A stretch of DNA of 64,000 nucleotides from Podarcis cretensis (Eukaryota): contig OX638153.1 of the NCBI GenBank assembly GCA_951804945.1, positions 95,604,001 to 95,668,000 on the forward strand. Direction: 5' to 3'. Of the stretch, positions 1 through 64,000 are shown piece after piece; position 1 is the stretch's first letter, and the number at the start of each line of letters is the position of its first letter. Below the pieces are notes generated by a model. That model was not told the origin of the DNA, ran no database searches, and saw nothing but the letters and a program-made list of their open reading frames with translations. A program made the position numbers and the translations under genes.

Positions 1-115
1 GGGCCCTCTGGCCCAAGCCCCTGCAATGCAGGAGACACGCTAAATAATCCCTGGCAGATGATCATCCAACCTGTGCTTGAAAACCCCCAATGAAGGAGAG
101 TCCACCACTTTTTGT
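1..115 (-). mobile_element. CR1 LINE 3' fragment
   Basis: Resembles the squamate CR1 3' end (reverse of GTGGTGGACTCTCCTTCATTGG...AAGCACAGGTTGGATG). Confidence 0.6.
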
Positions 116-221
116 GGTAGATGCCTGCGGGAAACCCACAATCCGGCCCTGAGCACAAGAGCACTCTCCCCTCTTGCAGTTTCTGGAAGCTAGTGAGAGG
201 TGTGTTTTGCTATTTTGTGCA

Positions 222-570
222 CGGCGCTGTGGGTAAAAGCCTCAGCGCCTAGGGCTTGCCGATCGAAAGGTCGGCGGTTCGAATCCCTGCGGCGGGGTGC
301 GCTCCCGCTGCTCAGTCCCAGCGCCTGCCAACCTAGCAGTTCGAAAGCACCCCTGGGCGCAAGTAGATAAATAGGGACCGCTTACTGTCGGGAAGGTAAA
401 CGGCGTTTCCGTGTGCGGCGCTGGCTCGCCAGAGCAGCGATGTCACGCTGGCCACGTGACCCGGAAGTGTCTCCGGACAGCGCTGGCCCCCGGCCTCTTA
501 AGTGAGATGGGCGCACAACCCCAGAGTCTGTCAAGACTGGCCCGTACGGGCAGGGGTACCTTTACCTTTT
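222..570 (+). mobile_element. Sauria SINE (Squam1 type)
   Basis: tRNA-like head with B box GGTTCGAATCCC, 3' (ACCTTT)n tail; near-identical to 60233-60591. Confidence 0.9.
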
Positions 571-957
571 ACAGCCTTGATGAACCTGGCACCCTTCAGA
601 GGTTTCGGATTATAACTCCTTGCCTTCACTTCTACTCTTTTCGGTGCCTTTTGAAAACATCCCTCTTTAGACAAGCCTACCCAGATGCTTTGAAAGTTGA
701 GGTAATTCTAATCTGCTTTAGCATTGTAACCTTTTAAAGTGGGGTTGCAATTTTTTTCTTGATTTTCTTGTTTTCTCATTTCATAAACCCCTTTGAGGTT
801 TTGTTTTGTTTTTACAGCCAAGCAGCCCCTGAAGTTTTATGAAACAAACAAGTAAACTAACAAACTCACTCCCAGCAGCCCCAGCTAGCTGGCTGAGGCT
901 GCTGGAAGTTCAAAACACCTGGAGGGCACCAGGTTGGCAAAGGGCCCCAGGGTCTTA

Positions 958-1748
958 CTCCAAGTCTGCATGTTATGTGTCACACTGTGCTACAAAGATG
1001 TCTGCAAGCGTGACGTGAAGACTGGCAACATCTACCCCGCAGTGTGAAAATGACCTTAGGCGGAAGAAGATTGGAAGAAGTTTAAAAACTACTTACAAAA
1101 ACACTGCAAAATCTTTGAATGTTGAGGACACTGAAATGAAAAGAAGAGGTTCAAGTAACTAAGATAAGTAAGAATATGAAAGAAGGGATAGATATTGGAT
1201 GAAAATTTGAATAATATAATATTTGAAGGAACTTTTAAAGGATAAAACTAATATAAATGAATTTGCTAAATTAAATTTGAAGTGGAATACAAGAATGGAG
1301 GGCGGGTGGAAGTCAAGAAAATAAGGCTATGAAGGACATGAATTTGAAAAGAGTGTTCTTTTTCTTCTTCTTCTTCTTCTTCTTTTATGTTAAGTGTTTG
1401 TATTTTTGTGGTTTGTATTTTTTTGTGCTTTTCCTATTTATTGTTTATAATTTTTTTATTGTGGAAATTTAATAAAATATCATTATAAAAAAAAGAAGAA
1501 AAAAAAAGAAAATGACCTTAGTGCCTGGAGACATGGAATGACAGCTGGGAGGAGCGCAGAGAGAAGAAATCCCGCAGAGGATCTGCAGCAGCAAAACCGG
1601 ACGCCTTCATCTGCCCCAACAAAACATGTCTCTTCTGCATCAGTTTCTACAGCCACAAGCAGGCTATGCAACCTTCCAAGAGTTTGACCTCACCCCCAAA
1701 GGTGCACACAGTCATTGTCTCCTGAAACTGACGGGTGCCAACAACAAT
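958..1748 (+). mobile_element. RTE-clade LINE 3' end interrupted by an L1 fragment
   Basis: YKDVCKRDVKTGNI-like coding remnant, (CAA)n tail; homologous to 57627-58010 (-). Confidence 0.65.
1060..1507 (+). mobile_element. 5'-truncated L1 (ORF2 C-terminus + 3' UTR + poly-A)
   Basis: EEDWKKFKNYLQKHC*; AATAAA and A-tail; 14-bp TSD GAAAATGACCTTAG at 1046-1059 and 1508-1521. Confidence 0.88.
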
Positions 1749-1843
1749 TGTCTGGTTGGTTGCTTTGGACTGCCCTGAGGAAGATAAAGCTTGTAACATA
1801 TTTAATAATAACAATAAGAGCCAGTGTGATGTAGTGGTTAGAG

Positions 1844-2090
1844 CAGGGGTTGGCAAGATTTACCTTGCCTGGACCAGTTCACTCCAGCAGAGATCCCTCT
1901 GTGGGCGGGATCGCATGCGCCCGCAATTTTCGGCACCGCAAAAGCGAGTCCCCGCGTCACGCTGCACCGGTTTAGTACAGTGCGAGGGGACTCGCCGAGT
2001 GGGCAGCTCAGTTCAGGGGCAGCTCATGGGCTGGTTACACGACCCCCGTGGGCCGCTTGTGGCCCATGGGTCTTAGGTTGCCGACCCCTG
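1844..2090. mobile_element. hAT-family MITE inserted in a tRNA-derived SINE
   Basis: TIRs CAGGGGTTGGCAA / TTGCCGACCCCTG; 8-bp TSD GGTTAGAG/GATTAGAG. Confidence 0.85.
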
Positions 2091-2209
2091 GATTAGAGTG
2101 CTGGACTAGTACCTGGGAGAAACTAGTGTTGAAATTCCTGCTCGGCAATGAAGCTTACAAGGAACCTTGGACCGGTCACTGCCTCTCTCTCTGCCTAACC
2201 TATCAAGGA

Positions 2210-2953
2210 GATTGACTAGCTGGAAGGTGTGCAAAGGAGGGTGGCCAAGATGATCAAGGTACTGGAAACCAAGCCTTATGAGGAACGGTTGAAAGAGTTG
2301 TGTATGCTTAGCCTGGAAAAGAAGAGATGATAGCCATCTTCAATTATCTCAAGAGCTGTCACATGGAATACAGAGCAAGTTTGTTTTCTCCTGCTGTGGA
2401 GGGTAGGACACGAACCAAAGGCTTCAAGATATAAGAAAGGAGATTCCGACTAAACATCAGGAAGAACTTTCTGATAGTAAGAGCTGTTCTACAGTGGAAC
2501 TGTCTCCCTCAGGAAGCGGTGGACTCTCCTTAACTGAAGGTTTTTAAGCATACGCCGGATGGCCACCTGTCATGGATGCTTTAGTTTAAGGTTACCAGAC
2601 ATCCCCGTTTCCCGGGGACATTCCCCAGATTTACAAATCAGTCCTCACAGAACTCTAGCCCAATGGCTGCCATTAATTTGATTTTGAATTGATTTTAGAA
2701 TGAATTGATTTTAGAACGCTGTGTTACTTTTATTGTTGTTAGTTGCTCTGAGCCCGGCTTCAGCTGGGGAGGGCGGGATATAATTTTATCATTTTATTAT
2801 TTATTATTTTATTATTATTATTAATAATAATATTATACAAAATCCATTGAAGCTGAACAGTGTCCCCGGATTTATTGAAAAAAATCTGGTAACCTTACTT
2901 TAGTTGCAGGGGGGTTGGACTAGATGACCCTTGGGGGACCCTTCCAACTCTAC
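2210..2953 (+). mobile_element. CR1 LINE 3' part with nested insertions
   Basis: Typical CR1 3' ORF2/UTR text ending CCCTTCCAACTCTA. Confidence 0.8.
2587..2897. mobile_element. hAT (Tip100-like) MITE containing an L2-type 3' tail
   Basis: TIRs TAAGGTTACCAGA / TCTGGTAACCTTA; 8-bp TSD CTTTAGTT at 2579 and 2898. Confidence 0.82.
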
Positions 2954-3122
2954 AAACCTACCTCACAGGGTTGTTGCAGGGCTTAAATGAGGATGGGGAG
3001 AACCACGGACACCACCTTGAGCTCTTTGGAGAAAAGGGTGGGATATAAAACGCAACACAGAATATGAGATCAATAACAACGTGACAGACCATACCACGCT
3101 TCCAGGCAGGCAGGCAACTCAC

Positions 3123-3318
3123 CCAGCACCAGGATCCGATCACCGGGGCTCAGCTCCGCCTCCAGCTGCTCTCGGAATCGCTCCAAGCCCCCGAACCATT
3201 CGGCCGGAGCCGCCCCTTCGTCCTGGTACCGCGAGTCCCAGAATCTCCTGTCCCGGTACCGGGCGTTGGAGTCCGGCAGCTGCCGCCTTCGCGGAGCCGC
3301 CTCCTCCTCCTCCCCCAT
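3123..3318 (-). CDS. EEF1AKMT4: EEF1A lysine methyltransferase 4 (also the N-terminus of the EEF1AKMT4-ECE2 readthrough), coding exon 1; remainder lies left of the window
   Basis: ATG at 3318 gives MGEEEEAAPRRRQLPDSNARYRDRRFWDSRYQ...EWFGGLERFREQLEAELSPGDRILVLG, matching the known N-terminus (Y..WD.RY, WFG, RILVLG); GTGAG donor at 3122; CpG island; head-to-head with ALG3 as in mammals. Confidence 0.9.
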
Positions 3319-3329
3319 GTCGCTTCTCC

Positions 3330-3560
3330 GGGGAAGGGCGGCCAAGCGAGGGCAGGGCTGTCCGGGGGGGGCGGGGGGGGAGCCTACCGAATCCAGCCTC
3401 CGCCCACGTGGCGCCCTGAAAACCACGTGCAGCTTCCGCTCGCCACTTCCTGATCGGTGGTGGAGAGCTTTGCTTCCGTCTGTTGGGTCTTGCTGGTGGT
3501 GGGGTGGGAGAATGTGGGGCGCTAGTCCTCAGCGAGGCGGGGCTGGCCCATGCGTGGGGT
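3330..3560 (-). promoter_or_regulatory. CpG-rich promoter of EEF1AKMT4 with two CACGTG E-boxes, ETS cores and a G-run
   Basis: CACGTG at 3405 and 3424; CTTCCG/ACTTCCT at 3433, 3446, 3473; G-runs 3364-3380. Confidence 0.55.
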
Positions 3561-3838
3561 CTTTGCCACTACTTCGTATGAATGGTTTCTCTGTGCAAAA
3601 CCCAGGGAGGCAGTAAACCCGTTAGCTAGCTTGCTGCAGAGATAATCCAGGAAAGAGTCTTGCAGGGCATCTTAGTAATGCAGTCCTAAGTCGTGTCTAC
3701 TCGGAAGTAAGTCCCATTGAACTGAACGGGGCTTACTCCCAGGTAAGCGGCGTGAGGACTGCAGCCTTGAAAGGCTCACAAGTTTATTCTCCACGTATGC
3801 TTAGCCTGGTAAAGAAAAGACTTGAGAGGAAATTTGAT

Positions 3839-4270
3839 GTTGTTGTTGTTTAGTCGTTTAGTCGTGTCCGACTCTTCGTGACCCCATGGACCAGAGAACG
3901 CCAGGCACTCCTGTCCTCCACTGCCCCCCGCAGCTTGGTCAGACTCATGCTGGTAACCTCGAAAACACTATCCAACCATCTCGTCCTCTGTCGCCCCCTT
4001 CTCCTTGTGCCCTCCATCTTTCCCAACATCAGGGTCTTCTCCAGGGAGTCTTCTCTTCTCATGAGGTGGCCAAAGTACTGGAGCCTCAGCTTCACAATCT
4101 GTCCTTCCAGTGAGCACTCAGGGCTGATTTCCTTCAGAATGGAGAGGTTTGATCTTCTTGCAGTCCATGGGACTCTCAAGAGTCTCCTCCAGCACCATAA
4201 TTCAAAAGCATCCATTCTTCGGCGATCAGCCTTCTTTATGGTCCAGCTCTCACTTCCATACATCACTACT
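3839..4270 (-). mobile_element. BovB (RTE) LINE 3' fragment inserted in CR1
   Basis: ORF ...MYGSESWTIKKADRRRMDAFELWCWRRLLRVPWTARRSN...VHGVTKSRTRLND; (CAA)n tail; TSD AATTTGAT at 3831 and 4271. Confidence 0.92.
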
Positions 4271-4278
4271 AATTTGAT

Positions 4279-4885
4279 AATCATTTTCAAATATCTAAAG
4301 GGCCGTTGGTAGAAGCTTGTTTTCTCTTGCTCTGGAGGGTAGGACACGATCCAGTGAATTCAAGTTACAAGAAAGGAGATTCTGACTAAACACCAAGAAC
4401 TGTCTGACAGGAAGAGCTGTTCTTGCAGTGGAATGAACTCCCACAAGAGGCGGTAGATTGTCCTTCCTGGAGGTTTTTAAGCAGAGGTCGATGGCCATCT
4501 GTCTTGGTTGCAGGTAGGACTAGAATCTCGGATCAGCAAACTTTTTCAGCAGGGGGCCGGTCCACTGGCCCTCAGACCTTGTGGGGGGCCGGACTATATT
4601 TTTTTTTTGGGGGGGGAAATCAACAAATTCCTATGCCCCACAAATAACGCAGAGATGCATTTTAAATAAAAGCACATTCTACTCATGTATAAACACCAGG
4701 CAGGCCCCACAAATAACCCAGAGACGCATTTTAAATAAAAGGACACAGTCTACTCATGTAAAAACACGCTGATTCCTGGACCGTCCGTGGGCCGAATTGA
4801 GAAGGTGATTGGGCTGCATCCAGCTCCCGGGCCTTAGTTTGCCTACCCATGGACTAGATGCAGTCCCTTCCAACTCTGATTATAT
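4279..4885 (+). mobile_element. CR1 3' fragment interrupted by a hAT MITE
   Basis: Paralogous to 2330-2586; resumes at 4852 with GACTAGATG...CCCTTCCAACTCT. Confidence 0.75.
4527..4851. mobile_element. hAT MITE with an internal ~60-bp tandem duplication
   Basis: Same family as 56844-57086; GCCCCACAAATAAC...CTACTCATGTA present twice; degenerate 8-bp TSD. Confidence 0.75.
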
Positions 4886-5602
4886 GATATAAATTTGCAC
4901 AATAAGGCCCCTTCTAGGTGTCCCTTTTTGTAGTGTGTTCACAATGACTTGTTCCTCATAATGATATTGGGGTGGTTATACACATCATTGGTTATGTGGT
5001 ACATATTGGGGTGGTTATATGCTATCAGTACTCCTTGCACCTGCAAACTTTTTGGGGAGGACGTACTGTTTTGTTTCCATGGTCTGTAACGCTATGCTGA
5101 GTTCTTGTCAACTTTCTATGCCACAAATATTATGGGGGTCTTTTTTTGTCCTGCTTTCGTTGCACTATGGTGCAAGAGTGCCTCTCCAGATAGCAATAAC
5201 GTGATCCACTTTGTGGGAGCAGCACGGAACAACTCATAACATGTGAATGGCCCAGAATAAATGCATTACTAATACACTATTATTGCATCAAGAACATGTT
5301 GCAGAATACAACCTAACAGGATGGCCCCTCTGGCATTTGTCACACATACACACGAATTTGTAGATCTGTGCTTTGAACCCAGAGCTTAAAATACATGACC
5401 TTTCACACACATGCATTTGGAGAGGATCCCTAACTTAGCAGAGAGAGAGAAGTGGAAATATAGGACAAATTCTGCCTTGCGTTGAATCCAACTGGAATAC
5501 TGGCGGATCCTGCATTATACCAGAACGGATGGCAACCCTATTCCCTTTTCTCCCTGCATGATGCTTGAATATTTTGTTTCCCCCTAAAAAGCACATCTTG
5601 CA

Positions 5603-7589
5603 GGTCGGAGCGAAACAATACAAACTTAAAGCTTTTGCAGATGACCTAGTTTTGACCCTGCAGGAGCCAGAATCTAGTACGAAAAGAGTGTTACAATTGA
5701 TTCAAGACTTTGGTCGGGTGGCGGGATTCAAATTAAACAAACAGAAAACTAAAAAAAATTTGACAGATACAGAGTCAGAACGGTTTCAGAAAAAGACAGA
5801 ACTAACTGTGGTTAAAAAAGTAAAGTACCTAGGGGTTAACATAACAGCAAAAAATCTGAGTCTTTTTAAGGATAACTATGAAAAATGTTGGTCTGAAATT
5901 AAAAGAGACTTAGACAGTTGGACAAAATTGAAACTTTCTTTGTTAGGCCGAATTGCTGCTATTAAGATGAATGTATTGCCAAAAATGTTGTTTTTGTTTC
6001 AAACACTACAGATTGTGGACAAGACGGAGTGCTTCCGGAAGTGGCAGAGAGACATCTCTAAGTTCGTCTGGCAGGGCAAAAAGCCCAGAATTAAGTTTAA
6101 GATATTAACTGATGCGAAAGAAAGAGGGGGCTTTGCCCTGCCAGACCTAAAGTTGTACTATGAGGCCGCAGCTTTCTGCTGGCTAAAAGACTGGCTACTT
6201 CTCGAGGACACTGATGTTCTGGATCTGGAAGGTTTTAACAATGCTTTTGGTTGGCATGCATACTTATGGTATGACAAGGTTAAGATCAATAAGGCCTTTA
6301 AGAATCATATTGTCAGAAAAGCAGTGTTTAATGTCTGGACAAAATATAAAGACTTATTTGGAAAATAAAACTCCAAGGTGGCTTTCACCGCTGGAAGCTA
6401 AGGCCCGAAAAAGACCCAGTATGGAGGCCAAATGGCCAAAATATTGGGAAATACTAGAAAAAGATGGAGACAATTGGAAATTGCAGAGTTTGGAGAAAAT
6501 GAAGGATAAAGTGCGAGACTGGCTACACTACGCTCAGATTAAAGAAGTTTTTAAAAATGACAAAAAGCTAGGGTTCCAGGTGGAGAAATCGAAGTTGGAA
6601 ACAGAACTGTTAGAGCCTAAGACTAAGGTACTTTCAAGAATGTATAACTTGCTGTTAAAATGGAATACACAAGATGAAATGGTTAAATCGGCTATGATAA
6701 AGTGGGCACAGGACATTGGGCACAACATTATGTTTGAGGACTGGGAAAGGTTGTGGACCATTGGGTTGAACTTCACTGCATGTAATGCTTTGAAGGAAAA
6801 TGTAATGAAAATGATATATAGATGGTACATGACCCCAGTTAAACTTGCCAAAATATACCATTTGTCTGATAATAAATGTTGGTAATGTAAAGAAAATGAA
6901 GGAACATTCTTTCACCTCTGGTGGACTTGCCCTAGAGTGAAGGCTTTCTGGGAAATGATATATAATGAGTTGAAAAAGGTATTTAAGTATACCTTCACTA
7001 AGAAACCAGAGGCCTTCCTTTTGGGTATTGTCGGCCAGAAGGTGTTAAGGAAGGACCGAACATTTTTTATGTATGCAACAGCAGCAGCAAGGATACTTAT
7101 CGCTAAGCACTGGAAAACCCAAGATCTACCCACACTGGAAGAGTGGCAGAAGCAGCTGATAGACTATATGGAATTAGCCGAGATGACTGACAGAATCCGA
7201 GACCTGGGAGAAGAGAAGGTTGAAGAAGACTGGAAGAAATTTAAGATTTATTTAAAAAAGCATTGTAATTTGGTTGAATGTTAAGAAGGATGCTAGATCA
7301 TAAATAATTGAGCACCACTAAACTAGATGGAATTAGGATGACAAGTGAGATTGAGGAAAAAACATAAACCTTTGGGAGGATTATTAGATTATATTTTAAA
7401 TGAATGGGATATAAGAATGTAAACAAGATGATAAATTGCGGGTAAGAATTGACAATGATGCAAGTGGGAGCGGGAGACGTGAGGGAGTCCAATGAAGTTA
7501 AGAAAATATGTTATGATATATGTTTCATTGTTTTTATTTCTGCATTTATGTTTAAAAATTTTAATAAATATATATAAAAAAATAAAAAA
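5603..7589 (+). mobile_element. 5'-truncated L1 LINE (RT C-terminal half, Cys-rich domain, 3' UTR, poly-A)
   Basis: KAFADDL, VKYLGV, GRIAAIKMNVLPK, RGGFALPDLKLYY; frameshift near 6360 and stop at 6883; 18-bp TSD TAAAAAGCACATCTTGCA at 5585 and 7590. Confidence 0.95.
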
Positions 7590-8026
7590 TAAAAAGCACA
7601 TCTTGCATTTTCTGGGCATGAGAAAGCAAGGAGATCCCTGCTGGATCCGACAAAGTGTCCACGGGAGGGTTGCACTACTTAGGAGGATCCTTTCCAGCTC
7701 TGCAGTTCTGAGATTCTATGAAGTGCCAGCTTAGGGCGGCTCACCAAAACTTTAAAATAAAATAAAATAAAAGCCCTCTTGGCAATCACAGCACCAAAAA
7801 AGTAAAAATAAATGCAACGGGAAAGCAAAACGGAGACAGCAAAAACTTAGAAGCCTCCCAGGGCTTCGTGGCGTGAGGCTACTGATGCTCCGCCGCCACC
7901 GGGAATGAGGAGGAAGAGAGCGAAGAGGAGGGAACCTTCCGAGCGCCGGAACTGCCTGCTCCGGGCGGCGGCGGCGGCGGGGCGCGTTTCGCGGTGGCAC
8001 CACCTGCCCGGGCCGCCAGCAGCCGT

Positions 8027-8027
<1 letters not shown>

Positions 8028-8060
<33 letters not shown>
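8028..8060 (+). repeat. (GCA)11 trinucleotide repeat upstream of the ALG3 ATG
   Basis: Directly visible. Confidence 0.95.
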
Positions 8061-8062
<2 letters not shown>

Positions 8063-8097
8063 GAGCGTGGCCGGAGCTGGGCGGGCGGCGGGGCGGG

Positions 8098-8296
8098 ATG
8101 GCTCCGGGTCCCGCTCCGAGGAGGAAGGGGGCCGCGGGGCCTGCGGGCGGGCTGCCCTCCGTCCGCCAGAGCCTGCGCCGGGCCTGGCAAGACAAGCACC
8201 TGGTGCTCTTCGAGCCCCACTACACCCCGCTGGTGGCCGCCTGCCTCTGCCTGGCCGAAGTGGGGGTCAACCAGTGGGTCATACACAGGGTGGCAT
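8098..8296 (+). CDS. ALG3: ALG3 exon 1
   Basis: MAPG...[16 protein letters not shown]; donor GTGAGT. Confidence 0.9.
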
Positions 8297-11200
8297 GTGA
8301 GTGGGGGTCCGGGACGGGGCCTGGGTGGGGGGTCAGGAGAGTGGCATTGGGGGTGTGGATAAGGGGCAAGGCTTAGGTGGGGTTAGGACCCTCTCCGGGA
8401 GGGAGGGAGGAATATAGCTCGCGCCTGCAGCTCTTCTGATAATAATAATAACAACAACAATAATAATTTATTTATACCACGCCCATCTGGCTGGGTTTCC
8501 CCAGCCAGTCTGGGCGGCTTGCAACAAAAATTAAAAATACATTAAAATGTCACATATTAAAAACTTCCCTGAAGTTGCCTTCTAAATGTCAGGTAGTTGT
8601 TTATCTCTTTGACATCTGATGGGAGGGTTAGTGTGCTGGGCAGAGGGAACCCTGCGGTTAAGGAGGGTTAAGGAGGCAACAGCAGCCCTGCTGGCTGGGT
8701 CAAGCAAAAGGTCTCCCTGCAGTGGCCAAGCAGGTGGGAAGACCATGGGAAGGAGGTGAGCATAGGAGCCAACTCCTAGGGTCGAGGTCCATTTGCCCCC
8801 CCCAAAAAAATATTTGAGGGCTCCCCGCCCAAATATTACCAGTCAAATGGTGTGTGTGTGCTACGCTATGTGATTGATTATGCAGGGTAAGGCTTGCCTG
8901 CCCCGGCATATGTTATTCAAGTTGGCACCGTTGTGTGAGGGCAACAGCATGTCCCTCACTTGTGTCCCAAAACCCCTACCTTCAACTGGTAGTCGGAGTC
9001 AGGTCTCCATAGATGCTGGAGGCAGTATGCAGTGCAGCCATCAGGAGCAGCAGGCGTTGCTGGCTTCATCGTCCACAGATTTGTCTGCCCCCTTTTCAAA
9101 ACTGCCCCAATTGGCAGCCATTGCTACGTCTTGTGGCAGTGAATTCCATAGTTGAACGATGCACAGTGGGGCGTCATTAACCGGACTACATGAAAGGTTC
9201 CATACAATGTGTAGTCTGGGGTAGTTTTGACGAAGGGCTGGGGCTTCATTTGAGCCAGGGCATAGTGTCAGAACTGTTTTTGATTCTTGTTGTCCTGGCT
9301 GCTAGAGCCCAGCCTAAATAAAAATCTGTCCCAGCCCTTCAAAAACAGGTCATGACTAAATGCCTTACACAGAGGAACATCCACCAGGCATGGCTTTGCA
9401 TGTGTTCTTGTATGTAGACTCAGATAATTTTAGAGCCCTTCTTTTAGATCCTGACCGTTTTCAGCAGCTGAACTGAGTTCCTGTTCATACTTGATGGTAC
9501 AGCTTCTGTGCTTTCCCCAAAGATACAGAGATTGACTGGAAAGCCTATATGGATGAAGTGGAGGGTGTTGTCAATGGGACTCTGGATTACACCCAACTAA
9601 AGGGGGACACAGGCCCTCTTGTGTGAGTAACACTGAGCTTGCAATTATAATGAGGGTTTCAGGAGTGGTAGGGTGGGTACATCTCTTAAAAATGGCGTCT
9701 GGGCGGCAATAGGGTAGTTTCTCTTGCCTTCCTCTGTAGTTGATCTATTTATCCACTCACTCTCTCTACAGATATCCTGCTGGCTTTGTTTACATCTTCC
9801 TGGGCCTGTATTATGCAACTGGCCGTGGCACCAACATCCGCCTGGCCCAATATCTTTTTGCTGCCCTTTACCTTGCCACACTGCTGCTCGTTTTCCGCAT
9901 CTACAGCCGAACGAGTAAGGTCAGTAGCTCCTACAGCACCTCAAGGAGCACTAAAGACTGTTCTTTTTCCTATCACACAGTAGATATGAGCCCTCACCCA
10001 AACACAGTGCACCTGTGCAATACATGTGGGACCTGAAAATTAAAGGCCAGGAGGAGGACAGCAAGGTTTGGGTGGGTGCAGGTTAAGGTGGAATTCTATG
10101 GAGCTGCACTGCTAAACTCTTTATATAGACTGAGACTTCCATGTTCATGATACTGTACACAGCATTGTAAAAAAATGCAACCTCATATTCCAGTTCTACC
10201 ACTGAGATCTTCTGTAGGAGCATCGCTGGTTTTCCCCCAGGTCGGTGAGGCTCATTTGATTTCAACACAGAGCCGAGCTTTTAATGTTATTGGGCCAAGC
10301 CCTGTAAAATGATCTTCCAAAATATATTCAGCAGGCTTCCGAATCTGTATTGACCTTTAAATGATTGCTGAAAACTTTTATTTGCTGCCAGGCTTATACA
10401 AACAATTAAGACAAACTTTAGTTAGTGTTTTTTTTAATAATAAAAAATTACGTGGTCTTTATTTTGCATGTATTCTTGTTGTAAACTGCTTTGATTTTTT
10501 AAAACGATGCTTTTGTAGTAAAGGTTCATATAAAACGTGTTCATATGCTGTGAATTAGAGGACACAGCTACAAGTTTTCGGTTTGGCGGTTCTCCCTCTC
10601 TTGCACAAGAAGGAAGAGGATCCTGGGAACCTGACCTTACAATTTGAAAAAAAAAAGCAACTGAGCATGCAGTTGTCGGGAAAAACTTAGGCACTTTCTG
10701 CTGAATGCTTGTCTGTTATTATTATTACAACTATTATTTCACCTTCCACACATTTCTCAAGGCGATGCACAAAATACAATAAAAACAGTTAAAAACAATA
10801 CAGAAAGCAGCAGCACTTAAATGGGAACAGCGGCAGCTTGAGTCATTTGAAGCCGCCCCAGTGGCAAGTGGGCTTGATTTTCCTCGTTGACAACTCTCCT
10901 GCAGGTCCCGCCCTATGTTTTCTTCTTCATGTGCTGTGCCTCCTATCGCATCCACTCCATCTTTGTCCTGCGCCTCTTCAATGACCCGGTGGCCATGGCG
11001 ATCCTTTTCCTGGCTGTCAACCTCTTCCTGGAGGAGCAGTGGTCCTGGGGCTGCTTCTGCTTCAGGTGAGAGCCCCTTTGGAGCCAATCCATCCAATGGG
11101 AGGGTATTTTAAACAAACAAGTGGTTCTTGCAGAAGCACAAATAACGTGCACACCTGATTTTTCTGCTTGCAAAGTGGGAACTTTCAGAGCCAGCTCATT

Positions 11201-14200
11201 GCTTCCTGTGGTCCATCTAAAACGGCCTTTGCCAGCCTGAGCCCCTCCAGATGTTTTGGACTACAACTCCCATCAGCCATCTTGCTGTAGTCCTGACTGT
11301 TCAGTGTAAACTGTAAACCTTGTGGGCAAGCAGGACAGACTCTTGCTCTCTGTGAAAGTCTGCTGCTACTGTAGTTCTTAGCAATTTCAGATGGCAAAAG
11401 CAAGGTGCATGGGAACTGGAATGGGCCTTGTATTAACCGCAGGGATCAGTGGCACCTTTTATCTCTCTCCTCCAGCCTGGCAGTGTCTGTGAAGATGAAT
11501 ATCCTGCTCTTTGCACCGGGTCTCCTCTTCCTCCTCCTGCAGCGCTTTGGCCTGCTAGGAGCCATTCCCAAGCTCGCTATCTGTGCGGCCCTGCAGGTAA
11601 GGAATGGGAAGATTTGCCATGTCCAGATTCAACCCCTGGTATCTCCAGCCAAAAGGAATGGTAGGCCTAGGAAAGGCCACACGGCATGACAGAACAGACA
11701 ACACTTAGTCTACAGTGCCTGGTATTCCCAGGGGGTCTCCCATCCAAATAGTAACGAGGCCTGACCCTGCTTAGCTTTTAGGAGATCAGGCATGTTGAGG
11801 GTGGTATGACCATAGGCCAATACTTGTCTGATTCAGTTACTACCTAGTGACAGCAGAGCCAGGTCAAGGTGAAACACTTTGAAAATATGCACAGCTGTGA
11901 TCCTGTCTGTTGGATCATCAGGTTTTAGTTTTTAAAAAGTTTCCAGCTCTCGTTGTTTCTGCAAATAAGCAGGCAGAAACAAAGAATGTATGGATGAGGC
12001 TTCCAGTGATCATGGTGAGACTTCTGTCCAAATATATATATTTCCATATCACCCTGCTCCATCTCTAGCATTTTCTGGCCCATCCTCTCCTTGTCCTTGT
12101 ATTTGTGAATTTGTTTTGTGTGGTTGCACATCATTCCATGAGTTCAGTGCATGTGAGCGGTTACACAATACTCAGTGCATAACACTCAATTGCACAAAGC
12201 AAATAGTGGGTGTTTCCCCTGGTGTTTTATTTCTTAAATGGAAGGGAGAAATACAATTTATGAAGGATGCAGACAAGTAAGTTTCCCCTCAAGCAAACAT
12301 TAGAGAAGGCAGTTAATGTTGGCCAAGCTCGCAGATAGCTTTTTTGGCAAGGGAAACCTCATCGCTAGGTGCACATGAGGTTCAATTACTGTCTAGCAGC
12401 CATTAAGAGGAGGCTGCCCAAAATAAATGCAGCAGGTCTTTTGGAACTGATGCCGGGAAAGAAGCTGAACTGCAGCAAGAGGACCCCATAGATAAAGGAA
12501 GAAGGGAAGCAGAGATGGGAGGGATGGGCCAAGCAGTATTTTCACACCTGCATGACTTCCTCACAGCTACATTGCATCATGAGTTTTGTAGGTTTAAAGC
12601 AGCAGAAGTAGTAGCTTGTGTACCTGATGCTCCAGCATTTTGCTAAAAATAATAAAGCACTTCCTGGATGAATGTGCAGCAGAGCCTATGAAGTAACACG
12701 ACATGTCTCTAATTTTGGAACACAGAGTTGTATTAGCAGAACCCGAACCTGATTTCTGGCTTAGGTGGTAATATCAATCAGCAGTGACACTGGCTCATCT
12801 GCTGCAGCTGCAACCAAACATGTCTTTCCCATTTTACTTCACCCCCTCAGACGCACACTTTCATTGTCTTCCAAGAGAGACAGATACCTACAAGTGAAGC
12901 TGGCAGACTGAAGAATTGCAGTGAACTTAGCTTCCATAATTTGCTGCACTTGGAATGCCAAAAAGTTGCATTCATGTTCTTTGTGGGAGAATTTTAAGGC
13001 ACAGTTGTTTCTTGCAGGTTGTTTTGGGGTTGCCCTTCCTGGTGGTGAACCCTGTTGGGTACGTGTCCCGTTCCTTTGATCTGGGCCGACAGTTCCTCTT
13101 CAAGTGGACAGTAAACTGGCGATTCTTGCCAGAAGAGGTTTTCCAGCACCGGACATTCCACCTGGCATTGCTGGCCGCCCATTTAGCTGCCCTGGGGCTC
13201 TTTGCACTGAAGAGGTGGCACAGGTGAGAAGGTGGCATTATCACCGTGCTCAGGGGGCAAGTACGTGTGAAACTCAAATCTGGGAGAATCAGGCTCACAA
13301 TTTATGGGCTCTCAGAGAGAAAGAGATTTTGTTGTTGTTATAGCTTGTCAAAGAGCGAGCTTCTAATTCTCCAGCACTGGCCTGATACAAAGCAAGAGAG
13401 AAAATGGGACTTTGGGGGCACATACACAACCCACACTAAATCAGCCTTTGCAGGATTCTGCTTCAGTTCAGTGCAAGGGTGCAGAAACCACTTGCACTGA
13501 AAGTCAGTATCATGTGGTGCACAGAATGTGAAAGCTGGGGCAAGTTCTGGGTTCAAATCCCTACTCACCCATTTGAAGCTTAGTCTTAAGAACAGCCCCA
13601 CCTGATCTCAGCAGAGGTCCACATGTCCTAGGATCCTGTTTCCAAGGGGTTGAGCAGATGCTTGCAGGCATCTTATATATAGGGTGTGGAAAGCAGCAGC
13701 TGTTGTCTGTTTTTTGCCCCAGCACCTAGTTTTAAGAGAGAAACTGCCTAATTGGAGATCTGCTCTGTCACTCTCAGCCTAACCTGCCTCATGGATTAAG
13801 AAGAGATTATGCTAAACTGCCCTGAATAAGAGTTTACACTTCCAGCAGGAAGGGTTCCACTTTCTCATGGATTGCAACATATGCTTCTCTAACCCCTACC
13901 CTGCCCCCGAACTTCAGGTGTGATGAAAGCATCCTGTCACTGCTGAAGGATCCAGCTGAGAGGAAGAACCCTCCGCAGCCCCTCTCAGCCAATCATATCC
14001 TTTTGCCAGAGTGGTGGGGATGGTTTGCCACATGGTAAATGGTTTGTGTGATGGTACAAAAACGGCCCTTTTCTGTGGTGGGCCCCCACTTGTGGAATGC
14101 TCTCCCTGGCGAAGCTTCCTTGGCACCGAAGTTACTTATCTTTAGGCCCCAGGTAAAAACTTCCCTCTTCTCCTAGGCCTTTGGATAATTAAACAATTAA

Positions 14201-17185
14201 CTGCAGGGTGGTGGTGGTATACTTTTCATTATGGTATGTATGTTTGTGTTTTTAATATTGTAAATTGCTCCGTGATCCTCCAATGGAGGGTGGTATAAAA
14301 GTTTAATGAATAGTAATTTATAAAAGGGTGGGACGCGGGTGGCGCTGTGGTCTAAACCACTGAGCCTAGGGCTTGCTGATCGGAAGGTCAGCGGTTCGAA
14401 TGCCTGTGATGGGGTGAGCTCCCATTTTTCAGTCCCAGCTCCTGCCAACCTAGCAGTTCAAAAACACATCAAAGTGTAAGTAGATAAATGGGTATCGCTC
14501 CAGCGGGAAGGTAAATGGCATTTCTGTGTGCTGCTCTGGTTTTGCCAGAAGCGGCTTAGTCATGCTGGCCACATGACCTGGAAAAACTGTCCACGGACAA
14601 ACATCGGCTCCCTCGGCCAGTAAAGCAAGATGAGCGCCGCAACCCCAGAGTTGTTTGGAACTGGACTTAATTGTCAGGGGTCCTTTACCTTTACCTTTAA
14701 TTTATAAAAGGGCATGGAAAGAGGCAAGCTTCCACACTCTTGATGCTCCTCCATTCCAGAGCTGCAGTGGATTTCAACTTTCAACTTTGCGCATTGCAAC
14801 CTTCCCTTAACCAAAGGCCACAGGTAGTCTTTGCTCTCTTCACTTCCAACTTCATCGGCGTTTGCTTCAGCCGCTCCTTGCACTACCAGTTCTACGTCTG
14901 GTATTTCCACACTCTGCCCTACTTGCTCTGGTGCACGCCTCCCAAGAAGCTTGCTCATCTGCTAAAGTGCGTACTGGCAGGGGGCGGGGAAGGGAGACGA
15001 GTCAAGGGGACGCAGGGTCATGCCATCCATGTGCCTATTTTCTCTGTGCAGTCAGATCCATGTAGTGTGTAGGAACTGCATTGCAGTTTTACAGAATTTA
15101 CAGCATACATGCCTGTGATTCCAGCACGTGCTCACTTGGTCATGATTACAGAACTTTGGGTTGCACCCAGAACTCACATTTCACTCAGAGGGAGGGGACA
15201 TTTGAATGCAACCATTTATTTATTGGGGTATTTGTAGGGTCACCTTTTCTCCCCCAAAGCAGTTAGATGACGAATCTTTGAAACAAAGGCCATATCTGCA
15301 CCATACATTTGAAGCACTCTTGTACCACTTCAAATGTATGTTGTGGATGTGGCTGAAGTGAGGACCACAAAGAGAACATCAAAACCAGTGAGGGGGGGCG
15401 GGGCTAGTGGGAGTTAAGAAATGTCTGTAAAATTACATTTCAAATAATTTGCACATGTTAGACACACACACAAAAAACTGGATGAAGAGGGGAGATGTCA
15501 CGGGTTTCTGGAATAAGGACATTTTAAAAAATAGCTCAGCTTGCTGCAGAATTTTGATGGATTAGGGGTGAAGCAGGGAGTTCAGCTTTCCACCTCCACT
15601 TATGAAAACCTTGATGCAGGTGCCACTGTAACATAATTCATGTAGGATTCTAATCAAAACTTTTTATAAAAAGGCCCGTATATTTAGGGGAGGTTCAGAA
15701 CTCTTTATTGGCACATCTGTTTGGTTTAAGAATGTATAAACAGTTTCCTAATCAATGTTTTCCAAAGCAGAATGCAGAATATGTACACAAATCCGAAAAC
15801 AAACTTTGAAATCATTGAATTATCCAAACTCGGTATACATTATAAAATGGCCAAGTCACACTTCAGAGAAGGCTGTCTTAAAAAGAAAGTTTTCAATAGC
15901 TACCTATATTTCAGTTGGATGCCGGTTCCAGAAGGCTGGAGCTGCAGCATTAAAGGCCTGGTATATTTAATGATATCAGGTGTACTTCTGGGGCATACAG
16001 AACTCTTAATGATGCCCTGTAAGAATAATGCAATTGCCAGAGAGGAGCATGTGGGGCAAGGCTTAAGTTTCTCAAATGTCCTAGCCCTAACTTGTATCAC
16101 TTTAAATGCTAGAAGCAAAACTTTTAACTGAGCCACATAACGTATTGGCAGCCAAGTGCAGTTTCTTAGCAGAGGTGTTATATACTGTTGGTGGGATGCC
16201 CCAGCCAACAGCCTAGCTGCATTATTGTAACCTAGCTGCAGTTTCTGGATTGCTCAAGAGAAGCCCCACATAGAGTGCACCGCAGTAATCCTGTCTTGAG
16301 AGTTCCTGATGCCTGGATCACAATAGTCATAGCTGTCTCGCCAGATGAAGCTGATAAAAGGTGCTGTTAGTCACTGAGGTTACCTGGGACTCCAGTGACA
16401 TACATGGATCTAGGAGTACCTTTGCTGAAGCAGAACTGAGGGCAGGGTGGGGGGTGGCAAAGAAGCAAGTGCTAAGTTCAAGATCCTGGTTCTGGTGTAG
16501 AAAGCCTTTACATCGTGGTACCAGGATACCTGAAATATCATCTCATTTCTTACATACACAATTGATCACTGTGCTCTGCAGATGAGGGCCTCCCACAAAT
16601 AGCCTCTTATCGGGTCTGTTATGCACAATAGCTGAATTGGGCTTTTAGCATTGTGGCACCTACCCTTTGGAATGCCTTCCCCTTGAATATTGGGTAACAT
16701 CTCTGTTGTTGTTTTTATGGCGCCTACTGAAGACCTTCCTCTTTCAACGAGCCTTTTAAGTTGAGCTCTTTCCGAGTCTGCATCTGTGCTGGAATAGTTT
16801 TAAATATGTTTTGTATTGTTTTATCTTGTTCGCTGCCCTGGGCTCCTTTGGGAGGAAAGACGGGATAGAAACGTAATAAACAAACAAACAAACAAACAAA
16901 CAGTTTTTAAGAGTAAAAGTGAGGGAAGGAGAAAAACCCACTCCTCCTGCTATGACAGCCTTTTGTGACTTCTTGAACAATGTCCTATTTGTTTTTTCCT
17001 CTCCCTTCAGGGTGCTCATTCTAGGTTTGATCGAGCTTTCTTGGAACACGTACCCGTCAACAGTTTACAGCTCCGCCGCCCTCCATGTTTGCCATGCCAT
17101 CATCCTTCTGCAGCTGTGGTGTGGGACGGAGCCCTCCATGACCCCCCAGGAAGTAAAGAAACAGCCTTTGAAAAAGGCCGAGTGA
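8098..17185 (+). CDS. ALG3: ALG3 alpha-1,3-mannosyltransferase, complete gene (9 coding exons, 1332 nt, 443 aa)
   Basis: Exons 8098-8296, 9523-9622, 9772-9919, 10905-11065, 11476-11596, 13018-13223, 13918-13994, 14822-14966, 17011-17185 join in frame; motifs [55 protein letters not shown]; C-terminal KKAE (KKxx ER retrieval). Confidence 0.97.
8439..8628 (-). mobile_element. L2 LINE 3' end
   Basis: Near-identical to the 3' end of the L2 at 29534-29740; microsatellite tail. Confidence 0.75.
9523..9622 (+). CDS. ALG3: ALG3 exon 2
   Basis: [34 protein letters not shown]; AG/GT ends. Confidence 0.95.
9772..9919 (+). CDS. ALG3: ALG3 exon 3
   Basis: [14 protein letters not shown]...YSRTSK; AG/GT ends. 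Confidence 0.95.
10905..11065 (+). CDS. ALG3: ALG3 exon 4
   Basis: [28 protein letters not shown]...; AG/GT ends. Confidence 0.95.
11476..11596 (+). CDS. ALG3: ALG3 exon 5
   Basis: [17 protein letters not shown]...CAALQ; AG/GT ends. Confidence 0.95.
11707..11817 (-). pseudogene. 5S rRNA pseudogene (or 5S-derived SINE head)
   Basis: Reverse complement CCTATGGTCATACCACCCTCAAC...AAGCTAAGCAGGGTCAGGCC...TTGGATGGGAGACC...GGGAATACCAGGCACTGTAGACT aligns to vertebrate 5S with CpG decay and a ~10-nt deletion. Confidence 0.85.
13018..13223 (+). CDS. ALG3: ALG3 exon 6
   Basis: VVLGLPFL...[22 protein letters not shown]...; AG/GT ends. Confidence 0.95.
13918..13994 (+). CDS. ALG3: ALG3 exon 7
   Basis: [25 protein letters not shown]; followed by U12 donor ATATCCTTT. 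Confidence 0.9.
13995..14821 (+). other. U12-type (minor spliceosome) AT-AC intron, ALG3 intron 7
   Basis: 5' ATATCCTTTT, branch point TTCCCTTAAC at 14802-14811, terminal AC at 14820-14821; splicing restores frame (C+AG = Gln). Confidence 0.92.
14329..14697 (+). mobile_element. Sauria SINE (older copy) inside the U12 intron
   Basis: Head and ACCTTT tail; 15-bp TSD TAATTTATAAAAGGG at 14314 and 14698. Confidence 0.9.
14822..14966 (+). CDS. ALG3: ALG3 exon 8
   Basis: [37 protein letters not shown]...; AC acceptor, GTGCGT donor. Confidence 0.93.
15870..16400 (-). mobile_element. Degenerate L2 fragment
   Basis: Remnant ITPLL...WLPI...LKVLLLAFK. Confidence 0.6.
16575..16901 (+). mobile_element. 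L2 3' end with (AAAC)n tail
   Basis: GGGCTTTTAGCATTGTGGCACCTACCCTTTGGAATGCC...; GCTGCCCTGGGCTCC...GGGATA. Confidence 0.65.
17011..17185 (+). CDS. ALG3: ALG3 exon 9 (terminal)
   Basis: [17 protein letters not shown]...KKAE*. Confidence 0.95.
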
Positions 17186-17406
17186 AAACTGCACAAGAGG
17201 AGCTTCCCACAGTGAGAGCATGAACAAGATGGTCCAGGCATGGATGTTGCTCTGGGTCAGATGCTGATGGACCACTTCCATTCCCTCCGGGGAGGACCTC
17301 TTGCTCAAGTGTAGGCACTGCCTCCTAGCCCAGAGGGGGGGTGGTGGTGTGTGGATGGGAAAGAGTACAATCTGCATACCTGCTGGTGGTAATGTGGAAC
17401 AGCTTA

Positions 17407-17412
17407 AATAAA
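17407..17412 (+). terminator. Probable ALG3 polyadenylation signal
   Basis: AATAAA ~220 nt after the stop, followed by GT/T-rich sequence. Confidence 0.6.
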
Positions 17413-18109
17413 ATTAGCCAGGGCTTGGCGTGAGGCCTCTTGCCTCTGTATTTTGACTTTTGTCTCGTGGCTGCATTTCATTTGCTTTTAAAGCAAGCTT
17501 CTTGGCCTTTTAAATGTGGATAACACTTGAGAACAGGTGGACTTAAGGTTGTATCCAACACCGTCTCATTAGTGCAAGGACTTCCACTTGCACAATGGAA
17601 CTGCCCCTCACTCTGCTTCCCCCATGCACCCACTAAAGCTGTTCTGTAGATTTTTCCCAACTTTCCTGAGCAAATTAGCGGGCAAGGGGTGGGCGGAGAC
17701 AGGAGAGGGAGGGGAAGTTTGGTTCTGCAAGTGGAAATCTGCGCACCAATGGGATGACTTCCTTGGATACAACCCTAGAGTGTTGCTTTTTACTGGGAAT
17801 AAGCTAATTTTCTGCTGTGGTGGAAGGAGAGCCTTTCCCACTCATTTCAGGAGTCAAGGCTGTGCAAAACAGGCTTGCAATACACTCCCTGTGGGGGACA
17901 CCTCTCTTCCCTTTTTTTGGACATAACGGTAATCAGGCCAACCCAATAGATGAGTGTAATCAAGATACTAGCCCTGGCTCTCTATAGCAACTCAAGTGTC
18001 AGTAATTGTGGAGGTATCTGGAAAAAGCATTGCTGGTGTGGACACAGAGTCACCCAAAGACCTGGGCAATGAAAGAACACACTGCTGCTCTAGACTCTGA
18101 TCGCGTCTC

Positions 18110-18115
18110 TTTATT
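18110..18115 (-). terminator. Possible VWA5B2 polyadenylation signal
   Basis: AATAAA on the - strand ~37 nt after the stop codon. Confidence 0.45.
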
Positions 18116-18151
18116 GGCACCCGCAACCAACAGCCTGGTCTGCTCACTACT

Positions 18152-18811
18152 TCACACGTTGTTTGGGTTGTAACACAGCATGTTCAGCTTGATGTTCTCA
18201 TCCCAGTGGCGGAGCAGCAGGAAGAGTTGACGTGCTGCCCCTTTGAGAGCGGCGACATCCACACCTTCTGGCAGCTGCTGTGCCCGCAGCCAGGAATCAG
18301 CCTTGGCTGCCAGCAACTCCCACTCCACAAAGAACCCGGCACAGCGGTGCTCCAGCCAGGCCAAAGCCACAGCTGTGGCCCAGCTCATGCTCTCCAGGTC
18401 CCCTTCCTCTGCATCTGGGCACATCTCCTGCAGGCTGATGCTCACTTCAGAGGCATCCGGCGAATGGTCGCAGGCGTCGGTCTCGGAGCCACGCCCGCTG
18501 TCTGCCTGTGCCCACACGGCAGCACTCAGCACATCTGAGCAGGTGCTGTGTGAGTGTGGCGATCCTGGCTCCACCACTCCCTCCTTGCTCGTTCCAACTA
18601 CTTCACCGCCATCCGGGGAAGGCTGGTTTGCTGTTAGCCTTGGGCTGGCCTTGGCTATGAGTGCCCAAGGGGAGGTGCTGGAGGCAGGGCTGAGGCTGGC
18701 ACGGTGGGAGGCATAGGGAGAGGCCCGGCGCAAGCGGTCCAGTGGGATCTGAAGGACCTCCGAGAAACACTCGGTCAGCTGGAACATGCCGGGGGCCTGC
18801 TGCAGCCGCAC
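18152..18811 (-). CDS. VWA5B2: VWA5B2 coding exon 21 (terminal)
   Basis: VRLQQAPGMFQLTECFSE...WATAVALAWLEHRC...YNPNNV*. Confidence 0.93.
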   Translation of the reverse strand: MRLQQAPGMFQLTECFSEVLQIPLDRLRRASPYASHRASLSPASSTSPWALIAKASPRLTANQPSPDGGEVVGTSKEGVVEPGSPHSHSTCSDVLSAAVWAQADSGRGSETDACDHSPDASEVSISLQEMCPDAEEGDLESMSWATAVALAWLEHRCAGFFVEWELLAAKADSWLRAQQLPEGVDVAALKGAARQLFLLLRHWDENIKLNMLCYNPNNV

Positions 18812-21800
18812 CTGTTACAAGGGAGAAGTTGGATGTGCATTTAAGCCAACCTTCTGAGTCCCTTAACAGTTCAGTGGGAAGTGCTTCTGTGCAAGTTCAA
18901 AGCTGTTTTGCAACTCCCTTTCATTTGAGAAGGCTTGTGCAGCAGAGATTTTTATGGGTTGTGCCAGGGCTAGGGAACCTTTAGCCCTCCAGATACTGCT
19001 GGACTACAACTCCCATCATCCCTGATCATACACACTGCTGGCTGAGGGCGATGGGAATTGTAGTTGGGAACTGCATACTCTTCTGGTTCATTCAGAACAG
19101 TCTTATTTGTTCTATAATAGCAATGATTTTATCTGTTATATAATTGTATATTAAACTGTTGAAACCTGCCCTGGGGCCTTATAGTGAAGGGCAGGGGAGA
19201 AACCTTATAAATATAATTAAAAGTCCAGCAGAAATCACATAAGATGGGCAACCAATGTGGGATAAAATGATGCTGCAGTGATCTAGGCAGTGGAAATGGA
19301 GAGGGGAAGAGAGGCTTACCAGTGGGAGATAGTCCTGAATGGCACTGTCACAAGAGGAGAGTTCACTTTCAGGGGTCAGACACTGGGGACGCAGTGCCAG
19401 GCCTTGACCCCGTCGCCGGCTGATGCTGAATCTGCAGAGACCAAAGTCACCCAGGTGAAATGTCATGTGATGTCACCAGTTTGTTCAATCAGGCTAGGGG
19501 CTCTTATAGTGCAGCCTTCTGTTTCTTACAGTGGCCAAGCAAAGCTGGATGGGCCAAGCAAACCATGAAAACAACCCTGTTCCCCAGCATCTGGTATACT
19601 GCCTCCATTCATAGGGGTAATTCTCAATGGCTCTTAACCCTGATAAGACTGGATCCTGCATGCACTGAGAAAGATGGACTGCAGGCTAGCTTCCTCTAGC
19701 CCATGCCAGGTTAACAAAACTCTCCTTTTAGGTGGGGCCTTCTACCCTCCTGTGTGGGGCTCTATATATAATGGAGGTGCTCAAGCATGTTTATATTAGC
19801 AGGTACGGGGTGGGTTGGAGGGTGTGGTTTTCCTCTCTAGGAAGGATTATTTCACACAAGTGCTTGCAGGCTTTAACAGGCTTCAAAATGTGTTGTAAAA
19901 TCCCAAATGCTGGGTGGAAGACAACAACATTACTCATAGAAAACAGAGCTTCAGCATCTCTGTTGCTCCACAGAGATCTAGTAGTGGAAGCAACTGTGTC
20001 TTCTGTCCTGATCCTTCCCTGCTCTTTCCACCTTATCGAAGACCACAAAATGCTCTGGATTGGGTCTTTCTCAGTTACGTATTTTGTACAGCACCTAGTA
20101 TGTAGATGGTGCTAATATTTTAGACGATAAGGGAGAGTTTCCAGAGCTAACTCAGCTGGGAACTTGTAGAGAATACCTACAGTGAGTTTTCTGTTGATCC
20201 TAAAAAAGATGATAAACTCTTAAGGATTTTGATTGGTGTTGCATGATATTGCGAACACTCTCAGAATGGTTGGTCAAAAGAACGACCTTCCTGCAAAGTA
20301 GCCTGTTGCATCTCTCAGGCTTGGAAGACTCACCTGGAGCCCACAAAGTTCTCCATTGATTTCTGGGAGCCCACAGAGACAGGAGAGGGACTGGAATCGA
20401 CACCTAGACCAGAAAGGAAGCAACTGGTTAGGAGCTGCAAAATAGCAAACAGCGATGGAGACCAGTGGTGCCCATGGGGACTGGTGGGGGTGGAAGGCAC
20501 GGTGACTGAGAGAATGTGGAGCCAGGGCCAATGCCAGGCAAAGCCAGCCAATTCTAGGTTTGTCCAAATCCTCCTCTGACTTTTATAAAGGCAACACTAA
20601 CTCGAAGGAGGAAGTTGACAGCCAGTGCTCTAGACTGTCAGAAGTCAGGCAGGTGGGGACTGGTTGAGGGCAGGCTGAGGTTGGCAGTGCCCCATTTGTT
20701 CTAACAGACCAGCCTTCACTGATTGAGACCACACAGCTTTACTTTCACAGGGCTGGCTATGGTAGCTACAGATTTATTGGCAGGGCTGCATCTTAATGCC
20801 ATTTGCTTAGGATCTCCTAGTTGATGCTACAGTGCCCTGCACAGCAAAACTCTTTATTCTCTCCATATAACAAAAGCAAAATAAGTTACAGAAGGAAAGC
20901 AAAAGTACACAGAGCACAAAACCCAACTTTTAGTGCTGTGGAACTTGATTTTGCCAATGTGGTGCAGTGGTTAGAATGTTGGACTAGGACTTGGGAGATC
21001 AGGGTTCAAGTCCTCAGCCACGAAGCTCGCAGAGTGACCTTGGGCCAGTCACTTTCTCTCAGCCTAACCTACCCCACAGGATTGCTGTGAGGCTGAAATG
21101 GGGAATGGAAAAACTCTGTGTGCTGCCTAGAGCTCCTAGAAGGGAAGGTGGGAGATAAATGTTATAAATAAATAGGGGATGAGTTTGTGGGCTCTTGAAG
21201 ATGATGTATTGATCAAGCCGTTCATCCTTTCTCTCCTGGAGATTAAATTATATCTGGTCTTCTGATTTCTAAGCAGAGCAGTTATATGACAAGGAGTACT
21301 TGTCTTGTATTTGTCCTGATTTGCTCGTGAAGCATTTATATATCTTCCTGTTAGGCCTTAGTTCATCCCACACTTTTCAGTGCATTTCTCCACTTTCCAA
21401 ACTGCATAAAAACTTGCTTTTTAAAAAGTGGATTTGTTGCACTAGGGTGACAGAGCCCTTTAATCCACTTTAATTGCACAAACCTAAGTTTGTGGTGTGT
21501 GCTTGATAGATTTAGGCACCCTAAATCTATTAAAGCACCTGGTTTAATGCAGCCTCTCCAGATCCTTCACACCCTCCAAACTGCTGTAAGACTTACCATC
21601 ATGACAGTTCTGCTTTTCTTGGTTGACAGAAGTGACACTAACAGGAAAAGAAGGAATCTCTTCTCGTTCTAGGAAGTAAAGAAAATTCCTGACATCAGAC
21701 TAACAACTGATAGAACCTGTAGAGAACTGGAGGGAAGTCGGGGGCATTCAATCTATTATTTTGTTAGCTGGCTATTTTATCCATTTATATACTGCTTCAT

Positions 21801-24800
21801 TGTAATAAAACCTCTAAGCGGTTTACAAGAAACAACAACAGTATCTAACTAGTTAATGGAAGCTGTACAAGATCAAAACAGACTCCCACAGAATATAAGG
21901 ACAGAAAAAAACCTGCTGCAAATCAGAAGCTGAAATTGGGTTGCTCAAAGCTCATGCTGATCCAAAAGAGCAGGGATGGGGAACTTCCGCTTAACAAGGC
22001 CCACCAGACCTCCCTATGTGGCCCAAGAGAATATTTTGGCTAAACCATGCCAACCGGTGCGGAACTTTGTAAGTCCTGGGAATCAGCTGCAAAAGTAGGT
22101 TACCTGATGTCACTGGTGCCATTATAACTAAGAGGAAGACTTCTGGTCTTTTGTTAAACATTATGTTGAACAATTTTTTAAATTCATTATATATGAGGGT
22201 CCCAAAAGTTTTTTATTTTCTTGCAACTCCACCACTTGTCAAACTTGGCCCACAGCGGGTAGGGGAAGTAAGAATCCGGCCCACGAGCCATATTCCATTT
22301 CCCACCCCTGCAAAAGAGAGTTCTGTGATCAGTCAATAGTGGCAGGGTGGGACTGATACTGCTATATCAAGAAGTGTGTTAAAAGGACCTGTCCACAGGA
22401 AGACAGGAGGCTGCATTAAGCTGAGTCGGATTGTTCCTCCACCTACAGTGTGGTGTAGTGGTTAAGAGCGGCAGTCCCGTAATCTGGGTAACCGGGTTCG
22501 AGTCTCCGCTCCTCCACATGCAGCTGCTGGGTGACCTTGGGCCAGTCACATTTCTTTGAGGTCTCTCAGCCCCACTCACCTCACAGAGTGTTTGTTGTGG
22601 GGGAGGAAGGGAAAGGAGAATGTTAGCTGCTTTGAGACTCCTTAAAAGGGAGTGAAAGGCGGGATATCAAATCCAAACTCTTCTTCTTCTTCTTCTTCTT
22701 CTAACTCAGTACCATCTAGACCAGGGGTTCCCAAACTTGGGTCTCCAGCTGTTGTTGGACTACAACTCCCATCATCCCTAGTTGGCAGGACCAGTGGTCA
22801 GGGATGTTGAGAGTGGAGGTGGATCTCCAGGGTTTCAGGCAGGGGAATCATCAGTCTTCCAATGCCCTAACTAGAGATGCCAGGACTGAACCTGGGACCT
22901 TCTTCATAGAAATCAGAGGGGCCACCACTGAGCTATGGCCCTTCCCCAGCTATGATGCCTCCAAATGATCAGGCACTGCTCATGATTCATCTTCAAAAAG
23001 GAGCGACATGCTATGTTGGATTGCTGCAGAGAAGGGAGATGTCAAAGGGCTGACCCTACCCTATAGAACACATTTTTAACAGGGAGGCTGTACAGCTCTC
23101 ACTAATCTTTCACAACAAAATCACCCAAGCGCTCTCATTGTTAGCAGGTCAGTTTCCTAACGTTCAAACCGCTATCTGCCGTTGCTGGGAAGCAGAGCTA
23201 TTTTTGCTTTTCTTTTTAAAGGCATATTCACCTCTCCTGCATCACATATAGCTTGGGTTCATCTAGCATTTTTACCCCCTATGGTGATGCAAATTACACT
23301 GGTTCCACTGCTACAACTGATCACTCAATTGGTGTTAAAAGCCTTCTAAAAAGACCTAGGTCCCAAATATTGGAAAGGCCTCCTCCTCCCCTAAAGACCT
23401 TCTCAACTCTTAAGGATGGCAGCAGGGGGCCTCTTGGTAGCTTCTCCACTGTCACAAATTGGGGGGTGGAGATGGCCGCCCAGGAGACGGCATTCTCTGT
23501 GGCCACCTCTAAATCATGGAACTCCCTCCCCACGGAGGTACGTTGGTACCTTCGCTAAAAAAGCTTTTGCTGAATGCTGAAGATGTACCTCTTTACCCTG
23601 GGCCTTTGACACAGGAGAAGTATAGCGTTATGAGTTTGGGGTGTTAAGTGGCATGTCAGACCCCACTAACCCCTGGATCCAGCAAGTGTTAAAATTTAAT
23701 CAAGTCTTCTAATTCCTGAAATAGCCAGGTTAGCCTCCTGGTGAGGCATAAGGAGAACAAAGGAAGGGCCTCTGTGGGAGATGGCAAATGGGTGCAGCCT
23801 CTCCCTCAACTCGTGGATAGTTAGAAAGACAGAGCTGGAATTTAGAGCTGAAAAAGTTGCAGTGATATGGGCAGATGTAACGCAGCAAGCTGGGAGAAGA
23901 CAGAGAAGCAGAGCAATGTTGGATGTATGTTTGAATCCAGGGCTGTGGCTGTGGGAGAAGAAAGACCCTTTTGGGATGCTAATGCTGTGGATTCCTCCAT
24001 CGTAGGCTCAGGTTGTATATATGTGTAAATAAACCATATATCCTAAAGACACCACAGTCTCTGCTGTGCTTCATTACCAAAGGAAACACAAACCCTGGGT
24101 AAGCACCTGGAACCCCTGAAATCTTGCACTGCTCGGAGATTGGAGTGCAAATATTTTTAGGGCCCTATTCTTTTGGTTTAATTTGTTTTAAACTGATTTT
24201 AATGTTGTATCTTTAAATTGCTATAACCTGACTCAGGATCTTGTGGTGGAGGGAGGGTAAGAAATTGAATACTACTACTACTACTACTACTAGTAGTAGT
24301 AGTAGTAGTAGTAGTACTAAATTCATCTATTTGTATTTGTTTCTCTGCTTCTTCCCCATCCATCTACTGCCTCCCGGGGGTCCTTGTGTCATGTAGATAA
24401 AGGGCTCCTTAGACAGGTGAAGTGACACTAGTACCCGCAGAAACAGGAGCATCATCCAGGTCCTCTGAGTCCTGCCTCCGTCCCAGACCTGCTGAGCAAC
24501 TGTGTTGACGTCGGCTGCCAGAATAGGATCCTTGCTGGTGGCTGAAGAGGCCCACTGGAAGAAAGCATATTTCATTGGGGTGTTTAGAGATAGTTGTGGG
24601 GCCAGCACTGTGCATATTCAGTTGCAGAACAATCTCATTTTCTCTGCATGGATTTTATTGAGCTAATAATAAATACAGCCTGCATTCTGCAGACAGATAT
24701 ATTCCTGGCTGCCACTGGAAAATATCCCCTCACTCAGCAGCTAGTTCAAGTTGATGCAGTCATCTGCACCAGGAAAACATGCCACCCTAGATACCTGAAG

Positions 24801-27800
24801 AAACCTGGAATGTACCAAAATTGTATGGTGGAAATGTCTGTAAATATTTGGGCTGCTCTCAGCAGTTTGCTAACAAAAGAAGCTGGTGAAAGCAGCCAGT
24901 TTTGTTCTGCAATCCTGCAGTGGAGTCTAATTGCTGCTCACTATCATTCTTTCTCAATCCTGATATGTTTAAACAGGCAGGTTAGATGCTATAAGCAGCT
25001 GGACTCCTTTCTCTTCCAAGGGAAAACAAATGAAGACAGGCTGCTCCAGATTTTGAGCACTTCAGGAAGGAACAGTGGAAGAACATGATTGTGCAATCTG
25101 TTGGACAACTGAATTTTTTTTAAAAAAGTTTCTAGCTCTCACGATAGAATTTATTCTCAAAACTAGATCCCTGATGAATCCTGGGGATTCAGATTCTGAC
25201 CTAAGAAGCAGACCTCTGCACATGCACTCCAAGCAGCCCTACCTGTGCTTCGAACCTCAAGGGCAGAGGGCAAGATCTCCTGGGTGGAGGCATCAACAGG
25301 CACCACAGAGGTATATATTGAAGGTGTGTTGCAAGCTTTGCTGGACTGGACAGCCTTAATGCGGAATCTTCGTGAGAAACCTTTGGAGGGGCAGAATCAC
25401 AGTGCTGGTTACAGTTAAGAGGGGAGGTGGATTTGAGATACAGGGTAGGCAAAGTTATGTATGCTTGTCTTTAAGCAAGTCCATATTCTTTGCGGCTTCA
25501 GAAATGAGCTTTGCAACAAGACCCAAGCCCACATTTAATAATCCGATTAATACTCATCATCTGTTTAAGTAGTCAAATTTGAGGCAGAATGGGCAAGTGA
25601 AGGGAAGGGCAGGCTTACCATGTTCAATCTCAGCTTCCCTTTGAGACACATTCTCATTATCCCGGATGACGGAGCCAGCAGTCAAGTGGTGAAGCAGTTT
25701 GTCCCAGCCCTTACTCTGCTGCTGCCACTGAGAAGGCTCCTCCTTGGCCTGGCTGTCTTTGGCAAGAAGCAGGGAATCCAGGGCAGCTGTCACTTCCCAA
25801 GAGACCGGTTTCCCTGCACTGAGTCCATGGATCACAACTTGGCACTGGAGAGGCAGCCAGGCACTGTTGTCACACTCTCCTCGCTCAGTTGCTGGTGATG
25901 GGCTGAAAAGGTATGGGGGTTCCAATAGCGTGTCCCAGTCTAGGTGGGCTGGTGACAGTAGGTTGCCTAGGAGAGAGCAAGGCGTGGGAATGCACACACG
26001 AGGCTCATCAGGTTTTGCAACAGGATAGAGTTTCCCGCAGGCAGACATCTCTGGAAGCTCACAAACACCCAGTTAGGAGTGTACACATCCCCAAGTTTGG
26101 CACTCAGAGACTTTCACTTGCCCTGCTGCTTTCCCCCAGGGGAAACCCAATCTTCACTGATGAATTGGAGCAGATGATATCAGTCGGGTTTTCTCCAGAT
26201 TGACGTTTGCTCTGATTTGGCACTGAAGATTGGGTTTCTGGGGGAAAGCGATGGGGCAAAGGTAAAACTGTTCAGACAAGTGGAAAACCACCCCAATCTC
26301 TGTTTTCTAGGCACGGGGGAAGTGTGGAAGAGCCTTTAGATACCACAACAGCTGGTATGACAGGAACCTTTGCAAGTGAAGGATCCAAGAGGACTGCAAG
26401 TACCTTCAATGGTTATTTACAGCAGGGATGGGGCCCTTCAGATGTTGCTGGACACCAACTCCCATCAGCCCCAACCAGCATAGCCAAAGGCCGGGGGTGA
26501 TGGGAGCTGAAGTCCAAGAGCATCCAGAGGATTGCAGGGTCCCTATCCATGGATTATAGCAAGGCAGTTGCTTGCAGACTGAGCATGAGGCATTTGCAAC
26601 CATATGGGACTCTGCTTCAATGATGGAAAGGTTTTAGTAGCTAATCTCTGGTCCCAAAGTCAGCAGGAAAGGTGCATTTTCCCCTGCCAACAGAAATGGC
26701 ACCTGAGCCTGCCAGGATTAGTCTGGCACCTACTGGCTGCAAATCCTGCAAAGCACTCTCCCCAGACTTGGAAGGCTTACAATCTGACCATAATCCCCTT
26801 CCTGATAGACGAGGCCTGCAGTCTTCGCTCTTCTGGACAGCCATCTGCACTCTACACAATGCTGGCCAACTCCGTTCCTAGTCACAAAAACCTTGACATT
26901 CAGTTTGTTCTGAGACAGGCTTTGGGCTTCCCCTGGCCCAGGTAACTCCCCAGTCAAAGGTGGGTATGGAGGGAAAAATTGAGCAACATCATTCACCACA
27001 AAAACAAACAAACCGCTCTACAGATGGACGAGAGCTTCTTCTAAGTCCTGCCAAGTCTTGGAGCAGGGAGGGGATGATACAGATATATCAAGACGGGTTT
27101 CAGGCAGAGGACATCCCCAGCTCTACCTGGTGATGTTATGGGGTTGAACCTGGGATCTTCTGTCACTGAGCTACAGCGCAGAACTGGAGTGGGGGATAAA
27201 CTAACAGGGATGTTATTTGCACAAGACTTAAGTGGGAAGAATAACAGACACCAAGATGCCACCCCCAGCAGATGGCCCACATGCAAGTCTCAGCCACTCT
27301 TGCTTTCTCTCATCTTGCATGGGGCTTCTTGCCCCCTCTGCTCTCCCAACAGGAGACTTCCACGTTCTTCTTCCCCACCACTCACTGGAATCAGCAATGC
27401 TTCTGCGCATCTTCTGCAACTCTGGCCCAATCTCATCCAGTTTCCCTTCCAGGGAACGGTTCCGCTTCTGGGACACCTTCTCTAGGGCTCGGCGCAGCCG
27501 ATGGGCATCCAGCTCACCATGTGGGGAGGAGAAGCTACGTCCAGACAGAGCAGCTCGGGCCAAGGCCTTCTTCCTTCGCACCAGCTCCTCGGAGCTCAGG
27601 GCCGCAGACACCTTAAGAGAAAGGGAGGGCGAGAAGGTCAATGCTGGGAAAACTCTAAGGAAGCATGTCAAAGATCACTGTAAGAAAGCAAATGCCCTTC
27701 CCTTGTGCAGATCTAATGCCGGGCCTACTGCATCTCTACACCTGAGGAATAATCTTCCATTCTCTCCCTCTCACACACAAAGCTCTTCCAACCAGTTTAT

Positions 27801-29533
27801 GGAACATTCACCCTCATTTTCTTGCAGGGCAGTTTGAAAACATGGGCTATTGAATAAGCATTCATTCTGATTTGTCTGCAGGCAGGTGAGACAACATTGC
27901 ATCAAGGAAGTGTTACTCCAGCCTTTCAATTTCATGTTGCCATTACTTTCCTTATCACAAAAAGTCTGTGTGCGTTTTAGCGGGGGGGGGGGAGTGGGTT
28001 TGTTGCACAAGAGCTCCCAATCAATTATAATTGCACAACTGGAATGTGCCAATATATGGTTTAATCCCACCTAAAAATAGCAACAGTCCAGAAGGACCCA
28101 TAATTATGAAGGACTTTTCAAATTACTCCAAAGGATACTCAGAAAGGCTGAGACCTTGGTTCTGGGGTTTTATCATGGGAGGCCTAAGTTGTCCAGTGCA
28201 GATTCGACACTTACATTACAAAGCCAACTGAATTTACGTAAGAACATAAGAAGAACCTGCTGGATGAGGCCAAAGGCCCATTGAGTCCAGCATCCTGTTC
28301 TCGCAGTGGCCAACCAGATGCCCCTAGGAATCCCACAAGCAGAAGCGCACTCTCCCCTCCCTGTGGTTTCCAGCAACTGGTATTCAGAAGAATGGCTTCC
28401 TCTGAGGGTGTCAAAAAGACTCATGTCTGAAAATATTTGTGAATTTGTTTTGTGTTAAAAGGCTGCAGAACAGCCTTTAAACTAACCCCTGGGGGAAAGG
28501 AACTGGGAGGGTATCTGGGTCAGGACGACTCATTGTTTCAGTTGACTGGGAGCCTTTCTAAAGAGGTGGCAAAAATGCTATAAATAATAGAGGATGAGGG
28601 TGAAAATGTTTCTGACCATCCAGCTGGGAATACCTCCACCTAAAAATAGGAAGAATGGGAAATCTCCCTTTACATTTCCAATAGAAGATTTGATCCTAGA
28701 AAAAAAGACCCAAAGTAGTATAAAGAGCCAGTGTGGTGTAGTGGTTAAGAGCGGTAGTCTCGTAATCTGGTGAACCGGGTTCGCTTCCCCGCTCCTCCAC
28801 ATGCAGCTGCTGGGGGACCTTGGGCTAGTCACACTTCTCTGAAGTCTCTCAGCCCCACTCACCTCACAGAGTGTTTGTTGTGGGGGAGGAAGGGAAAGGA
28901 GAATGTTAGCCGCTTTGAGACTCCTTAAAGGGAGTGAATCCAAACTCTTCTTCTTCTTCTTATAAAGCAGCAGGCATCTTTCAAAGTGTGCTGGGTGCTG
29001 TGGAGTGGAGGGGACCTGAAATGCCTCACCTTAGGAGCAGCACCAGAGGGAGCCTGGGAGACGGGGGCAGACTTGGTGGAGGAATTGCACAGGGAGACAC
29101 TCTTCTGGCCTTGCTGTGAGCTGCCTTCGAGAGCCTGGGCTAAGGACCCTCCCACTGGAGGGACATCTCTGGAGCCCGTGGACTCGCTGCTGGTGGAACT
29201 GTGGGAGAGCAAGCCGTGGCTGTGGTCGGTGCTGACTGAGCAGTGAGTGAGCACATACTGTTCCTTGATGTAGGAGGGCTGGTAAATCCGCTTCCAGATG
29301 TCTCCTCTGGACACAGGATCCCCACCTGCCAGGGAGAAGAACGCAGAGGCACTGGCATGGAGAGCTCCATAATATACCGAGGCACAATTATTATTGTTGC
29401 TGATTACATTTGCATACTGCCCTTCATTCGCAGATCGCAGGGTGGTTCACACCATAAAATCACAATATAGAAACCACAAAATACATAGTAAAAATAAGAA
29501 CAAACTAATAACTCCCCTCTCCCACAACACATT

Positions 29534-29581
<48 letters not shown>

Positions 29582-32500
29582 TTATTATTTGTACCCCGCC
29601 CATCTGGCTGGGTTTCCCCAGCTACTCTGGGCAGCTTCCAACAAAGATGAAAAATACACTAAAATGTCACAGGGCTGCCTTCAGATGTCTTCTGAATGTC
29701 AGGTAGTTGTTTATCGCTTTGAAATCTGATGGGAGGGTGTTCCACAGGGCGGGCGCCACTACCGAGAAGGCCCTCTGCCTGTCCACAGGGCGGGCGCCAC
29801 TACCGAGAAGGCCCTCTGCCTGGTTCCCTGTAACTTGGCCTCTCGCAGTGAGGGAACTGCCAGAAGGCCCTCGGAGCTGGACCTCAGTGTCCGGGCAGAA
29901 CGATGGGGGAGGAGACGCTCCTTCAGATATACTGGACCGAGGCCGTTTAGGGCTTTAAAGGTCAGCACCAACACTTTGAATTGTGCTCGGAAACGTACTG
30001 GGAGCCAATGTAGGTCTTTCAAGACCGGTGTTATATGGTCTCGGCGGCTGCTCCCAGTCACCAGTCTAGCTCCCTCACAGAGGGAAGCATTCACCACCCC
30101 ACAAAGCCCATCGCCCAGTCCTTCCCGGCTAGCTTTTATAAGCCAGGATGGGCAAGGATCCAGGAGACAGGTGGTTGGCTTCACTCGTCCAAGCAGCCTG
30201 TCCACATCCTCGGAGGTAACAGATTGGAATTGATCCCACACAACTTGACTAGACAGGACTCTAGCACTCTCCCGCCCTGGCCCTGCTCCCACGGTGGAGT
30301 CTACTTCTTCCCGAATCTGAGCGATTTTATCTGCAAAAAACTTTGCAAAATCATTGCAGGAGATCATGTGGCCCGTACTGGGCACCGATGTCGCAGGTGG
30401 TTCCGCTAAATTGTGAACCACCTGAAAAAGTCTCCTGCTGCTGTTTTCTGCAGATGCAATAGAGGCGGTGAAGAAATTCTTCTTCGCCGTCGCTATCGCC
30501 ACTTGGTAGGCTCGATGTTGAGCTCTAACCTGTGTCCGGTCAGATTCGGAATGAGTTATCCGCCACCGGCGCTCTAGCCATCTCAACGATTGTTTCATTG
30601 GCCTCAGATCCGTGGAAAACCACGGGGCTGTCCGGGCTCCATGCAATCGGAGAGGGCGCTTAGGAGCCAAACAGTCAATAGCCCTGGTTAACTCCACATT
30701 CCAGCGGGCCACCAGGGAATCGGCTGAAAGGCCATCAACATGGGATAAAGCATCCCCTACCACTCTCTGGAAACCATTTGGATCCATTAAGTGGCGGGGG
30801 CGGACCATCCGAATCGGTCCCACCTCCCTGCAGAGGGGATGGGTCGCCGAGAAGTTCAGTTGCACCACGAAGTGGTCTGACCATTTAAATGGGCATCGAA
30901 TGTCAATTGGCCAAAGGCCTGGTTGAAAAGGAAAATTTTAGCCTGGCATCCACTGGAGATGCCAAAGAATGAACCTGGGACCTCCTACATGCAAAGCAGT
31001 GCTGTGGCAAAGAGCTCTGGCCTCTCATCACTCCTCAACTGACCTCCACAATTCAAAAAGGAACAGTGGTCAGGGCCAGTCGGGTGGAAGAGAGTGAGTC
31101 CAACAGTAGGCAGAGACACAGCCAGGACAGGTGGAGCCAGCTCTATTTTATTTCCACTTTCCCACCACTGTCTTCCCAGCTGAGTTCTACAAAGGTCAAA
31201 CTGAGACTAAGGTGGAGGAAGCAGACACCCAGGGCCACCCTCTGGACTGGTTATGTGTAAAAAAAGTCAGTGGGCTTGTAGGAATCAAGACGCAGTTCAC
31301 ACCCACAGCACACATTTAAAGCACCTTCAAGTACATGGCTTCCATCACAGAATTCTTGGGATGTAGTTTAGCTTCGGGACGAGGGTGGCACTGTGGGTAA
31401 AACCTCAGCACCTAGGACTTGCCAATCGCATGGTCGGCGGTTCGAATCCCCACGGCGGGGTGAGCTCCCGTCGTTCGGTCCCAGCTCCTGCCCACCTAGC
31501 AGTTCGAAAGCACCCCTAAGTGCAAGTAGATAAATAGGTACCGCTTTATAGCGGGAAGGTAAACGGCGTTTCCGTGTGTGGCGCTGGTGCTGGCTCGCCA
31601 GCTGCAGCTTCGTCACACTGGCCACGTGACCCGGAAGTGTCTTTGGACGGCGCCGGCTCACGGCCTCTTGAGCGAGATGAGCGCGCAACCCTAGAGTCAG
31701 ACACGACTGGCTAGTTTAGCTCACAGAGCTATAGGTCTCAGCACCCTTAACTAACTACAGTTCCCAGGATTCTTTGCAGGAAGCCATGTGCTTTAAATGT
31801 ACGGTGTAGCTGTGACCTCAGGTTGTTGGGGCTGAAGTGTAGAGTGCCCTATTTCCCCCTGTGGACCAGACTGCAGAGAATGGGAGGAGGGGATCACTGC
31901 TTAGTGGGTCTGGAGCAAAGATTGTTGCTCCATTCCCAGACAGTCCTAGAGGAAAAAACTGAAAACAAACGCCATCCCACAAAGTTCTACTTACTTTTCA
32001 TAGACTCCTCAGTGCCCCCAGCAGAAAACTCCAGAGATATCTCACGGGAAATTTCATGAAGGGCTCGGCAAATTTCTTGACTCTCCCCGGCTGGGTGTGG
32101 ATGGGCTCCTTCCAAACCAGTTGCCTCCTCCTGGGACTGGAACACTGAACCTGCAGAGCCCCTAGATAGACTCCGGCACAACGGCTCTCTGCCCTGGGGA
32201 AATAAGGCAGCCAAACTTTAAGGCGAGTAGATGACTGAAGGCATATTTTAAAAGGCTCTGCTCTGAGGGGAACGAAGGAAACAAGGCAAAAAGGCACCTT
32301 CTCCAGGCACGGCTTTCTGCAAGTGGCTACTGGAGCCAGGCACAAAATAAACGCAGGCCTTGTTTCCCACAGCAGGGGGAGCCACACTTTTTCGGACAGG
32401 GCTGGGGAATGTTTTTCAGCCTGTGAGCCATATTCCCTCTGGAGGGCTGCCTGTTGGTGTTACTACATCACAGCCAGGCAAAAATTCTCTCAAGAGGGTA

Positions 32501-35500
32501 TGCAGCAGGGCCTGGGGAGAGTCCCAAGTGCCAGAAAAAAGCCTGCCAGGCCACATTCCGCCCCCAAGCCCAAGTTTTAAGGGAATGGGTGCTCAACTGT
32601 TGCCTTCTTGTCCCGGAAACTGGCAATGTGGTAAAGAGTGCAGTAGCTGATGAGCCGGTCTCCTGGATACAGGGCTGCGATCTCATTGGGCGATAGCAGG
32701 GCCTCCATGGTGTCTGGCACATACCAGTCTATCGTGATGTCACTCACAGCCGGCTCAATTGCTTTTTTCAAAGACTTTATCAGCTGGGGGGAAAACCAGA
32801 GATATTCAGCAGCCCTCGTATGTCTAACAGCTAGTTGCCATATTCTAAGGACGGATGAGAAATTTGATCAAGTTTGTATTTAAAGGCCAATCTATCAAAT
32901 TTGTACTTTCCAGAACAATACGCAAACTGAAACAGCCATCCTTTGACATGTGCACTTATCTGAACTTTGCAATGCAGTTCTTCCATCAACCAGTATTTAC
33001 CAAACTGCAAATGTTAGGAGAAAGTGTGCATAAAAAGATGTTGTTGAATATAACGTACAATAATGTATTGTATGAGGAGAAATTACTTGCAGAAATAAGT
33101 GCAGGAGTCAAGACTGCACATAAAAAAGGTGTTTATCAGGAGAAATTCACACAAAACAGGGATGAATTTTCAAGAGGTTTTTTTTTTTTTTTAGAAATAA
33201 TTTTTATTAGTTTACAACAAAAACAGAAACACATACTAATTTCACATCCAATTTTTCACAAATTATTTCTTTTCTGGACTTCCTTCAGCTTTTCCGTAAA
33301 TCATCCATAGTCATTATTTAAGTTACGCATTCCTTAGGTTTGTATTGTCATTATTTATACCTTTCTTTTTCTATTCCCTTTAAACAATACTTCTCAATTT
33401 TCACAGTGCTTCTTTAAATCCCTCTAGCGCTATCTGTCCCTCACTTATACTTTCCAGATATTCCACAAATTTCCCCCAGTCCTCAATGAACTTTTGGTCT
33501 TTTAAATATCTAATCTTCCCAGTCAATTTATCCAACTCCACATAGTCTAACAGCTTCATTCTCCATTCTTCCACCGTCGGTATTTCCTGTTGTTTCCATT
33601 TCTGGGCCAGTAACACTCTTGCAGCTGTCACTGCATATTGGAAAAATTTACAATCCTTTCTCTTTATCTCATTCAAGAGGGGTTTTTTTTTTTAAAAAAA
33701 AATTAATTAAAAAGTCTGGAAATTTCTGCAGAAATGTGAAGACTGGAGAAACAAGGAAGTGAAAGAACAGAGAGTGACAGACCCCCCATCCCTACCTCCT
33801 TGAGCCTCTTTCAGGTGACAATATCCTGAAAGATGGCTTGGCTGCCAACACTGTCTCTGCATGGATTCTTGAACAGAAGGATGATAATGCTACACTGCTG
33901 TCTGGATCCTTCATAGCTGATGCACGCCTGTGTTAAATTGTGATTGTACTAGTGTGGACATGGCACATAACTACTGAGCACAGGTGACCACCCAAGTCAA
34001 AAATACCAACAATGAAGCAGGACAGCACGTACCTTGGGGTGCAGCCTTTCACTTGGGCTTAGGAATTCAGCCCGACCTCTGCTCACCTTTGCCAGTCCGC
34101 GCAGGAGCCTACGGCAGGCACCAGAACCCAGGCCAAAGGTAAAACACCTGTGGGAAAGAAGTCCTTGAACCTCAGACCACCCAGCCTGCTTCATTCTGTT
34201 CCACACTCTTATTAGGATGTGCACTGCCAAGCCATGGCAAGCGCTCTGAGCTCAGCAAACTGCACTGAAGTCTTCATCTCATTCATACTTTTTTAAAGCT
34301 CATTACTTCCCATAAAGTATCGTGGGAATTGCAGTTTGTTATGGATTCTGGCAACTGTAGCTCTTAGTAGTAAACTACAGTTCCCATGATTCTTTGGGGG
34401 AAAGTAATGTGCTTTAAATGTATGGTGTTTATGCAGCCTCTTGTAAGAGGTTTGGCTGCTAGAGAGCCAAGGACGAGAGGCAGAGGCTTGCTTAGGGTCA
34501 CCCAGATAATTAATGGCTGGGGAGCAATTTGAACACACAAATCCAGTTATGACTACAAGTGTAAATACATCTGCAACATTCTAACATCAGCGGGGGTGGC
34601 CTGGAAGTGCCCTCTACTGCATTCAGCACAAACACACCTTTCTTCTGTACCAGACTGAGTCTGGCAAATGATTCTGCAAGTCTACAGTGCAAATTCAGTG
34701 TGAGATAGGGAAACATTGGCTGTAGAGGGTGCTTATTGGCTAATTCTCATAATAGATGGCTGACCAGGGCTGGTTATAGGGAGCAGATGGCTCCCTTATT
34801 AGAAGATCTTCACTGGCTACCCGTCTGTTTCTGGGCACAATTCAAAGTGCTGGTTATGACATATACATAGGAACTTTTTTATAGTCAAACCTAACTATGC
34901 ATATCTATGCTGGTTAGCAATCAATCCTAAGTTTGTGGAACGCCCCCTACAATGATAGATTCAAACTAACTCTACTGTACACACATTTTAAAGAGCTTTT
35001 AGGGACAGAAGCTCTAGGTCCTCAATAGCTGCATGGCAGGCAGAAATCAACAGGTGAAACCATAATGGAGGAGCAATCGGCTAGTGTGCATAGAAGTTAA
35101 CAGCATGAGCAGGAAAGGATAGGAATACTGATCAATGTTATAGTGTTGCTGCAAAGATTACTGATATAATGTATGTGAAGTTCTTTGAATGCTTGAAAGT
35201 GCTATTTAAATGCTAAGTAATATTGATTATTGCAAATCATGAGGCTATTAGTGGCACAGAGCTTCTGTGCATAATAAAGACCGACCCAGATCCAGCTCTC
35301 TTTATTTAATGGATGATACTGCCTCTCCACTTTTCAACACAGAGCAGAGTACTTTACTCTATCCAGGTCTGTAGAGAGGACCTCTTGCACACCAAGGTAG
35401 AATTGGAGATCTATGAAAGGCCAGTTCACCCCACTCCATACCTGACACTGCTCGCGTGTCTCCTGACCAGCTCGATGACCTTGCCTGTGTTTCCAGCACT

Positions 35501-38500
35501 GGCATCCGTAAAAATAAAGAGCTGCCGAGGATACCCGCGGTGAAGAGGGAGCCCCAAGATCCAAGTCAGAGCAGCCAGGAGGTTGGCTCCACCCATGTCA
35601 GACCGCAGCTTCTGAATGTATTCACAGGCCAGCCTGAGGGTTTCCTGTACACGGGAGAGATGAGTGGATTATGGAGACAGCAAATAGACTGAGCCAGACT
35701 TCTTGCCATAAAGCAAGCTCTCCACCACCACAGAACATTATGACTTCTGTCTCTGTGGCTCATAATTCTGCATTCCAGAAAGTGAGATCCTGTGGCCTGA
35801 ACATGTTGTGGAAATAGTGTGCCAATCAACTCCTGCTACTTCCATGTATGCATGAAGGATAAGGGACTATAAGGCACAGTACTGATGACAACTAGAAGTC
35901 CTTGCTTACTTGCTGCCTGTCTTCTGACATTTTGTCAGGCATTTTCTACACATATGCAAGTTTCTCTCCATATGCAAGTTCTTCTCCATAGCCATAAACC
36001 TATTTTAAAAACTAGCCAAATCTCCCAAGAAAACAATGACAAATTTTGCTTTTGTGAACCCTGTTGATCTTTCTGCACCCTGCACTCCAACCATAAAACC
36101 AATGGCATTTTCAGTTGCCATGAATCCAGAATGCCCTTCCCAGGGAAGCTTGCATGGCACCCGATCTGATATCTTTGGGCACCAGGCTTTTTATTTGCTT
36201 AAGCCTTTCAGCACGTCAGCTACCTGGTTTCAATCTGTGTACTTTTATTGCGTCTGTTGATTTTTACTGTTTTATTGCCCTGCTGAATTATTTTATATAA
36301 TTATGAACGTTATCATTTTATTAATTTTTTAGCTGTTCTGAGAATTGCCATCTAAAAATACTGTGTGTTTTATTCAACAAATAATCCACTGATCTCATTT
36401 GTCCCTTTCTAAGCCATGCTCCTAGACATACCAAGGAGGAATCTGGGAACTTTTTTGGATAAAACTTGTACTCTACCATTGAGTTACAGCCTTCCCTAAT
36501 CTTCTTGCCTTCCTGTTTGTGAGTCAGACAGACACACAATTCTGGGAGTCGTAAGTACAGCGATATTAATTCTGCTATTTCACAATCACGCTTCACAAGC
36601 TGGCATTTGAAATTGGGGGTGGGCAGAATTCAGCTTCCTGAAAAGATGTGGCCCCTTAAATAAATTTAATGTGGCATAAGGTTTTGTGGACTTCAGCATC
36701 TGCTTTAAAAAGGAGAAAAGCCTCTAGCATTTATGGTTGGGAAGACAAATCTGAAAATATGTATGAAATGACTGGTATCATCTCATAAGTGGAGGGGTGA
36801 GATGCAAGGGAGGATTTCAAGTGAATATGGGACAGATCCACAGAACCTGCACAGCCGCTGGACTCTGGCCAACCCAGAATAAACTGGACATAAAAAGCCA
36901 GCATAGCAAGTCGGCATGCTTTGCGTAACATACACAGATCACTGAACTCAACTTCTCTTGGCAAAGAATTTGGGTCACCTGAGCACAGCAGTTTTATCAC
37001 AAGGACTGAAGATGACGCAACATGTTCCTCCAAGCACAGAATCAACCCAGCAACCTTCATCTTAAGTAATGGCACACAGGTCAAACGTCTTCAGTCCACT
37101 AAAGGTTGCATCTCTTCCAACAAAAGTTAATATTCTGGATTTAAGGTGATTCAGATGGAGGTCCTGTATTGCATATAGGCTGCTCAGGTCTGATTTTGGT
37201 CTGTTTTGGACACATTCTCCCTTTTCAGTCATGGCTACTCATTGCTATTCTGCAATGCCATCCACAGCAGTGGATGGAGCTTGGTGGAATTTTTTGGAGG
37301 TGGTTTTATTTGTTTGTTCATCCATTCAATCATTCCTCCCTTCTTCTACTACCTTCTTATGTTCTAGAAATGCATATAGGTACTTCTGTACTTGGGCATG
37401 CAAACCTTTTGTTTTTCTTGGGGGGGGGGTGGAATCCCAGGAAGCGAGCAAGACTGCAAAAACAATGGATCAAGGATTGTCCCTATTTGAACAGTTTTAT
37501 TTTATTACTATCAATCTGAACAGTCATCAGTTGAGTGTACATTGTTTCTTACATTTTGTGTGCTTGAAACATCACAACACCTTCCTTCCTTCCTTTCCTT
37601 GTAGTGCCATCATTGCTTTCCCCACCCCACCCTTGGTATGTTATTATATTCCTTTTCATTATATTCATGTAGGGATTTCCCGTCCTACATTTTCCCTATT
37701 CATGATTAACTGGGGGAAAAAATGCAATTAAAGAAATAAATGTTAGAATGATGATGACAACTCATGGCACCATACCTGCACATTCACAGAGTTCTTGTTG
37801 GATCCAGTTAATTGCCAGTTAATAGCTTTGGGGTCAGAGGGGTGGACAAGAAGCCGCAATGGTCAGAATACTCACACTATTGCAGGGCTTGCTGGTGGTG
37901 AAGACTGGCTTGATGCTGGAGCCAAAGCCAGCCACATTCAACAGGGTGCTGGGAGGAAGGCTCTTCACAGCCACCAACAGAGCATCCTGTGCAGAGAGAG
38001 AGAGAGAGAGAATGAGGTGTCCATCCATATTTACCCTTTGCCCTGCTGCTTTCCCCAGGAAAACACTCTCTTTAACACTGAATCAGAAGAAATGGCAATG
38101 GGAGGTCCAGAGGATGGCAAAATGAGAACACGATTTTTCTGTGGTGGCTCCCCATTTGTGGACTGGTATCCCCATGGAGGCACATCTGGCACCTTCATTA
38201 CATATTGTTATGTGCCAGGCAAAAACATTCTGCATTTTAGGAGGCAAGATGGAAAGGAGTTTCAATAGGTGCAGAGAGTCATTCTTTCTTGGCAGCGAAG
38301 AGAACACAACACTCAATTCAATGTTCTATTCTTATTTTCTTACAAGTGTAGTTCAAGTTTGCTTGGGACACAGACCAGTCTTGGGGTAGTTAGTGGGAAT
38401 TTTGCTGGAGAGAGGAAAAACTTGGAGGACCTTGGAGCTGTGTTTGGTTGGAGCAGCACCGTTGGTTAGAGTTGTCTGCCTTGGCATCTTAATTATAGTA

Positions 38501-39328
38501 CTTAACATTTCTGAATTGTTGTGTCTTGAACAGCATCTCCTAATTAACATTCATTATCATCTTTGTGAAAGCTCCATAAGAAAATCGAACAACATTGTAC
38601 AAAGTATGCAGGTTATATTGAATATATTAGCAATAGGGAATGCTTTTGTGGGAGAAGTGTTGGAGCTTGTGGCAAGCTTGCTGTCAATCAGGGCTCAAAA
38701 TGCACTTTTAATGAGTTTCTATGTGAGTGGTTGGCTGTATGCACTGATGTTAACATTGTCTAATCCACTTTTGGAAGGTTTTTGTGGTGTCCAAAATTTA
38801 CAGCAAATGTTCATGGCAAACTGCTTTGCAACAGACACACAAAGAAGGACCTCAGATGGTGATTGCAGGGTCCAGGTTGGTTCATATCCCACACTTTCTT
38901 CATCCATAATGCAAAAAGTCTCATCTTTGGGGAAGCAGGTTTGTTGTGCAAGACCTCACAATCAACTATAACTGTGCAACCTGAATTTGCCGGATTGTGA
39001 CCAAATCCTACCCAAATAGAGTATCAATCTGGAAGCATCCATAGCAAGAGGACAAGCCTTTCCTTGCTCAGGCTACACTAACAGGAAGGAATAAAATCTG
39101 AGCCCTGTGAGGAATTCTGAGCATCTTCCCATTAAAGCTGGGAAAACATACATTGTTAAGGATGCCCCAGAGAGGCATCATAATGTGGGAAGATGCTACT
39201 TATCTGCATAATAATCAATATAATATCTCATATAATTTTTGAAAACTTGGCAGATGCTGAAAAAACAATTGTGCATATTCTGCAAATATTCTGTAACTGT
39301 TGCTCATCAGGTCTGCAAAAATTAGTTT

Positions 39329-39359
<31 letters not shown>

Positions 39360-42300
39360 GCATCAGGAGCATATACCTTGATGCCTATTCAGTAAATATG
39401 TCAGGTTCGGTCCTTGGCATCTTCAGGCAGGGCTGGTGGAAAACCCCTGTCTGAACCCCAGGCAAGCTGCTGTCAGCCTGTATGGACACTGCTGACCTAG
39501 TATAGCACCAATGGCCCGACTTTCTAAAAGACAGCTTCCCATTTCCCAATGCTCTGTTTACCTTGATCCCATCAACGCCAGGGCCACTCATGCTTGTACT
39601 CTGGTCAATGAGGAAGAGCATTTCGCGAGTGATGGTCTGGAAATCAGTGGAAACGCAGCTGGCCTCAGGGCAGAAATTCAGCATCAGGACAGGATTGTGA
39701 AAAATGTCTTTGTGGAACCTCTTCTGTACAAAGGCAACCTAGGAGCAAAGAAAATATGTTGTGGCTTCAACCTTTCCTTCCCGATATCATTGTATATTAT
39801 CATGCAATGTGGAGGTTGGTACAGTGCAAATGCACTGGCAGGAGCACCAGAATTTCTCCAGCAGTGTGTGCGCACTGCACTGACTTCACGGTCGCCTTGC
39901 CCCATCCCTTCTATCTCCCATCCCCTCTACCTTCCAGTAAGCAGCAGCAATGTGACCAACCAGAGTTCAGCTGAGCAGCAGCATCCCTACCACACCATGT
40001 GCTTCTTGCTCAGCCATCAGGCCAGAGAATTTACAGTTAGAGGTGACAAAAAGCAAGGTATTAAGGTGCTACTGTCTAGGTCCTAGTCATTTCAATCCAA
40101 CTTGAGACCATCCTTAGACAACCAAGGAAAAAAATTCTCTTCCTAGATGGTTACCTGTCTCTCCCAATCATCTTTTTTGGCAATACGAGCATAATCACGG
40201 CGGCTCCTTATTTGTGCCTCGTAGTCCTGATATGAGATAGCACCATCTTCTATGATGAGGTGTGGATGATGAGGTTCTTAGGGGAGGAAAATGTAAAGCT
40301 GCATGAGAGTCAGAATGATCCAGTGCACAGACAGCTTGGCTGTTTGGACCTAGGTTCAAAACCAGGTATGGACTCAAAACTGGTAGCCTCAGGCAACTCC
40401 CAGTCTCATTTCCACACCTGTAAAATAGGAATAAGAATAACCTCCTCCTTTATGTAGAGGGTCACCAGGAACAGCCCATCAGGTGGCAACTGACACCACA
40501 TGGAGCAGGTTAAAGTAGCTTCATTATGATAGATGATTGACATGCACCAATCCTAAAATAAGTATATCTGTGGGTTGCACTTTGAGGGCCCCTTCTGATG
40601 CTACATGAGCAGCATGGATATTACTGCAGGGAGTATCTTCCCTCCAGAGGTCACAGAAATAAGAGAATCAGCTCTTAAAACACTACACAGGTGGTATCTT
40701 ACCCCACATAATTTGCTATATAGTTGTCTGAATAATCTGCCTAGCTTCATATTTATAAAAATTCTTAAACACATCATCTGGGCTAGTCTGGTTGTTCTTG
40801 CTTGAGATTTTGTGTTTAGTCCATAACTACCTAAATAAAAATGTCATGACAAAAATAATATATTAAAAAGTCCACTGTTCCCATAAAGCAGAGACACACT
40901 AGAGCAGCTCCTATGCCAGGTTTGGCCAAACCTGGCCCTCCAGCTGTTTTGGGACTACAACTCCCACCATCCCTAGCTAACAGGACCAGTGGTCAGGGAT
41001 GATGGGAACTGTAGTCCCAAAACAGCTGGAGGGCCAAGTTTGGCCATGCCTGTCCTATGCCAACCTCAGAAAGGACCCCAAGAGGCATTACAGAAGCTGT
41101 GCGTGTGTGCTATAAAATAAAAGTTCAGAAATTAATGTCTCTCAGTCGCAATATATTGTTGGTATCTGGGTACAGAACTAAAGATCTGGAAGATTAAATT
41201 GTTCAGTCCTAAGGCTCCCCAGTCGGATTATCACCCCTACATTCCCCCTTGCAGTGTGTATTATACATTAGCATAAGGTTCCATTGTTGTAGCGATCGCA
41301 GAATCCCTTGACTTCAAAGTGTTCTCTTACCACAAGGATACAAGATAATCTCCAGGTTCCTGTCACATCTGTGCTTCTCTGCCAAGGTGATGCATATAGT
41401 TGAGGCAGAGCTGGCAAAAGGATTAGCATCAGCCCGAAGAGCATGGGATGGGCTCTCCAATCCTGCAATAACGAGAGGATTTTATTGCCTGCTGTAATGT
41501 AATAACCTCTAAAGCAGGGGTGGGGGACATTTGGCCCTCCAGATGTTGCTGAACAACAACTCCCATAATCCTCACAAACATGATCAATGGCCAGGGATAA
41601 TGGGAGTTGTAGTTCATCAGCATCTGCAGGGCCAAAGGTTTCCCACTCCTGCTTGAAAGTGTGTCAGATGGAAATGGATGCATTTGTTTAACAGCACCAA
41701 GCAAGGCCTCGTTACCACGCACTTGTGCTCACTTGAAGACTTGGCATCAAGTGATGACCAACATGTGTGGATGAACGAACTTGTACATCAATTAGATCTC
41801 AGACATAAACAGAGTAGATTTAAATGGAAACAGATCACATGTTTGACAGAGAATAATTGATCGCTGAGTAATGGAATGAACACACACACAAATCTGCCCT
41901 TGGAGATTAGATAACAGCAATGCAATAGAGGCATTCTTCTTCCATGCCTCTTCAAAGAATAAGAATCAGGTAAGGTGGCTAACACAGTAATTTTTTTTTT
42001 TTTAAATCTTAAAAATCAAAACTATATATTGGGGGGCGGGACCAAACCTAATCTAACAGCAGCCAAACAGTGACAAAAAACCTCATCCTCCTCCATCTTC
42101 AGATATTTATCTAAATAATACTTATTTAAAAAGAAGTTTCAGTATTTAGCATCTTTACAATCTGTTTTCACTAAGAAGAAATTGCTGGTCCCTATGGCTG
42201 CAAAGGCAAAGCACTGCAGTGAGCGTTCAGTGTAACTCAGGAGCCAGAAGAGGGCTGTAAGATTTCTAGTGCTCAGCGTGTGCCCTCTGAGTTGCAGAAG

Positions 42301-43809
42301 AATGAGAAAAAAGCAAGCAAATGTGTAAATTTGCGGAACTGATAAAGGTCCTTTCCTCAGCGTAAACTTGTTTGGAATTGTTAGGTTGTGGGCGAACATA
42401 TCAGACGACACAGCGATTCTTCAAACAGCTCTTGTTTATTTCAGAGGCCAGAACAGAACTGAACTGAAGAGCTCAGTCAGCCTGCTTATATAGAGCTCCA
42501 GAACAGCGTAACTATTGCAACTTTCTAAAACTATCCAATCACTGAACGTCACTTTCGATCCTTCATTTGCATAACTATCTACAGTATCCCCCTGCTGGCC
42601 CAGGGTGAGACTTCAGTACATAACAGGAATTGTGTGTTTTTACAAGCCATGTCCAAGGAAACACACAGCCCAGGGACTCTCACCTGAAGGTCTCGCCAGT
42701 TCGCCCTCTCTTATCTACAGCTCTTACAGAATTCAAACCGCTCTTTGGCAAACCATTCCAAAATGTATAAAGGTTTCAATACTGTGGCCACAACACTAAT
42801 CCAGCACAGACTTATTTAAAAGAATGCACAGTTAGGGCTCACCCACACTTTCTGCTTGTCCCGTGCCTAGAAAGCAAAGGTCTAAGCAGTTTTCTGCTTG
42901 ACCTGAGCTTTCTAGGCATGGGTCTAAGCAATTTTGCCTTTGACCTGCTGCTTTCCCCCAGAAAACCCACTAATTAGTGGTAGATCGGAACAAACGGCAA
43001 TCTGCGGGAAAACCCAGTTGCCATTTGTTCCGATTCAGCGCTAAAGAACAGGTTTCTTGCGGAGTGGGGAAGCAAAAGGTGTGGATAAGCCTTTATATAG
43101 CTTACACTAAGGTACATACCTGCCAGCTTATCTGCACTGCTAGATAAATGGAGCTAGATAATTTTTCAGCACACAACTCCCCCGCCATTTTTTTTACCTT
43201 TATGCACAGACCACAGTGAAGTCATTCGTCAGCAGCAAAAGACATTTTTACTAGACTGAAGCCCAGCAAGGCCACGAGTGCAGCATTTCTCGGAGGCATG
43301 GGACTTGAGCCAACTCCTAATGGGATTAATTCCTTCGTCTGTCTCAAGCATATGCTCCAGGGCTCTCTGAAGTTGCTTCCGTCTCCCTCCCTCCCCCCAC
43401 GACACACACTTTCGCTTGCTTCCTTTCTTCCCACAGCCATCATTTTTTCATGAGAGAAAAAGAGTATAGACTCAGCACTAAAGCATGCGCAATAGAGATG
43501 GTTTAAAAACCAGAGACTTTATTCATGTGGTGAAAATCTCTGCTTTGTTAACCACAGTAGCGCATATATTATTTTAGTGATTAACCAATTCCTAAAAGAG
43601 GTTCAGAACAAGCATTTATGAAGTGCTCTTCTGACGCCTTTATAACTAAAGATTCTGCCTCCTCTTCTGGGGCTGCTTCATAAATCCTTCACGATGCCAC
43701 TAACCAGACAGCACTTCTGGAACACCTTCATTCACTGTCACTTCCCCACAGTCCTCCTTAAAGTAAGACATCTTTGAAACCCAAGTATTCAGTCTTCTGA
43801 GATCATGAG

Positions 43810-43888
<79 letters not shown>

Positions 43889-46193
43889 GGAGCAAAAGCA
43901 AAAGTGAATCACCTGCATTTCCCGTAGTCCTGGATAATGGAAGGAATGAAAGGGCATTGCAGCCATTGCATTTACTTCTGGATCAAGAGCGGACAGTAGA
44001 AGGAATCTGCTCCCTGTCACTGTTGGCATTTTGGTTTCTATCAGATTCTCACTTTTCCAATCTCAGGTTCAGTTCTCCACATTTCTGCATGTGTTTGTGA
44101 TATATATATATATATATTATATGTGGTTTACGTGGGGCTTTCGTGGGTTTATGTGGGGCTTTCTGTGGCTTGATGTGGAAGCTGCAGTTAGCGCAGAATG
44201 AGACCCTGGCATCACAGAACACCTGTGCTCACAGCTCTGCACTGGTTGTCAATCTGCTACTGGGCAAAGTTCAGGGTGTTGTTGCTGGCATCTATCTGTC
44301 TCAAGGGACAATAGAGAGCGCCTCCCGGGGTGAAGTCAAACTGCTGTGTTAGCGGCACCAAAGTGACCTCCCTGGGGCGCAAGCCTCGGCAGTGTGTATG
44401 GAGGCCCTGGGCTGCCGAGATGCCTCACTGATTGGGTCCAAAGGAAAGAAGAGCAATACATTTGGCAGCAGCTTGGCTGCAGGAGTTATTGGAAGGAGGT
44501 GTCCAACCATCTTAGGGAGTCCACTCCGGATTTGTGTAGGGTTTACTCCTTAGCCCTTTCTTCTCCCAAAGATATCCCACAAGGCAGTGGAGGTTTAGAA
44601 TCAGAGTTTTCCTTCTCTTAGATGGGCTACCTTCCCAGGCTGATGATGAGCTCCATCCGCCCCTTTAATGTGTTACTGTTAGAATATAAAGCCCTTAACA
44701 GCTAGGGACCAGTTTACATGTGAGATTGCCTCACATCACATGTGCCCACTTGAGCATTTCGATTGGTAGAACTGGCACTGCTACAGGTGCCACAAAATAT
44801 TCATTCCACATTTGTTTAGTGTGGCAGCACATACACTTTGGAACTCTCTGCCTCTTGAGATCAAGCAGGCACTTTCAGTGTACTCTTTTTAGCGTCTTGT
44901 TTAGACAATCCTATCGATGCTTAGAAAGTTGATGTGAATTTTAAACTGTTTTAGTATTTTAACTTTTTGTCTGTTTTAAAGTATTGCATTTTTTCTTGAT
45001 TTTCTTGTTTTATCTTTTTGTAAACTGTTTTGAGGGTTTTGTTTTGTTTTCGCAATCAAGTAGCGTATAAATTAAATAAAGAAATAAGCCTATCTAGATA
45101 CGCTTAACCTTAGATAAGGTTAATATGTGTTTTAATTTGGTTTTAAACTTATCGATTTAAATTATTCTTTGAATGTTTTAAATAGTTGTTTTTAACTGTT
45201 TTTGCTGATAATTTTATTGTTTTATTCTTTTTGTAAACCACTTTGGATTTTGTTTTTTTAAAAACAACAACAAAAACACACAACAATCAAGTCATAGAGA
45301 ATCCTCAAAAAATGTAGTTAAGGGCTTTGGGAACTATAACTCTGTGAAGTCAGCACCATGAACAAACTACAGTCCCCATGATTTTTTTGGGAGACGCTGT
45401 GACTGTTAAAATTGTATGCTTTAATTGTAATCCTGTGCATGTGACCGCAAATGCAAAACACACAGAAATTAGATACTAAATCATACCTGCCAGCAAACAG
45501 GGTCCTTTAACAAGCATCTCAAAGCTGAACTCGTAAGGAAAGGCATTGTAAACCTCACCCCTGAAGATGTCTGTATCCTGGGGAGGCACAAGGAAAGACT
45601 GCTCACTCTTCAGAGTAGTGGATCCAAAACAACTGGCAGAGCTGATGGAGAAGGAGGAAGAGAGAGAAAAGTCACAAACTAGAGCTGTCTGGCATGCATG
45701 GCGGTTGACCTTATTGTGGGAGTTCTTGGGCAAGGGATACATTTGCTAATCACAACACAGCCCAAGGCCTGCAAAGAGGCCTCCTGCGGGCAGGGAAATG
45801 CAACTACAGCCGAAAGTGAATTTGGAATACAGCTTATTTATTTTTAAAGACAATCTGCCCAGGAGTTTAAATCACTTAGCTCCATATAGACATTTTCCAA
45901 AAGAAACAGACAGATGCGGAAAAAAAGAAACTTTGTTTTCTGCAGGAGAAATTCTGCGGCTGGACCTCTGTTGCAACACATGGGGGCATATTTACAAGAG
46001 CAACTAATCAGAATCAGGGAAGTTTTCGGAAACTTTCACCTCAGTGGGAGGGGCCTATTTTTGGCAGCTATGTTCATATGGGTTGAGGTGTGAATTTGGT
46101 GTGCTGCTATCATAGCTTAGTTGGATCTGTGCAGATGAGCTGAAAACAATATATATATATTTCCACAAGCATATGGTGAAACTACTGTGTTTC

Positions 46194-46233
<40 letters not shown>

Positions 46234-49200
46234 GAAACACAGTAGTTTCACCATATGCTTGTGGGAAATTGCAGTCAAATACAACTAGCAAGCATAAAGC
46301 TAATTAAGTGTATGAAGAGGTTAAGACAATAAAGCTGTGTTTCCTAGACTCAATTCGGTCACACTCCCTCTTCTCTGATGAGGGAGGAAGTGAAGCCTTC
46401 TCTTCCTGTTCCCTCTCTCTCCACGCCATGTAACTGATCAACGAAGAAGTGTCTTAAGCTTTACTTCAAGCTTAGAGCACATGTTTGAAGCTCTCTCTCT
46501 GTATTTTTTTTTAATCCAACAATATTCTGCCTGTGTTCTCCTTGCTACTGCTTGAATAAATGCATGAATCTGACCTTTGAATCTGTAAGTAAAGCATTTT
46601 GAACTTCCTTGGCAGTGTGTGGCCTGTTCCTTGCAAGAGAAGTAGAAAGAAGGAAGCGCTTTGCAAGGGGGCTAAATGGGATATGCAAAAGGTTTAGGAA
46701 CCTGCATTCCTAACACTTTACTGTGCTGCTTAACATTTGTGACTTTAAACGCTCCTACTGGGTGTTCTGGGATACGGGTGGCGCTGTGGGTAAAACCTCA
46801 GCGCCTAGGACTTGCCGATCGCATGGTCGGTGGTTCGAATCCCCGCGGCGGGGTGCGCTCCCGTCGTTCGGTCCCAGCGCCTGCCAACCTAGCAGTTCGA
46901 AAGCACCTCTGGGTGCAAGTAGATAAATAGGGACCGCTTACCAGCGGGAAGGTAAACGGCGTTCCGTGTGCTGTGCTGGCTCGCCAGATGCAGCTTGTCA
47001 CGCTGGCCATGTGACCCGGAAGTGTCTGCGGACAGCGCTGGCTCCCGGCCTATAGAGTGAGATGAGCGCACAACCCTAGAGTCTGGCAAGACTGGCCCGT
47101 AAGGACAGGGGTACCTTTACCTTTTTTTTACTGGGTGTTCTCTCCTGCTGGAGAGTGAGTTTAGCCCTGCATTTTGAATCCAGGCAACCAACTGATTCTT
47201 TTGTTCTTTACCCAACACACACAGAGGTCACAGGGATTCATATTTTTCCTCCCACATTGCTGAACTCTGCACAGTTGCAACCAAGCTGTTTTCAACACAT
47301 CAATTTGTAAAGGGGTTCTGAGAGAAGACTGCTAGACTTGAACACTAGCCTGTACATTTAAATTTCCATTCTCCCACTGTGGCAAAAGGTCATAAGTTGC
47401 TATTCTAAAACCATCAATCCAGCCTTTGTCCAATGCTCCACTGAAGGACACAAGAGGGACCTCAACAAAACGTTGCACAGTGGAGTGCCCTCCTGCACCA
47501 TACTCCATTCCATTCCACCTCCCATCTAGTTTGCATTTTTTGATCCAATGTTAGTTAGTATTCTGGGCCCACAAAGCATGCTCAGTCCTTCTTTGGCTGT
47601 TTTAAGGATCCCTCCTTTCCACTTAGGGTTTCCTCTGGGCATGCTGATGATTCCCTCTTATGAGTGAGTGGTGTCATTTTGGTTCAATAAGCAGAGGCAC
47701 TCATAAACTTAACCTTGGATATAAAAGGGATGCTGCTGCTGCTGAGTCATGTGACTCCCAGCCAGTTTCTAATTGGCTCAGGCTCCCATTATCAATTATT
47801 TGTGCCACACTCCCATTTGCTAGAGAACCCATATGAGTCAGCAGGAAAGCTCTGATTCCTGCAACCTACACACACCGTAACTACTTGCCAGCTGTCAGTG
47901 GTCCCTATAACCTCCTCCAGTCCCTACCCTTCGCATAGCATAGACTCTGAGAAAGCCATGAAAATCACCATAGGGCCAACCTGTCGTCACATAAGCCTCT
48001 CGCCTCACTTTCACTTTCGGGGATGGATACAGCGAAGGGCGTGAGCACAGATGGGAAGAGGACACGTAGGGCGCCGTTTGCCAGGGTTGCCAGTTCCCGA
48101 CTGCTGCTGAAGACTACAGTCAAGGTTTCCGAGGGCCCAACGGGGCCTGTGCTGATGATGAACGTGGAACGTGCTAAGTCTTCGTCAAGGATCAAGTGAC
48201 CTGGGCAGAAAGCAGAGAGGAGGTAGCTAGGATGGTGCCTCCTATACACTCATGAGGGAAGCTAATGCCTTTACTTTATCACTGTCTTGGAGCCACACTT
48301 CTCACTGAGTTACCCATACAGCAAGGTGAAGACTGGAGTCATTGCACAGCCTTCATTTCCTGTTCTGATTTGAAAGTTACCATTGGAATGGCAGCACCTC
48401 TGTGCAGGTGGGGGAGCCCCAAATACTCTTCATGATTATCTCACTTAAGTTTCTTGGCACTATATCTATTGGCAAACTGTGAGAACGGTTAGGTCAAAAG
48501 CCGCAGATTTACCTGTGGCTGCCTAGTTCTCTTCATGGAAAACTCAACCTATCCACTTTAGCACACATCAGCCGAGGCATCCCCTTGGGATTTAATTTAA
48601 TGAACAGCTCAACAGTGGGAAATTTACTGAGTGGCTTCATATGCATTATTTCTATGACTTATAGACAGACACCCTGTTGGGTAGTCCAGTATTATTATTC
48701 CGTATAGTACAGAAGGAGTGATGAAGGATAGTGGCTTGACCAAAACCAACTAATGCTAGATTGTGGTTACTAGATGCGTTCACAGCAGAGCTGAGATTTG
48801 GGGCATGACTCATAGCTCATGCCTTTTAGCAGCTTTCTAATGGATCATTGTAGCCTACCTTGAGTTCTAGCCTAGGGATAGAGCTCTTGGGATGGAAAGC
48901 TGAACTATTTATTGCATGAAAGCAGAAGAAAAATCACCTTTGGCTAACTCTTCCATAACCCCCAAAATGTGAAACTGCCTTGAATTGATGTCTTTGCTTC
49001 AAGCCCCACCTTGCTATTCATTTCAGCAGTGCCAGAGGCAGAGCACTGCAAGGAGATGTTACCACAACCAACCATTGGTGCAGCAGAGCGGCTGGTTCCA
49101 GCTTGCATTACAATCAATGCAGCAGTCCTCCACACTGGGCCGGTTCTGGATCTGGAATGTGGAGGTTCTGTTTCCTGTTATAGCTTCAAAGCTTGAGACC

Positions 49201-49290
49201 ACCTCTGACTCCTCCAGGGGATAAATGAAGACTCCTGTGCATAGAAAGCCAGATTGTCCATTGGTAATCAGTCCACCCCTTGCACCCAAA

Positions 49291-49347
<57 letters not shown>

Positions 49348-49777
49348 CTCTTCAGCTGAACCGTGCAGATCAGCAGAGAAGTGAGGGATGGTATTTTCTT
49401 CCCATCACAGCACTGGGCAAGGTGGAAGCTCTCCAATCTACCTAGTGCTTCAACAGAGAAGAAAATTGTCCTCTCTGCTCTTCAGATATTTATAGGACTT
49501 ATACCATATGCAACATCTTGACCAATGGGGAATCATGCATCCGAAGCAGCAGAGTCACCTACATTCCTGATAGATCTAGAACAGCATCTACCACCTGTGC
49601 AGTCATAACCTACCACCGTAGCTGCAAAAAGCTCTTACCATCTATAGGCTCTTCCTCCAAGTTGATGTAAGTAAGGTGGGCAGTGACTCCCAGGGAATAC
49701 CCATTGGCACAGGCTTTCACACAAGAGCTTTTTAGAGGGAGGGCTGTCCAGGCTGGCCGGCAGTACAAGCCTGGCAT
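18152..49777 (-). CDS. VWA5B2: von Willebrand factor A domain-containing 5B2 (VIT + vWA), 21 coding exons, ~1320 aa
   Basis: Exons listed below join in frame (3963 nt). N-terminus MPGLYC...ACANG, GVFIYPLEESEVVSSFEA; vWA FLIDQSTSMSG; RCFTFGLG; C-terminal SWATAVALAWLEHRCA...LLLRHWDENIKLNMLCYNPNNV; syntenic tail-to-tail with ALG3. Confidence 0.93.
19320..19431 (-). CDS. VWA5B2: VWA5B2 coding exon 20
   Basis: FSISRRRG...QDYLPL; donor GTAAGC. Confidence 0.85.
20334..20403 (-). CDS. VWA5B2: VWA5B2 coding exon 19
   Basis: GVDSSPSPVSVGSQKSMENFVGSR; donor GTGAGT. Confidence 0.78.
21597..21668 (-). CDS. VWA5B2: VWA5B2 coding exon 18
   Basis: 72-nt phase 1-1 exon with good polypyrimidine-AG and GTAAGT; REEIPFPVSVTSVNQEKQNCHD. 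Confidence 0.65.
22446..22701 (+). mobile_element. tRNA-derived SINE, Squam3-like
   Basis: A box TGGTGTAGTGG, B box GGTTCGAGTCT, (CTT)n tail; paralog at 28726-28960. Confidence 0.85.
23627..24150 (+). mobile_element. Probable solo LTR inserted in an L2 tail
   Basis: Interrupts L2 3' UTR-like sequence; AATAAA at 24028 followed by U5-like segment; termini degenerate. Confidence 0.45.
24435..24554 (-). CDS. VWA5B2: VWA5B2 coding exon 17
   Basis: GSYSGSRRQHSCSAGLGRRQDSED; phase 1-1; weak donor GTACTA. Confidence 0.7.
25243..25380 (-). CDS. VWA5B2: VWA5B2 coding exon 16
   Basis: GFSRRFRIKAVQSSKACNTPSIYTSVVPVDASTQEILP. Confidence 0.88.
25619..25966 (-). CDS. VWA5B2: VWA5B2 coding exon 15
   Basis: NLLSPAHLDWDTLLEPPYLF...SVIRDNE...EIEH; alternative in-frame acceptor at 26050. 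Confidence 0.82.
27386..27611 (-). CDS. VWA5B2: VWA5B2 coding exon 14
   Basis: VSAALSSEELVRRKKALARAALSGRSFSSPHGELD... Confidence 0.88.
28240..28405 (-). mobile_element. CR1 3' end
   Basis: AAGAACATAAGAAG...CCCATTGAGTCCAGCATCCTG. Confidence 0.7.
28726..28960 (+). mobile_element. tRNA-derived SINE, Squam3-like
   Basis: As 22446; TSD TATAAAG. Confidence 0.85.
29030..29325 (-). CDS. VWA5B2: VWA5B2 coding exon 13
   Basis: GDIWKRIYQPSYIKEQYVLTHCSVS...APK. Confidence 0.88.
29534..30885 (-). mobile_element. L2 LINE with internal deletion of the RT domain
   Basis: 369-codon ORF: APWF...ERRWR...LDPCPSWLIK fused to RLVTG...HITPVLKDLHWLPV; 41-bp tandem duplication 29741-29822; (TAA)n tail. Confidence 0.9.
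31374..31711 (+). mobile_element. Sauria SINE lacking its 3' tail
   Basis: Body homologous to other copies; TSD TAGTTTAGCT at 31364 and 31712. Confidence 0.88.
31995..32193 (-). CDS. VWA5B2: VWA5B2 coding exon 12
   Basis: GREPLCRS...EISREISLEFS...; AG/GTAAGT, phases fit. Confidence 0.75.
32598..32783 (-). CDS. VWA5B2: VWA5B2 coding exon 11
   Basis: LIKSLKKAIEPAVSDITIDWYVPD...; weak donor GTTGAG, 3' end less certain. Confidence 0.8.
33178..33671 (-). mobile_element. 5'-truncated L1 3' fragment
   Basis: YAVTAARVLLAQKWK...PTVEEW...EDWGKF; poly-T on + strand; TSD TTCAAGAGG at 33169 and 33672. Confidence 0.88.
34033..34147 (-). CDS. VWA5B2: VWA5B2 coding exon 10
   Basis: RCFTFGLGSGACRRLLRGLAKVSRGRAEFL...HPK. 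Confidence 0.9.
35442..35644 (-). CDS. VWA5B2: VWA5B2 coding exon 9
   Basis: ETLRLACEYIQKLRSDMGGANLLAAL...GYPRQLFIFTD. Confidence 0.9.
37876..37986 (-). CDS. VWA5B2: VWA5B2 coding exon 8
   Basis: DALLVAVKSLPPSTLLNVAGFGS...CNS. Confidence 0.9.
39562..39738 (-). CDS. VWA5B2: VWA5B2 coding exon 7
   Basis: VAFVQKRFHKDIFHNPVLMLNFCP...FLIDQSTSMSG...IK. Confidence 0.9.
40155..40276 (-). CDS. VWA5B2: VWA5B2 coding exon 6
   Basis: EPHHPHLIIEDGAISYQDYEAQIRSRRDY...ERQ. Confidence 0.9.
40917..41052. mobile_element. Palindromic hAT MITE (136 bp)
   Basis: Nearly fully self-complementary; 8-bp TSD TCCTATGC; related partial copies near 11230, 18970, 22721, 26425, 41514, 54250. Confidence 0.88.
41331..41462 (-). 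CDS. VWA5B2: VWA5B2 coding exon 5
   Basis: GLESPSHALRADA...HRCDRNLEIILYPC. Confidence 0.9.
42379..42625 (-). mobile_element. Solo LTR, 247 bp
   Basis: TGTTA...TAACA termini, 5-bp TSD GGAAT; on the - strand octamer, CCAAT, TATA, AATAAA in U3-R order. Confidence 0.88.
42836..43092. mobile_element. Non-autonomous DNA transposon-like element with terminal inverted repeats
   Basis: GGCTCACCCACACTT...AGGTGTGGATAAGCC; related copies near 26110-26335 and 53695-53942. Confidence 0.55.
43810..43888. repeat. (TATC)n microsatellite
   Basis: Directly visible. Confidence 0.95.
44170..44665 (-). mobile_element. RTE-clade LINE 5' region remnant
   Basis: - strand motif GGTAGCCCATCTAAGAGAAGGAAAACTCTGATTCTAAACC resembles the RTE 5' UTR motif as I recall it. 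Confidence 0.5.
45487..45641 (-). CDS. VWA5B2: VWA5B2 coding exon 4
   Basis: SASCFG...PYEFSFEMLVKGPCLLA. Confidence 0.85.
46163..46264. repeat. Perfect 102-bp palindrome (33-bp arms around (AT)18)
   Basis: CCACAAGCATATGGTGAAACTACTGTGTTTCCC-(AT)18-GGGAAACACAGTAGTTTCACCATATGCTTGTGG. Confidence 0.95.
46769..47128 (+). mobile_element. Sauria SINE
   Basis: Full length; TSD TACTGGGTGTTCT at 46756 and 47129. Confidence 0.92.
47981..48200 (-). CDS. VWA5B2: VWA5B2 coding exon 3
   Basis: GHLILDEDLARSTFII...GLCDD. Confidence 0.88.
49073..49234 (-). CDS. VWA5B2: VWA5B2 coding exon 2
   Basis: GVFIYPLEESEVVSSFEA...CCTN. Confidence 0.88.
49296..49345. repeat. Compound (CT)n(CA)n microsatellite
   Basis: Directly visible. 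Confidence 0.9.
49639..49777 (-). CDS. VWA5B2: VWA5B2 coding exon 1
   Basis: MPGLYCRPAWTALPLKSSCVKACANG...EPID; donor GTAAGA. Confidence 0.9.
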
Positions 49778-49999
49778 GATCTTCAGGTGAAACTAACAGG
49801 CCCCACCGACTGCAGCTATGAAAATAAGAAAAGACAAGGACATGCCAGTAGAGAAGGCCCTGCACTGGCTCTGCGTCAAAAGCCTCCAGAGATGAAGTTC
49901 TCCAGGATCCTACCCATCCATCAGAACCCAGGGAAATACCACTGTCTCCTGGCACTGAGGTTCTCTTGTGGATCAAGAATTGGTTAAGTAAAAGGAAGC

Positions 50000-50375
50000 A
50001 GAGAGTATAAATGAATGGACAATTCTATGGAGAGATGTAGAAAGTGGAGTCCCCCAAGGACTGGTATTGAGACCTGTATTTTTTCACTTGTTCATAAATG
50101 CTCTTAAGTTAGGAGTGAGCAGTCAGGTGGCCAAGGTTGTTAATTAATTAAAATTGCTCATGGTCATTAAAATAAAAGGTGATTGTGAAGAGCTCCAAAA
50201 GGGCCTCTCCAAACTGAGAGTGGGCAGGAAAATGCCAAATGCAATTCAGTGTAAACAGGTGTAAACTGATGCATATAGGGGCAAAAAAAAAAATCTTATT
50301 TTCATTCATGGGGTTTGAACTGGTGGTGACTGACTAGGAATGAGACCTTGGGGTTATAGCGGATAGTCCGATGAT
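50000..50375 (+). mobile_element. Degenerate CR1 RT fragment
   Basis: SGVPQG-like GTGGAGTCCCCCAAGGA...TTCATAAATG; WQMQFSVNRCK-like remnant. Confidence 0.7.
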
Positions 50376-51887
50376 AATGCTGCCCTAGGGCTCATTCAGA
50401 CTTCCTTTGTGCCATGTTTCTGGCACAGGTCCATGCTTTAAAGCTGGGTGTCCAATATATATAATATAAGTCATTGCATAAATCTATGCTCATAAACAGT
50501 TGCAAGGAAAACATGGGCAAAGATTATACACCTATGATCAGAACTAGGCAGTAAACACCACACATTTAAAGTACATGACCTCCACCAAAGTATCCTTGGA
50601 ACTGAAGTTCACCACACACGGACATGCAATTCCTGGCAATCTTAAGAAACTACTGTTTCCAGGAGTCTTTCGGAGGACTCATGTGCTTTAAATGTATGGT
50701 GTGTACACAGCCTTTAAAAGCTGCCCATTGCTTGGAGTTTTCCACTTTCCCCTACTTCATGATCTCCCATCTCTCAAATTTATTGTTGTTAATAATTAAT
50801 GCCCTGGCAAATATTGCAAGTATCTTTTAACATCCCAGCTACTCTCTACTCTTTTCCCTTCCACATGTGTGAATTGGTCACCCAGGTAACCTCCGTGGGT
50901 GGCTTATGGGATGGGGCGAACAGATGCTGCCTTCTCTCATTGGTCCGTTGGAAAGTCTGGGCCCCACTGAGGGCTCAAGCAAACTGGAAGATGATCCGTA
51001 TTCTGAAAATAAACCTTTGTTTCCAGGTGACCTTGTAGATGCAGCACTGGCTACACTGGAGAGGTTCTGGCCAGCTGCTGCTCATGAAAAAGATGGCATG
51101 GAAAAACAAACAGAGGTGCTATGCAAAGCAGCTAATCAACCCTGAACATGTATCGATTCAGTGCTTGCATTTCTCTTTGCAATGTAAGCAGTGACCTGTT
51201 GAAACAGATGGGGGTGGAAGGGAGTTGCTGGTTTCTTAAAGCTGCTGTTATGGTTAGAGTGGTTAGCTGCTGTGCTCTCCAGAACAGCAACAATCAAAAC
51301 AGTAATAAGACAGGAGATGGATGACAGGGTGCGTATTTCCCCAAACCCTGAGAACTGCCACTGACCACTAGGTTTTGGCTGAACCTACCCATACTCAGAG
51401 CTCACCACCAGCTACATCAAACCATATGAATCCGCAGGAAGCCATGGAATATGGATCTTGACTCAAAGCCTCTCCTTGCCTACTCAAGACCCTATGGTTT
51501 CATGCACAATGCATGTGTTACTTCTGTCTGCCATGACACTGATTGGCTGCAGCTTCATGTTTACCAATGACTTATCACTGCCTGCTTTTTTCTTCTTTTA
51601 AATCATCAGTAACCTTTATATTTATCTTACCAAAGTAAACAAGACCCATCTGGTCTTTATGTTTTATGCAGGTAGCTGTGAGGCAGTCTGTAATGAATAA
51701 ACACAGATCCACAGGTTAGCACCCTGTGATTCCGCCCCCCCCCCCATCCTTTCTTAGTTTCTGGGAATGCAGCAGCCTACAATCTTATTAATATTATAAG
51801 AACAAACAACCCTGGATTTCTGCTACTTTCTCCCTAGCAAAAGATCCTCTTCCCACTGTATCCAGGGGCAGTGGCGGTGTGTGTTCA

Positions 51888-52655
51888 TAATAATAATAAT
51901 AATAATATTTTTTATTTATACCCCGCCCTCCCCAGCCAAGGCCGGGCTCAGAGCGGCTTACAAACAATAATAAAAACAAGAAGAATGATTACAACTTAAA
52001 AACAAAAATAAAATACAACATTAAAATAATGGAACATTAAAATATTAAAATGTAGCCTCATCGCAGGAGGAGAAGGAAAAGAAAGAAAAAGAGAGAGAGA
52101 GAGAGAGAGGGAGAGAGAGGGAGGGAATCAAATTGGCTCCAAGCCAAAGGCCAGGCGGAACAACTCTGTCTTACAGGCCCTGCGGAAAGAAATCAGATCC
52201 TGCAGGGCCCTGGTCTCATGAGGCAGAGCGTTCCACCAGGCCGGAGCCAGAGTTGAAAAGGCCCTGGCTCTGGTTGAAGCCAATCTGACTTCCTTAGGGC
52301 CCGGGACCACTAAGGTGTTGCTATTTATGGACCTTGAGGCTCTCCGTGGGGCATACCGGGAGAGGCGGTCCCGTAGGTATGAGGGTCCTAGGCCGTGAAG
52401 GGCTTTAAAGGTCAAAAGCAGCACCTTAAATCTGACCCTGTACTCCACTGGGAGCCAGTGCAGCTTGAAAAGCACTGGGTGAATATGCTCCCATGGCAGA
52501 GACCCCGTGAGGAGCCTCGCTGCAGCATTCTGTACCCGCTGGAGTTTCTGGGACAGCTTCAAGGGCAGCCCCGCATAGAGCGAATTACAGTAGTCAAGCC
52601 TGGAGATGACCGTCGCATGGATCACTGTGGCCAAGTCGGGGCGGGAAAGGTAATC
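51888..52655 (-). mobile_element. L2 LINE 3' fragment (open C-terminal ORF)
   Basis: DLATVIHATVISRLDYCNSLYAGLP...LQRVQNAAARLLTG...HWLPV...WNALP. Confidence 0.92.
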
Positions 52656-52656
52656 A

Positions 52657-52701
<45 letters not shown>

Positions 52702-52779
52702 ATGTGAACAGGGTGGAAAATAAGTGTCCCATTCTTAAAAACCGACACCTTCTCCAATTGTGTGTACAGTGTCTCTCAA

Positions 52780-53467
52780 AACAACAACAAACCAACCTAT
52801 AGTCATGTAAAGCATACTCAATAAATACATGAGACGTAACTGGCTGTGTTCTTAGATAAATAAGGTATACTATTCATGTATCAAATCATAAATTTCAACA
52901 GAAGTAACTCATAAAGTTCAACAGACAAACGAACAAAGCAGAAGACCCAGTGGATCAGATCATTCTCTGATCAGGTCATGCATAAGGTCCATGCGTGTAA
53001 GTGTCTATTCCACCTGTCTGTTCATAAGGTCCAAACAATCCACATGAAGGGTTGTTGCAGTTCCACAGAATCCTTTCACAGTAGTAGCAGCTACTACTAT
53101 GCCAGAAGATCCACTGTCCTGTAATATCACATATGAGCTTTAACTACTGATGAAGCCCAGGACGGTGAAACAAGGCCAATATTCCAGAAATCCTTGTCTT
53201 AGACTCCGTGAAAGGATTCTGTGGAACTGCAACAACCTTTCACGTGGATTGTTTGGACCTTATGAACAGACAGGTGGAATAGACACTATTACACGGGTGG
53301 ACCTTATGCATGAACTGATTAGAGAATGATCTGATCTACTGGGTCTGCTTTGTTTGTCTGTTGAACTTTATGAGTTACTTCCGTTGAAATTTATTATTTG
53401 ATACATGAATAGTATACCTTATTTATCTAAGAACACAGCCGGTTACGTCTCGTGTGTTTATTGGTTA
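52780..53467 (+). mobile_element. Penelope-like / retrozyme-like non-autonomous insertion with long inverted arms
   Basis: 15-bp TSD TACAGTGTCTCTCAA (52765, 53468); inverted arms 52819-53081 and 53206-53463; hammerhead core in the loop. Confidence 0.8.
53127..53211 (+). ncRNA. Type I hammerhead ribozyme motif
   Basis: CTGATGA (53147-53153), A, stem II GCC-caggac-GGT, GAAA (53167-53170), stem III ACAAGG/CCTTGT, GTC cleavage triplet (after 53198); interrupted stem I. Confidence 0.75.
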
Positions 53468-56330
53468 TACAGTGTCTCTCAAGCATTTCAGGCAGGGCAC
53501 AATTCCCAACACTGCCTGAAGATCCTTGGAATTGAATCCAGGAGCTTCTGCATGCAAAGCAGATAGTCCACCACAGAGCTACACCCCTTCCCAGAAGAAG
53601 ACTGCAGAAGAACTAGGAAGCGGGCTCTCTCAGAGTTTGCCACAACAGAATAGCATGGCTGTAGCAATATAAAGAGTTGCTGCAACCAAACTAAGGGCTT
53701 TTCTACACTTAGCTCCCTCTGCTCTATCTAGGTTCGGTCCGCACTTTAAAGCTCCATGTCAGAGTGCCCCCCTTTTTTTGCTCTGGAGCTATTCCTGTGA
53801 AAACCTGTTCTCTGAAGTTCAATTGGAGCAAATGGTAATATGCGGAAAACCCAAATTATTGTTTACACTGATTCAGCATTAAAGAGCAGTTTTTTGTAGG
53901 GAAAGATCCAGAGTAGAGCAAAAGGTAAGAGTGGATAAGCCCGATGTTGGGAACATAATCGCCTGTACAGTTGTCTTTAAAATCTTTGGTCTTTTTAATG
54001 ACTCTTTTTTGTCTGGGTGCAGTAGCTAAAAGATATCCATAGCAAGGGTTTTTGACAGTAAATCAGTTATTTAAACAATAGGTCCCCCTCATTTTTGAGA
54101 TATTCTGTAGAGGCTTTACACCAGGTATCTTCACTCAAAAAGATCTAGCAGTGCCCAGAACAGGACTTTGTTGTAGTTGCCCCACAGCCTGCTGTACACA
54201 GACATGACTGTTTAGTGGAGCCTTATGTTAGAGTGACATTGGCTCTTTCAACTCCCATCAGCCCCAGCTAACATGGCCAATGATCAAAGATGACTTTTGG
54301 GCTGGGGTATTGTTTAGGGAGTTTTGTTGAGGAGGAGTTGTTGCTGTTATTGATATTAGTTTGTTGTATCTTTATTTTATGCTTTATGTGGAAATTGTTC
54401 AATTTGGTTGTATACGTTTTGATGTTCTACTTATTGTTTATGACTGTCTTTATTATGGTTGTAATTAATTTTCATGCTGTAAGCCACCTTGAGCTTTTAA
54501 CTTTGGAAAGGAGGCCTACAAATAAAATGACTGATTGATGATGGGACTTGTAGTCCAGCAAATGCCACAGGTTCTCCATCCCTGCTCCAAGGAGTTGATC
54601 ACAGCATGCATAGTATACCAGGCAGTTTCCCATCTACTGCTAACCAGATCTACTTCTACATAGCTTCAGAAGCAGAAGCAGAAGCCTAACATATAGAATC
54701 ATGGAGCTGGAAGGGACCATGACATGTTCAGACCATATTCTTTGCTGCAAATGTTTAAACTTTCATAAACCACCACCTACCCAAGACAAGGCAAAGGCAG
54801 AAGCATGGACAGCAGAGGTTAGTACCTGCAGGCAAACCTGGAGAAGTTGTGAAAAGCTCAGAGATGTGACACACATTCTCACCCAACTTCCTGGTAGCTG
54901 AAAGCTGGAGCAGAGTCAGAAATAATGAGCCAACAGAGCAAACTGAATGGAGTTTTATTTTCAGGACTGGAATATAAGGACATTATTCTAAATAGGATTA
55001 TCTGAGATACTTCACTAGCTGTCCGTAGACTGCCCTTATTACACTAAGCTACCCCCCTCTCAGGTCACACCCCCTCCCACAACTTTTGAGGTTATGCCAA
55101 CTGAATTATTACACGCACTCTTGAGATCCTCTCTCTGGTCCAGGACAAGAGGTCTAAAATGGGAAAACAGACTACTGGTGCCAATGACATATTTAATTAT
55201 AATAGGTATTAAGATGGAGCCTCCTGCTGGGGTTCACTGCCTAGTCTTAGTCTTGCCATGCAGACAAGAAATTTAAATTTTGATCTAGAACCCACAAACC
55301 TAATGAAATGCCCAAACTCACTCTAGGCTGTGATGCTATGAGAATGCTGGTTTATATCTTGTAAACTGTTGTTCTGTGACAAATTTTTCATTGATTGAAA
55401 TGTTTTTACTGTATGCTACTATTTTGGTCAATTGTATTTTATACTTTTACTGTTTTGTTTTTATGGCAAACCATCTAGAGCAGGCTTCTTTGTCTTGAAA
55501 GGAAATATATTAAATAAAATAGACAAAAGTTCAACTTGAGAATGAAATAAAGGAGAGACTCCTTTCACTCACCTTCTTGGAGCAATTTGATAGACGCTCA
55601 CTTGGGAGTTCCCTCTACTAAGACTACAATGTATTTGATCACATGAAAAATTCAGCCTAATATATCAGTTGTCCCCAAAACTGGGAAAACCCCTATAGTC
55701 AAGTGAAACCTCCAATCCAATAGCTTGTGCGGTGTGTGAGACCTCCAGCACTCCTTACCCCTGTTTCTTTTCAAAAACGGTGGAGCAAAATTAGAACTAA
55801 ACCAGTCCTGTTTGCCCCAGGTGAATACTTTTAACAACAGAGGGTTGGGAACATTTGCTAATATACCATGATGAGTTACAGTAAATAATTAATATGATAC
55901 ATGTTCAATACATAAGTGCAGGTCTCTTAGTGATGCAGCAAGAGCAGGAGCAGCTGCCAAGACAGCTGAAAGGTTTGGTGTGCCATGTTCTGTTTGCTCC
56001 CTTTCCCATTCACAAAATATGGGTCACATACCTGCAATATGGGTTTCTCGGTCATAAAGACAAATTAGCAAGATCCGCTTTGTAACAAAGCAAAAGATTT
56101 TGTCCATTTGTTCATTTAAAAAAAAATATGGGAAACAGTAGCAAGCTAAAGTTATTCCTTGCTCAGGGATTGGCCAGAGACATCTTACACTCAAGGGGTG
56201 CCTGCCCCCCCCCCCAAAGCCAGGGTCCCATACAGTCGCTGCCTCCTGTGCTACTTGGCCTCACCCAATCTCCCACTCTTTTGTTGCCCTACAAAGTTAC
56301 CCAACACACAACTGAGCATTAAGGGCTTAC

Positions 56331-56600
56331 CTGGAGAATGACACACCGTCTGCTGTTTTAACCAGCTTGGTTTGGGATGAATTAATATGGATGAAAAATC
56401 AGCACATTTCTGGATGGGATCCTGGCATCCAGAGTTACCAGAAGCCTAGTTTCTCCAGCCTCTCAGCCTCTGTCTTCTCCCTTTCGAGAGGGAAACTGTC
56501 AGATTCCCTGTGCGATTGCTCACTCACACATACACACACCCTCTCTGCTGCAGACTCTCTCTAGTACTGGCTGCCTCAATGCCGTAGTGGCTACATCTCT
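56331..56600 (-). other. Candidate non-coding first exon / promoter region of VWA5B2
   Basis: Strong donor CAG|GTAAGC at 56330 on the - strand in non-repetitive sequence 6.5 kb upstream of the ATG; 5' limit unknown. Confidence 0.3.
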
Positions 56601-56843
56601 ACTTCCTCAGTGCCAGCCAGATGCAAGGAAACGGAGCAGCTCCAAGCCTGGCCTAATTAAAGGGCCAGGCTGTCTGCACTGCTCTGACAGCACTGAGGAG
56701 AGAAAACAGCCAGTTCTGTAAGCATTGTCTTTGCCTTGTTCTCTGGATTATAAAGTCTGCCTGTCAGAGGTAATGAACAGATAGGAAAGAGGGGCAACTT
56801 TATTAGAGAAAAGACACTAGGTATAGTCTATATTCATCTATAT

Positions 56844-57086
56844 CAGGGGTCAGCAACCTTTTTCAGCTGTGGGCTGGTCCACCATCCCTCAGACCATGGG
56901 CTGGACTATATTTGGGGGAAGGGATGAACAAATTCCTATGCCCCTCAAATAACCCAGAGATGCATTTTAAATAAAAAGACGCATTCTACTGATGTAAAAA
57001 CACGCTGATTCCCGGACCATCCTCGGGCCAGATTGAGAAGGCGATTGGGCTGTATCCGGCCCCCGGGCCTTAGGTTGCCTATTCTA
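56844..57086. mobile_element. hAT MITE
   Basis: CAGGGGTCAGCAACC...GGTTGCCTATTCTA; same family as 4527-4851. Confidence 0.75.
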
Positions 57087-57626
57087 CTATATCTGTATCT
57101 CATTTTGGACAAAGTAACTCCATCTCTTGCACCAAAGAAACACAAATCCTGCTATGGGATACATTGTTTACCATTACTAGAAGAATAGGATTTTAACAGA
57201 ATGTTTTCACAAGGATTGGAGTAGTGGAAGACAGAGGAGGTGGCATCTGCTGTGGCACACTGGGATAACGACTTGTTTCAGTGCCTTCAACACACACTTT
57301 CAGACGTTTGTCCATAACCATGAGGCCTAGAAATGTCATGAAAAGTTTCAAGAAGCTATAATTCCCAAGCAAGCCCACAGATTCTATACTGAGTGTAGCA
57401 CACAAGCAATTCTGGGGTGCACCCTGGATGTCCCCAGTTATAATAGAGAATACTAGGTTAGATGGACAGAAAAGCTGGCCTGGGTCATTAGAGACCCACT
57501 GTGGAGAGATCTTTTACATCACCTCAAACAATGTTTTTCAGTGGAAACAGTTTACACACTCAGGGCCAAACCAGACATGATGGGTTATCATTAACACACA
57601 CCCCTATACCCTTATAAAAGCAGAAG

Positions 57627-58855
57627 GCATATTTGTTGGCATTCATCTGTCTCTGCAGACAATGGAAGAGTGTGCCTTCGGGGATAAAGTCAAACTGTTG
57701 GAGACTTACAGCACCTGCTGTGGCAGTATAGACCAATACAGCAGAGACATATTTTATTGCAGGTGGGGCAGATGAAGGGGTCCAATTTTCCTGCTACAGG
57801 TGCACCATGGCATTTCTTCTCTGTGTTCCTCCTGGCAGTCATGCCTCCTATGGTCCCTGCTGAGGATACACAAGCTGTCTGTCTGTCCCCAGGAACTGTG
57901 ATTGTTTGCCAGGGATTCCCATATGGCGGGGTTAATGTTGCCAGCCTTCATGTCATGCTTGCAGACATATTTGTAACACAGAGTTGGTCTGCCAACAGGT
58001 CTTATCCTGAATGCCACTCCCAACATTCGGAGGGGGGGGGTTGCGGGCTCACGCCCCATTCACACCCTCGCGGGGCTGGCTGCAGCCCCGCGGGACCTAG
58101 GGAATCCCGGGATTATTAGTATTCATTATTCACCGCAGCAGCCAATCGGCTGGCGGCGGGGGTGGAACTTGTAAGGGGCATTTAAGGTCGGGGCAGCCCA
58201 TGCTCGCCCCTTTTTTTTCCTTTTAGCAGCTGCGGTTTCCCACCCTCCCGCCCTGTAGGTTCTCATCTGGACTTTGCTATGGGCTTCAGCTGGTTGCCGC
58301 AAGGGGCCTGGTAGGAATTTTTCCATTTGGCTAATTGGCTATATTTTGCAAGCCACTTGGTTTTTTCGCCTACGCTGTAGCAAAACGTCACAACACCTTG
58401 GTTTTGGTGGTTAGGCATTGGCAGGGGTATTATTATGCAAATGAGATGGGGGGAGGAACGCCATCACCTCCCCCAAATGTTGAAGGGTAGTTCGTTAAAG
58501 GACTCCGGGGGGCGTCACCTCGTCCGAAACCTATGGAGGCTAGGGCCTAAAGCGTGCTCCCGTGCGGTAACCCCTTGGGGAGCGCCTAGGGATGTGCATC
58601 TCGGGGGCTCCCCCTGTTGGTGCTTAACCCTTCCCAGTTATACCGGTTAGTCTGATAGGGCCAATGCCTAAAGCCAATACCGCTCTTACCTGTAATCAAT
58701 AAAGTTGTGGTCATTTTTCGCCCATTAACCTAAATTCTGGTGTCCTGTGTCTTTATTTATTCCATTCTGTGGGAGGGGGCGGGAATAGCCACACAAGCCA
58801 GTACCTGCTGAGCAGGTCTTGGGGGATCCTACCATCTTCTGTTCTGTGTACATGA
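57627..58855 (-). mobile_element. RTE-clade LINE 3' fragment split by a 785-bp insertion
   Basis: RPVGRPTLCYKYVCKHDMKAGNINPAIWESLA; resumes after 58796 with EDGRIP-like coding. Confidence 0.7.
58012..58795 (+). mobile_element. GC/CpG-rich LTR-like or DIRS/Ngaro-like terminal repeat
   Basis: Sharp insertion in an RTE; TG...CA ends, CCAAT near 58142, AATAAAGTTGTGG at 58698; no clear TSD. Confidence 0.55.
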
Positions 58856-60232
58856 CCAAGTCGATTAAGCACGAATCCTCACCCCAACCCATACCTCATC
58901 TTCAATACTCCAGGCAATTTTCTCACTTCTTGGCTCCAGTCTTGGGAACTGTGGAAAGTGTCTAAAACAACAGATTGGTGGGAGGTAATGCATGGAAATG
59001 GATATAAGTCCAGCACACTATTCTACACACTCCTGTTATTGTTAAAGTAAGGCATACCACAACTTCCTCATTTATATGAGAAGAGGGCAGGCACATTAAA
59101 AGAAACCCGTGGCAACCACCATATTCCATATGACTCTCAGCTGCCTGTAATCAAGTGTAAAGAAATCATGTGAATATGTATGCCTGTGTGAACCACAGTA
59201 TCGCTCAGGGATACTTTGAGGCTGATGTGATAAACATGGTTTGATAGAGTACACATGGAAAGATTTCACTCTTTTGATTTATTCACAGTCTTACTACTAA
59301 CCCATTGGTCATGTAATACAACAGAAGCATTTCTATTTTCCCCTCTCAGTAACTGGAAGGGCTTTATTTATTACATTTTAATACCACCTATTTAATACCA
59401 TGACTTTTACGAAAGTCATGAGGCAGTGCATATCCTAAAAGACACAGTAATATGCAAAACAAATTTTATTTAATATTAAATAAATATTATTAAATATTAA
59501 CCAATATAATGTTGCATGTTGAATAATATGCAAAATAAACATTATTAAATATTAAAACAGCAATGTGCAGGTGCAACAGGCTGGAAAAATAGGAAATAAA
59601 ACTGGAATTACACTGGAATTACTGAGGCTGCAATCTTATCCACAGTGACTTTGGGATATGTATCACTGAACATTAGCTGCACCTCCCCTTTCTCCACACC
59701 CATCATGATGTTTCATCTTTAATTTACTTAGTTTCAGCCTAAGAGTTTTAGTCCATGGTATTAAAATCTAAAAACTGCTTCAAAGACATGTTTCAACTGT
59801 TGTTTTTTTAAGGTATTATTCTTGCACTCTTCAATTTTTTCCTAACTGGATATAATTTAGTGCTCAGCAGGACTGCCCTGCTTGACCTGAAGCAAAGTTA
59901 GTCCAAATGACCCAAACTGAGTCCTGTTTTAGTTTCATTCAGCCTTCTACCAGTCCCTCTAAAAGGAAGTAGGAACGAACCACTTGCAGGCTGGACAGTT
60001 CCTTTATGAATCATATTAACTGTTGTTTTTTCCTCTCTGAGCAAGCTCTAAATTCCTTATTCTTATCTTGTCCATTTGCCTGTTCTGAGATCTCAGCCTT
60101 CTTCCTGTTTGCCTATCCTGACTCCTTGGTACCGTGTCAGCTGTTATCTGCCAGGAGAAAGTCCTAGTGCTGACTCTGAAAAGACTTGTCCAGCATATTT
60201 TTAAGCATATTTAGTCAGAGGTAATTCCCAAT

Positions 60233-60591
60233 AGGGACGCAGGTGGCGCTGTGGGTTAAAGCCTCAGCGCCTAGGACTTGCCGATCGAAAGGTCGGCGGT
60301 TCGAATCCCTGCGGCGGGGTGCGCTCCCGCTGCTCGGTCCCAGCGCCTGCCAACCTAGCAGTTCGAAAGCACCTCCGGGTGCAAGTAGATAAATAGGGAC
60401 CGCTTACCAGCGGGAAGGTAAACGGCGTTTCCGTGTGCGGCTCTGGCTCGCCAGATGCAGCTTTGTCACGCTGGCCACGTGACCCGGAAGTGTCTCCGGA
60501 CAGCGCTGGCCCCTGGCCTCTTAAGTGAGATGGGCGCACAACCCCAGAGTCTGTCAAGACTGGCTCGTACGGGCAGGGGTACCTTTACCTT
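60233..60591 (+). mobile_element. Sauria SINE (young, CpG-rich)
   Basis: Full length; TSD TAATTCCCAAT at 60222 and 60592. Confidence 0.92.
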
Positions 60592-62859
60592 TAATTCCCA
60601 ATGGGATTTATTCCCTAGTAACTGTGTTTAGGATTGCATCCTTTAACTATATGTTTACATTCCAGCTTTGTCCTGGTTTCCCCCTAGGATTCAGATTTGG
60701 TTTATAATGGCCCTGGTGACTGCCACCTAGTACTCTATACCAAAGGAGAACAAAGAACTCAGAAAATTCCATTGAAGGATCTACCCTTAGTAAATCCTGG
60801 TCAGGGATGAAGAAGGAAACAACTATTATTTAGTATCTTGAACATTTATTATTTGGATACCTAGAAATGTACTCAATGCCATCACATGCACTTAAGGGGC
60901 GGGGAATAAATAATTAACAACAAAATCTTTTTGATTTGAATTGCACAATGGTGAACTATTCAGAAAGGTGTGGCTGGAACCTTTGCAATTTCTTGCTTGA
61001 TGAAATAAAAGGCTGTTATTTCAGGATAACACACTTGCAATAACAACTTATACATTTTTGTTCAGAGCCTGTCATTGTTAGAGAATAGGGAGCAATTTCT
61101 GAACAATTTAAGCAGCTGTTACTGTAACTACATAATGGTCGTGTTTTATAACTATATAATTACTGGAAAATATAAATCGTTCTTGATGGGTACAGTATAA
61201 TATGTTTCACAATATTTATGTTGTAAAATTCACTGATATAACTAGAATTTACTTAGAGCTATAGCAGGAAAAAGAATAAACTGCGGAAGTCAACCCCCAT
61301 TCCAATTCAACTGACAATTTATTCTGATAAAACAGAAAGTCCTGTATTTACCCTACAATGTATTCCTGGGCAGCTCCTTGTGTGACTTTTGAAAAACGTT
61401 GTACCCTCTCATCAATTACACCTACCAAAGGTTCCCCTTTTTATTTTATGGAGGCATGATGGGAAATGGCTTGCACTTTCTCCCTTACACAAAGTGAAGC
61501 ACAAGGCCCCTTTACATCAAAGTGCAGGGATTGATTCCAGAGAACTGGTGTAGCAACACTAAAAGTATACCTCAGGGACATATAACCACAGCTGCGAGCA
61601 GTGAAGAAGTATCAGATTGCTTACTCATGAAAAGACACCTTCCTCAAGAGTAGGCTTCTGACTCTAGGCCTGTAGACACACACTGTGCTATTGTTATTCT
61701 ATTGGCACCAGCACTCTCAAGGACCTCCTCTGAAACACCCAGGGGTTCTTCCTCAGGTATCAACCCAGAAGTCCTATCAAGGGTTTCCTCAGCATTGGAC
61801 TCAGGGGGCCCTGCCTGGTCCTTCAGATGTGGGGTGTCTTGTTCCTCCTCTGAGGATTCCATGCCTGGCACCAGATCAGGACCAGGCACACCACCACCTT
61901 GCCCAACCTGGCCCTCTGCTGCTGCTTCAGGACTACAATGACTTGCTGCCAAATAATTGCATTACCCACCTGTACAATTATGAATAAACAAATTAGAAAG
62001 ATAAATAAATGTATCTTCAGCCTCCAGGACTCTGGGAGAACCACTGGTAATTTGGGACCACAGCACTTGCCAGCCTGTTAAACTGCATTACATGATGAAG
62101 CAACTCATTCTCCTGATGAGGAAACTGTGCTGAGCATGGCTGAAACAGCACTTTTCCCTTCAGCTGCATGCCTGAAGAATACGCATTTCGTCTGCATGCA
62201 GCCCTGCAGCACTTGCATCAACCTCATTAGAGAAGCCAGTAGCAGGACTCCCTTGCATTTGCTGTAGGGGTGTGCCACAGGGAGGAAACGATTGCACAAA
62301 TGTTTCTTACTCCATGCTTTTATAAATGTAGTGGAAAAAAATGCAGAAAATACATTGCTACATTCTGCTCCCCTGAACCTATACTGTTATGCACTATAAT
62401 ATTTGTCCCTCCTTTGAACATTAATGTCAATGCATAACAACAACAACAACAACAAAGTAGTATTTCTACTGCAACAAGATGCACAGTCCGCATGTTCCCC
62501 CCACAAAGAATCCTGGGAACTGTTGTGTACCCTTCAGTTTCCAGCACTCTTAACAAACTATAGTTCCCTGGATTCTTTTTTTTGGGGGGTGGGGTGGGGT
62601 GGGGTGGGGTGGGGTTGTTATGTATGTTTACCCAAAATCTTAAGTACTATATCATACTAACCAATTGGCCACTAAATACATGGAGTTTTCATGCAGTGCA
62701 TTTCATTTCATTTCATTTCATTTCATTGGGTGTGAATAGGCAGTCAATGCAGTTGCTCTTCCTGACCATGCCTCTGGCAGCACACAGGCTGCTGCATTCT
62801 GCACTAGTTTGAGCCTCAGGACCATCTTCAAGGGAATACAAAAGTACAGTGCACTGCAG

Positions 62860-63300
62860 TTGCCTAAACTGAATGTTATCAGAGCATAAGAGTACAGGGG
62901 TCAAGTCATTCTTGTCCAGAATAGGTCATAGCTGGTATATATACTGTAGGTGGAAGTTGGCATTCCAAGTCACCAAGGCCACCTGGGCCTCAAGTTAAAA
63001 TTAATGGATCAAGATCCCCAAACTATACACCAGTTCCTTTGAGAGGTGTGCAATTCCACCTCCCAGACCTAAGAACCTGGCACCTCTGTTGTACTGAATT
63101 CAGTTTAAATTTGTAGACCCACATCCAGCCCATCACTACTGGCAAGCTCGGTCCTAGCACCTGAACTGCTTCTCTTGATTCAGATGGTAGAGATAGAGCT
63201 GGGTTTCATTAGCCACCTCACTCCACATATTCTGATGACAACTTCCAACAGCTTCATAGAGATGTTAAATAAGCATAGGAATCAGGATGGGCACCAGTGG
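62860..63300 (-). mobile_element. Highly degenerate L2-type RT fragment
   Basis: Remnants of LFNIxM.., QLYLY, GVVLGILIH on the - strand. Confidence 0.45.
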
Positions 63301-64000
63301 ACTTCCATAAGACAACTCCCATAGAAATAGCTTCCCACTGCTATTAGGACAATAGCATCTGAAAGCAACTATATGCAAATAGATTTACATTCTACTCATG
63401 GGGTTATTTGGCGGCCACTCTGAGTTCGTTAAGCAAAATAACCAAAATAACTGAATAATCTTTTAAACAAATGGGGGAATTGATAAATGGGCAGAAATGT
63501 AGAGTGAGAAATATTCAGCAATGCTAAGATCTAATTTGAGCATTACATATTCTCTTAACGAAAAATAAGCCATGGGAGAAATATAGACAAAGAGTATTAC
63601 AGTGGGTGTTATCTTATTCATCTCCCTCTGAGGATGAACAAATCAGAAGGGGATAATCACTAGCTCACCCCAGTACTGGATTCTTCTTCTTTCCAATCAA
63701 TAACATTGAAGCGAGATGCCAACCTTCCCATCACAACCAGACCAAAGAATGGTATATGCTTATCTAACAGAACAGGGACGTGACCTCTAATATGTCAGGA
63801 CATGGATCAACTCCATGGACTTTTAATTAGAGAAAGTAAATCCTATGCAGATGGGTGCACACAGTTGTTATGAGGTTACCCTAGCAACTGTAACCTTGCC
63901 TTTGGGTAGTAGAAAGCAGAAGGTGTAAACTGACAGGGCTCTGTTAATCTTCAGCCTACCTAAAGGGAATAAGGTGTTCTATGTGGATCACATAACTTCC

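Follow-up and report, generated by a model that had tools for sequence, protein, structure and literature searches.

A fold-back insert with a hammerhead-like motif in Podarcis cretensis is probably an old, dead Penelope-type retrotransposon insertion

Does a short fold-back insert that carries a hammerhead-like motif in its loop represent a new ribozyme-bearing element, or is it a copy of a retrotransposon type that is already known? The question is raised by a 688-bp insert (positions 52780-53467, between exact 15-bp direct repeats) in Podarcis cretensis contig OX638153.1 (assembly GCA_951804945.1); all coordinates given here are positions within the 64-kb stretch of that contig that was analysed, which we call the window, and the features of the insert are collected in Table 1. 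Our analysis indicates that this is probably an old, dead insertion of a lizard Penelope-type retrotransposon, made up of two inverted copies and containing a decayed hammerhead motif. The insert is an ordinary representative of a known kind and no new ribozyme element.

Table 1. Features of the insert and of its target site duplication (TSD)
Feature	Positions	Strand	Description
TSD, left copy	52765-52779	none	TACAGTGTCTCTCAA, exact match of 53468-53482
Tail, 3' end of inverted copy	52780-52813 (~34 nt)	-	left end only
Left arm, inverted 5'-truncated copy	52814-53081	-	93.5% identity to reverse complement of 53206-53467
Palindrome, inner junction of the two copies	53077-53101	none	12-nt arms, 92% complementary, 1-nt spacer
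Loop	53082-53205 (124 nt)	+	unique sequence, contains hammerhead motif
Hammerhead-like motif, type I order	53147-53198	+	own descriptor; by-eye comparison with Poseidon_Ac; no Rfam match
Helix III hairpin	53170-53197	+	53170-75 with 53192-97, six Watson-Crick pairs, 16-nt loop
Right arm, 3' part of sense copy	53206-53467	+	tail absent
TSD, right copy	53468-53482	none	TACAGTGTCTCTCAA, exact

The preliminary description of this DNA had reported a 688-bp insert with a 15-bp TSD, and within it inverted arms around a 124-nt loop. Both are borne out, the repeats being exact at both positions and the arms (~265 bp) reaching about 5 nt further outward than had been described. A 23-nt direct repeat considered as a longer TSD was rejected; its additional bases are right arm sequence, so the TSD is 15 bp long. 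The two copies of the ~265-nt segment are inverted relative to one another, with their 3' ends outward and their 5' ends meeting centrally; the left arm starts at 52814/5 and its inner end is equivalent to 53206 of the right copy, while the right arm ends 269 nt past the predicted hammerhead cut. When the arms are aligned with one another 244 of 261 positions are identical, and they differ by 12 transitions, 5 transversions and two indels (7 and 2 nt). The ends of the insert are asymmetric in that the 34-nt tail, which is GT-rich on its sense (-) strand, has no partner in the right arm; poly(A) is absent from the insert. Local alignments give no significant match between the loop and either strand of the arms, and we take the loop to be the stretch by which the longer right copy (sense +) reaches further 5'. 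Derivation of helix III or the loop from a scrap of inverted arm was considered and dropped, as the local alignments are no better than those of shuffled sequences. No other copies of the insert are found by BLASTN (word size 9) within the 64-kb window, nor is a second copy of the flanks (a paralogous empty site) present within it. Exact 24-28-mers of the arms and a degenerate core pattern have no match in viral, metagenome and prokaryote contigs, as is expected for lizard DNA. The neighbours of the insert are other repeats.

This arrangement is familiar from the Penelope-like elements (PLEs), whose insertions are recognised by a pLTR hammerhead, by a 5'-truncated copy in inverted orientation and by a tail of 30-40 bp that is present at one end (PMC8557442); when they insert, both target strands are cut and extended, and the ~34-nt tail is the sequence between two RT start sites (PMC11167929). 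In metazoan PLEs, pairs of motifs or of copies have been reported on opposite strands at distances of 100-700 bp (PMC4209133). The window insert has a flanking TSD, an inverted 5'-truncated copy that abuts a second one, 3' ends that point outward and a tail of ~34 nt on one side only. The outward 3' ends make the + strand the sense strand of the right copy, and it is this strand that carries the hammerhead-like motif in the loop. TSD, inverted copies, tail and sense-strand motif all match the PLE signature, in agreement with the Penelope-type retroelement reading put forward in the preliminary description. The ATT cleavage motif reported for Poseidon_Ac (PAc), a Penelope/Poseidon-clade PLE of Anolis carolinensis (PMC11167929), is absent from the flanks. 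Since no linked RT or GIY-YIG ORF and, in the window and the contigs searched, no second copy was found, membership of the PLE family rests on the architecture together with short, post hoc similarities to Poseidon_Ac.

The insert has no coding capacity, and stop codons are common to both arms. A 60-aa ORF that starts in the hammerhead core (53150-53329) has no word-sharing homologues; its stop is present in both arms, and the only matches in a full HMMER search are multi-repeat TPR_10 and Kelch proteins, which we set aside as chance similarity summed over repeats. No RT or GIY-YIG ORF is linked to the insert; the window contains a single RT, of L1 type, at a distance of 47 kb. In truncated PLE copies an ORF is not expected.

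The hammerhead core elements had been described as lying in type I order, and every one of them is present at the position given. The core CTGATGA (CUGAUGA in RNA) occupies 53147-53153 and is followed by an extra unpaired A (53154), by a 3-bp helix II (53155-57 with 53164-66; pairs G:U, C-G and C-G), by GAAA (53167-70) and the helix III hairpin, and by a GUC triplet that ends at 53198, after which the predicted cut falls. The conserved type I core nucleotides are all there (C3 U4 G5 A6 N7 G8 A9, G12 A13 A14, the A15.1-U16.1 pair as A53170-U53197, and H17 as C53198). The G10.1-C11.1 pair is absent, with G53155:U53166 in its place, preceded by the extra A53154. This extra base is no oddity, because PLE hammerheads characteristically have a base left unpaired where helix II begins on its 5' side (PMC4209133). 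The suggestion in the preliminary description that GGU derives from GGC, U53166 being a decayed CpG, is plausible; the site is a CpG position, and CpG sites account for 6 of the 17 differences between the arms. Stem I is interrupted, as had been noted, and its pairs exist as described if U53199 is bulged, but their energies sum to +2.9 kcal/mol and the stem is unstable.

Helix III alone has a predicted energy of -4.3 kcal/mol and is retained in the MFE folds; helix II is weak (-1.5 kcal/mol). The hammerhead fold as a whole comes to -4.6 kcal/mol, compared to -16.4 kcal/mol for the best fold, and is thus 12 kcal/mol worse than the MFE. The motif also has a competing hairpin. A comparison with the Rfam hammerhead models, proposed as a check in the preliminary description, gave no support: cmscan at E<=10, run with no positive control for PLE-type hammerheads, finds no hammerhead family in the 1-kb region, in the 64-kb window, or even when given the 116-nt core. 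The missing Rfam match, the unfavourable fold, the unstable stem I and the G:U at 10.1/11.1 suggest that the hammerhead copy in the window is probably catalytically dead.

Poseidon_Ac is like the window insert in its TSD-flanked insertions with inverted copies and a ~34-nt tail at one end, and in its type I hammerhead, which lies on the sense strand and leaves a base unpaired after A9; the ends of helix II (GCC..GG(C/U)) and the GAAAC..GUC are also alike. The Poseidon_Ac consensus reads CUGAGGA-U-GCC..GGC-GAAA-CG-UC, followed by TTCTGGAAC and ACAACAACC, and the window copy reads CUGAUGA-A-GCC..GGU-GAAA-C(24 nt)G-UC, followed by TTCTGTGGAAC and CAACAACC. The latter two words span 53217-53237 of the right arm and resemble the words downstream of the Poseidon_Ac hammerhead, so that TTCTG(T)GGAAC and CAACAACC are common to both elements past the cut; this comparison was made by eye and concerns short motifs, beyond which overall sequence similarity is absent. 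The two also differ. Where Poseidon_Ac has the 2-nt CG, the window copy has a 6-bp helix III hairpin with a 16-nt loop, which puts 24 nt inside the GAAAC|GUC of Poseidon_Ac, and its helix II has 3 bp in place of 6. From the cut to the 3' end the window copy measures 269 nt and Poseidon_Ac about 55-90 nt; the RNA at both 3' ends is GU-rich in the former and AC-rich in the latter, and the region past the motif contains an ORF only in Poseidon_Ac. The minimal hammerheads of metazoan PLEs share with the window copy the type I order and the location in the PLE terminal repeat (Cervera and de la Pena 2014, PMC4209133), but their helix III is missing or has 1-2 bp with a palindromic loop and their helix II has 6-8 bp (PMC4209133), the reverse of the window copy with its long helix III and short helix II.

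Two of these differences speak for another reading, in which the insert is a distinct protein-less, ribozyme-bearing (retrozyme-like) element that is copied in trans by PLE enzymes and whose stable helix III allows monomeric cleavage. The 270 nt past the motif are non-coding, with stops common to both arms, where Poseidon_Ac has its ORF, and a helix III-like hairpin of Watson-Crick pairs follows only 8 of 760 GAAA sites in the window (~1%; 0.7% in shuffled sequences, and 4-4.5% if G:U pairs are permitted). Like the insert, metazoan non-LTR retrozymes and hammerhead satellites are short repeats that are AT-rich and non-coding and carry type I hammerheads, and where they have TSDs these exceed 4 bp (PMC7229834). 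We nevertheless consider this reading unlikely. A single 5'-truncated copy fits a truncated copy of a longer element equally well. In metazoan retrozymes, units of 150-450 bp, each with a hammerhead, are repeated in tandem, head to tail, and give rise to circular RNAs (PMC7229834), unlike the window insert, in which a single motif is found, without a second hammerhead, and the copies are inverted and not in tandem. The argument for monomeric cleavage draws on helix III by itself, and it is set against a hammerhead with no Rfam match, whose fold lies far above the MFE, whose stem I sum is positive and whose 3-bp helix II contains a G:U pair.

The motif could also be a coincidental string in a fold-back of some other class, either a DNA transposon or MITE with long terminal inverted repeats or a twin-primed LINE or SINE. 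No covariance model supports the hammerhead, the descriptor with which it was searched was composed after the motif had been seen, and target-primed LINE/SINE insertions usually have TSDs of ~15 bp, the length found here. We think it very improbable all the same. The motif at 53147-53198 is the sole match of the descriptor in the window (a minimal-hammerhead descriptor finds no other hammerhead motif there either), with 0.27 matches expected by chance per 64 kb on both strands for a lenient descriptor and 0.005 for a strict, reader-like one, and the probability of a chance match inside the 124-nt loop on the sense strand is roughly 3e-4 or less, 3e-4 being about the value for the lenient form. 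Both the 34-nt tail on one side only and the inverted duplication belong to the PLE signature. In twin priming it is different portions of an element that become inverted, with no single segment duplicated, and here the same 265 nt are duplicated, which argues against it. TSDs of the DNA-transposon superfamilies are roughly 2-11 bp long; a DNA transposon or MITE, which should have symmetric terminal inverted repeats that extend to both ends and a short TSD of constant length, was rejected on the grounds of the 15-bp TSD and the asymmetric ends, one of which has the unpaired tail. The absence of poly(A) also weighs against a fold-back of another class. Co-option by the host, whether for self-cleavage at the site or for the 260-bp hairpin of double-stranded RNA in a transcript, is the least credible reading of all, for although the insert would fold to a very stable hairpin if transcribed (-463 kcal/mol, z = -66), the drift of the arms looks neutral and includes indels and decayed CpGs, the outer partners of stem I are part of the right arm, so that in a read-through transcript they would be paired to the left one, and the insert sits among other repeats.

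If the insert is a Penelope-type insertion, as we believe probable, its origin may be pictured from in vitro work with the Anolis Poseidon enzyme (PMC11167929). Its GIY-YIG endonuclease would have nicked each strand of the target, with 15 bp between the nicks, and reverse transcription of the element RNA would then have been primed from the two 3'-OH ends. One priming, at the distal internal start site, would have produced the tail, and the other would have begun at the proximal site. The two cDNAs, 5'-truncated at different points, would have been joined by template switching, of which the palindrome at the inner junction (53077-53101) is possibly the scar. The hammerhead would be the pLTR ribozyme of the parent family, with the PLE-typical unpaired base after A9 and an extended helix III.

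The shorter inverted copy starts at the position that corresponds to 53206, only 8 nt past the predicted cut, and this raises the possibility that it is the run-off cDNA of a hammerhead-cleaved RNA and that the other copy came from uncleaved RNA. We regard this as a long shot; in the case of the Anolis element, neither RNA-seq nor in vitro work detected hammerhead cleavage of that kind (PMC11167929). If it were true, and if helix III, single-motif cleavage and a piling up of arm ends at the cut were found family-wide, such fold-backs with a hammerhead in the loop would record in the genome that hammerheads cleave in vivo while Penelope elements retrotranspose. By itself the insert carries little weight, since repeats of this type are common in lizard genomes and this is a single decayed copy. 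The metazoan PLE hammerheads published so far are of the minimal form; they cleave poorly, and only as dimers. If the features seen here recurred across the family, there would be a PLE-type hammerhead in a vertebrate whose helix III is real and which could act as a single motif, and the position of the inner end of the inverted copy, a few nt from the cut, would then bear on whether hammerhead cleavage occurs in vivo and shapes PLE insertions.

The copy in the window most likely has no function of its own. Drift since insertion amounts to ~3.4% per arm, and a rough estimate places the age of the insertion on the order of tens of millions of years.

The 688 bp at 52780-53467 lie between two copies of the exact direct repeat TACAGTGTCTCTCAA (52765-52779 and 53468-53482), and the outer parts of this insert are mutually inverted copies. 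Global alignment of the left arm (52814-53081) with the reverse complement of the right arm (53206-53467) gives identity at 244 of 261 aligned positions (93.5%). The 17 differences, six of which fall in CpGs, comprise 12 transitions and 5 transversions; the alignment also contains two indels (7 and 2 nt) and yields a K2P distance of 0.069. The 124-nt loop (53082-53205) is unique, as local alignment to either strand of the arm gives nothing better than shuffles do. The 15-nt target-site duplication (TSD), inverted arms and loop of the preliminary description are thus borne out. The left end has an extra ~34 nt (52780-52813) that lack a counterpart at the right end. Within the arms there is a tandem duplication of 20-23 nt (52883-52925 and 53357-53376), which must predate the insertion because both arms carry it. 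The predicted RNA fold of the insert is a single long hairpin (-463 kcal/mol, z = -66), and no second copy of the element is present in the window.

This architecture agrees with the signature published for insertions of Penelope-like elements (PLEs), in which an inverted 5'-truncated copy lies beside the main copy, a tail of 30-40 bp is often found on one end only, and the pseudo-LTR (pLTR) carries hammerheads (Craig et al., PMC8557442). With the Anolis Poseidon enzyme, both target strands are cleaved and both are extended (Frangieh et al., PMC11167929), and reverse transcription begins at two internal sites, the ~34 nt separating them being the tail (PMC11167929). By analogy, two cDNAs, one primed from each nick, would give just the arrangement observed, namely two copies with their 3' ends outward, a tail on only one of them and unequal 5' truncation points, and the stagger between the nicks would set the TSD length. 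The 3'-ends-outward geometry predicts that the + strand is the sense strand of the right copy, and it is on the + strand that the hammerhead motif is found. We therefore read the element, from its resemblance to such insertions, as a probable Penelope-type insertion carrying a relic hammerhead; the interpretation first offered is partly supported, in that the Penelope-type retroelement stands on this architecture and monomeric cleavage is made doubtful by the lack of an Rfam match and the weak fold. PLE-type insertions with hammerheads are already known, and the present copy is one more member.

At the inner junction, a 12-nt palindrome (53077-53088 with 53090-53101) suggests template switching. 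The inverted copy starts at the equivalent of 53206, 8 nt downstream of the predicted cut after 53198, and its next 7 nt differ from the expected run-off sequence. Such nearness to the cut (a ~4% coincidence, in one copy and spotted post hoc) could, though less probably, be the footprint of a cleaved template.

Every hammerhead element named in the preliminary description was found at its position, as follows.

Elements of the hammerhead motif in the loop of the insert
Element	Position	Strand	Basis
Hammerhead core CUGAUGA	53147-53153	+	sequence
Extra A	53154	+	sequence
Helix II, 3 bp (G:U, C-G, C-G), 6-nt loop			
GAAA	53167-70	+	sequence
Helix III, six Watson-Crick pairs, 16-nt loop	53170-75 with 53192-97	+	
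GUC	ends at 53198	+	

The extra A is no anomaly; an unpaired base at the 5' end of helix II is a stated hallmark of PLE hammerheads (PMC4209133). Motif descriptors were run against the window, with 200 first-order Markov simulations providing the chance expectation. A lenient descriptor (CUGANGA with or without an inserted base, a helix II of 3 bp or more in which G:U counts as a pair, GAAA, a helix III of 4 bp or more, U then H) has a chance expectation of 0.27 per 64 kb on both strands, and one like the preliminary description 0.005; the window holds exactly one match, the loop motif. The probability that a chance match to the lenient descriptor falls in the 124-nt loop on the same strand is ~3e-4, which is optimistic because the descriptor was drawn up after the motif was known. 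A Watson-Crick-only helix III of equal quality follows GAAA at ~1% of sites (8/760 in the window, 0.7% in shuffles).

Several observations count against a working ribozyme. A search with Rfam models gave no hammerhead family at E<=10 at any of three scales (the 1-kb region, the whole window and a 116-base stretch containing the motif). Folded as a hammerhead, 53127-53211 has -4.6 kcal/mol versus -16.4 for the MFE structure; stem I alone has +2.9 kcal/mol and requires a bulged U53199, and helix II has only -1.5 kcal/mol. A competing hairpin (53184-53222) is predicted to sequester the 3' strand of helix III, and read-through transcription would be expected to leave the outer stem I partners (53206 onward) paired with the left arm. 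Judging from these predictions, efficient self-cleavage of the present copy is quite improbable. Assuming that the arms began as identical copies, each has since diverged by ~3.4%, which we take to mean, roughly, an age in the tens of millions of years at rates usual for squamates; about 2 substitutions are expected in the 52-nt motif. The earlier proposal that helix II GGU decayed from GGC is reasonable, since the U at 11.1 occupies a would-be CpG, but unproven.

The closest comparison is with Poseidon_Ac, a Penelope/Poseidon-clade PLE of Anolis carolinensis, whose consensus across the pLTR/ORF junction reads CUGAGGA-U-GCC..GGC-GAAA-CG-UC (supplement, PMC11167929), with TTCTGGAAC ~13 nt after CG-UC and ACAACAACC further on (PMC11167929). 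In the window copy the sequence is CUGAUGA-A-GCC..GGU-GAAA-C[24 nt]G-UC; 18 nt after UC comes TTCTGTGGAAC, with CAACAACC 2 nt beyond, a two-word pattern found in the window only in the two arms, against a chance expectation of no occurrence. This likeness, compared by eye and post hoc, is suggestive, not proof, of homology between the ribozyme region and Poseidon_Ac. Read in this way, helix III resembles a 24-nt hairpin lodged inside the CG of Poseidon GAAACGUC. The two differ in that the 3' end after the cut is 269 nt in the element versus roughly 55-90 nt in Poseidon_Ac, and the RNA at both 3' ends is GU-rich (predicted) rather than AC-rich; unlike Poseidon_Ac, the element has a short helix II and no ORF after the motif.

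A 60-aa ORF (53150-53329) begins inside the hammerhead core and has a stop codon common to both arms. It has no word-sharing homologues, and its only full-HMMER matches, TPR_10 and Kelch repeat proteins, arise via summed repeats and were rejected as spurious. The shared stop and the lack of credible homologues indicate that the copied segment was non-coding at insertion, which is compatible with a non-autonomous derivative as well as with a PLE of different layout. The only reverse transcriptase in the window, far from the insert, is a fragment at 5565-6365 (+) that matches Pfam RVT_1; a Penelope enzyme is ruled out, as it is of L1 type (best solved relatives LINE-1 ORF2p, E 3e-36).

The neighbours of the insert are other repeats. 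To its left is a minus-strand ORF (52128-52700) that has no Pfam match, and whose product probably resembles the C-terminal part of LINE proteins; a (TG)n microsatellite (52660-52700) adjoins it. A weak tRNA-like structure (53517-53588, minus strand; 17.6 bits, below threshold), 35 nt to the right of the insertion, is probably a tRNA-derived SINE head; the insertion may therefore have occurred within or next to another repeat. Elsewhere, a full-length 5S rRNA match at 11707-11817 (-) scores 51.7 bits versus the Rfam gathering score of 38 and could represent a 5S gene, a 5S pseudogene or a SINE derived from 5S. Four copies of a ~84-nt palindromic repeat (18993-19076, 26441-26524, 40943-41026 and 41541-41625), unrelated in sequence to the element, match one microRNA-precursor model on both strands and look like a MITE-type family. 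A near-perfect hairpin with a (TA)n centre (46162-46265) matches many microRNA-precursor models, also on both strands.
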